32,000 nucleotides of DNA from Neglectibacter caecimuris (GTDB lineage Bacteria; Bacillota; Clostridia; Oscillospirales; Acutalibacteraceae). The position numbers and the translations under genes were made by a program. Shown in pieces: positions 1 to 32,000 of this stretch (its first letter is position 1; each line of letters opens with the position of its first letter). Under the pieces are notes generated by a model, which saw only the letters and a list, made by a program, of their open reading frames with translations, made no database searches and was not told the DNA's origin. The stretch is from positions 64,833 through 96,832 of the forward strand of contig NZ_JAWXXK010000008.1 of assembly GCF_034335015.1 (NCBI RefSeq), in the 5' to 3' direction.

Positions 1-2
1 AT

Positions 3-194
3 GACAGGAATGTCTATTTTATTGTGGACCGCTGCAATCCCGGACTTACCGACCTGTTCCTTGCGCAGGCAAGGCGGGAGTGTGTGCAGGCTCAGGAGCA
101 GAAACCTTCTGTCCGTGACAGCCTGAATAAAAGCGCCGGGCAGCAGGCGGCGCATAGTGATAAAACGAAAATGAAAAAAGAGCAGGCACGATAA
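3..194 (+). CDS. 3-prime end of an upstream gene (hypothetical). Its position matches that of a relaxosome accessory (MobC-type) gene.
   Basis: Frame 3 is open from the window edge to TAA at 192-194 (DRNVYFIVDRCNPGLTDLFLAQARRE...KKEQAR*) and ends 32 nt before the relaxase start. Function is inferred from position only. Confidence 0.3.
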   Translation, partial: DRNVYFIVDRCNPGLTDLFLAQARRECVQAQEQKPSVRDSLNKSAGQQAAHSDKTKMKKEQAR

Positions 195-226
195 CAGAGC
201 CGGTTTTACAGTAAGGGGGTGATGGG

Positions 227-1627
227 ATGGCGACCACACGGCTCATGCCGCTGCACGTTGGAAAAGGCCGGGATGTTTCCACGGCCATAGCAGACATCAT
301 TGACTATGTGGAGAATCCGCAGAAAACTGATTTTGGGAAATTCATTTATGGTTATGAGTGCGACACCCGGACCGCCGATGCGGAATTTCTTTTATCCAAG
401 CGGCAGTATGCGAACTTGACCGGACGTGACCGGGGCGCGGATGATGTGATTGCCTACCATCTCCGGCAGGCGTTCAAGCCCGGTGAGGTCACGCCGGAAG
501 AAGCGAACCAGATCGGGCGGGAACTGGCATTGAAGCTGACGAAGGGAAACCATGCTTTTGTTGTCTGCACCCATGTGGATAAACACCATGTCCATAACCA
601 CATTATCATAAACTCTACAACGCTGGACTGTCAGAAAAAATTCCGCAACTTCTGGGGTTCCACCTGGGCAATCCGGCGCATGAATGACAAGCTGTGCCTG
701 GAGCATGGGCTTTCCATTGTAGAGAATCCGAAACCCAGCCGCGACCATTACGGCACATGGATGGGAAGTCAGAAACAGCCTTCCCACCAGGAACAGCTAC
801 GCTGGGCTATTGACGCTGCTCTGGAAGAAAAGCCGAAAGACTTTGAAGAACTTTTGAAGAAGCTGGAGGCGGCTGGGATTGAAGTCAACCAAGAGCGGAA
901 GTACCTCCGTTTTCGCCTGTCACCGGAGGATCGATATACCCGGTGTGATACGCTAAAGGGCGACTATACTGAGCAGGCCATCAAAGAACGGATCGCCGGC
1001 ACCCGGATGGTGAAGCTGCGCCGTACCTCTCCCCCAAAGCCGGTTTCCAAAGTTGGGCTGCTGGTGGACATTGAGGCGGCGGTCCGCTCCGGCAAGGGTC
1101 CAGGGTATGAACGCTGGGCGAAGGTGTTCAACTTAAAACAGCTCTCCCAGGCGGTGATCTGGCTCAAAGAGCATGGCGATATGAGCTATGAGGATTTGCA
1201 GAAAAGATCAGACGCCGCTACCGACAGCTTCAATGCGTTGTCGGCACAGATCAAGGAACTGGAATCGCAGATGACCGCCAACGGGGAACTGCAGAAACAG
1301 ATCGTAAATTATGCCAAGACGCGGGCGGTCTATGTGGAGTACCGGAAAGCCGGGTACAGCAAAAAGTTCCGCGCGGCGCATGAGGCAGAAATCCTTCTGC
1401 ACCAGGCGGCGAAGAAACACTTTGACGAAGTTGGGATCACAAAGCTGCCCTCAGTCAAATCTCTGCGGGAGGAATACACCGGACTTCTGGAACAGAAACG
1501 GAAAGCCTATTCTTCCTATAAACAGGCCAGAGCAGATATGAGGGAGCTGTATAATGTCCGGGCGAATGTGGATTACTTGTTGAATGTATCTACCATTGAG
1601 CAGAATCGAGATAAGACACGACAATAA
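227..1627 (+). CDS. Relaxase/mobilization nuclease (MobA/VirD2-type, pfam03432-like)
   Basis: 466-aa ORF. SD AAGGGGG lies at 212-218. The N-terminal domain carries the histidine triad HVDKHHVHNHIIIN typical of HUH relaxases. Confidence 0.9.
   Translation: MATTRLMPLHVGKGRDVSTAIADIIDYVENPQKTDFGKFIYGYECDTRTADAEFLLSKRQYANLTGRDRGADDVIAYHLRQAFKPGEVTPEEANQIGRELALKLTKGNHAFVVCTHVDKHHVHNHIIINSTTLDCQKKFRNFWGSTWAIRRMNDKLCLEHGLSIVENPKPSRDHYGTWMGSQKQPSHQEQLRWAIDAALEEKPKDFEELLKKLEAAGIEVNQERKYLRFRLSPEDRYTRCDTLKGDYTEQAIKERIAGTRMVKLRRTSPPKPVSKVGLLVDIEAAVRSGKGPGYERWAKVFNLKQLSQAVIWLKEHGDMSYEDLQKRSDAATDSFNALSAQIKELESQMTANGELQKQIVNYAKTRAVYVEYRKAGYSKKFRAAHEAEILLHQAAKKHFDEVGITKLPSVKSLREEYTGLLEQKRKAYSSYKQARADMRELYNVRANVDYLLNVSTIEQNRDKTRQ
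837..1548 (+). repeat. Direct repeat copy A (relaxase 3-prime part), collinear with 6967-7678
   Basis: The offset of 6130 bp is constant along the repeat, and nested ORF-track entries shift by exactly 6130. I counted 14 aa differences in about 237 aligned codons by eye, with no indels. Confidence 0.9.
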
Positions 1628-1735
1628 TAGTATTCCAAATTCATTTGCGTATTTTAAGAAAAGTAGAAAATCTTTATGGAATCTTCAAAATTGCCCGGTA
1701 TGCTATCCGTAAAATCAAAGAAAGGACTTGATTAT

Positions 1736-2437
1736 ATGGATATGATTTTGAAAACGATTGACCTCTGCAAATCTTTCAGCGGGCAGATGGCCGTAAATAA
1801 TATATCGCTGAACATTGAAAAAAATTCCGTCTATGGACTATTGGGACCGAACGGAGCTGGAAAGTCTACAACGCTCAAAATGATTACAGGCATTTTAAAA
1901 CCGAACTCTGGAAGTATAGAGTTTGACGGCCACCTGTGGAAGCGGAATGATCTGGAGCATATCGGCGCGTTGATCGAGATGCCCCCGCTTTACGAAAATC
2001 TGACTGCATACGAAAATCTCAAAGTCAGAACTGCATTGCTCGGCCTGGACGATGCACGAATTAACGAGGTATTGCAAATTGTCCAGCTCACAAATACCGG
2101 CAAGAAACGGGTCGGGCAGTTTTCTCTTGGCATGAAGCAGCGGCTTGGAATTGCGATTGCATTACTGAATCATCCGAAGCTGCTCATTCTTGACGAGCCT
2201 ACAAACGGTCTTGACCCAGTGGGAATTGAAGAACTCAGGGAGCTGATCAGTTCCTTCCCCGCAAAAGGCATTACCGTTATTTTGTCCAGTCACATTCTTT
2301 CGGAAGTGCAGCAGATAGCCGACCATATTGGCATTATTGCGGGCGGTATTTTAGGATATGAAGGGAAACTGAATGCGAATGAAAATCTGGAACAGCTTTT
2401 TATGGACGTTGTAAAGAGTAATCACAGGGAGGGTTAA
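1736..2437 (+). CDS. Lantibiotic-protection type ABC transporter ATP-binding subunit (LanF/MutF/EpiF-like)
   Basis: Walker A GPNGAGKST, signature FSLGMKQRL and Walker B LLILDEPTNGLD. Followed by two LanE/LanG-like permeases. The start at 1736 (MDMILKT) is preferred over the ORF-track start 1676. Confidence 0.85.
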   Translation: MDMILKTIDLCKSFSGQMAVNNISLNIEKNSVYGLLGPNGAGKSTTLKMITGILKPNSGSIEFDGHLWKRNDLEHIGALIEMPPLYENLTAYENLKVRTALLGLDDARINEVLQIVQLTNTGKKRVGQFSLGMKQRLGIAIALLNHPKLLILDEPTNGLDPVGIEELRELISSFPAKGITVILSSHILSEVQQIADHIGIIAGGILGYEGKLNANENLEQLFMDVVKSNHREG

Positions 2438-2440
2438 GGT

Positions 2441-3160
2441 ATGAACTACTTAAAATCAGAACATTTAAAATTCAAACGGTCAATAGCAAACAAACTGATT
2501 TTCATCATTCCCTTTCTCACAGCTATCTTTGCATGGCTTATCGGCGGTTTTTATGGTTTCCAGTATATGACTCTTTACTGGTGGTATGCTTTCCTGCTTC
2601 CGGGGGCAATCGCAATTTTATGTTCGCTGTCACATCGGAAAGAAGAAAACGCAGGTAAATACTATTCCATATATTCTATGCCTGTGAATCTTTCAGAATT
2701 TGAACTGGCAAAGGGGATTATTCTGATTGAAAAGTTACTTATCGCAGGAATATTTTTAGCGGTACTTATCTCTGTCAGCAGTGTTATTTCCCCAGCAACG
2801 GCAGTATATTCCGTTCCACAAAGCATAGCGGGCAGTATAGCAATTATCCTTGCATCTGTATGGCAGATTCCGTTGTGTTTATACCTTGCTCGCAAAGCAG
2901 GATTGTTTGTACCGATCATAGTAAATACTATACTTGGTATATTTATCCCTATCCTATTGGGAAATACGGCGGTCTGGTGGTTAGTACCTTATTGCTATGC
3001 GGCAAAATTGGCAGAGCCTCTTATGGGAATTGAACTCCGGGGAACCTTTGCGGGAAATACTGGATTTTCTATAACTATTCTGATTTCCCTCGTGTTGTCA
3101 ATATTCCTGTTTTTTGTTTTGTCTTTCGTGGACGCAAAGGATTTTTCAAAAAGGAGGTGA
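2441..3160 (+). CDS. Lantibiotic immunity ABC transporter permease (MutE/EpiE-like)
   Basis: 239-aa polytopic membrane protein with the N-terminus MNYLKSEHLKFKRS typical of LanE-type permeases. It starts 4 nt after the ATPase stop. Confidence 0.75.
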   Translation: MNYLKSEHLKFKRSIANKLIFIIPFLTAIFAWLIGGFYGFQYMTLYWWYAFLLPGAIAILCSLSHRKEENAGKYYSIYSMPVNLSEFELAKGIILIEKLLIAGIFLAVLISVSSVISPATAVYSVPQSIAGSIAIILASVWQIPLCLYLARKAGLFVPIIVNTILGIFIPILLGNTAVWWLVPYCYAAKLAEPLMGIELRGTFAGNTGFSITILISLVLSIFLFFVLSFVDAKDFSKRR

Positions 3161-3164
3161 CGAA

Positions 3165-3896
3165 ATGGGATTTCTTGGTGCAGTTCATTCCGAACTGGTC
3201 AAAACAAAGCATACGCCATTGGGAATTATTCATTTATGTATACCTGTTATGGGAGCGTTGCTGTTTGTTGTTTACTATTTTCTGTATGGCAGCACAGCAG
3301 ACGGTAAAAAACTAAAAATGATATTAGAACTCACAGCAACGGTTTTTCCTTTGTTGATCAGCGTTATTGTTGGCCTGAATATTACATTAGAAGAAAAGGC
3401 TTCCCATTTCCAGCCATTGCTCGCCGTACCAAACCGGCGCAAGATGATACTTGCAAAATTAACTTATCTTTATGGCGCGGGGATCACCTCGTTATCCTGT
3501 CTGTTCCTGCTATTCGTATTTGGAATACAATTTTTGGGAATAGCTGATACAGTGCAGCTTGGCACACTAACCAGGGCAGCCGCGGGAATCGCATTCTGTA
3601 ATTTGATTATCTATGTCCTGCACCTGTTTCTCAGCCTTAAATTTGGCTTGGGTATCTCACTGTTTTGGGGCGTGTTTGAAAGTATGCAGTGTATTTTGTA
3701 TAGCAATATTGAGCTGAATGGCATAGCGCGGTATATCCCCTTCGCATGGTCTATGAACTGGGTGCGCGATATTTTGAATCATCAGATTTTTGCTCATGGG
3801 ACAGAATGGGTATGGATTGCTGTACTGACAATAGGCAGCTTACTGGTAACCTTATTATGGTTTTCTCATTGGGAAGGACGGAAAAATTATGAATAA
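3165..3896 (+). CDS. Lantibiotic immunity ABC transporter permease (MutG/EpiG-like)
   Basis: Polytopic membrane protein. SD AAGGAGG at 3151-3157 precedes ATG 3165 (MGFLGAVHSELVK). It is the second permease of the LanFEG-type set. Confidence 0.7.
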   Translation: MGFLGAVHSELVKTKHTPLGIIHLCIPVMGALLFVVYYFLYGSTADGKKLKMILELTATVFPLLISVIVGLNITLEEKASHFQPLLAVPNRRKMILAKLTYLYGAGITSLSCLFLLFVFGIQFLGIADTVQLGTLTRAAAGIAFCNLIIYVLHLFLSLKFGLGISLFWGVFESMQCILYSNIELNGIARYIPFAWSMNWVRDILNHQIFAHGTEWVWIAVLTIGSLLVTLLWFSHWEGRKNYE

Positions 3897-4704
3897 ATGT
3901 GGAAAAATGATGACGGCATTACTGGTCGCTTTTGTTGTTTGCTTTTCTCTTGCAGGCTGTTCTTTACAGGACAAAATCAAGGAATATTCCAGTAACAAGG
4001 AGCAATGCTATCTGGATGCGGAGAATGTGACGCAATTTTCCTATAAGGGAAATGACTATATCATTTTAGAGGACACCGTATTTAACGGCGGGCTTGGGGA
4101 ATGGGTTGGATATATCCGGCAGCTTACCGCCATAGACGAAGCGGGAAAAGTGTTGCTTCAAGAAAATGTGGAATCTGCCACCTTTCACACGTTGGCAGAT
4201 TTAGCGGAAAAAGCCCCGGAAGCCGCTTATATTATCCCTTTCTTGAATGTGTATGCAGCTCCCAATGCCGACACCTATCTGATTGTAGATGTAAATGGAG
4301 AATACCACAAAGCTATTACACATGAAAAACTGAAAGACACGGATATTGTCTTTGACTTTAAAGAAACGAAACAATCTATAAACGGCAGCTTTGAAGTCAA
4401 CCCGGCAAATGCTACGCAGCTCCTTTGTGATGGGACGGTCTATCAGGTAACGTCTGACGTGGTATCAAATGATGACTTAGGCAGATATATTGATATTCTC
4501 GCAGAAAGCGTTACATTCGATACCGAAACAAAAATCCCTTTTTCAAAGGAGGATTTGAACAAGATTGACTGGAACGGGGAGAATGCCGGGCAGGGGCGGG
4601 AGCAATGGTTTTACACAGATGTTTATGAGATTTATGGAACCGATACAACCGAAGCAGTTGCAGTCAAAGTAAATAACAGCTATCATATCGCAAAGCGGCA
4701 ATGA
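3889..4704 (+). CDS. Secreted lipoprotein of unknown function (candidate LanI-like immunity lipoprotein)
   Basis: Signal peptide with lipobox: MMTALLVAFVVCFSLAG-C. It overlaps the upstream permease stop by 8 nt, suggesting translational coupling. I recognised no domain. Confidence 0.7.
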   Translation: MNKCGKMMTALLVAFVVCFSLAGCSLQDKIKEYSSNKEQCYLDAENVTQFSYKGNDYIILEDTVFNGGLGEWVGYIRQLTAIDEAGKVLLQENVESATFHTLADLAEKAPEAAYIIPFLNVYAAPNADTYLIVDVNGEYHKAITHEKLKDTDIVFDFKETKQSINGSFEVNPANATQLLCDGTVYQVTSDVVSNDDLGRYIDILAESVTFDTETKIPFSKEDLNKIDWNGENAGQGREQWFYTDVYEIYGTDTTEAVAVKVNNSYHIAKRQ

Positions 4705-4728
4705 TGGTTTTTCTGCCCTTAAAGATTA

Positions 4729-4737
4729 TGCTATACT
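4729..4737 (+). promoter_or_regulatory. Extended -10 promoter element (TGcTATACT) upstream of the response regulator gene
   Basis: TG at 4729-4730 and TATACT at 4732-4737. The -35 is weak. The element lies 29 nt before the SD of the regulator gene. Confidence 0.3.
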
Positions 4738-4765
4738 GAAAAGAACAACGAAAGGAGGCGACAAT

Positions 4766-5425
4766 ATGGCAGCAATCCTTATGGTTGATGATGAACAGTC
4801 TATTTTAGAACTTGTCAAAAACGGGCTGCAAAAAGACGGACATCTCGTTACCATCTATACGTCTGCTGCACAGGTGCCACTTGATAAACTGAATAGGTAC
4901 GACTTGATTATACTGGATATTATGATGCCGGATATAGACGGCTTTTCCTATTGTGATAAAATCCGTTCCCTTGTGGATTGTCCGATTCTCTTTCTAACCG
5001 CAAAGACAATGGAAAATGATATTACATTTGGGCTGGGGCTGGGGGCAGATGACTATCTGACAAAACCTTTCCGCATTGCAGAACTCAGGGCACGGGTAAA
5101 CGCTCACTTACGCCGGGAGCACAGAGAACGGCATACGGCTCTTGCTTTTGACAGGATAAAAATAGATTTATCTGCAAAAGAATTACGGGTAGATAATACG
5201 CCTGTTCCCCTGACCAAAAGCGAATACCTGATTTGTGAATACCTTGCCCGGAATAAAGGACAGGTATTTTCAAAGGAACAGATTTACGAAGCGGTTTTTA
5301 GCTTAGAGGGCGACAGTGATAATTCCACCATTTCCACTCATATCAAAAATATTCGGGCGAAATTAAGTAAGTGGGATATTCAGCCGATTGTGACAGTCTG
5401 GGGGATTGGGTATAAATGGGAATGA
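4766..5425 (+). CDS. OmpR-family response regulator
   Basis: Receiver motifs (MVDDE, DLIILDIMMPDIDG, LTAK) plus a C-terminal wHTH ending VWGIGYKW. Confidence 0.9.
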   Translation: MAAILMVDDEQSILELVKNGLQKDGHLVTIYTSAAQVPLDKLNRYDLIILDIMMPDIDGFSYCDKIRSLVDCPILFLTAKTMENDITFGLGLGADDYLTKPFRIAELRARVNAHLRREHRERHTALAFDRIKIDLSAKELRVDNTPVPLTKSEYLICEYLARNKGQVFSKEQIYEAVFSLEGDSDNSTISTHIKNIRAKLSKWDIQPIVTVWGIGYKWE

Positions 5426-6780
5426 AGAAAACAACATCATTGAAAGCGTCTTTCTGGAAATTTTTATGTATGCTGCTTGTGGGACTGTTGGGGGCGGCAG
5501 CCGTCCCCTTCGGCCTTATTTTAGCCGGAACAAATATGGGCTTTATTACTTATGCCAATTATATGGAAAGCAGCGCAAAAAACCTCGCCCCGGTTATCGC
5601 TGCCACGCCGGATCTGGCAGACGTTCAGCTCCCTATGGGGTGCAGGTATCTGTTGCTGGATAAGAATTATCGGGTAGTAAAAACGTCCTTAGAGGGTGAA
5701 GATTTGGACTCGGCTATGGAATATGCCATATCGGGGAAGGCAAATCAAAATCCGGACAAGCAGTACTTATTTGTTACCCGTGAAAACGAATATGTGGTGC
5801 TTCAATACTATGTCGGTTCGCAGTTTACCAACGAATGGCTTTATGAGCATTTCCCATCGCCGGAAATCCTGCTGTATATTCTCATTGCCATAAACTGTAT
5901 AATGGTGTGCATAATCTTAACGGCAAAATTCGCAAAAAATCTACAGGTGCAGCTTTCCCCGCTTTTTGAAGCAACAGAACAGGTTGCACGGCAAAATCTT
6001 GATTTTGAAGTGGGACACTCCAAAATCAAAGAATTTGAGGATGTACTTTGTTCTTTTTCCGATATGAAAAACAATCTGAAATCATCTTTAGAAAAACAAT
6101 GGGACGCAGAGCGATTACAAAGGGAGCAAATCGCGGCGCTTGCTCATGACTTAAAAACACCGTTGACTGTCGTTCAAGGAAATATCGACCTTATAAGTGA
6201 AACGGAACTTGACGACGAGCAGCGGTTATATGCTGGGTATATTACAGAAAGCTCCGAACAGATGGGTGTTTATATTAGGACGCTAATAGATATATCCCGG
6301 ACTGCCTCCGGGTATCAGCTTAATTTAGAAAAATTTGATATGGCTGATTATATGGAGCTGATAGAAGCCCGGGCAAGCTCTATGTGTCTTACGAAAGGAA
6401 TTTCCTTACACATGGAAACCGGCATAGATTTAGGTGTTTTTAAAGCGGATAAAATGCTGCTGGAACGGGCGATTATGAATGTGATTGCCAATGCGCTAGA
6501 CTACTCTCCTACAAAAGGAACCATCTATATAGTAACGAAAAAGGCAGACAACTTTCTGCAAATCTCCATAACGGACGAGGGCAGCGGTTTTACCCCGGAA
6601 GCCCTGCATCATGCACACGAGCAATTTTTCATGAGTGACCATAGCCGGACTTCTAACCTGCATTTTGGTATGGGACTTTATATTACAAGCTGCATTACCA
6701 GGCAGCATAACGGGCAGCTCATATTGGAAAATTCTGATATAACAAACGGCGCACAGGTCATTATAAAAATCCCATATTAG
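5416..6780 (+). CDS. Sensor histidine kinase (two TM segments with an extracytoplasmic loop)
   Basis: H-box LAHDLKTPLT, N-box NVIANALDYS and G-boxes DEGSGF and GMGLYI. It overlaps the regulator stop. An alternative start is at 5422. Confidence 0.85.
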   Translation: MGMKKTTSLKASFWKFLCMLLVGLLGAAAVPFGLILAGTNMGFITYANYMESSAKNLAPVIAATPDLADVQLPMGCRYLLLDKNYRVVKTSLEGEDLDSAMEYAISGKANQNPDKQYLFVTRENEYVVLQYYVGSQFTNEWLYEHFPSPEILLYILIAINCIMVCIILTAKFAKNLQVQLSPLFEATEQVARQNLDFEVGHSKIKEFEDVLCSFSDMKNNLKSSLEKQWDAERLQREQIAALAHDLKTPLTVVQGNIDLISETELDDEQRLYAGYITESSEQMGVYIRTLIDISRTASGYQLNLEKFDMADYMELIEARASSMCLTKGISLHMETGIDLGVFKADKMLLERAIMNVIANALDYSPTKGTIYIVTKKADNFLQISITDEGSGFTPEALHHAHEQFFMSDHSRTSNLHFGMGLYITSCITRQHNGQLILENSDITNGAQVIIKIPY

Positions 6781-6919
6781 AAAGTAGTGGGCGGTATTGC
6801 GGTATCGTCCATTATTGGTTTGAGTTGACTGTGAAAGAATTTGATGCCATCCATCTTCTCATTGCAAATCGAAAACGGGTATTGCTGTCCTTTTATTTGG
6901 AGGCGGCAACCTATAATCA

Positions 6920-6965
6920 AGCGTTCCAACGGAACGCGCAGCCATCACCGCAGGTGATGATCTCA
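6920..6965 (+). repeat. 46-bp twin-hairpin element, copy 1
   Basis: GCGTTCC-AAC-GGAACGC (6921-6937), spacer GCAGC, CATCACC-GCA-GGTGATG (6943-6959), then ATCTCA. It matches 9737-9782 with one mismatch. The copy ends exactly where relaxase homology resumes at 6967. Confidence 0.85.
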
Positions 6966-6966
6966 A

Positions 6967-7748
6967 AAGACTTTGAAGAACTTTTGAAGAAGCTGGAGGC
7001 GGCTGGGATTGAAGTCAACCAAGAGCGGAAGTACCTCCGTTTTCGCCTGTCGCCGGAGGATCGATATAGCCGGTGTGACACGCTAAAGGGCGACTATACC
7101 GAGCAGGCCATCAAAGAACGGATCGCCGGCACCCGGACGGTGAAGCCGCGTCGTACCTCTCCCCAAAAGCCGGTTTCCAAAGTCGGCCTGCTGGTGGATA
7201 TTGAGTCGGCGATCCGTTCCGGCAAAGGGCCGGGGTATGAACGCTGGGCGAAGGTGTTCAACTTAAAGCAGCTTTCCCAGGCGGTGATCTGGCTCAAAGA
7301 GCATGGCGATATGAGCTATGAGGATTTGCAGAAAAAATCAGATGCCGCTACCGCCAGCTTCAATGCGTTGTCGGTACAGATCAAGGAACTGGAATCACAG
7401 ATGACCGCCAACGGAGAGCTGCAGAAACAGATCGTAAATTATGCCAAGACGCGGGCGGTCTATGTGGAGTACCGGAAAGCCGGGTACAGCAAAAAGTTCC
7501 GCGCGGCGCATGAGACGGAAATCCTTCTGCACCAGGCGGCGAAGAAACACTTTGACGAGCTGGGGATCACAAAGCTGCCCTCCATCAAATCTCTGCGGGA
7601 GGAATACGCCGGACTTCTGGAACAGAAACGAAAAGCCTATTCTTCTTATAAGCAGGCCAGAGCCGATATGAAAGAGCTTTAGTTAAAGCCAATGGACTAT
7701 CTGTTGGGCGGGTCTGTGATGGAACGGGAGCGGGATAATGCACGCTAG
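6967..7748 (+). pseudogene. 5-prime-truncated relaxase gene fragment (C-terminal ~260 codons) with an in-frame premature stop
   Basis: Collinear with 837-1627 of the intact relaxase. It lacks the whole HUH nuclease domain. TAG at 7680-7682 replaces the Tyr codon of copy A, and residual homology (DYLL...) continues in frame to TAG at 7746-7748. The ORF-track start at 6825 is read-through from unrelated sequence. Confidence 0.8.
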
Positions 7749-7821
7749 TGATAGCTTTGTTTTTTAATCCAATTGCTTAAATTATAATTCAATGTTCAGG
7801 AAAGAAATTTTTCAAAAACTA

Positions 7822-7852
7822 TTGACTTTGACGTTCCGTCATACCGTAAAAT
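7822..7852 (+). promoter_or_regulatory. MerR-type promoter: TTGACT-N19-TAAAAT with a dyad in the spacer
   Basis: -35 at 7822-7827 and -10 at 7847-7852, with a 19-bp spacer containing TGACG-ttc-CGTCA (7829-7841). It lies 34 nt upstream of the DUF2268-MerR operon. Confidence 0.6.
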
Positions 7853-7885
7853 AAGGTTACAAAATATTGAAAGGAAGTACAAAAT

Positions 7886-8809
7886 ATGAACATCCTAAAA
7901 GTACAGGCCGTTCGTTCTGACGGTATCTACAGAAAAATCATGGAAGCGCCAGCTTCTAAAAAAAATGATATTTATCGCTATGAAATGATGAAGCCTTTTG
8001 AAAAGAAATGGGCCTGCTACAATGTGCCAATGAAGGCTGCACAACCGAATGGCTATGATGTTATTATGGCAAGTGGTATGTTGGGCTTTCTTCTGCCAGA
8101 AAAAATTGATGGAACATGGGCCCAAAGTATTATACTGTTGGACGACAACCAATTTTGGGATAACTGTCAAAAGTCTATCGAGCGGTCATTAAAGTGTTTT
8201 TCCGATGCTGGAATAGAATTTCCTGTGAAAGAATATCTATACACTGTTTTGCTGGCTGACCCCCAAAATCCTTATTCGATAATGAATGACAATTACTGTG
8301 GAGATGGAGGTATTCCCGGCTACATTTTTACATGGCTTGTTCCATCTGAACACACTAAGAGCAGACTTCCCGTAGCGTTGGCACATGAAACAAATCATAA
8401 TGTCCGTTTCCAGTTTATAAAATGGCACAATGACATTACTCTTGCTGAAATGATGATAAGTGAGGGCCTTGCTGAAAACTTTGCTACTTACCTATATGGT
8501 GAGGAAAATGTAGGACCGTGGGTAAGCAAGACAGATATGGAAACTTTGAACGGATATATTAAACCCATCATCCGGGAAGGGCTGGATGTACAAGGCTTAG
8601 ATAACCTGACAGCATATCTATATGGTGATGAAATGGCTCAAATGCAAAATTATTTTCCTGTTGGTTTACCCTATTGTGCTGGATATGCTTGTGGCTATCA
8701 TATGATAAAATATTATCTGAAAAAAACAGGAAAATCTATCATTGAAGCTACCATGACACCTGCTGATGAAATATTAAAAGAAGTGGAGGGATTTTGGAAT
8801 GAATCCTAA
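7886..8809 (+). CDS. Putative Zn-dependent protease (DUF2268-like)
   Basis: 307-aa ORF with an HExxH motif (ALAHETNHNV) and a downstream EGLAENFA segment. The family assignment is from memory of DUF2268 features. Confidence 0.6.
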   Translation: MNILKVQAVRSDGIYRKIMEAPASKKNDIYRYEMMKPFEKKWACYNVPMKAAQPNGYDVIMASGMLGFLLPEKIDGTWAQSIILLDDNQFWDNCQKSIERSLKCFSDAGIEFPVKEYLYTVLLADPQNPYSIMNDNYCGDGGIPGYIFTWLVPSEHTKSRLPVALAHETNHNVRFQFIKWHNDITLAEMMISEGLAENFATYLYGEENVGPWVSKTDMETLNGYIKPIIREGLDVQGLDNLTAYLYGDEMAQMQNYFPVGLPYCAGYACGYHMIKYYLKKTGKSIIEATMTPADEILKEVEGFWNES

Positions 8810-9563
8810 AAAAATGATGATTCATGAGGTTGCAAAGCTGACCGGTATTACGATACGTACTTTGCATTACTATGATGAAATCGGTCTGTTGGAACCTACC
8901 AAAGCAGATAAGACAAAATATCGTTTATATTCCGAAAATGATTTAGAAAAGTTACAACAAATTCTATTTTACCGTGAAGTGGGGTTTTCTCTAAAAGAGA
9001 TCAAGGCATTATTATCAGCACCCGTATATAATAAACGAGAAGCGCTAGAAAGACATTTAGAACTTCTTAATCTTAGAAAAAAGAAAATAGAGGGACTTAT
9101 TTGCTTAGTCAACGATACTTTGGCCGGAAAGAGTGATTACTCGTTTACAGCATTTTCAAATGCAGAAATTTCTGCTCTACAAGAAAAATATAGGAATGAA
9201 GTTATCGAACGTTGGGGCAGCACCCATGAGTATCAAGAGTTTTCTTCTTTTTTTTCAGCCAGAGCCGAAAAAGAGAGAAATCAGAAGTGGAATGATTTTT
9301 TAATATATTCCCAAAATGTCTTTGAACGACTGGCGGAATATAAGGCAGAAACACCTACTTTACCCGCCGTCCAATCTATTGTTGCAGAGTGGCAAGAGTA
9401 TATTTCTGAAAACTTCTATCCCTGTTCGGATGATATGCTGATGTATCTGGGCGAACTCTATCAAACAGACGAACGGTTTGCCGAGTACATCAACAGATTT
9501 GCTACATGGAATGTTGCAGAGTTTTTTGGTGAAGCAATTAAAGTCTATTGCTGTAATCGCTAA
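8799..9563 (+). CDS. MerR-family transcriptional regulator with a TipAS-like C-terminal domain
   Basis: N-terminal MerR HTH (IHEVAKLTGITIRTLHYYDEIGLL ... YRLYSENDLEKLQQILFYREVGFSLKEIK) and a long C-terminal helical domain. It overlaps the upstream gene by 11 nt. Confidence 0.8.
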   Translation: MNPKKMMIHEVAKLTGITIRTLHYYDEIGLLEPTKADKTKYRLYSENDLEKLQQILFYREVGFSLKEIKALLSAPVYNKREALERHLELLNLRKKKIEGLICLVNDTLAGKSDYSFTAFSNAEISALQEKYRNEVIERWGSTHEYQEFSSFFSARAEKERNQKWNDFLIYSQNVFERLAEYKAETPTLPAVQSIVAEWQEYISENFYPCSDDMLMYLGELYQTDERFAEYINRFATWNVAEFFGEAIKVYCCNR

Positions 9564-9736
9564 TAACCTATTGTATCTACCTGGCGGTGGAAAAGAAAAA
9601 CGTTGCTAAGCAGCTCCTTTCCCACGCTCCTATTACATTTTACTGACGGTGGCTTTAAGAAATCAAGACCGCCATGCCGTTTTACTATAGCTATGATAAG
9701 GTTTTTTCTTTTTCTATCTTCATATATAAAGACTTC

Positions 9737-9782
9737 AGCGTTCCAACGAAACGCGCAGCCATCACCGCAGGTGATGATCTCA
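9737..9782 (+). repeat. 46-bp twin-hairpin element, copy 2
   Basis: Same sequence and orientation as 6920-6965. One G-to-A change at 9749 weakens the first stem. Confidence 0.85.
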
Positions 9783-9811
9783 GGGGTTTGGGGATATGTC
9801 ACCAACAAGCA

Positions 9812-9871
9812 TTTTGGCAGGAATACCGGAAACGGATTCCTGCCAAAATACGCAATCTTACGGAAGATTGC
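9812..9871 (+). other. Two strong hairpins in a non-coding region, neither followed by a T-run
   Basis: In the first hairpin (9812-9848), TTTTGGCAGGAAT (9812-9824) pairs with ATTCCTGCCAAAA (9836-9848) and CCG (9826-9828) pairs with CGG (9833-9835). That gives 16 bp with a 1-nt bulge and a GAAA tetraloop. The second is GCAATCTT-ACGG-AAGATTGC at 9852-9871. Confidence 0.6.
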
Positions 9872-9924
9872 ATTGCTTGCCATTTTGTGGTGACTAGGAA
9901 AAAGTTCTCATACCATGAACAGCA

Positions 9925-9953
9925 TTGATAGACTAAACGAAAGACGGTACAAT
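9925..9953 (+). promoter_or_regulatory. Sigma-70-type promoter TTGATA-N17-TACAAT for the downstream MerR gene
   Basis: -35 at 9925-9930 and -10 at 9948-9953 with a 17-bp spacer, 75 nt upstream of ATG 10028. Confidence 0.5.
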
Positions 9954-10027
9954 AAGGATGCAGCAAGTAACATATAAAGCTGTAATGAGATAAAAGCACA
10001 AATATAGTTAGAGTAGGTGGTGAAACG

Positions 10028-10840
10028 ATGTTTCGGATAGGAGAATTTTCAAAGCTGACGCAGGTATCTATTCGTATGCTCCGCTATTATGACGAGGCAG
10101 GCATTTTAACGCCAGCGGAGGTTGATAAATGGACGGGACACCGGCTGTATTCGGTGAAGCAAATACCACGCCTAAATAAAATCCTGTATTTGCGGGATAG
10201 TGGGCTGAATGTTTCAGAAATCGCGCTTGCCCTGACGCTGGACGAGCAATCACTTCTTGCGCAGCTTGACAAAAAGCACATAGAGATAGAAGATGCAATA
10301 CAGGCCGAACGAGAAAAACTGCGGAAGATTGAACTTGCAAAAAGTGAAATACAGGGTGGCAAAGGAGAACTGCATTATAACATCTCCGTTAAGTCGATCC
10401 CTGCGTATCAGGTGCTATCCTTGCGGAAAGTTGTACCAACCTACTATTCCGAGGGCGACTTATGGAAAGAACTTTCTGCTTTTACAGATGCGCAAAAAAT
10501 AGAAATAACGAGCAATACATTTTCCATTTATCACGATACAGAATTTCGGGAGACAGATGTTGATATTGAGTTATGTGCTCCGGTAAAGAAAATGGGAACG
10601 GCAAAAGAACCATTTTGTTTCCGCATGACAGAACCAGTCCCACATATGGCTTGTACAATGGTCTATGGAGATTTTGCAAATATAAAAGGAGCCTACCTTG
10701 CCTTTGCCGAATGGCTGCAGAAAAACAGCAAATACAAAATGTCTAACCCGATGCGTCAGATCGTACATAGAGGCCCGTGGAATGAGAATGACCCTGAAAA
10801 ATATCTGATCGAACTTCAAATACCGCTGGAACACATATGA
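10028..10840 (+). CDS. MerR-family regulator with a GyrI-like effector-binding domain (BmrR-like)
   Basis: N-terminal MerR HTH (FRIGEFSKLTQVSIRMLRYYDEAGIL ... HRLYSVKQIPRLNKILYLRDSGLNVSEI), a coiled-coil linker and a ~150-aa C-terminal GyrI-like domain. Confidence 0.85.
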   Translation: MFRIGEFSKLTQVSIRMLRYYDEAGILTPAEVDKWTGHRLYSVKQIPRLNKILYLRDSGLNVSEIALALTLDEQSLLAQLDKKHIEIEDAIQAEREKLRKIELAKSEIQGGKGELHYNISVKSIPAYQVLSLRKVVPTYYSEGDLWKELSAFTDAQKIEITSNTFSIYHDTEFRETDVDIELCAPVKKMGTAKEPFCFRMTEPVPHMACTMVYGDFANIKGAYLAFAEWLQKNSKYKMSNPMRQIVHRGPWNENDPEKYLIELQIPLEHI

Positions 10841-10854
10841 TTGTGCAGGCTTTG

Positions 10855-10890
10855 AAATGTCCTGCTAAAAATACAGGGCATTTTTTATTT
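10855..10890 (+). terminator. Rho-independent terminator after the MerR gene
   Basis: AAATGTCCTG (10855-10864) pairs with CAGGGCATTT (10874-10883), including one G-U pair. The loop is 9 nt and a T-run follows (TTTTTTATTTTT). Confidence 0.6.
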
Positions 10891-10897
10891 TTCCCTG

Positions 10898-10928
10898 TTG
10901 CATCTCACATGATGTGAGGTATTATACT
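10898..10928 (+). promoter_or_regulatory. MerR-type promoter: TTGCAT-N19-TATACT with a dyad in the spacer
   Basis: -35 at 10898-10903 and -10 at 10923-10928, with a 19-bp spacer containing CTCACA-tga-TGTGAG. It lies 30 nt upstream of the TsaA-like gene and directly downstream of the BmrR-like gene. Confidence 0.6.
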
Positions 10929-10958
10929 GGATTTACCAACAAAGCAAGGAGGAAAAAT

Positions 10959-11432
10959 ATGACCTATCAATTAAAAGCCATTGGCAAAGTAAAAAATGAT
11001 GAAACCGGCACATTTATTCAGTTAGAGCCGGAGTACATTCCCGGACTGCAAGCCTTAGAGGGCTTCAGCCATATCAATGTTCTTTGGTGGTTCAGTGATT
11101 GTGACAACGATGCAGACCGGAATGAATTACAGACAGAACAGCCCTATAGAGGCTCACCCGAAGTCATGGGTGTATTTGCGACACGATCTCCTGCACGTCC
11201 GAACCCTATCGCATTAACGGCGTCCGAAATTATCGATATTGATTTCATCAACGGCATGATTCGCATTACATTTATTGACGCAAACGACAATACGCCCGTA
11301 CTCGACATCAAGCCCTACACACCGAGTTTTGACAGGGTTGAAACGCCCGGTGTTCCCGCATGGTGCAGCGGATGGCCGAAAAGCACAGAAGCGTCCGGCT
11401 GTTTCGATTGGGGACAGGTGTTCAACTTTTAA
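10959..11432 (+). CDS. TsaA/TrmO (YaeB, UPF0066)-family SAM-dependent methyltransferase-like protein
   Basis: SD AGGAGG at 10948-10953 and ATG at 10959. Family-like segments include IGKVKND, HINVLWWF, RSPARPNPIAL and TPVLDIKPY. Confidence 0.7.
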   Translation: MTYQLKAIGKVKNDETGTFIQLEPEYIPGLQALEGFSHINVLWWFSDCDNDADRNELQTEQPYRGSPEVMGVFATRSPARPNPIALTASEIIDIDFINGMIRITFIDANDNTPVLDIKPYTPSFDRVETPGVPAWCSGWPKSTEASGCFDWGQVFNF

Positions 11433-11443
11433 GGGGGCGGCTT

Positions 11444-12049
11444 ATGAAATTACAGGATTTTGTTCAGGATAAACCTGTTCTTGAAACGGAGCAGCTTATC
11501 CTGCGCCCCTTGCGAAAAGAAGATGTTGCGGATTTGAAAGAATGGCTGGGCGACAGCTCCATTTATCAGTATTGGGGCAAACGCCCCGGAAAAAGCGACT
11601 TAAATCCGGAATTACTTTTCCAAAAACCAGAAAAACCTACGAAAAGTTTTCATTGGGGTGTTGTCTACAAACAGGATCATAAAGTTATTGGTGATATGTG
11701 GGTATATCTCATTGAGAATGACCGCATGGCAAAAGTGGCATTTCGTCTTTCACCTGCCTATCAAGGGAACCGGTTTATGACAGAAGCGCTGGCGAGAGTA
11801 GCTATCTTCTGCTTTGAAGAAACGGAACTACAACGTTTATGGGCTGATGTTCACACGCAAAATATGGCATCGTATAAAACATTGGAAAAAGCAGGCTTCA
11901 AGCGTGAGGGACTAATCCGTGAGGGTAAAATGGTAAACACATACTGCGATTACTATTTGTACGGTATGATTAAAGCTGATTATATTGAAATCACCGATAA
12001 GGGGCTACCCCCTTACGAGCACTGTGAACGCTTTTTCCGAAAAAACTAA
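11444..12049 (+). CDS. GNAT-family N-acetyltransferase (RimJ/RimL-like)
   Basis: SD AAGGGGG at 11431-11437 and ATG at 11444. It has the typical LILRPLRKEDV N-terminus and a QGNRFMTEAL...LEKAGFKREG acetyl-CoA-binding region. Confidence 0.8.
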   Translation: MKLQDFVQDKPVLETEQLILRPLRKEDVADLKEWLGDSSIYQYWGKRPGKSDLNPELLFQKPEKPTKSFHWGVVYKQDHKVIGDMWVYLIENDRMAKVAFRLSPAYQGNRFMTEALARVAIFCFEETELQRLWADVHTQNMASYKTLEKAGFKREGLIREGKMVNTYCDYYLYGMIKADYIEITDKGLPPYEHCERFFRKN

Positions 12050-12066
12050 ATCCATATAGCCCCAAT

Positions 12067-12107
12067 CTGCTGAACGACGGCAAAAGAAAAAAGCTGTCGT
12101 TCAGCAG
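12067..12107. terminator. Long hairpin downstream of the GNAT gene (terminator-like)
   Basis: CTGCTGAACGACGGC (12067-12081) pairs with GCTGTCGTTCAGCAG (12093-12107) with one mismatch. The loop is A-rich and no clean 3-prime T-run follows on the plus strand. Confidence 0.4.
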
Positions 12108-12227
12108 CCCTTATTCCATGTCTCTATTTTACAAAGTGCATTTTCTTAATCAAAAAGCGCATTGCGTGAAAAGCCTGGCAAAAAATAAAATGATATAATT
12201 TGAACATCAAATATAGGAGGTGCCGCA

Positions 12228-13157
12228 ATGCACGCATATGAAGCGATCGAACAATCCTTGACTTTTATCGAGGAACACCTGACAAAAGAAATTTCAACGG
12301 AAGAACTGGCAAATACTGTCGGCCTGTCCCCCTTTTATTTTCAGCGCTTATTCAGGCGGCTGGTAAATAAACCGGTTCAGGAATATGTGAAGCTCCGCCG
12401 TTTGGCAAAGGTTATTGAAAATCTGAAAAGTACCGAACAGAGGATTCTTGACGCTGCCTTGGACTATGGTTTTTCAAGCCATGCGAATTTTACACGAGCT
12501 TTCAAGGAAACGTATGGGATTACGCCTGAAAACTACAGAAGGGATTTACCAATGCTCAATACATTCGACAAGCCGGAAGTTTCTATGAATTACGTTTTGG
12601 TAGACGAAGGGGTTCCGCTAGTGGTAGGAAATATTGTCTTGGAGATTCAGAGAAAGACATTGGAAAAACCGGAAATTTATTTCGGACTGGAAACGGAAGT
12701 TCGCATTTCTGAACAAATACCAGTTGGAGAAAGCACAGGTGTAGATGTGCCAGGGCAGCTTTGGAAGCGCTACCACATGGAGAAGGCTTCAATCGTAGCC
12801 AATCTAAATACTAATGTAGAAATGGGAATGTCCCATGCGAAAGGTACTGCACAACCCCTTTTCACTTATTTTGCAGGCGGTCTTGTTCAAAATATTCCGG
12901 ACCGGCTGCAGGATGGTTTTGTTAAGAGAGAACTCTCGGCAGGAGAATACATCGTTTGCAGAGTCGAAGCAGAAAATTTTGAGGATTTGGTGACGGTAGC
13001 TTTGGATCAGGCCAGCAAGTACCTTTTTGGTACATGGTTGCAGCACCACAGCCTGACCACAGAGCCCTTCTCTGCAGAGAAGTATTACAGAGATGCGGAG
13101 GACATGGCCTACATGGAAATTTGGGTTAAACCCCTGCCGCTGAAAAATAAAAGCTAA
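12228..13157 (+). CDS. AraC-family regulator with a C-terminal GyrI-like effector-binding domain
   Basis: N-terminal AraC HTH pair (ELANTVGLSPFYFQRLFRR ... FSSHANFTRAFKETYGITPENYRR) followed by a ~190-aa GyrI-like domain. Confidence 0.8.
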   Translation: MHAYEAIEQSLTFIEEHLTKEISTEELANTVGLSPFYFQRLFRRLVNKPVQEYVKLRRLAKVIENLKSTEQRILDAALDYGFSSHANFTRAFKETYGITPENYRRDLPMLNTFDKPEVSMNYVLVDEGVPLVVGNIVLEIQRKTLEKPEIYFGLETEVRISEQIPVGESTGVDVPGQLWKRYHMEKASIVANLNTNVEMGMSHAKGTAQPLFTYFAGGLVQNIPDRLQDGFVKRELSAGEYIVCRVEAENFEDLVTVALDQASKYLFGTWLQHHSLTTEPFSAEKYYRDAEDMAYMEIWVKPLPLKNKS

Positions 13158-13171
13158 GGAGGAAAATAAGA

Positions 13172-13600
13172 ATGGATTGGAATTTGCTCTATTCAAATGT
13201 AACGCCGCCTACGTGGGAGCAGGTCACAGAATATATCGGCAGTCCGTTATGGGCGGAGTTTAATGAGCGTATCCAGTCCGCCTACCAGATCAAGCCCTGC
13301 ATGGAACACAGCCGCTGTTCCATGCAGGCTGGCTGGAATATTAAGTATAAAAAAGGTGGAAAGTCTCTTTGTACGCTCTATCCGATGCAAGGCTATTTTA
13401 TCGCTCTCGTGGTTGTAGGAAGTCGTGAACTTACGGAGGCAGAGCTTCTTATGCCGCTATGTTCCGACTATGTGCAGACGGTATTCAAAAACACGAAAAC
13501 CGGAAATGGACAGAAGTGGTTGATGCTGGATGTAAAGGATAGAGAAATTATGGATGATGTATTTAGCCTCATCAATCTCAGAAAGCGCATACAGTCATAA
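13172..13600 (+). CDS. DUF3788-family protein
   Basis: 142-aa ORF with the characteristic CSMQAGWNIKYKKGGKSLCTLYP segment. SD AAGGAGG is upstream. Confidence 0.6.
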   Translation: MDWNLLYSNVTPPTWEQVTEYIGSPLWAEFNERIQSAYQIKPCMEHSRCSMQAGWNIKYKKGGKSLCTLYPMQGYFIALVVVGSRELTEAELLMPLCSDYVQTVFKNTKTGNGQKWLMLDVKDREIMDDVFSLINLRKRIQS

Positions 13601-13730
13601 CAGGAAATGGAAACATAATATTCGACAAGCCCTGATAAAGATAGCAACATTATGCAAGAAAACGAGATGCGCATAAACTATAATGATATTATCGGGACAA
13701 CTTTGTGGAGGTAGCTTATGGAGGTGACTT

Positions 13731-14546
13731 ATGGATAACGCTGGCAGTAGAATTGTTTTTGACGAAAAACTTAATATAGAGGTATTAACACTGACAGGAA
13801 TGATAGAAAACTTATCTCCGCATTTTCATGATTACTATGAATTGGGCTATATAGAAAGCGGAAGCCGACGGGTAATATGTCAAGGCAAGGAGTATACAAT
13901 AGGGAAAAATGATCTGCTCCTTTTTAACCCGAATGACAATCATACCTGCTTAGAATTGGAAAAAGAACTGTTGGATTTTAGATGTTTTCACATCACTACC
14001 GAACGCATGGAAGAATTGGCATTGGAATGTATAGGATATGCTATATGCCCGTATTTTGATCCGCAGATTGTTCACCAGAGCGACCTTATTCCGCAAATCA
14101 AAGAGTTGATTGATTTAATTGAAAATGGATCGTATTGTGATCTGCAAAAGGAAGAGCTGCTTTATATGATTATCGGTGATTTGGTTGCAGATTATGCTCA
14201 ACCATTGAAATGCGGACAAAAGGAAATTTCGGATGGTGTAGAACGTGCTTGCGAGTATATTGAAAGGCACTATGCCACAAACATTTCTTTATGCGATTTG
14301 AGTTCCTTTACCGGTTTTAGCAAGTACCACTTTATACGTATGTTTACGAGAGAAAAGGGTATATCCCCCTATCGTTTTATTGAATGTATTAAAATGACAG
14401 AAGCCAAAAAAATGCTGAAGGACGGAGAAGATTTATCAAACATAACCTATCAGCTCGGCTTTAGCAGCCAAAGCCATTTCAATAATTTTTTCAAAAAATA
14501 TGCCAGAGTGACTCCGAAACAATATAGCAAACTTTATAACGATTAA
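13731..14546 (+). CDS. AraC-family regulator with an N-terminal cupin-like sensing domain
   Basis: C-terminal HTH pair (LCDLSSFTGFSKYHFIRMFTREKGISPYRF ... LGFSSQSHFNNFFKKYARVTPKQY). SD GGAGGTGA precedes ATG 13731. Confidence 0.8.
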   Translation: MDNAGSRIVFDEKLNIEVLTLTGMIENLSPHFHDYYELGYIESGSRRVICQGKEYTIGKNDLLLFNPNDNHTCLELEKELLDFRCFHITTERMEELALECIGYAICPYFDPQIVHQSDLIPQIKELIDLIENGSYCDLQKEELLYMIIGDLVADYAQPLKCGQKEISDGVERACEYIERHYATNISLCDLSSFTGFSKYHFIRMFTREKGISPYRFIECIKMTEAKKMLKDGEDLSNITYQLGFSSQSHFNNFFKKYARVTPKQYSKLYND

Positions 14547-14639
14547 AATGAGCTTTTTGCATAGAACGCTGGAATACAACAGGAATATTAGTTGATGGTA
14601 AAAGAATAAATACCCACACTACGGAAAGGGGGCGGCGAC

Positions 14640-15138
14640 ATGGGAAATTAGCTGTATTTGATATATCTGAACCGGGCGGTAGAATTGCGGAAAAGCTGCT
14701 TGTTCTGTTAAACGCCCGTCAGCGTCGGGAATTAGTAAACTATCTTCTTGATTCCGAAAAACAACAGAATAATCTGGCTGACAGCCCATGTGCCATTCCC
14801 GAAACTTATAAGGTGCAGACAGTCATTGATGAACCGTTCACAGAGATTCAAATGAACAATTTATATTTCTGCCAGGAACAACGGCTTGTATGTATTGGCG
14901 AGCAGGTAATTGAATTAACCGCTAAGGAATTTGACATCCTTGCTTTGTTGATCACACACCCGAAGCGGGTATTTACTTATGAGCTGATTATGGAATTGGT
15001 CTGGAATGAGGATTATTCCTATTACTCCCGCAAGGCAGTCAATAATCATATAAGTAATCTGCGGAAGAAATTGAAAATTACGCCGGATTCCCCGGACTAC
15101 ATCAAAAGCGTTGTTGGCGTTGGATATAAATTTGAAGT
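14640..15138 (+). repeat. Direct repeat copy 1 (wHTH regulator gene), collinear with 27557-28055
   Basis: Constant offset of 12917 bp with no indels. Weaker similarity extends about 35 bp further upstream. I counted 10 aa differences in 109 aligned residues by eye. Confidence 0.9.
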
Positions 15139-15145
15139 GCCGTAA
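14813..15145 (+). CDS. OmpR/PhoB-type winged-helix DNA-binding protein without a receiver domain (copy 1)
   Basis: Trans_reg_C-like C-terminus (LTAKEFDILALL...NHISNLRKKL...IKSVVGVGYKF). The GTG start at 14813 comes from the ORF track. The frame is open upstream to 14552 with no canonical start, so the true N-terminus is uncertain (see findings). Confidence 0.6.
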   Translation: MQTVIDEPFTEIQMNNLYFCQEQRLVCIGEQVIELTAKEFDILALLITHPKRVFTYELIMELVWNEDYSYYSRKAVNNHISNLRKKLKITPDSPDYIKSVVGVGYKFEVP

Positions 15146-15251
15146 TTTAAACTATGAAATCAGACGGCAGTTGAATGTGTTTAAGGTGTGGCTGCCGTAG
15201 CTATCTGCTTCGCTTTATGTAGGTAATCGTCAAGATTAGAAATAAGCTCCC

Positions 15252-15280
15252 TTGACGATTATCTGTAATTATGCTACCAT
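15252..15280 (+). promoter_or_regulatory. Candidate vanRS promoter TTGACG-N17-TACCAT with an extended TG
   Basis: -35 at 15252-15257, TG at 15272-15273 and -10 at 15275-15280. The -35 lies inside the right arm of a 10-bp inverted repeat (15225-15234 / 15251-15260). Confidence 0.35.
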
Positions 15281-15350
15281 CGGCTGATAATGTGACAGCA
15301 TTTTTGCACATAATAAAGATATATTGATCGAAGCAGTAAGGAGTAATGCA

Positions 15351-16049
15351 ATGAATGAAAAAATTTTAGTGGTTGATGATGAAAAAGAGTTGGCCGATTT
15401 AGTGGAAGTCTATCTGAAAAACGATGGATATACCGTTTATAAATTTTATAACGGCACGGATGCGTTAAAGTGTATTGAGTCCACCCCTCTGGATTTAGCC
15501 ATATTGGATATTATGCTCCCGGATATTGATGGCTTTCAAATTTGCCAGAAAATCCGGGAGAAATTTTATTTTCCTGTGATTATGCTGACGGCAAAAGTTG
15601 AAGATGGGGATAAAATCATGGGGCTCTCCGTTGCAGATGATTATATTACCAAACCCTTCAATCCTCTGGAAGTGGTTGCCAGAGTAAAAGCGCAGTTAAG
15701 ACAGTACATGAGATACAGGCAACCATCACTCAAACAGGAGGATGAACGCAGCGAATACGATATAAGAGGAATGACGATCAGCAAGATCAGCCATAAATGT
15801 ATCTTGTTTGGAAAAGAGCTCGGGCTGACGCCAACGGAGTTCTCTATTCTCTGGTATCTGTGTGAAAACCAGGGTAAGGTTGTTTCAACAGAAGAATTAT
15901 TTGAAGCGGTATGGGGCGAAAAATACATTGATAACAATAATACCGTTATGGCCCATATCGGACGTCTCAGAGAGAAAATGAACGAACGGGCCAGAAATCC
16001 GAAATTCATAAAAACTGTGTGGGGAGTGGGATATACCATTGAAAAATAA
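15351..16049 (+). CDS. vanR: VanR-type response regulator (vanD-type cluster)
   Basis: SD AAGGAG at 15338-15343 and ATG at 15351 (MNEKILVVDDEKELADLVEVYLKNDGY). It is an OmpR-family receiver plus wHTH and the first gene of the R-S-Y-H-ligase-X cluster. Confidence 0.9.
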   Translation: MNEKILVVDDEKELADLVEVYLKNDGYTVYKFYNGTDALKCIESTPLDLAILDIMLPDIDGFQICQKIREKFYFPVIMLTAKVEDGDKIMGLSVADDYITKPFNPLEVVARVKAQLRQYMRYRQPSLKQEDERSEYDIRGMTISKISHKCILFGKELGLTPTEFSILWYLCENQGKVVSTEELFEAVWGEKYIDNNNTVMAHIGRLREKMNERARNPKFIKTVWGVGYTIEK

Positions 16050-17184
16050 AAAGAAAACAAATTATGAAGATGATTATTTGCTTTTCAAAAACAGATTATC
16101 CATCAAAATGCTGCTCATGATGGTTTGTTCCCTTCTGATTATAGCGGTTGTTTATCTGTTTATTTTAAAAGGAAATTTTGCAAATGTCGTAGTAGGCTTT
16201 TTAGAACGCTTTGTCTACTATGACCGCGACGAGGCTGTGTCTGTCTATCTTAGAACCTTCAAGAGATATGAGATATGGCTTTTCCTGTTGGCGGTTCTGG
16301 GTGTGTTTTTTGTGATTTTTCGCATGTTTGTGGGCAATGTTTCAAAATACTTTCAGGAGATCAACCGTGGAATTGATTCCCTGGTGAATGAAGATGCCCA
16401 GGATATTGCCCTTCCGGCAGAACTTGCCTCAACAGAAAGAAAGATAAATTCCATACGGCATACCCTGACGAAAAGAAAATCGGACGCCGAGCTTGCAGAG
16501 CAAAGGAAAAATGACCTTGTTATGTATCTGGCCCATGACTTAAAAACCCCTCTTTCATCGGTGATCGGATATTTGACCCTGTTAAGGGACGAAGGCCAGA
16601 TTTCCGATGAACTTAGGGAACGGTATCTAACCATATCATTGGATAAGGCAGAGCGCCTTGAAGATTTGATTAACGAATTTTTTGAGATTACACGGTTCAA
16701 TCTTTCCAGTATTACGCTTGTATACGGCAAAATCAATCTGACGAGGATGCTCGAACAGTTGGCATATGAGTTTAAGCCGATGCTGGCCGGGAAAGACCTC
16801 AAGCTGGAATTTGAAATGCAGCCGGATATTTTTGTTTCGTGTGATGCAAACAAGATGCAGCGTGTATTTGATAACCTGTTGCGAAACGCTGTCAGCTATT
16901 GTAATGCAGATACAAGCATTAAGATAATTACAGAGCAAATAGAAGATCAAGTGCTGATTAAAGTCGTAAATGAGGGAAATACAATCCCGCAGGAACGATT
17001 AGAAAGAATATTTGAGCAATTCTACCGCCTGGATGTATCACGAAGTTCAACCACTGGCGGAGCCGGCCTGGGACTAGCCATTGCAAAGGAGATTGTTGAA
17101 CTTCATCACGGGCAGATTACCGCCCACAGTACGGACGGCTTTACCTGCTTTGAGGTATCATTGCCGCTCGTAGGAAAATCGTAA
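16039..17184 (+). CDS. vanS: VanS-type sensor histidine kinase
   Basis: The TTG start overlaps the vanR stop by 11 nt. It has two N-terminal TM segments, H-box LAHDLKTPLS, N-box NLLRNAVSY and G-box GGAGLGLAIAK. The 381-aa ORF is intact. Confidence 0.85.
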   Translation: MKNKKKTNYEDDYLLFKNRLSIKMLLMMVCSLLIIAVVYLFILKGNFANVVVGFLERFVYYDRDEAVSVYLRTFKRYEIWLFLLAVLGVFFVIFRMFVGNVSKYFQEINRGIDSLVNEDAQDIALPAELASTERKINSIRHTLTKRKSDAELAEQRKNDLVMYLAHDLKTPLSSVIGYLTLLRDEGQISDELRERYLTISLDKAERLEDLINEFFEITRFNLSSITLVYGKINLTRMLEQLAYEFKPMLAGKDLKLEFEMQPDIFVSCDANKMQRVFDNLLRNAVSYCNADTSIKIITEQIEDQVLIKVVNEGNTIPQERLERIFEQFYRLDVSRSSTTGGAGLGLAIAKEIVELHHGQITAHSTDGFTCFEVSLPLVGKS

Positions 17185-17233
17185 GAAATTCCGCTAAAAA
17201 TCATATATTATCCGCAAAGGAAAGCGAAAACAT

Positions 17234-17281
17234 AAATCGCTCCATTCTGATATGCTATATATCGGGTGGAGCGATTTTTTT
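17234..17281 (+). terminator. Hairpin plus T-run between vanS and vanY
   Basis: AAATCGCTCCA (17234-17244) pairs with TGGAGCGATTT (17267-17277). The loop is 22 nt and the T-run extends to 17281. The loop contains TGcTATAT (17253-17260). Confidence 0.5.
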
Positions 17282-17308
17282 ACTTCCAGAAAGGAGTTTG
17301 GGATAACG

Positions 17309-18361
17309 ATGGAATATCAGAACAATAACGGAAACTACGATAACAGGAACCGGAGGAAATCAAAAAAGAAAAAAGGGGGTTATTACAGAGCTGTATGTAT
17401 CGTGCTCTGTTTACTCATAGCCGTTACAGCATTCGGAATTGTGAATCTGATAAGGAGCGGCAAAGAAACCCCTATCCCCAGCAAAAAGGTTACTCAAAAT
17501 AATGAGGCTTATTCTCTTGGGGATAGCGGACAAAACAAGACGGTTTCCCCGTCCCTTGACTTAAGCAATTCTCTTTCCGTAGACATCACGGCGGCAAATG
17601 CTATTGTAATCAATGCTGATACCAATGAGACATTGTATCAGAAAAGCGGAACAGACAAAATTGCGCCGGCCAGCACAGCTAAGATGATTACAGCATTGAC
17701 AGTGCTGGACTATTGTTCCCCGGACGATGAAATGAGGGTAGGCGCGGAAATTGAAATGATGTCTGGTGATTCGTCAAGGGCATGGCTTATGCAGGGCGAT
17801 ACCCTGACCGTCAGACAGCTCTTAATTGCCCTTATGCTTCCCTCCGGCAATGACGCAGCTTATACGCTCGCGGTGAATACCGGAAAGAAAATTGCCGGAG
17901 ATAACGGCTTGTCAGATGCGCAGTCCATTGATGTGTTCATGGATAAAGTAAATGAGAAGGCCAAGACGCTTGGGGCTGAAAGCTCAAACTTTGTAGTCCC
18001 GGACGGATATGACGCCGATGGGCAGTATACTACGGCCTACGATCTCGCGGTTATTGCAAAGGCATGTTTGGATGACCCTTGTATTTCGGAGATCGTGGCA
18101 AGCTATTCGTCTTATGAAAGATGGCCGAATGGCCGGGAAGTCACTTACAACAATACAAATGAACTTCTCAATCCAAACAGCCAGTATTATCGGCCAGAAG
18201 TGATCGGCCTAAAAACGGGAACCAGCAGTCTCGGCGGCGCCTGTATCGTTTCTGCTGCTGTCATTAACGGGAACACCTATATCTGTGCAGTCATGGGCTC
18301 CACTGAGAACGACAGATTCCAGGACAGCATTGATATTATCGACGCAATTAAAAACCAATAG
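17309..18361 (+). CDS. vanY: PBP-type (S11-like) D,D-carboxypeptidase, VanY of the VanD type
   Basis: SD AAAGGAG at 17290-17296 and ATG at 17309. It has a basic N-terminus and a TM anchor. The penicillin-binding motifs SxxK (ASTAKM), SxN (PSGND) and KTG (LKTGTS) are all present. Confidence 0.8.
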   Translation: MEYQNNNGNYDNRNRRKSKKKKGGYYRAVCIVLCLLIAVTAFGIVNLIRSGKETPIPSKKVTQNNEAYSLGDSGQNKTVSPSLDLSNSLSVDITAANAIVINADTNETLYQKSGTDKIAPASTAKMITALTVLDYCSPDDEMRVGAEIEMMSGDSSRAWLMQGDTLTVRQLLIALMLPSGNDAAYTLAVNTGKKIAGDNGLSDAQSIDVFMDKVNEKAKTLGAESSNFVVPDGYDADGQYTTAYDLAVIAKACLDDPCISEIVASYSSYERWPNGREVTYNNTNELLNPNSQYYRPEVIGLKTGTSSLGGACIVSAAVINGNTYICAVMGSTENDRFQDSIDIIDAIKNQ

Positions 18362-18380
18362 AATACTAAGGAGGGAACCA

Positions 18381-19352
18381 ATGAAGAAAAAGATTGATAT
18401 TACTGTTTTTGGATGTGAGCCGGACGAAGCAGCGGTTTTCCATAAACTTTCCCGTGAATTTGGCGTTACGGTCTCACTCATAGGAGAAGCCGTATCGGAA
18501 AACAATGCAAAATTAGCGGAAGGATGCCAGTGTGTCAGTATAAGCCACAAAGCGGAACTATCAGAACCTCTCCTTCTTGCGCTGAAAAGTGCCGGCGTAA
18601 AATATATCTGCACCCGGAGTATCGGTTTCAACCATATTGATATACAGGCAGCCGGGCAAATGGGAATGACCATCGGCACGGTTGCATACTCACCAGGGAG
18701 CGTCGCCGACTATGCCATTATGCTGATGCTTATGCTGATGCGTGGAACAAAATCCGTAATACACAGAACAGAAAAACAGGATTATTGCCTGAATAACCTT
18801 CGCGGGAAGGAACTGCGGGATATGACGGTTGGCGTGTTAGGGGCAGGACGGATCGGACAGGCAGTGATGGAACGCCTGAAGGGATTTGGCTGTAGGGTGC
18901 TGGCATATGACCGCAATCGTAAGGCAGGAGCAGACTATGTTCCGTTTCGTGAACTGCTGCAAAGAAGCGACATCATTACGCTTCATGTCCCACTGGCAGA
19001 AGATACTTTCCATATGATTGGCCGTGAGCAATTAGAAATGATGAAGAAAGAGGCGCTTCTTATCAATACAGCGCGGGGCGCTTTAGTGGACACCGAGGCA
19101 TTGGTAGACGCGCTGGCAGATGGGAGAATTGGAGGCGCCGCCTTAGATGTACTGGAAGGCGAAGAAGGGGTTTTTTATTATGACTGCACGCACAAGGCGT
19201 TAGAACATCCCTTTTTATCGGCCCTACAAAGGATGCCAAATGTAATTGTTACGCCGCATACTGCCTACCATACGGAACGGGTGTTGGTTGACACAGTGAG
19301 CAATACGATTCGGAATTGTCTGAATTTTGAAAGGAGTCTTGGAAATGTATAA
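18381..19352 (+). CDS. vanH: VanH D-specific 2-hydroxyacid (D-lactate) dehydrogenase
   Basis: SD AAGGAGG at 18368-18374 and ATG at 18381. NAD-binding motif GVLGAGRIGQAV and a C-terminal TPHTAYHT catalytic region. Confidence 0.9.
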   Translation: MKKKIDITVFGCEPDEAAVFHKLSREFGVTVSLIGEAVSENNAKLAEGCQCVSISHKAELSEPLLLALKSAGVKYICTRSIGFNHIDIQAAGQMGMTIGTVAYSPGSVADYAIMLMLMLMRGTKSVIHRTEKQDYCLNNLRGKELRDMTVGVLGAGRIGQAVMERLKGFGCRVLAYDRNRKAGADYVPFRELLQRSDIITLHVPLAEDTFHMIGREQLEMMKKEALLINTARGALVDTEALVDALADGRIGGAALDVLEGEEGVFYYDCTHKALEHPFLSALQRMPNVIVTPHTAYHTERVLVDTVSNTIRNCLNFERSLGNV

Positions 19353-20376
19353 GATAAACGTTGCGGTCCTGTTTGGGGGCTGCTCAGAGGAACATACTGT
19401 CTCGATAAAATCTGCAATAGAGCTTGCCGCAAACATAGATACGGGAAAATATCAGCCTTTTTATATTGGGATCACAAAATCCGGCGTTTGGAAACTGTGC
19501 GAAAAGCCCTGCCTGGATTGGGAACGATATGCAAAATATCCGGTCGTCTTTTCGCCGGGAAGAAATACGCATGGCCTGCTGATACAAAAAGATGATGGAT
19601 ATGAAATACAGCCTGTGGATGTAGTATTTCCAATGATTCATGGCAAATTTGGGGAAGATGGATCAATACAGGGGCTGCTCGAACTGTCGGGTATTCCTTA
19701 TGTTGGCTGTGATATTCAAAGTTCCGTGATTTGCATGGACAAATCGCTTGCTTATACCGTTGTAAAAAATGCAGGTATCGAAGCCCCCAATTTCCAGCTC
19801 ATCCAGGACGGCGGCAGCCCGGAAACAGAGAAGTTTAGTTTTCCCCTTTTTGTGAAACCTGCACGCTCTGGTTCTTCCTTTGGCGTAAACAAGGTAGATA
19901 AAGCGGAGGATTTATGTGCAGCGATAAATGAAGCAAAGCAATATGACAGAAAAGTATTGATCGAGCAGGCGGTTTCCGGGAGTGAGGTCGGCTGCGCCGT
20001 ATTGGGAAATGGTACTGACTTAATTGTTGGCGAGGTCGATCAGATCAGCCTGAAACACGGATTCTTTAAGATTCACCAGGAAGCACAGCCAGAAAAGGGG
20101 TCTGAAAATGCAACGATCAAAGTTCCGGCTGACCTTCCGACAAAGGTAAGGGAACAGATTCAGGAAACAGCTAAGAAGATTTATCAGACACTTGGGTGCA
20201 GAGGCTTGGCCCGCATTGACCTGTTTTTGCGGGAGGACGGGCAAATTGTCCTCAATGAAGTGAATACCATGCCTGGTTTTACTTCGTATAGCCGCTATCC
20301 CCGCATGATGACTGCGGCAGGCTTTACCCTTTCGGAACTCATTGACCGTTTGATTGAACTGGCTCTCAGGAGGTAA
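19345..20376 (+). CDS. vanD: D-alanine--D-lactate ligase. VanD type is assigned from operon architecture.
   Basis: ATG 19345 overlaps the vanH stop. The sequence runs MYKINVAVLFGGCSEEHTVSIKSA ... FKIHQE ... PEKGSENA ... NEVNTMPGFTSYSRYPRMM, a Van ligase signature including the His of D-Lac-type enzymes. It is flanked by vanH and vanX. Confidence 0.85.
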   Translation: MYKINVAVLFGGCSEEHTVSIKSAIELAANIDTGKYQPFYIGITKSGVWKLCEKPCLDWERYAKYPVVFSPGRNTHGLLIQKDDGYEIQPVDVVFPMIHGKFGEDGSIQGLLELSGIPYVGCDIQSSVICMDKSLAYTVVKNAGIEAPNFQLIQDGGSPETEKFSFPLFVKPARSGSSFGVNKVDKAEDLCAAINEAKQYDRKVLIEQAVSGSEVGCAVLGNGTDLIVGEVDQISLKHGFFKIHQEAQPEKGSENATIKVPADLPTKVREQIQETAKKIYQTLGCRGLARIDLFLREDGQIVLNEVNTMPGFTSYSRYPRMMTAAGFTLSELIDRLIELALRR

Positions 20377-20381
20377 ACACG

Positions 20382-20990
20382 ATGGAAAAGAATTTTGTTT
20401 TTTTAGATGAAATGCTGCCCGGTGTCCGTTGGGACGCCAAATATGCCACATGGGATAATTTCACTGGTAAACCGGTGGACGGATATACGGTAAACCGTAT
20501 TGTGGGAACGAAAGAGTTGGGAGCTGCTTTACGCAAAGCTCAAAAACTTGCCAGAAAACAAGGATATGGTCTACTCTTATGGGACGGTTATCGCCCTCAG
20601 TGTGCCGTAGATTGTTTTCTACACTGGGCGTCACTCCCGGAGAACAATCTGACGAAAAAGCGGTATTACCCAAATATAAAGAGGAATGAGATGGTTACAA
20701 AGGGATATGTGGCTTCACAGTCCAGCCACAGCCGCGGAGGTGCAGTTGATCTCACGATTTTTTATTTAGATACTGGTATGCTTGTTCCTATGGGCGGTGA
20801 CTTTGATTTTATGGATGAACGGTCCCATCATACTGCAAGCGGTCTGACAGAAGCGGAATCAAGAAACCGGGAATGTCTGTGTCATATTATGGAAAGCAGC
20901 GGATTTGAAGCCTATTGTAACGAATGGTGGCATTATGTTCTGGCAGATGAACCGTACCCAAATACATATTTCAATTTTTGCATTTCATGA
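20382..20990 (+). CDS. vanX: VanX D-Ala-D-Ala dipeptidase
   Basis: 202 aa. Zn-ligand motifs SSHSRGGAVD and EWWHY, with the N-terminus FVFLDEMLPGVRWDAKYATWDNFTGKPVDGY. Confidence 0.9.
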   Translation: MEKNFVFLDEMLPGVRWDAKYATWDNFTGKPVDGYTVNRIVGTKELGAALRKAQKLARKQGYGLLLWDGYRPQCAVDCFLHWASLPENNLTKKRYYPNIKRNEMVTKGYVASQSSHSRGGAVDLTIFYLDTGMLVPMGGDFDFMDERSHHTASGLTEAESRNRECLCHIMESSGFEAYCNEWWHYVLADEPYPNTYFNFCIS

Positions 20991-21037
20991 CTAACTGAAC
21001 TGGTATACTGATGATATTCGTCATTTCCAAACGAAAA

Positions 21038-21066
21038 GCGGAGAGTGATTTTCTCTCCGCTTTTCG
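21038..21066. terminator. Bidirectional rho-independent terminator between the convergent van and GntR-ABC operons
   Basis: GCGGAGAG (21038-21045) pairs with CTCTCCGC (21053-21060) across a 7-nt loop. AAAA lies upstream and TTTTCGTTT downstream. Confidence 0.75.
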
Positions 21067-21077
21067 TTTCGATTACT

Positions 21078-21245
21078 TTATTTTGTCACGAGGGGCTTTC
21101 CGTCTTTGTCAACTAATGGGCAAATACCCCCGCCCGTTCCAAACTTTGCGACAAGGTAATTAACACCGGTTTCTTTATCTACTACCACATAAAAGCCCTT
21201 AACGCTTCCCTCGGTTTCTGTAATTTCAAATCTCTTGCTTTCCAT
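21078..21245 (-). CDS. Small protein (55 aa), DUF6440-like
   Basis: Below the ORF-track cutoff. SD AGGAGG (complement of 21254-21259) and ATG (complement of 21243-21245). Translation: MESKRFEITETEGSVKGFYVVVDKETGVNYLVAKFGTGGGICPLVDKDGKPLVTK. The family assignment is from memory. Confidence 0.5.
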   Translation of the reverse strand: MESKRFEITETEGSVKGFYVVVDKETGVNYLVAKFGTGGGICPLVDKDGKPLVTK

Positions 21246-21272
21246 AAAAAATGCCTCCTGTATAGGTTAAAA

Positions 21273-21920
21273 TCAAAGTTCCTGTCTTGAAAAGATATGA
21301 TAACTGATTTGGTACATTACATAGCACCACGCCAATGCAAGGAGCGGAGAACAGCACAGAAGGATAAACACAAGCTGGTCTGTCAATTCAACTCCCAGTA
21401 TGGTAAGAAGCTGGTATATCCCAAAACAAATCCCTGCCGGAATGAGGAATGATACTAACAGCAGCACACGGCCTTTTTCGGCTCCGAATTTGAACACAAG
21501 AGGCATTGACATACTTCCAAAGATCAGGGAGATCACCCATGCTGCCAAAGCCAAAAATAACAGCTCTCCAATTCCCGCGAAGTCAAAAGTGATTTTTCTC
21601 ATAGCAAATCCACTGATGGAACCAATCACCAGACCAAACAGGCTGCCGACAGCACAAAAGATTGCTAATACAACAAATTTCCCAACCACTAACTCCTTCT
21701 TTGAAACAGGCATTATCATGGCATATCGCGTCCATTTGGAATTGTCATCAAAAGAAAAGGTTGTTACGATCATCATGCTGCACAAAATTGCACATACAAA
21801 TATATATCCCTCTACGCCGGAAAATGGGATAAGCGCAACGGCAAAAACCGCGAGAATGAACAGCATGGATTTCGCATTGTGGCCGATATTGAATAAATCT
21901 TTCAAAATAAGGCTTTTCAT
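21273..21920 (-). CDS. ABC-2-type transporter permease
   Basis: 215-aa polytopic membrane protein. Its start overlaps the ATPase stop by 4 nt. Confidence 0.7.
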   Translation of the reverse strand: MKSLILKDLFNIGHNAKSMLFILAVFAVALIPFSGVEGYIFVCAILCSMMIVTTFSFDDNSKWTRYAMIMPVSKKELVVGKFVVLAIFCAVGSLFGLVIGSISGFAMRKITFDFAGIGELLFLALAAWVISLIFGSMSMPLVFKFGAEKGRVLLLVSFLIPAGICFGIYQLLTILGVELTDQLVFILLCCSPLLALAWCYVMYQISYHIFSRQEL

Positions 21921-22783
21921 CTGGCTTGCTCTCCTTTCACATACAGCAGCAGAATATCGTCGATTATTGCGTCGTCCACTACTGCATTTTTATATTTTCT
22001 TCTGGCTTTTCCTTTATCTGCTACAAGCACATTCCATTGGTAATCATCTTTTCGGTATGCCAAAATCTCATCTTTATCGAGCTGATCGAACATTGCAGCT
22101 CCACAACGGATAATACCATAGTGGTAACGAAGTTCGTCTTTTGTTTTACAAAAAAGCACTTTACCCTGATGGATAAAAGTAATGTAATCTGCAACCTTCT
22201 CTAAATCGGTTGTGATATGGGACGACATCAAAATGGAGTGGTTTTCGTCCTGCACAAAATCAAGAAATACGTCAAGAATATCATCCCGCATCACAGGGTC
22301 AAGACCGCTGGTAGCTTCATCTAAAATCAGCAGCTTTGGCTTATGGGAAAGCGCAACGGCTATACACAATTTCATTTTCATTCCTTTGGAGAGTGTTTTA
22401 ATCTCTTTATCTGATGGAAGCTGAAAGCGATTCAGAAAATCCTGATATAAATATTCGTCCCACTGTTTATAGGCGGCACTTGAGATTTTTCCGACTTTGG
22501 CAGGAGTCAAAGTGTCATAAAAATTGATGCCGTCGAAAACAACACCTATATCCTCTTTAAGCTGACTTGATGAGGATAATTCCTGTCCCCAAAAAGTAAC
22601 TGTACCATCGTCTTTATGGATAAGGTCAAGAATTGCATTGATCGTTGTACTTTTTCCGGCTCCATTTTCGCCAATAAGCCCCATGATAGTTCCTTTGGGA
22701 ACAGAGAACGAAACATGGTCTAACATAAAACCGGCGTACTGTTTTGTCAGATTTTCAACCTGTAAAATAGCGTCCATAGTCAC
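21917..22783 (-). CDS. ABC transporter ATP-binding protein
   Basis: Walker A GENGAGKST, signature LSKGMKMKL and Walker B LLILDEATSGLD. It carries a C-terminal extension typical of YtrB-like ATPases. Confidence 0.9.
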   Translation of the reverse strand: MTMDAILQVENLTKQYAGFMLDHVSFSVPKGTIMGLIGENGAGKSTTINAILDLIHKDDGTVTFWGQELSSSSQLKEDIGVVFDGINFYDTLTPAKVGKISSAAYKQWDEYLYQDFLNRFQLPSDKEIKTLSKGMKMKLCIAVALSHKPKLLILDEATSGLDPVMRDDILDVFLDFVQDENHSILMSSHITTDLEKVADYITFIHQGKVLFCKTKDELRYHYGIIRCGAAMFDQLDKDEILAYRKDDYQWNVLVADKGKARRKYKNAVVDDAIIDDILLLYVKGEQAR

Positions 22784-23157
22784 TCCTCCTCTTGATAAAA
22801 AAGCGATAAAAGCTCAATCAGTTTTTTCAACGATATACCGCTTGTTCGTCCAATATCAGCGGCTTCCTGTAAATGTTCCTCTGCTAATCGCTGCTGTTCC
22901 TCTTGATAAAAGTCCTTATTCTGTGCCGATACAAAACTTCCTCTGCCGATAGTTGTTTCAATAAATCCGTCCCTTTGTAAATCCTCATACGCTTTTTGAA
23001 CGGTAATCACGCTTACATGGATAGATTTTGCCAACGCCCGCATAGAGGGAATAGGGTCGCCTGTTTGTAATTCTCCGCTCATAATCAGGGCTTTTATCTG
23101 TGAAGTTATCTGCTCATATATCGGCTTGCTCGTATTGCTGCTTATGATAATTTCCAC
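22780..23157 (-). CDS. GntR-family (YtrA-subfamily-like) transcriptional regulator
   Basis: The GTG start at 23157 is preceded by SD AGGAGGGA. The wHTH reads PIPSMRALAKSIHVSVITVQKAYEDLQRDGFIETTIGRGSFV, followed by a short C-terminal helical tail. Confidence 0.85.
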   Translation of the reverse strand: MEIIISSNTSKPIYEQITSQIKALIMSGELQTGDPIPSMRALAKSIHVSVITVQKAYEDLQRDGFIETTIGRGSFVSAQNKDFYQEEQQRLAEEHLQEAADIGRTSGISLKKLIELLSLFYQEEE

Positions 23158-23411
23158 AATGTCCCTCCTATGTCCATAATTGTACTTATCGTACAAGTAC
23201 ATTATATTCATTTAAAACGGGTTTGTCAAGAGGAGGGGCTGTGTATATATAGAAGATAGTAAATCTCCTTACATCGTTGTCCGTGGTTCGGCGAGGCTCA
23301 CAAAATACCATGAGTGGGCATTTTGCTGCGGATATGGATTGCACAGTGAGTACACAATCCCACCGTGAGGATTCGATATTCTCACAGCAATATGGTATGT
23401 ATTTATAGCTA

Positions 23412-23440
23412 TTGACTTTCTGCTTGCAATAAGCTATAAT
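23412..23440 (+). promoter_or_regulatory. Near-consensus sigma-70 promoter TTGACT-N17-TATAAT
   Basis: -35 at 23412-23417 and -10 at 23435-23440. An inverted-repeat operator follows immediately. Confidence 0.7.
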
Positions 23441-23465
23441 ATGACTATAAAATCAAATCAGTCAT
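23441..23465. promoter_or_regulatory. ATGAC-N15-GTCAT inverted repeat (operator copy 1, candidate TetR site)
   Basis: ATGAC at 23441-23445 and GTCAT at 23461-23465. The arms extend to ATATGACT / AGTCATAT. It abuts the -10 of the hydrolase promoter. Confidence 0.6.
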
Positions 23466-23481
23466 ATAGGTGGTATTGTGT

Positions 23482-24339
23482 ATGTATAAAGAAGTTGGCA
23501 TTTCTTCAAATAATGTTCCGATAACACTTTCTATTTGGTATACAGAAAGAAGTAGTCCTACCATTGTTTTTTTGCCGGGTACTATGTCACACCCTCTCAT
23601 GTATGAGAATTTTCTATGTGGATTGAGCGAAAGAGGGTTTAATATAATAGGTGTTCACTATCTTTCACACGGAAAAAGCCCTAAAATCAAAAAAAATTAT
23701 ATAATGGAAGATATGTTGCATAATGTATATGACGCAACAACTTACGGAATAGAAAATTTCGGTGAAAACATAGCTGTCATGGGTTCCAGTCAAGGCGGGA
23801 TTTTAGCTGCAATGGCGGCGGGGAGGGACACAAGGTTAAAAGCCGTTTTTCCACATAATATCATGCTGACTACATTAAAAGAAACTATGAGCTTAACAAA
23901 ATATCCCGCATGGTCGCACCGTTTTATGGGGCTGATACAGTGGGGCTTTCGTGTAGGTGGAAAATTGCTGCCTAACTACAAGGTTCCAGGAGACGCTTAT
24001 TTAGACTATGACAGAGTATTTTATAGTGAACAGGCAAAACAAGATTGCTTAAATGACCCTATGCTTTTACCCTATTATCCTTTAAGATTTGTCGGCAGCT
24101 TATTTAATGCTGACTTATCGTGCTTGGAGAATGGGGCTATACAATGTCCTGTTATTTTAATTACTGCCAAAGGCGACCCGCTTTTTAGCTTTGATTATAC
24201 CAACAAAGTATTTGATTTAATTCATGTACCGCAAAAGGAATTACTTGCTTTAGAGCTTAATCGTCACATGATTTTTAATGAGGACACGGACACTACAATA
24301 AACGCATTGGAACCTACATTGCATAAATATCTCGGATAG
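23482..24339 (+). CDS. Alpha/beta-fold hydrolase
   Basis: Nucleophile elbow VMGSSQGG (G-x-S-x-G). SD TAGGTGG and ATG at 23482. About 285 aa. Confidence 0.7.
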   Translation: MYKEVGISSNNVPITLSIWYTERSSPTIVFLPGTMSHPLMYENFLCGLSERGFNIIGVHYLSHGKSPKIKKNYIMEDMLHNVYDATTYGIENFGENIAVMGSSQGGILAAMAAGRDTRLKAVFPHNIMLTTLKETMSLTKYPAWSHRFMGLIQWGFRVGGKLLPNYKVPGDAYLDYDRVFYSEQAKQDCLNDPMLLPYYPLRFVGSLFNADLSCLENGAIQCPVILITAKGDPLFSFDYTNKVFDLIHVPQKELLALELNRHMIFNEDTDTTINALEPTLHKYLG

Positions 24340-24376
24340 TATATTGATAATATGAGCAGTGAATGTTATACTTTTC

Positions 24377-24401
24377 ATGACGATACTAACAATTTAGTCA
24401 T
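24377..24401. promoter_or_regulatory. ATGAC-N15-GTCAT inverted repeat (operator copy 2)
   Basis: ATGAC at 24377-24381 and GTCAT at 24397-24401, 17 nt upstream of the TetR start. Confidence 0.55.
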
Positions 24402-24417
24402 AAGGGGGTTATAAAAA

Positions 24418-24999
24418 TTGCCACGATTTACAGAACAAGAGAAAGAAATCATCAGCAATAAACTTTTGATAGAGGGAGAAAAGCTGTTTGCATTACACGG
24501 TTTGAAAAAAGTAACGGTTGATGATCTAGTGGCCGCCGTAAACATATCAAAGGGATCTTTCTATGCTTTTTATCCCAGTAAAGAACACCTATATATTGAA
24601 ATCAATTTTCGCTTACAAAAAGAGTTATTTACAAGTATAGAAACAACCATTAAAAAGAAAAAGTATAAGAACCATAGAGATTTAGCAAAGGACGTTATCA
24701 TGCTAAGTTTAACGGGGGTGATTACTTCGCCTATTCTTTCACAGATTGATTTATCTTTAATGGACTATCTGCAAAGAAAAATATCGTCAGATATTTTTGA
24801 AAATCATATGTACAGTGATATTCGTATATTGGAGATATTGGAAGATTTAGGGGTTGTATTTTTGGTTCCGCATACGGTAATTATAAAATCCCTGTATTCT
24901 GTTTTATCCTGTTTGGAACAATTCAAAGAGGACGAAGAACTGAATATGATACAAAATCTTTTAGTGAATGGTATTATTCAGCAAGTAGTAGCAGAGTAA
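24418..24999 (+). CDS. TetR/AcrR-family transcriptional regulator
   Basis: TTG start with SD AAGGGGG at 24402-24408. N-terminal HTH: LFALHGLKKVTVDDLVAAVNISKGSFYAFYPSKEHLY. Confidence 0.8.
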   Translation: MPRFTEQEKEIISNKLLIEGEKLFALHGLKKVTVDDLVAAVNISKGSFYAFYPSKEHLYIEINFRLQKELFTSIETTIKKKKYKNHRDLAKDVIMLSLTGVITSPILSQIDLSLMDYLQRKISSDIFENHMYSDIRILEILEDLGVVFLVPHTVIIKSLYSVLSCLEQFKEDEELNMIQNLLVNGIIQQVVAE

Positions 25000-25055
25000 C
25001 AATTTTGTTTGGTTATTTGACAGGCAGGTAGCCAAACAAATTTTTAACAGTTTAT

Positions 25056-25080
25056 ATGACTATATATCTATAAACGTCAT
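25056..25080. promoter_or_regulatory. ATGAC-N15-GTCAT inverted repeat (operator copy 3)
   Basis: ATGAC at 25056-25060 and GTCAT at 25076-25080 (TATGAC / GTCATA), 23 nt upstream of the ABC ATPase start. Confidence 0.55.
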
Positions 25081-25102
25081 AAAGTTAAAGGAGGAATGAA
25101 TA

Positions 25103-25948
25103 ATGATTGATGTAAAAAAACTGTATTTTAGCTATACTGACAAACCGTTTGTGGAGAATGTAAGTTTCCATGTTGGGAAAGGAGAAATTTTCGGTTTTTT
25201 AGGACCCTCTGGTGCTGGAAAATCAACCATACAAAAAGTATTGACTGGGCTTAATACAAAATATAAAGGCAGCGTAAAAGTTGCAGGTATTGAAATAAAG
25301 GAACACACAAATCGGTTTTATGAAAATATCGGTGTGGACTTTGAATTTTCTACCTGCTATGAGAAATTTACGGCACGACAAAACCTCGCCTATTTTGCTT
25401 CACTATATGAAAAGCAGCCCCGGTCTATTGACGAATTATTGCATATGGTGGGCTTGGAAAATGACGGGAACAAAAAGGTTTCTGACTTTTCCAAAGGTAT
25501 GCGTTCCCGCTTAAATTTTATCAAAGCGTTAATCCATGACCCCGATATATTATTCCTTGATGAACCAACAAGCGGTCTTGACCCTACAAATAATCGCTTG
25601 ATGAAAGATATTATCCTTGCAGAGAAGAAGCGCGGAAAAACTATCATAATCACCACTCACAATATGTTTGACGCAACGGAGCTATGCGACTATGTGGCTT
25701 TTATTGTTGCGGGAAAAGTCAGCGCGTTAGACAGACCACATAATTTAATCATGTCAAGGGGTGCTGCAAAAATACAATATACCTATTATGACAACGGCGA
25801 AAAAACCGGGGAATGTCTGCTTGACAGAACCACAGAGGATAAAACGTTAAAGAGTTTAATTTCTGAAAACCGTCTGCTTTCTATACATAGTAGCGAACCT
25901 ACATTAAATGACATTTTTGTTGATATTACGGGGAGGACACTACAATGA
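25103..25948 (+). CDS. ABC transporter ATP-binding protein
   Basis: Walker A GPSGAGKST, signature FSKGMRSRL and Walker B ILFLDEPTSGLD. SD AAGGAGG is upstream. Confidence 0.9.
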   Translation: MIDVKKLYFSYTDKPFVENVSFHVGKGEIFGFLGPSGAGKSTIQKVLTGLNTKYKGSVKVAGIEIKEHTNRFYENIGVDFEFSTCYEKFTARQNLAYFASLYEKQPRSIDELLHMVGLENDGNKKVSDFSKGMRSRLNFIKALIHDPDILFLDEPTSGLDPTNNRLMKDIILAEKKRGKTIIITTHNMFDATELCDYVAFIVAGKVSALDRPHNLIMSRGAAKIQYTYYDNGEKTGECLLDRTTEDKTLKSLISENRLLSIHSSEPTLNDIFVDITGRTLQ

Positions 25949-26628
25949 GATTAGGGCGTTTAATCCGTGGAGATATACATTTCCAATGGAAATATGGTTT
26001 CTACTTTATTTACTGTATCTTGACACTTCTGTATGTGTGCGCGATTGCTGCCTTGCCGGAGCATTGGAAAAAAGATATTGCAGCCATCATGATTTACTCT
26101 GACCCGGCAGCTATGGGCTTGTTTTTTATGGGGGCGATTGTACTTTTAGAAAAAAGTCAAAAGGTATTAAATGCTATGGTGGTATCACCTGTAAAGATGT
26201 CGGAATATATACTTTCAAAAACAATCGCACTGATTGCTATTTCCACAATTATTGCATTGATATTAGGATTAGTTTCCGGGAGCAATCATTTACTCGGTAT
26301 CGCCGTTGGAACCGCCTTAACATCGGCAATCTTTACTATGCTCGGCATAATTGCAGCTACAAAAATTTCAAACTTGAACCAATTTCTCATTGTAATTATG
26401 CCGATAGAAATTGTTTGTTTTGTTCCACCTATTGTTGGTCTATTTGTGGAATTGCCAAAAATATTTTGCTTTTTCCCGTTTATATCCTGCATGAACCTTA
26501 TAACCGGAACAAGCTCTTTACTATCATTTGATACGATACTTGTATTTTCTACGCTGATTATTCTCTATATGGTTGCGCGGCATACGGTTGAGCATATGTG
26601 GAGAAGTTTAGGGGGTGTAAAGCTATGA
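25945..26628 (+). CDS. ABC exporter permease subunit (ABC-2-like)
   Basis: 227-aa polytopic membrane protein. It overlaps the ATPase stop by 4 nt. Confidence 0.7.
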   Translation: MRLGRLIRGDIHFQWKYGFYFIYCILTLLYVCAIAALPEHWKKDIAAIMIYSDPAAMGLFFMGAIVLLEKSQKVLNAMVVSPVKMSEYILSKTIALIAISTIIALILGLVSGSNHLLGIAVGTALTSAIFTMLGIIAATKISNLNQFLIVIMPIEIVCFVPPIVGLFVELPKIFCFFPFISCMNLITGTSSLLSFDTILVFSTLIILYMVARHTVEHMWRSLGGVKL

Positions 26629-27323
26629 AAAAGATATTATCCAGTACCATACAGGTATTTAGGCAAATCAAGAGTGATCCTATGATGTTTGCAGCCTGTT
26701 TCACACCGTTTATTATGGGTGCCTTGATTAAGTTTGGTATTCCATTTCTTGAAAGAATAACAGAGTTTTCTTTGCAAGGGTACTATCCGATTTTTGATTT
26801 ATTGCTTTCTATCATGGCTCCTGTATTGCTTTGTTTTGCATTTGCCATGATTACGTTAGAGGAAATCGATGATAAAGTATCGCGGTACTTTTCAATTACC
26901 CCTCTTGGTAAGGTGGGGTATCTCTTTACAAGGTTGGTAGTACCCGCAATTATTTCAGCGGTCATTGCTTTTATCGTACTGTTGCTTTTTTCATTAGAAA
27001 AGTTGTCCATTGGAATGACAATATGTTTGGCGCTTCTCGGCTCAGTACAGGCAATCATTGTTTCACTTATGATTATTACGTTATCAGGTAATAAATTAGA
27101 GGGTATGGCTGTAACAAAACTCTCTGCACTTACACTATTAGGTATTCCAGCCCCTTTTTTTGTAAAGGGTATGTTTCAATATGTAGTTGGTTTTCTACCC
27201 TCATTTTGGGTGGGAAAAGCAATACAGAACAATGGTTATATAAATTTGCTGATTGCTTTACTCGTTGCTTCTATATGGTTCTATGTATTGATAAGCAAGT
27301 TATTGAAAAAATTAGCTGGTTAG
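26625..27323 (+). CDS. ABC exporter permease subunit (second)
   Basis: ATG 26625 (MKKILSS) overlaps the previous stop (ATGA). SD GGGGGTG is upstream. Polytopic membrane protein. Confidence 0.7.
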   Translation: MKKILSSTIQVFRQIKSDPMMFAACFTPFIMGALIKFGIPFLERITEFSLQGYYPIFDLLLSIMAPVLLCFAFAMITLEEIDDKVSRYFSITPLGKVGYLFTRLVVPAIISAVIAFIVLLLFSLEKLSIGMTICLALLGSVQAIIVSLMIITLSGNKLEGMAVTKLSALTLLGIPAPFFVKGMFQYVVGFLPSFWVGKAIQNNGYINLLIALLVASIWFYVLISKLLKKLAG

Positions 27324-27338
27324 GAGGTGATATATAAT

Positions 27339-27470
27339 ATGGCTTGGTATTGGTGGCTGATACTGATTGGTGTTTTAATTGCTATTGGGCTTCTCAAAAT
27401 TGTAATTATGAAAAAGTATAATGATAAGAAGAATTCAAACAATCGTTCAAAAGATAGTGAGGACAATTAA
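27339..27470 (+). CDS. 43-aa single-pass membrane micro-protein
   Basis: Below the ORF-track cutoff. SD TAGGAGGTG at 27321-27329 and ATG at 27339. Translation: MAWYWWLILIGVLIAIGLLKIVIMKKYNDKKNSNNRSKDSEDN, a hydrophobic helix with a charged tail. It starts 16 nt after the permease stop. Confidence 0.45.
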   Translation: MAWYWWLILIGVLIAIGLLKIVIMKKYNDKKNSNNRSKDSEDN

Positions 27471-27556
27471 GGCTAACTTTTAAAAGGCAGTAAAATTTGG
27501 GTATTCGATTGAAACGACGAAATAAATGCCTATACTGGCGGAAGGGATGTGACGAT

Positions 27557-28055
27557 ATGGGAAATTAGCTGTATTTGATGTATCTGAACCGGGCAGCAGA
27601 ATTGCGGAAAAGCTGCTCATGTTGTTAAGCGCCCGTCAGCGTCAGGAGTTAGTAAATTATCTTCTCGATTCTCAAAAGCAACAGAACAATCCGGCTGACA
27701 GCCCATGTGCCATTCCCGAAACTTATAAGGTGCAGACAGTCATTGATGAACCGTTTACAGAGATTCACATGGGTGATTTATACTTCTGCCAGGAACAACG
27801 GCTTGTATGTATTGGGGAGCAGGTAATCAAATTAACAGCTAAGGAATTTGACATCCTCGCTTTGTTAATTACTCACCCGAAGCGGGTATTTACTTATGAA
27901 CTGATTATGGAATTGGTCTGGAACGAGGATTATTCCTACTACTCCCGCAAGGCAGTCAATAACCATGTGAGTAATCTGCGGAAGAAATTGAAAATCATAC
28001 CTGGTTCCCCGGACTACATTAAAAGTGTTATTGGCATTGGTTACAAATTTGAAGT
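27557..28055 (+). repeat. Direct repeat copy 2 (wHTH regulator gene), collinear with 14640-15138
   Basis: See copy 1. The offset is 12917 bp. Confidence 0.9.
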
Positions 28056-28062
28056 ATTGTGA
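27619..28062 (+). CDS. OmpR/PhoB-type winged-helix DNA-binding protein without a receiver domain (copy 2)
   Basis: 147-aa ORF with the same Trans_reg_C-like C-terminus as 14813-15145. The frame is open upstream to 27553. A conserved SD-ATG lies at 27540-27559 in the +1 frame relative to it. Confidence 0.7.
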   Translation: MLLSARQRQELVNYLLDSQKQQNNPADSPCAIPETYKVQTVIDEPFTEIHMGDLYFCQEQRLVCIGEQVIKLTAKEFDILALLITHPKRVFTYELIMELVWNEDYSYYSRKAVNNHVSNLRKKLKIIPGSPDYIKSVIGIGYKFEVL

Positions 28063-28346
28063 TAAAGACCATGAGGCAATTTTATTTGTCTTGTGGTCTT
28101 TATCATAATATGGGGATCTTTTGTAAAATCCGTTCGAGACCGTGATTACCTTAAAACACACTTTATATAAGCCTTACCAGAACTATGATATTTCAAGGAA
28201 AAATATAGAATTTACCCCTATATAATTTCCCCAAAAGGAGGCTGATGAAGGATAGGCCTTCTGCGCTTCCTTTTCGGGGAGGGCTGATAAATGCTGCCAA
28301 AGGGGAATGTTCAACAGAAAGGTTATTTTGCATATAGAGCTTTATG

Positions 28347-28382
28347 CGCCGTAATCCATGTGGTGTGGATTGCGGCGTTTTT
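28347..28382 (+). terminator. Rho-independent terminator inside the leader of the sigma-factor gene
   Basis: CGCCGTAATCCA (28347-28358) pairs with TGGATTGCGGCG (28366-28377), 12 bp including one G-U. The loop is 7 nt and TTTTT follows at 28378-28382. Confidence 0.7.
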
Positions 28383-28562
28383 AAGTTTGACCGCATTTGA
28401 GGAAATACTTTATCATACATCTTCCTGCGCGCCCAATCTTTTATGGGCGCGCATTTCATATATAAGCGGCTGTTACAACAAGGGTTATCCGCGCTGCCGC
28501 TCCCCACCCTCTGATTTCGATTTTGCTTACCACCCTAAAAATCGAAATTGGAGGAATTACCC

Positions 28563-29012
28563 ATGAAAGAAATCAATCTGCGGGATTACTACCCGTTTTA
28601 TACACAGGACGTTATTGTTGAAGTGCCGGACGAGGTGGCTGATCTGCTCCGAGAGTATAAGCTGGCTGAAGCCGCCTATATCCTGCGTACATACCGTCAT
28701 AAGGCATATTTTTCTCTTGATTATGATGCCAACGTGGAGCGTGATGCGCTGGTGATCGTCCTGACACCAGCCGAAATTCTTGAACAGAAGGAGGAAAATG
28801 CCCGACTGTATCAGGCGCTTGCTTCCCTACCGGAGAAACAACGAAACCGGATAGCCTCGCATTTCCTGCTCGGCATGAGCATATCGGAAATTGCAAAAAG
28901 CGAGGGTTCCGGCGTCAGCTCCGTGCATGAAGGAATCCAGCGCGGACTTCGGCGTTTGAAAAAAGTTTTAGAAAAAATGGATACAGACCCCGAAAATAAT
29001 GCCCGAAAATGA
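28563..29012 (+). CDS. Sigma-70-family protein (region-4 HTH) typical of ICE regulatory modules
   Basis: SD GGAGG at 28550-28554 and ATG at 28563. C-terminal region-4-like HTH: LPEKQRNRIASHFLLGMSISEIAKSEGSGVSSVHEGIQRGLRRLKK. Confidence 0.75.
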   Translation: MKEINLRDYYPFYTQDVIVEVPDEVADLLREYKLAEAAYILRTYRHKAYFSLDYDANVERDALVIVLTPAEILEQKEENARLYQALASLPEKQRNRIASHFLLGMSISEIAKSEGSGVSSVHEGIQRGLRRLKKVLEKMDTDPENNARK

Positions 29013-29692
29013 AATGAATAATAGAGGGACATATTCGGCGGGACAAGCCTGATGGGTGTGGCCGTACAGCACATGCTCCGGCCCGCCCCGAATGTAAAAA
29101 TGTCATAACTGCCACGCCCCTCGCTGTTCCTTGACAACCGAATATACGTTGCTGTAGGTACGTCATTCTGTGTTCCGAGCGGCAAATGGGGCGGCGCAAA
29201 GACAGGCAGCTAAGGAGGTGATGAATCCGGCTATCCGAGCGATCCACGCAACTCATTGACCCGGCTGTGGCAGGCCGGGCGCGACGACGGCACAGATCAT
29301 AATGGTACTTTTTCACAATCCCTCACAGACTTGAAGGGAAGTCCCTGCGGTGTGCGCTTGCTCTGGCAAAGCGGCGGCATTTGTGGGGCTATGATGCGGT
29401 AAAGCTGGCCGCAGCCTATGGCAACCCCGCTTTGTGTAAACAGGGCTGCCGGGGGGCGTGGCAAATACGGCAAACAAAATCGAAATCAGATACAATGGGC
29501 CGGGTCTGTGGTTCTGGATGCCGCAGGCCCGACCTATTCATGTGGTTTTGATAATTCCACACACAAATTCAAACTATGGATAAATCGTAAATTTTTCAAT
29601 TAGCAGCAGACAAATGGCAGGCGGCGCGGTAGAATAATGGTAGGAAGTCATATCCCGCACACTGTCTTTGTCGGATGCAGAAAGGAGGGAAA

Positions 29693-29899
29693 ATGAGCCA
29701 GACAACAAACAGTGTGCAAAGAAATGTTCCCGAACAGAGGACTTACAAAGTGGAGGATATTGCTGCCATGCTGAATATTGGCCGCACTTCTGCTTATAGT
29801 CTGGTAAAAGAGGGTCATTTCAAAATTGTACGGGTTGGTAATGCCATACGAGTTTCCAAAAAATCATTTGATGAATGGTTAGACGCACAGACGTTCTAA
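29693..29899 (+). CDS. xis: Excisionase / helix-turn-helix DNA-binding protein
   Basis: SD AAAGGAGGG at 29681-29689 and ATG at 29693. HTH: YKVEDIAAMLNIGRTSAYSLVKEGHFKIVRVGNAIRVSKKSFDEWL. It lies directly upstream of int. Confidence 0.8.
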   Translation: MSQTTNSVQRNVPEQRTYKVEDIAAMLNIGRTSAYSLVKEGHFKIVRVGNAIRVSKKSFDEWLDAQTF

Positions 29900-29919
29900 C
29901 TTAGAAAGGAAGATCGAAT

Positions 29920-31305
29920 ATGGCATCTATTATCAAACGTAAAAAATCTTATTCCGTTGTTTACAACTATGTTGATGAAAATGGAGAAACGAAACAGAAA
30001 TGGGAAACTTGGCATACCCATAAAGAAGCCCTGAAACGGAAAGCAGAAGTTGAGAACCAGCAGAACAACGGCACATTTCTTCCTCCGAACAATCAAAAGG
30101 TATCGGATTTTCTGTATGACTTTGTTTCCACCTATGGAGAGAAAAAATGGGGCGTGTCTATGTATGACGGCCAAACAGCCCTGATTGCCAACTATATCAA
30201 TCCGATTATCGGAGACATGGAGGTTCAGGACATTACTCCCCGCGTGGTGGACAAGTACATTCAGACCCTTCAAAAGACGCCTTCTGTTTCCAGGAAGAAC
30301 CGGAAAGCCCGGACGGAATTTGTTACCAACCAGACCATTGAAAAGATTATCAAGCTGCTCCGCTGTGCTTTCAAGCAGGCGGTAAGATGGGAACTGATCG
30401 GGAAAAACCCTTTTGATAATGCGGTCCTTCCAAAGACCGAGTACAAAAAGCGGGACATCTGGGATGCGGAAACAATTCGTCTGGCGCTGGATCAGTGTAC
30501 GGACAGTAAGCTGTATATCGCCATGAATCTTGCTTTTGCGTGTTCTCTGCGTATGGGAGAGATTCTTGGACTAACCTGGAAAAATGTTCACATTGAGGAT
30601 GAAAATATTGCAGCGGACAATGCTTATATTTACATAGAGGCAGAGCTGACAAGGGCCTCCAAGCAGGCTATTGAAATGTTGGGGCAAAAAGATATTTATT
30701 ATATTTTTACCCCGCTCATGCCGAATACCAGTACCCGCCTGATTCTGAAAAAGCCGAAAACAGATTCCAGTGTCCGTAAGGTATGGCTGCCTAAAACGGT
30801 TGCCTATATCCTCCGTGAATGGAAAAAGTCGCAGGAAGAATTAAAGGGATTTCTCGGTGACGAGTACCAGGATTTTGACCTGGTGGTTGCGTTGCCAAAT
30901 GGCAGACCTTGCGAAAATCGGATTATCGAGAAAGAGTTTTCACTGTTGAAACAAAAGGCGGAGCTCCCTAACGTCGTCTTTCACTCTTTGAGACATTCCA
31001 GTACAACTTACAAGCTGAAACTCAACCACGGCGATCTGAAGGCCACACAGGGCGATACAGGACATGCAGAGATAGATATGATTACAAAGGTCTATGCTCA
31101 CATTCTCGACGAGGACCGCAAGATCAATGCGCAGAAATTTGAGAGTGCCTTCTATGCGAATCCTGATTTGAGGAAGGTAACGCCTCCGCAAGAACAGCCT
31201 CAGGCACAGACTGTAGACCTTGCGGCATTGATCGAACAGCTTCAAAAATCACCGGAGCTTGCAAGTACGCTGGCGGCGCTGATTGCAGGCCAAAAAGCGG
31301 TCTGA
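29920..31305 (+). CDS. int: Tyrosine-type site-specific recombinase (integrase) with an N-terminal arm-binding domain
   Basis: 461 aa. Catalytic residues sit in LRMGEILGL (Arg), HSLRHSSTT (His-x-x-Arg) and KVYAHIL (Tyr). The N-terminus MASIIKRKKSYSVVYNYVDENGETKQKWETW resembles arm-type binding domains. Confidence 0.95.
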   Translation: MASIIKRKKSYSVVYNYVDENGETKQKWETWHTHKEALKRKAEVENQQNNGTFLPPNNQKVSDFLYDFVSTYGEKKWGVSMYDGQTALIANYINPIIGDMEVQDITPRVVDKYIQTLQKTPSVSRKNRKARTEFVTNQTIEKIIKLLRCAFKQAVRWELIGKNPFDNAVLPKTEYKKRDIWDAETIRLALDQCTDSKLYIAMNLAFACSLRMGEILGLTWKNVHIEDENIAADNAYIYIEAELTRASKQAIEMLGQKDIYYIFTPLMPNTSTRLILKKPKTDSSVRKVWLPKTVAYILREWKKSQEELKGFLGDEYQDFDLVVALPNGRPCENRIIEKEFSLLKQKAELPNVVFHSLRHSSTTYKLKLNHGDLKATQGDTGHAEIDMITKVYAHILDEDRKINAQKFESAFYANPDLRKVTPPQEQPQAQTVDLAALIEQLQKSPELASTLAALIAGQKAV

Positions 31306-31313
31306 AATCTCAA

Positions 31314-31374
31314 ATTAGCAAAGAGGCAGTTTTTATTAGCAAGGCTCAGATTTTTGTTCGTTTCCAATTAGCAA
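31314..31374 (+). promoter_or_regulatory. Three direct ATTAGCAA repeats (candidate integrase arm-type sites)
   Basis: ATTAGCAA occurs at 31314-31321, 31335-31342 and 31367-31374, between the int stop and the tRNA. Confidence 0.5.
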
Positions 31375-31453
31375 AATATACACTGCAACTCATAAACATT
31401 CAACTACCCTCCAACCAAAGGAAGATGGTTTCGTCTAAGGATTATGGCTGAAC

Positions 31454-31491
31454 AAAAAAGCTGTAAACCCTTGAAAACAAAGGCTTACAGC
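31454..31491 (-). terminator. Rho-independent terminator of the tRNA transcription unit
   Basis: On the minus strand, GCTGTAAGCC pairs with GGTTTACAGC (one mismatch) and TTTTTT follows. It begins 9 nt past the tRNA 3-prime end. Confidence 0.7.
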
Positions 31492-31499
31492 GTTGTTTC

Positions 31500-31576
31500 T
31501 GGCGTCCCAGAGAGGATTTGAACCTCCGACCCCACGCTTAGGAGGCGTGTGCTCTATCCAACTGAGCTACTGGGAC
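31500..31576 (-). tRNA. tRNA-Arg (anticodon CCU), CCA-encoded
   Basis: The minus-strand sequence is GTCCCAGTAGCTCAGTTGGATAGAGCACACGCCTCCTAAGCGTGGGGTCGGAGGTTCAAATCCTCTCTGGGACGCCA. It folds into a full cloverleaf with acceptor 7 bp, D stem GCTC/GAGC, anticodon stem CACGC/GCGTG with loop CTCCTAA, and T stem GGAGG/CCTCT. Confidence 0.9.
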
Positions 31577-31611
31577 TTATGCAAAAAATATGAACTTGTA
31601 TTCCTAATTTA

Positions 31612-31668
31612 GACTCGAACCATCTACCGCTTAGGAGGGGGCTGTTATATCCGTTTAACTATGGAGGC
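31612..31668 (-). pseudogene. Truncated, degenerate tRNA-like remnant (CCU anticodon loop, no 3-prime acceptor strand)
   Basis: The minus-strand sequence is GCCTCCATAGTTAAACGGATATAACAGCCCCCTCCTAAGCGGTAGATGGTTCGAGTC. The acceptor 5-prime strand, D arm, CTCCTAA loop and GGTTCGAGTC T-loop are recognisable. The variable/T-stem region is too short and no complementary 3-prime strand follows. Confidence 0.45.
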
Positions 31669-31704
31669 GTATTCAAAGAACCAAGGTTTCCTCACTTCCC
31701 TTGT

Positions 31705-31733
31705 ATTTTACCGCAAGCGGCGGCTTTTGTCAA
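31705..31733 (-). promoter_or_regulatory. Consensus-like promoter TTGACA-N17-TAAAAT driving the tRNA unit
   Basis: On the minus strand the -35 is at 31728-31733 and the -10 at 31705-31710, with a 17-bp spacer. It lies about 36 nt upstream of the tRNA-like remnant. Confidence 0.65.
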
Positions 31734-31849
31734 TTTGAAAATATACTTTTGCTCTTTTCCCCGGCAAAGCTGCCTTGAATCGCCCTGAGGCGCACAAAGA
31801 AGCCGCCCAACGCATAAGATGGAAAAAGTTTGATCAGGAGGCGCTTTCC

Positions 31850-32000
31850 ATGCCGATTCGCATTTTTGTTGACCAGGGCCACAACCCCAGAGGCCACAAT
31901 ACCGGGGCCGTGGGAAACGGCCTGGTGGAGCAGGATATCACCTACGAGGTCGGGCTCTATCTGGCTCAGCTGCTAAATGACGACCCCCGCTTTACCGCCC
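31850..32000 (+). CDS. N-acetylmuramoyl-L-alanine amidase (Amidase_3-like), 5-prime partial at the window edge
   Basis: SD AGGAGG at 31835-31840 and ATG at 31850. Translation: MPIRIFVDQGHNPRGHNTGAVGNGLVEQDITYEVGLYLAQLL. The codon usage is more G+C-rich, consistent with the chromosome. Confidence 0.6.
   Translation, partial: MPIRIFVDQGHNPRGHNTGAVGNGLVEQDITYEVGLYLAQLLNDDPRFTA

Follow-up and report, generated by a model that had tools for sequence, protein, structure and literature searches.

The origin of transfer (oriT) of Tn1549, the prototype of its family of integrative conjugative elements (ICEs), has been given as a minimal 28 bp at positions 22239-22266, with the nic RYGCTTG|C (oriTDB, quoted in PMC7755788). 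A B-type organisation of Tn1549-family ICEs from gut Firmicutes is described in PMC12084326; the accessible part of that paper also states that composite or chimeric elements are common and that relaxase-less MGEs carry oriT-like sequences. The same accessible part places putative oriTs upstream of mobC in MOBP7 IMEs, and describes in it neither an oriT downstream of the relaxase gene nor a twin hairpin. Chimeric or tandem ICEs, of which Tn916 chimeras are an example, arise by accretion, through recombination of related ICEs or through relaxase action at nic, and relaxase-mediated recombination at oriT, as well as insertion targeted to oriT, has been discussed for other ICE families (PMC7563491).

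The DNA analysed here (the window, i.e., the whole stretch of 32,000 nucleotides) is the right half of an ICE, whose features are collected in Table 1. Its relaxase has 82-93% amino acid identity to thousands of relaxases from gut Firmicutes, while over its last ~20 codons it departs from the canonical protein of 473 aa. In the canonical loci of the window's family, genes for MobC/NikA, DUF5699, DUF3849 and the relaxase are all read in the same direction, the relaxase last, matching the B-type gene order as far as it is given in the accessible part of PMC12084326; integration by a tyrosine integrase beside tRNA-Arg is likewise shared with the B-type ICEs of that source.

Table 1. Features of the window (nic and the function of oriT are predicted; HP, hairpin)
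Feature	Position	Strand	Remarks
Intact relaxase	227-1627	+	466 aa; Pfam PF03432, MobA/VirD2-type, E=2e-34; MOBP7, Tn1549 family
Cargo 1	1676-6780	+	Lantibiotic-immunity ABC transporter, SpaI-like protein, response regulator, histidine kinase (Pfam)
Twin hairpin, copy 1	6920-6965	+	HP1, spacer GCAGC, HP2, tail ATCTCA; orphan without oriT core or nic
HP1	6921-6937 / 9738-9754	+	7-bp stem, 3-nt loop
HP2	6943-6959 / 9760-9776	+	7-bp stem, 3-nt loop
Sequence after HP2		+	ATCTCAGGGG
Junction	6965-6966	.	Twin-hairpin end joined to codon 204 of a second relaxase gene
Relaxase 3' fragment	6966-7682	+	Second relaxase gene, ~94% identical; remnant of "element B"; repeat family D1
Cargo 2	7886-9563	+	DUF2268 putative Zn-protease, MerR/TipAS regulator (Pfam)
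Twin hairpin, copy 2	9737-9782	+	Tail 9777-9782; usual place, 5' edge of oriT
oriT core	9783-9880	+	Collinear with the Tn1549 oriT region
oriT core start, GGGGTTTGGGG	9783	+	Once in the window
Imperfect inverted repeat	9788-9805	+	Within the oriT core
CAACAAGC	Between imperfect inverted repeat and HP3	+
HP3	9811-9849	+	Long hairpin, 17-bp
HP4	9852-9871	+	Inverted repeat, 8-bp; GCAATCTT-ACGG-AAGATTGC
nic core, ATTGCTTG|C	9872-9880	+	GCTTG|C at 9875-9880
Sequence after HP4		+	ATTGCTTGCC / ATTGCTTGCCATTT
Cargo region 3' of predicted nic	9881-29012	+	MerR, TrmO, GNAT and AraC genes, vanD operon, ABC transporters, regulators (Pfam, NCBIfam)
Truncated response-regulator remnant	14813-15145	+	Repeat family D2
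Complete vanD operon	15324-20990	+
Second truncated regulator remnant	27619-28062	+	Repeat family D2
Sigma-70-like gene	28548-29012	+
Element right end	29675-31576	.	Small ORF, tyrosine integrase, tRNA-Arg(CCT)
Small ORF in excisionase position	29675-29899		Named by position
Tyrosine integrase	29920-31305
tRNA-Arg(CCT)	31500-31576	minus

A 46-mer, AGCGTTCCAACGGAACGCGCAGCCATCACCGCAGGTGATGATCTCA, occurs twice on the + strand of the window and consists of two adjacent hairpins, HP1 and HP2, which are dissimilar in sequence. The only mismatch between the copies lies in the 3' arm of HP1 (G6932 versus A9749), and HP1 of copy 2 has a C·A mismatch. To the left and right of the 46-mer the two copies are unrelated, and none of 100 dinucleotide-preserving shuffles of the window gave any match to it. 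Cargo 1 sits between the intact relaxase and copy 1, and copy 1 ends exactly where the relaxase fragment starts; thus, all the details of the repeat given in the earlier note on this DNA were borne out. The same is true of its statement that the hairpins do not look like terminators, since no T-run follows either of them on the + strand and the + strand terminator scan made no call at either copy, leaving nothing that would qualify as an intrinsic terminator. The terminator reading was dropped for lack of a U-run, a reading as attC because the motif does not consist of one imperfect stem-loop carrying a GTTRRRY core, and a small ORF because neither a start codon nor a conserved reading frame runs across it. 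Among the Rfam 15 covariance models, the only gathering-level match in the window was the tRNA, and a permissive search of 9650-9950 returned only a chance snoRNA match (E=2.7).

When one genome per species was scanned with the exact 24-nt core of the motif, 61 loci were identified, from Lachnospiraceae, Oscillospiraceae, Erysipelotrichaceae and Peptostreptococcaceae. The earlier note had proposed to search for the motif and record its flanks, in order to see whether cassette ends recur after ATCTCA; all 61 loci continue instead as copy 2 does, with ATCTCA|GGGGTTTGGGGAYATGTCACCAACAAGC and from GGGGTTTGGGG onward. The motif thus forms the left-hand 46 nt of a block of ~150 nt that is conserved as a whole (~9732-9880 in the window), and ~30 of the 61 loci have the stop of a full-length relaxase gene (473 aa) 26 nt before it; the distance from relaxase stop to hairpin is ~23 nt in the canonical layout and 23-30 nt across canonical and independently sampled loci. 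The retrieval of most loci by an exact 24-mer inflates the apparent conservation, which samples based on the relaxase and on the oriT core mitigate without removing it: the twin hairpin was found just after the relaxase stop in eight of nine distinct loci retrieved through relaxase homologues, the ninth (L069/L070) having it only after intervening cargo, and in the expected place in 15/15 loci retrieved with the oriT core alone. Outside the window's own lineage, the motif is joined to the oriT core at every locus examined. The BLAST search of PLSDB plasmids with the 46-mer region gave no match, while the sole match of a neighbouring query was a ~58-nt post-cargo segment of Tn1549. On the right side, conservation extends through AAGATTGCATTGCTTGC, identical in 100% of 73 blocks; it is followed by a weak C(C/G)AnTTT over ~8 nt, and then by at least 25 unrelated right flanks among the same blocks.

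The canonical core of ~100 nt is composed of GGGGTTTGGGGA...CCAACAAGC, a long hairpin, an 8-bp inverted repeat and ATTGCTTG|C, after which variable cargo begins; in the window it reads, on the + strand, TCAGGGGTTTGGGGATATGTCACCAACAAGC, HP3, AC, HP4, ATT, GCTTG|C. The mobC-orf30 intergenic region of Tn1549, where oriT was defined by experiment, has the same order when read on the strand opposite the mob genes, namely TTCAGGGGTTTGGGGATTTCCCCAACAAGC, the long hairpin AAAACGG...CCGTTTT, TCC, the inverted repeat GGGAGTG-GCTA-CACTCCC, TAT and GCTTG|C. In the alignment of Tn1549 with the window, TCAGGGGTTTGGGGA...CCAACAAGCA matches, and homology starts exactly at TCAGGGG. When the left end of Tn1549 was placed at ~8577-8581 of pMG2200, by comparing plasmids with and without the transposon, the published oriT coordinates fell on GGGAGTGGCTACACTCCCTATGCTTGCT, i.e., on the inverted repeat plus GCTTGC. 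An alternative 28-mer, TTGCTTGTTGGGGAAATCCCCAAACCCC, lies ~70 nt off those coordinates and was rejected as the Tn1549 oriT; a nic at CCCCTG, on the minus strand beside the junction, was also discarded after the coordinate check. This collinearity places the predicted nic of the window at 9879|9880 (+ strand), 97 nt 3' of the ATCTCA at which the earlier note had seen the geometry of a nic site. The link to the relaxase and oriT drawn in that note stands insofar as the motif directly abuts the oriT; the position of nic does not, and in a narrow sense the true oriT lies elsewhere and has a different sequence, which the note had named as a ground for giving the idea up. Around the predicted nic, AAGATTGCATTGCTTG|C is conserved at 100% in the 73 blocks; what speaks against the assignment is the T that the window family has at the R position of RYGCTTG|C. 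Upstream of the long hairpin, both the window and Tn1549 have a CAAGCA that is complementary to the TGCTTG of the nic core, and because of this complementarity the single-stranded DNA fold encloses HP3 and HP4 in a three-way junction. The window family thus has the inverted repeat with the nic core, the extended homology and, in canonical loci, the PF03432 relaxase with a MobC-type gene that characterise a Tn1549-family oriT; the twin hairpin, absent from Tn1549, is not a part of the oriT described there.

It is probable that the 46-mer is a relaxase-proximal accessory module of the oriT of a B-type Tn1549-family (MOBP7) ICE, and that the window has two copies of it as the outcome of element fusion. 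The relaxase would bind the last inverted repeat and nick GCTTG|C at the predicted position on the + strand; the twin hairpin, 97-142 nt 5' of nic on the transferred strand, would then enter the recipient last. Both stems may fold when the + strand is single-stranded, or else be extruded from the duplex, and, together with the invariant spacers CAG, GCAGC and ATCTCA, would represent a docking or structural site for an accessory factor of the relaxosome, for which MobC/NikA, DUF5699 and DUF3849 are guessed candidates. Alternatively, the same single-stranded structure might help the start of complementary-strand synthesis. Since Tn1549 lacks the twin hairpin and fragments of its oriT are functional (one of 28 bp and, reportedly, from work by Tsvetkova in 2010, one of 130 bp), the module is not essential to this type of oriT.

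The stems of both hairpins vary among loci. The arms of HP2 occur as CATCACC/GGTGATG, CATTGCC/GGCAATG, CGTTACC/GGTAACG, CGTCACC/GGTGACG and CGTCACC/GGTGGCG, and those of HP1 as GCGTTCC/GGAACGC, GCGTTCT/AGAACGC, GCGCCC/GGGTGC, GCGTCC/GGACGC and GTGTTC/GAACGC. Pairs were counted on an alignment of 15 variants and 51 columns, with N filling in for the inner pair that three shorter HP1 forms lack, and also with a script; the MAFFT alignment of the whole block was not used for the counts, as it misaligned the shorter HP1 variants and HP3. Standard pairs fill 99.5% of the cells of the 15-variant alignment, and changes on both sides are found in six of the 14 pairs of HP1 and HP2. The covariation score is 0.321; shuffles score 0.191±0.016, and slid registers do not exceed 0.11. 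Where a pair departs from Watson-Crick, it is G·T on the + strand; this is seen in five or six independent variants, and the only C·A pair among the variants is that of window copy 2. The hairpin loops are variable, while the unpaired CAG, G(C/T)AGC and ATCT(C/T)A hardly vary; at the 22 motif positions left unconstrained by the search, identity between loci is 97-99%, versus ~90% in the flanks of the same loci. HP3 also has many compensated variants, one flipped version among them. These results indicate that the twin-hairpin structure is under selection. The G·T wobbles lie on the + strand, and the stems would therefore matter in the single-stranded form of this strand, which is both the predicted transferred strand and the sense strand of the relaxase mRNA.

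A role in RNA has thus to be weighed. The hairpins might act in the relaxase transcript, as a stabiliser of its 3' end or as a terminator or roadblock devoid of a U-tract; the B-type relaxase gene reads toward oriT, and such an element could insulate oriT and cargo from read-through. The hairpin begins 23-30 nt past the relaxase stop codon, the wobbles are G·U-compatible on the mRNA sense strand and fit equally well, and the A-type Tn1549, in which mobC diverges from oriT, has no such hairpins. However, the U-run and the + strand terminator call are lacking at both hairpins, the unpaired spacers are invariant, which simple terminators would not need, and there is no match in Rfam. About 20 loci, moreover, have no relaxase beside the motif and keep the complete block. 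In these, an unrelated sequence of ~140 nt starts sharply at AATGGCAGTAGCCCATAAGG, the host DNA upstream differs each time, and a canonical + strand terminator is located 25-45 nt upstream of the hairpins; in L069, too, a terminator precedes the twin hairpin by ~30 nt. The one annotated relaxase-less locus (L009) is an element of ~7 kb with a large serine recombinase and genes for a WYL regulator, a UDG-like protein, an MFS transporter, a truncated regulator, a Cys-rich-VLP protein and RepA_N. Relaxase-less elements presumably keep oriT for mobilisation in trans. The hairpins are thus kept where a relaxase transcript cannot reach, just past a canonical terminator, which favours a cis-acting DNA role in oriT over a role at the 3' end of an mRNA, and makes the RNA reading unlikely.

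Also at the DNA level, the hairpins, alone or with the rest of the block, could serve in the recipient to initiate complementary-strand synthesis, in the manner of an sso or a primosome-loading site. In favour of this, selection on the structure is seen for the predicted T-strand, its place is the 3' end of the strand that is transferred, beside nic, and relaxase-less mobilisable elements retain it; moreover, the block folds strongly as single-stranded DNA (z = -7.3). However, the minus strand folds as well (z = -8.4) and Tn1549 functions without the hairpins, so that this role, taken as the main one, is regarded as improbable.

As to the junction, the relaxase sequence from 836 to ~1560 recurs from 6966 to ~7690 with ~94% identity, starting exactly after ATCTCA. 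The joint, ATCTCA|AAAGAC, has neither microhomology nor resemblance to the nic core, and neither microhomology nor a nic-like sequence was detected when the relaxase breakpoint was searched for them. In sliding comparisons with the L025, L057 and canonical relaxases, the identity of relaxase A has no step at 836, so that an origin by homology-anchored insertion, which was considered, is not demonstrable. The earlier note had suggested that the motif may be a recombination or nicking hotspot that marks the right ends of two cassettes, which would amount to an unfamiliar accretion mechanism. A foreign right flank after ATCTCA is found in 0/61 genome loci, and when 241 million metagenome records were scanned for copies of the motif whose next base is not G, a single contig (L065) was returned, in which the junction is identical to that of the window, with a nearby SNP. 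The comparison indicates that the junction is a single lineage-specific illegitimate event and not a recurrent hotspot, and does not support a new mechanism of accretion. Of the cassette ends, the right one is retained, as the motif does stand at the right end of a cargo slot, after cargo 1 in L005 and after cargo 2 in L012, L025, L056 and L057; a precise left end was not confirmed, the boundaries ranging from -12 to -1, with a TTTTC run before AGCG shared by most flank classes.

The position of the junction is nonetheless peculiar, in that it coincides exactly with the border at which the twin hairpin gives way to the Tn1549-homologous core. Furthermore, Dorea sp. 5-2 (L056) has a 45-nt unit exactly duplicated in tandem, with TCAG on each side, and the boundary of the duplication, ATCTC|A, is shared with the window junction. 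Slippage between the TCAG microhomologies on either side of a foldable segment is the simplest explanation of the duplication; breakage by pure chance would leave the coincidence of the two boundaries unexplained. It is conceivable, and judged very improbable, that the twin hairpin is a second, hairpin-guided processing site of the relaxosome, at which a relaxase or an accessory nuclease cuts single-stranded DNA at TC|AG on both sides of the folded 45-nt unit; were it so, both the orphan junction and the duplication in Dorea sp. 5-2 would be explained, and foreign DNA could be joined independently of nic on the relaxase side of oriT. The reading closer to the earlier note, that the hairpins guide the relaxase or another HUH enzyme to a cut that lies a few nucleotides past the 3' side of HP2 (ATCTCA|), and perhaps to one 5' of HP1, at a hotspot that accretes cassettes, can draw on the window junction, on the TC|AG borders of the 45-nt unit and on the start of Tn1549 homology exactly at TCAGGGG, but it is hardly to be expected when the only foreign flank is the one junction shared with L065, the sequence is unlike the family nic core GCTTG|C, slippage accounts for L056, the left cargo junctions vary by several nucleotides, and no HUH transposase gene is present in the window.

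The accessory module of oriT is thus the preferred reading, and the two copies are accounted for by the history of the element. In L005, cargo 1 ends at an intact oriT block whose right flank is as in the window; L012, L025, L056 and L057 have a full-length relaxase, cargo 2, the twin hairpin and the intact block. Since the two types exist separately, the window combines two element types. Ancestors A and B would each have been made up of relaxase, cargo, twin hairpin and oriT core. One illegitimate event would then have joined the relaxase, cargo 1 and twin hairpin of element A to B at codon 204 of the B relaxase, with loss of the A core and retention of the B core. Copy 1 is therefore predicted to be an inert remnant and copy 2 to be working. 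Indeed, GGGGTTTGGGG and ATTGCTTGC occur once each in the window (9783 and 9872) and only copy 2 has the oriT core; to judge by these matches, copy 2 is the only intact oriT in the window and copy 1 is an orphan. A second oriT block was looked for after the distant relaxase fragment of L019, and none was found there. The backbone remnants at 14622-15145 and 27539-28062, a repeat pair with 89% identity, are consistent with repeated fusion of related elements. The main cargo slot is the boundary with many partners, ~8 nt past the predicted nic, the place at which recombination of oriT by the relaxase, or insertion targeted to oriT, would act. Less often, cargo occupies a second slot, bordered by the 3' end of the relaxase gene and the twin hairpin, and insertions in it replace the last ~20 codons of the relaxase.

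For the B-type elements of the Tn1549 family, of which gut Firmicutes have a great many, these observations give a probable location of oriT and nic. The element in the window carries a complete vanD vancomycin-resistance operon and has arisen by fusion of two or more ICE cargo modules. Its oriT is placed downstream of the relaxase gene and includes a twin-hairpin module that is structurally selected, absent from the Tn1549 prototype and thus an addition specific to the B-type family. The series from the twin hairpin to ATTGCTTG|C may be used as a sequence handle for finding origins of transfer, relaxase-less elements mobilisable in trans, and cargo slots on both sides.

Among known systems, subterminal hairpins with a break a few nucleotides away are also features of IS200/IS605 ends, the analogy proposed in the earlier note; unlike these, the window has no TnpA gene (Pfam scans of the window detected no Y1/HUH transposase), its hairpins are dissimilar and there is no target-site signature. 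The first two of these differences, together with the constant attachment of the motif to the oriT core, exclude ends of the IS200/IS605 type.

There is also a likeness to chimeric and tandem ICEs: the window is a composite with backbone remnants (the relaxase 3' fragment and the duplicated truncated regulator), and in its family, as in chimeric ICEs, sequence divergence between members starts at the predicted nic. The 6965/6966 junction differs, being neither at nic nor in a region of homology, and suggests an illegitimate deletion or fusion rather than oriT-specific recombination.

Tn1549 shares with the window the order TCAGGGGTTTGGGGA, short inverted repeat, CCAACAAGC and long hairpin, followed by an inverted repeat of 7-8 bp with a 4-nt loop, a 3-nt spacer and GCTTG|C, and in both a PF03432 relaxase and MobC are neighbours. 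In Tn1549, however, the place of the twin hairpin is taken by the start codon of mobC, which is transcribed away from oriT, whereas the oriT of the window family follows the relaxase gene and shares its strand; the two also differ in the sequence of the long hairpin and in that of the nic-proximal inverted repeat, and in the window family the base two positions before GCTTG is T and not a purine. What is new is thus an undescribed accessory module and a relocated oriT within a known family, i.e., a refinement of known ICE biology rather than a new mechanism.

Among the 73 related blocks, identity is 100% up to and including ATTGCTTG|C (window 9872-9888 region); past this point, about 8 nt are weakly conserved and are followed by at least 25 unrelated right flanks. 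Because the full identity ends there and the flanks diverge, the main cargo hotspot starts at the predicted nic of the oriT block, the unit of twin hairpin and oriT core. Among the cargo that this ICE carries on the 3' side of the predicted nic is a complete vanD-type vancomycin-resistance operon; its ligase scores 729.9 bits, against an NCBIfam VanD cut-off of 700.

The vanD operon and a transporter segment are bracketed by two copies of a truncated response-regulator-like gene with its upstream region, which share 89% identity and represent a second backbone duplication in the window. In related elements the same truncated regulator is a backbone gene, adjoining either a sigma/xis/int or a serine-recombinase module; the pair is a further remnant of fusion between elements. 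Another remnant, this time on the nic side, is found in the compared loci L019 and L013, where the oriT block is closely followed, at about 170-1200 nt 3' of nic, by a fragment of a more distant relaxase gene (about 68% nucleotide identity to window 561-1575). In the window itself, an ORF running through the orphan copy of the twin hairpin (copy 1) is without a Pfam match; a C-terminal relaxase domain could in principle be expressed from it, since it enters the relaxase fragment in frame.

Coordinates or loci of the features discussed in this part
Feature	Position or loci	Description
Truncated response-regulator-like gene with upstream region	window 14622-15145 and 27539-28062	Trans_reg_C only
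vanD-type vancomycin-resistance operon	window 15324-20990	complete; vanR-D, vanS, vanY-D, vanH-D, vanD ligase, vanX
ORF	window 6825-7682	TTG start, 285 aa; crosses twin-hairpin copy 1, in frame into relaxase fragment
Relaxase-less elements	L009, L022, L024, L026, L033, L039, L040, L060, L062	
Variants of relaxase-less elements	L036, L050, L051, L061, L006, L007, L011	

In Dorea sp. 5-2 (KE159717.1; L056, 3207-3297) a 45-nt twin-hairpin unit is present in exact tandem duplication, with TCAG at both bounds. In L069/L070 (about 15455-15600) some 6 kb of cargo separate the oriT block from its relaxase, and the truncated regulator gene and a terminator precede the block; this arrangement shows that the block can be moved away from the relaxase and yet remain intact. 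The relaxase-less elements contain the whole oriT block, close to their left end, which is sharply delimited (AATGGCAGTAGCCCATAAGG...) and upstream of which the host DNA differs from genome to genome. Their size and gene content were taken from L009, the locus annotated: the element is about 7 kb long and encodes a WYL regulator, a UDG-like protein, an MFS protein, Trans_reg_C, Cys_rich_VLP and RepA_N proteins, as well as a large serine recombinase that contains DUF4368. These elements are candidates for mobilisation in trans.

Two features are shared with Tn1549. A segment of about 100 nt following cargo 2 (window 9575-9680), which holds a GGCGG...CCGCC hairpin, is 81% identical to L001 5950-6060, in the Tn1549 of pMG2200, where the counterpart sits after vanX-B and is annotated as a small minus-strand hypothetical ORF; the segment appears to be an "end of cargo" sequence common to both. 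Moreover, on the upstream side of the long hairpin, CAAGCA (window 9806-9811) is the complement of TGCTTG, the nic core (9874-9879), and in the modelled ssDNA fold this pairing encloses the two core hairpins, HP3 and HP4, in a three-way junction; the same CAAGCA/TGCTTG complementarity is found in Tn1549 (L064, about 8760-8850).

Follow-up and report, generated by a model that had tools for sequence, protein, structure and literature searches.

Gene content and boundaries of the region upstream of xis

Between the end of a sigma-like gene (29012) and the start of xis (29693), the window, i.e., the whole 32,000-nucleotide stretch of Neglectibacter caecimuris DNA that was analysed (NZ_JAWXXK010000008.1:64833-96832, positions counted from its first letter), contains the interval 29013-29692. 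The features of this locus are listed below with the evidence for each of them; A1 is the alignment of homologues described in the following section.

28387-28416 (+): promoter-like TTGACC-18-TATCAT located 5' of the sigma-like gene, from a consensus scan only
28563-29012 (+): gene for an Orf7-like sigma-70 region-4 protein of 149 aa (Pfam Sigma70_r4_2)
29013-29127 (+): variable 5' flank, kept in close relatives only and absent from distant homologues
29128-29554 (+): canT-like structured RNA core of 427 nt with 15 helices (alignment A1, RNAalifold, covariation, strand test)
29575-29662 (+): conserved xis promoter block (blastn against 80 loci, alignment, promoter scan)
29693-29899 (+): xis (excisionase-like), 68 aa (Pfam HTH_17)
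29920-31305 (+): tyrosine integrase, 461 aa (Pfam)

Only short ORFs, overlapping one another on both strands, were observed inside 29013-29692, and no other gap between ORFs of 90 aa or more was as long anywhere in the window, in agreement with a preliminary description of an ORF-free interval between the sigma gene and xis. Its G+C content was 0.53-0.56, compared to 0.35-0.47 in the flanks. The same description had treated the interval as a single object. The region is indeed genuine and noncoding, but it is a composite of three parts: the 5' flank, the core, and the promoter block. The first genes found 3' of the core are xis and then the tyrosine integrase gene.

The promoter block was kept 5' of xis in nearly all Tn1549-like loci, as determined by blastn against the 80 loci described below, and the promoter scan detected within it a promoter-like CAGACA-17-TAGAAT at 29607-29635. 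Transcripts starting at this site would lack the RNA core, and this last ~90 bp is the only part of the region with the appearance of a promoter or operator acting at the DNA level. The promoter-like site located 5' of the sigma-like gene is a candidate start for the RNA-carrying transcript, comparable to Porf7 of Tn916. Two strong terminator-like hairpins (28346-28378 and 28426-28453, plus strand) were observed on either side of that site; they could keep read-through from the cargo genes out of the transcript that carries the regulator and the antiterminator, or they could serve as an attenuator.

The host element is a vanD-bearing integrative conjugative element. A complete vanD-type vancomycin resistance operon is present as element cargo at 15324-20990, with VanR-D, VanY-D, VanH-D, the VanD ligase, and VanX all scoring above the NCBIfam curated cut-offs and a histidine kinase in the VanS position. 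Two pairs of long direct repeats were detected, with a reported length of 300 nt in each case that is probably an underestimate. One pair (836-1135 and 6966-7265, 94% identity) duplicates part of the relaxase gene, and the other (14622-14921 and 27539-27838, 89% identity) duplicates the winged-helix regulator region. Since the two pairs together bracket cargo blocks, they suggest accretion by recombination between related elements. A tRNA gene with the anticodon CCU (taken from the cmscan alignment; it would be a tRNA-Arg) lies on the minus strand at 31503-31576, ~200 nt past the integrase gene. A tRNA with the anticodon CCU was likewise found beyond the integrase in two divergent relatives, at 4813-4886 (-) of L033 and at 4265-4338 (-) of L072. 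The presence of a tRNA next to the integrase in the window and in both relatives suggests a conserved integration site beside the tRNA, in contrast to the promiscuous insertion of Tn916.

A conserved RNA structure on the sense strand

Using the Xis protein as a query and keeping one genome per species, we collected 80 loci. A segment of ~540 nt (29013-29553) was conserved, at 79-99% identity, in only 14 of these 80. One 17-mer, GCGTGGCAAATACGGCA, was invariant, and a query with this 17-mer retrieved 104 further loci from IMG/VR. In all, nhmmer identified 117 homologues of the core. The distant ones, at about 60% and 48% identity, covered only positions ~29128-29538 of the window, their nhmmer matches beginning at model position 124. 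The conserved core was therefore placed at 29128-29554 and the upstream segment was assigned to a variable flank. The closest copy was found in a metagenome-assembled genome of an uncultured Blautia (99.6% identity over 680 bases), together with the flanking sigma, xis, and int genes.

The genomic position of the core is fixed. In every locus with upstream sequence (~100 loci), the core lay directly 3' of the sigma-like gene and on the same strand, with an identity among the sigma-like genes of 42-100%; a winged-helix regulator gene was usually present ~950 nt further 5' of the sigma-like gene. The genes located 3' of the core were either xis and a tyrosine integrase gene or a DUF6870 gene and three large serine recombinase genes. 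Since the downstream module differs among loci, the core goes together with the regulator gene and with the start of the recombination module, and not with one particular recombinase.

Searched by blastn, the region had no match in a collection of 72,556 plasmids; a search of the same collection for Tn1549 itself gave no close relative of Xis. Among phage records, the only blastn match to the region was an unannotated 7-kb "Bacteriophage sp." scaffold. More than 100 contigs filed as viral (L001, MT837243.1; L082-L185, from IMG/VR) carry the RNA and the sigma-like gene, together with three large serine recombinases or with xis-int. These contigs look like integrative (conjugative or mobilizable) elements rather than phages.

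Alignment A1, composed of 28 representatives with 48-97% identity, was used as the input for RNAalifold, which returned 112 pairs in 15 helices. The following elements were recognized within the core.

29131-29147 (+): conserved 5' motif UUGACAACCGAAUAUAC, near-invariant in alignments A1 and A2 and aligned to Tn916 by nhmmer and by a covariance model
29148-29425 (+): domain closed by a 12-bp long-range helix (helix 2, 29148-29159 with 29414-29425)
29167-29296 (+): 5' multi-helix domain, helices 3-7 (RNAalifold, covariation); covariance model R1, described below, was built on this half
29212-29225 (+): Shine-Dalgarno (SD)-like AAGGAGGUGAUGAA in the loop of helix 6, near-invariant in the subfamily
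29299-29308 (+): AUAAUGGUAC motif, at least 90% conserved (covariance-model alignment)
29319-29413 (+): helices 8-10 (covariation), at the same position as the pemK motif of Tn916 canT
29430-29472 (+): helices 11-12 and the invariant 17-mer GCGUGGCAAAUACGGCA at 29456-29472 (alignment, covariation)
29479-29552 (+): long 74-nt 3' hairpin, helices 13-15 (covariation; 7 of the 10 inner pairs covary)

Conservation of this region is of the RNA type. Over the 112 pairs of A1, 96.2% of the cells were able to pair, compared to 38-41% when the 3' partners were slid. Covariation, which had been proposed as a check in the preliminary description, was abundant: 52 of the 112 pairs showed double (compensatory) changes, versus 12-19 in the slid controls, and none of 500 shuffles reached any of the observed measures. 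The best-supported helix was the long-range closing helix, with compensatory changes in 10 of its 12 pairs. For the opposite strand, the proportion of cells that pair fell to 80.2%, versus 96.2% on the plus strand, and the sense strand contained 535 G-U cells versus 36 A-C cells, so that the plus strand is the folding strand. The folding energy of the single sequence was ordinary on either strand (z = -0.56 and -0.15); support for the structure thus rests on covariation and is comparative, not thermodynamic. We conclude that the core is a structured RNA on the sense strand, which is genuine and well supported.

In the most distant member, L132, the 3' hairpin is retained with a different sequence, and the SD-like loop is altered. 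The sequence at 29212-29225 includes a perfect 11-nt Shine-Dalgarno sequence. An AUG lies just 2 nt downstream of it, and no ORF that could follow is conserved. A pseudoknot between the SD-like loop sequence GUGAUGAA and UUCUUCAC at 29309-29316 was considered and rejected, as inspection of A1 by eye revealed mismatches and no compensating changes.

Several individual elements had been pointed out before the comparison was made. Two of the three pairings proposed at that time belong to the conserved structure. The hairpin at 29260-29279 corresponds to helix 7 (CCGGCT/GGCCGG at 29261-29278, around a conserved GUGGCAG loop), in which 4 of the 6 pairs show double changes, and the hairpin at 29501-29531 corresponds to helix 15, with double changes in 7 of 10 pairs, and forms the inner part of the long 3' hairpin. 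The third, a long-range pairing of 29034-29042 with 29082-29092, is present in this sequence but did not hold up in the homologues, in which 61% of the cells pair compared to 42-53% after sliding, i.e., no better than the control. An alternative fold of the 5' flank, in which GAGGG would pair with CCCUC around an inner hairpin, was only weakly better than its controls. As previously stated, no RNA family could be matched: a search of the region against Rfam 15 gave no family at the gathering thresholds and nothing relevant at E values up to 5.

A recurring motif, GGCAAA followed by a GGCGGCG-like sequence, had also been reported at four places, and an array of regulator binding sites controlling xis-int had been proposed as one explanation. 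GGCAAA does occur four times in the region, and the combination GGCAAA-N0-6-GGCGGC occurs twice (29181 and 29365), whereas 0.04 occurrences are expected in the whole window. The reported fourth copy of the motif (29611-29629), however, does not contain GGCAAA and forms part of the xis promoter spacer. The copies are found in different helices and loops and therefore do not represent a repeated binding unit. A protein-binding array on DNA would fit the recurrence of GGCAAA-type motifs and the adjoining regulator genes, but the substitutions preserve base pairing and not motif copies, and conservation in the core follows base pairing. As to a decayed pseudogene, no reading frame was open across the homologues in the A1 comparison, none of the homologues had an intact gene at this position, and single-base indels made up 108 of the 127 pairwise indels. 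An array or a pseudogene is, in our view, hardly credible as an explanation of a region whose core is a structured RNA.

Relationship to canT of Tn916 and to the pemK motif

In Tn916, the region that separates orf8 from xis encodes the canT RNA (Wirachman & Grossman 2024, PLoS Genet, PMC11658703). It is a cis-acting, orientation-specific, processive antiterminator that reads through heterologous terminators placed downstream, and it is needed for transcription of the conjugation genes after excision and not for excision (PMC11658703). It acts only in cis, needs no element proteins, and requires neither replication nor transfer, being active in a chromosomal reporter if transcribed in the sense orientation (PMC11658703). 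Its authors pursued no structural or comparative analysis beyond single-sequence folds (PMC11658703), and we found no comparative or structural analysis of canT in the literature searched.

We then compared the core with canT, using a Tn916 locus from pCF10 (L186) as the reference. Covariance model R1 (183 positions, 29 pairs) was built on the 5' half of the core from 28 window-type sequences, with Tn916 left out. R1 matched Tn916 over the full model length at L186 2163-2332 on the plus strand, with 45.8 bits and an E value of 1.4e-8, and the next match reached 10 bits. The matched segment falls within the antiterminator region that had been defined by experiment (PMC11658703). Similarity to Tn916 was significant for the 5' half of the core only, the 3' half being weak. 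R1 also matched nearly all other Tn1549-like loci, on the right strand and 250-400 nt 5' of xis; the best of these matches had 42 bits (E value of 5e-6), and many of the weaker ones came from near-identical copies.

Functionally defined positions of canT are shared by the two RNAs. The active 452-bp canT fragment begins 126 nt past the orf8 stop (PMC11658703). This start corresponds to L186 2166, where the conserved motif UUGAMAACUGAAUA begins (29131 in the window); the 5' motif of the window, UUGACAACCGAAUAUAC, matches UUGAAAACUGAAUAAAAG, the first bases of the Tn916 fragment. The equivalent of the variable 5' flank falls outside the active fragment. The S3 mutation, which inactivates canT, changes ATA to TGC 283 nt past the orf8 stop (PMC11658703). 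In the reference, this site is L186 2323-2325, where the sequence reads ATA, and it is aligned to 29299-29301 in AUAAUGGUAC. AUAAUGRUAC is conserved at 29299-29308, its first three bases being the AUA changed by S3 and also corresponding to the opening bases of the Rfam pemK consensus. In Tn916 canT, a 12-bp closing helix (L186 2182-2193 with 2438-2449) was predicted in the MFE structure and likewise in the centroid structure. Tn916, L016, and L072 thus each have a closing helix equivalent to that of the window, formed by unrelated sequences.

The genetic context is shared as well. The window and Tn916 have in common the gene order Orf7-like sigma, RNA, Xis, and Int, in which the RNA follows orf7/orf8-type regulators, precedes the recombination genes, and has the same orientation. 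Over region 4, the Orf7-like sigma protein shares 35% identity with Orf7 of Tn916, and the window Xis is 25% identical to that of Tn916. In line with the orientation specificity of canT, the fold and its excess of G-U over A-C cells are those of the sense RNA. The core is thus homologous to canT of Tn916. The TTGACA present at 29131 was also considered as a promoter, and it was rejected because no usable -10 was found and because the Tn916 fragment that starts from that motif is active under a foreign promoter.

A strand-specific, G+C-rich fold on a conjugative element, with a conserved TTGACA at the 5' edge of the core, could also be a structure of single-stranded DNA, i.e., an sso or a single-strand promoter that would operate once the excised circle has been transferred or has undergone rolling-circle replication. 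However, G-U/G-T wobbles account for 17% of the paired cells, a proportion much better suited to RNA than to DNA, the promoter scan provided no -10 partner for TTGACA, and activity of the Tn916 homologue was observed in a chromosomal reporter in which sense transcription is required and neither replication nor transfer takes place. We consider a single-stranded DNA element very unlikely and favour a transcribed RNA as the probable active form. An origin or partition-like locus of the excised circle, another role envisaged in the preliminary description, likewise found no support, while the large regulatory RNA suggested there agrees with both the sense-strand covariation and the homology to canT, a proven RNA element.

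Motifs of the pemK type are widespread 5' of mobile-element genes in Firmicutes, and we know of no function for them. The motif is reportedly one of the candidate cis-regulatory motifs from Weinberg et al. 2017; the word pemK is absent from the main text of that article. In Rfam, pemK (RF02913, ~61 consensus positions, gathering score of 34.8 bits) is classed as 'Cis-reg'. It matched Tn916 canT at L186 2323-2423 with 55 bits, inside the experimentally defined region, and it matched L016 (2753-2851), L072, L070, L033, and L055 with 36.7-65.6 bits. Every pemK match started at AUAAUGAUAC, where the R1 match ends, and the start in Tn916 coincides with the bases changed by S3. Moreover, the inactivating 162-nt canT deletion (L186 2269-2430) takes out the whole pemK match. 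Neither pemK nor Rfam is mentioned in the canT paper (PMC11658703), and no paper linking canT and pemK was found in the literature searched.

In the window, pemK gave a collinear but weak alignment of 13.4 bits at 29299-29394 in a 196-nt search and no match at E values up to 5 in a 1.8-kb search; the distant window-type members L133, L132, and L150 were also negative. Since 13.4 bits is below the gathering score, the window RNA is not a pemK member by the Rfam criterion. The pemK layout is a 5' AUAAUGAUAC, three hairpins, and a 3' AUGA; of these, the 5' motif, AUGA, and two hairpins in collinear order (helices 8 and 9) were seen in the window, where P1 is absent and P3 contains a 47-nt insertion. 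The window RNA represents a remodelled branch, with helices 11-12 and the 17-mer, the long 3' hairpin, and the SD-like AAGGAGGUGAUGAA loop as additions. A second Rfam motif, SQ2397 (RF03532, 'cis-regulator of HTH transcription factor'), was detected 5' of orf7 in Tn916 (L186 874-1103, 230 bits) and, weakly, in two Tn1549-like loci (L070 1215-1397 and L016 1336-1482); it was not found 5' of the sigma gene in this window.

The SD-like loop raises the question of an action in trans or on ribosomes, in which base pairing between the AAGGAGGUGAU loop and the 16S rRNA 3' end would serve for 30S recruitment, for sequestration, or as a standby site. In favour of such a role, the perfect 11-nt SD sequence is near-invariant, with L132 as the only exception, and is exposed in the loop of a hairpin although no conserved ORF follows. 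However, its sequence is absent from Tn916 and from the pemK-type relatives, which have other loops at that position, so that the SD-like sequence lies outside the shared core, and canT acts only in cis (PMC11658703). We thus regard an action in trans or on ribosomes as highly improbable for the RNA as a whole, although the loop may have acquired a ribosome-directed role as an additional function of this branch.

Proposed antitermination and comparison with known systems

Based on its homology to canT, we propose that 29128-29554 probably encodes a divergent canT-type, cis-acting processive antiterminator RNA. The RNA would be transcribed as part of an mRNA starting 5' of the Orf7-like sigma gene, presumably from the candidate promoter described above. 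The nascent RNA would fold cotranscriptionally, with the 12-bp long-range helix closing the 5' and pemK-like domains, followed by the 3' hairpin. The folded RNA may then bind the polymerase that made it and render this polymerase terminator resistant, allowing antiterminated transcription to proceed through xis and int. After excision and circularization, transcription would run across the joint, pass the presumed insulating terminators, and reach the genes for DNA processing and conjugation. Transcripts initiated at the xis promoter (29607-29635) would lack the RNA and would not be antiterminated. The scan gave no plus-strand terminator in the segment from int to the end of the window; the key terminator of Tn916, T1, is located at the left end, which in the present element lies beyond the window. 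The likely job of the RNA differs from the control of xis-int suggested previously and would be, as in Tn916, the read-through of terminators into conjugation genes.

A cis-regulatory leader, i.e., an attenuator or a ligand- or protein-responsive switch, could control xis-int or the DUF6870 and serine recombinase genes without any processive change of the polymerase. The RNA is always located directly 5' of recombination genes, the related pemK motif carries the Rfam label 'Cis-reg', and the distance from the end of the 3' hairpin to the following start codon is about 25-140 nt, all of which such a leader would explain. On the other hand, the Tn916 homologue is dispensable for excision and acts on heterologous terminators placed downstream (PMC11658703), a separate conserved promoter is located between the RNA and xis in the window, and the genes found downstream belong to unrelated recombinase families. 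We consider a leader unlikely and favour processive antitermination.

Processive antitermination couples conjugation-gene expression to excision in Tn916, and canT was defined genetically in 2024 (PMC11658703). The class of antiterminator is thus already known; new are the variant described here, the family-wide structure, and the pemK connection. The present analysis provides a diverse homologous family of 117 loci, reaching down to about 48% identity, with a secondary structure supported by covariation; it links canT to the orphan Rfam motif pemK and indicates that the same RNA precedes tyrosine- and serine-recombinase modules. Most likely, the RNA lets the vanD element express its transfer genes after excision, by passing stop signals. 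Since a complete vanD operon is carried by this element of a Lachnospiraceae-like gut anaerobe, the spread of vancomycin resistance may plausibly be controlled at the level of this RNA, which is also a tractable subject for structural work on the reprogramming of RNA polymerase by RNA.

A broader proposal, to which we give an even chance of being correct, is that pemK is the functional heart of canT-type antiterminators. The true unit would then be of ~340-430 nt, consisting of 5' and pemK-like domains closed by a long-range helix, and the window would belong to a remodelled branch that escapes detection by pemK, carries a loop resembling a ribosome-binding site, and drives the transfer genes of vanD elements in gut Clostridia. 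If true, this would provide a function for many pemK motifs on mobile elements of Firmicutes as well as the first covariation-based structure of canT.

Among known antitermination RNAs, conAn2 of pLS20 and related Gram-positive conjugative plasmids also acts in cis (PMC8191782). Similarly to the RNA described here, conAn2 is a large (260-600 nt) cis-acting RNA heading a long conjugation operon, but it needs the ConAn1 protein for long-range action (PMC8191782), whereas the gene located 5' of the window RNA encodes a sigma-70 region-4 protein; the lack of a blastn match to the region among the plasmids searched also sets it apart from conAn2. The put RNA of phage HK022 and the EAR RNA of Bacillus eps operons act in cis as well and render the polymerase terminator resistant without a dedicated element protein (PMC11658703, PMC8191782). 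Both are much smaller (about 70-120 nt) than the 427-nt core. With pemK, the window RNA shares the 5' motif AUAAUGAUAC and the collinear order, but the unit conserved here is of about 430 nt, compared to ~61 consensus positions.

The closest counterpart is canT of Tn916, which resembles the window RNA in its position before xis-int, in its strand, and in its size (427 nt in the window, compared to 340-452 nt for active canT). The motif at the start of the active fragment, the AUAAUGRUAC motif, and the long-range closing helix are also common to both. In contrast, the G+C content is 38% in Tn916 canT and about 55% in the window RNA, and the pemK-like part is remodelled in the window, with P1 missing and 47 nt inserted. 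The Tn916 fragment runs into xis, whereas the window RNA stops before a separate xis promoter. Finally, Tn916 canT is devoid of the SD-like loop, of helices 11-12 with the invariant 17-mer, and of the 74-nt 3' hairpin. Since the SD-like loop and the long 3' hairpin are without counterpart in Tn916, the branch represented by the window could have an added or altered function.
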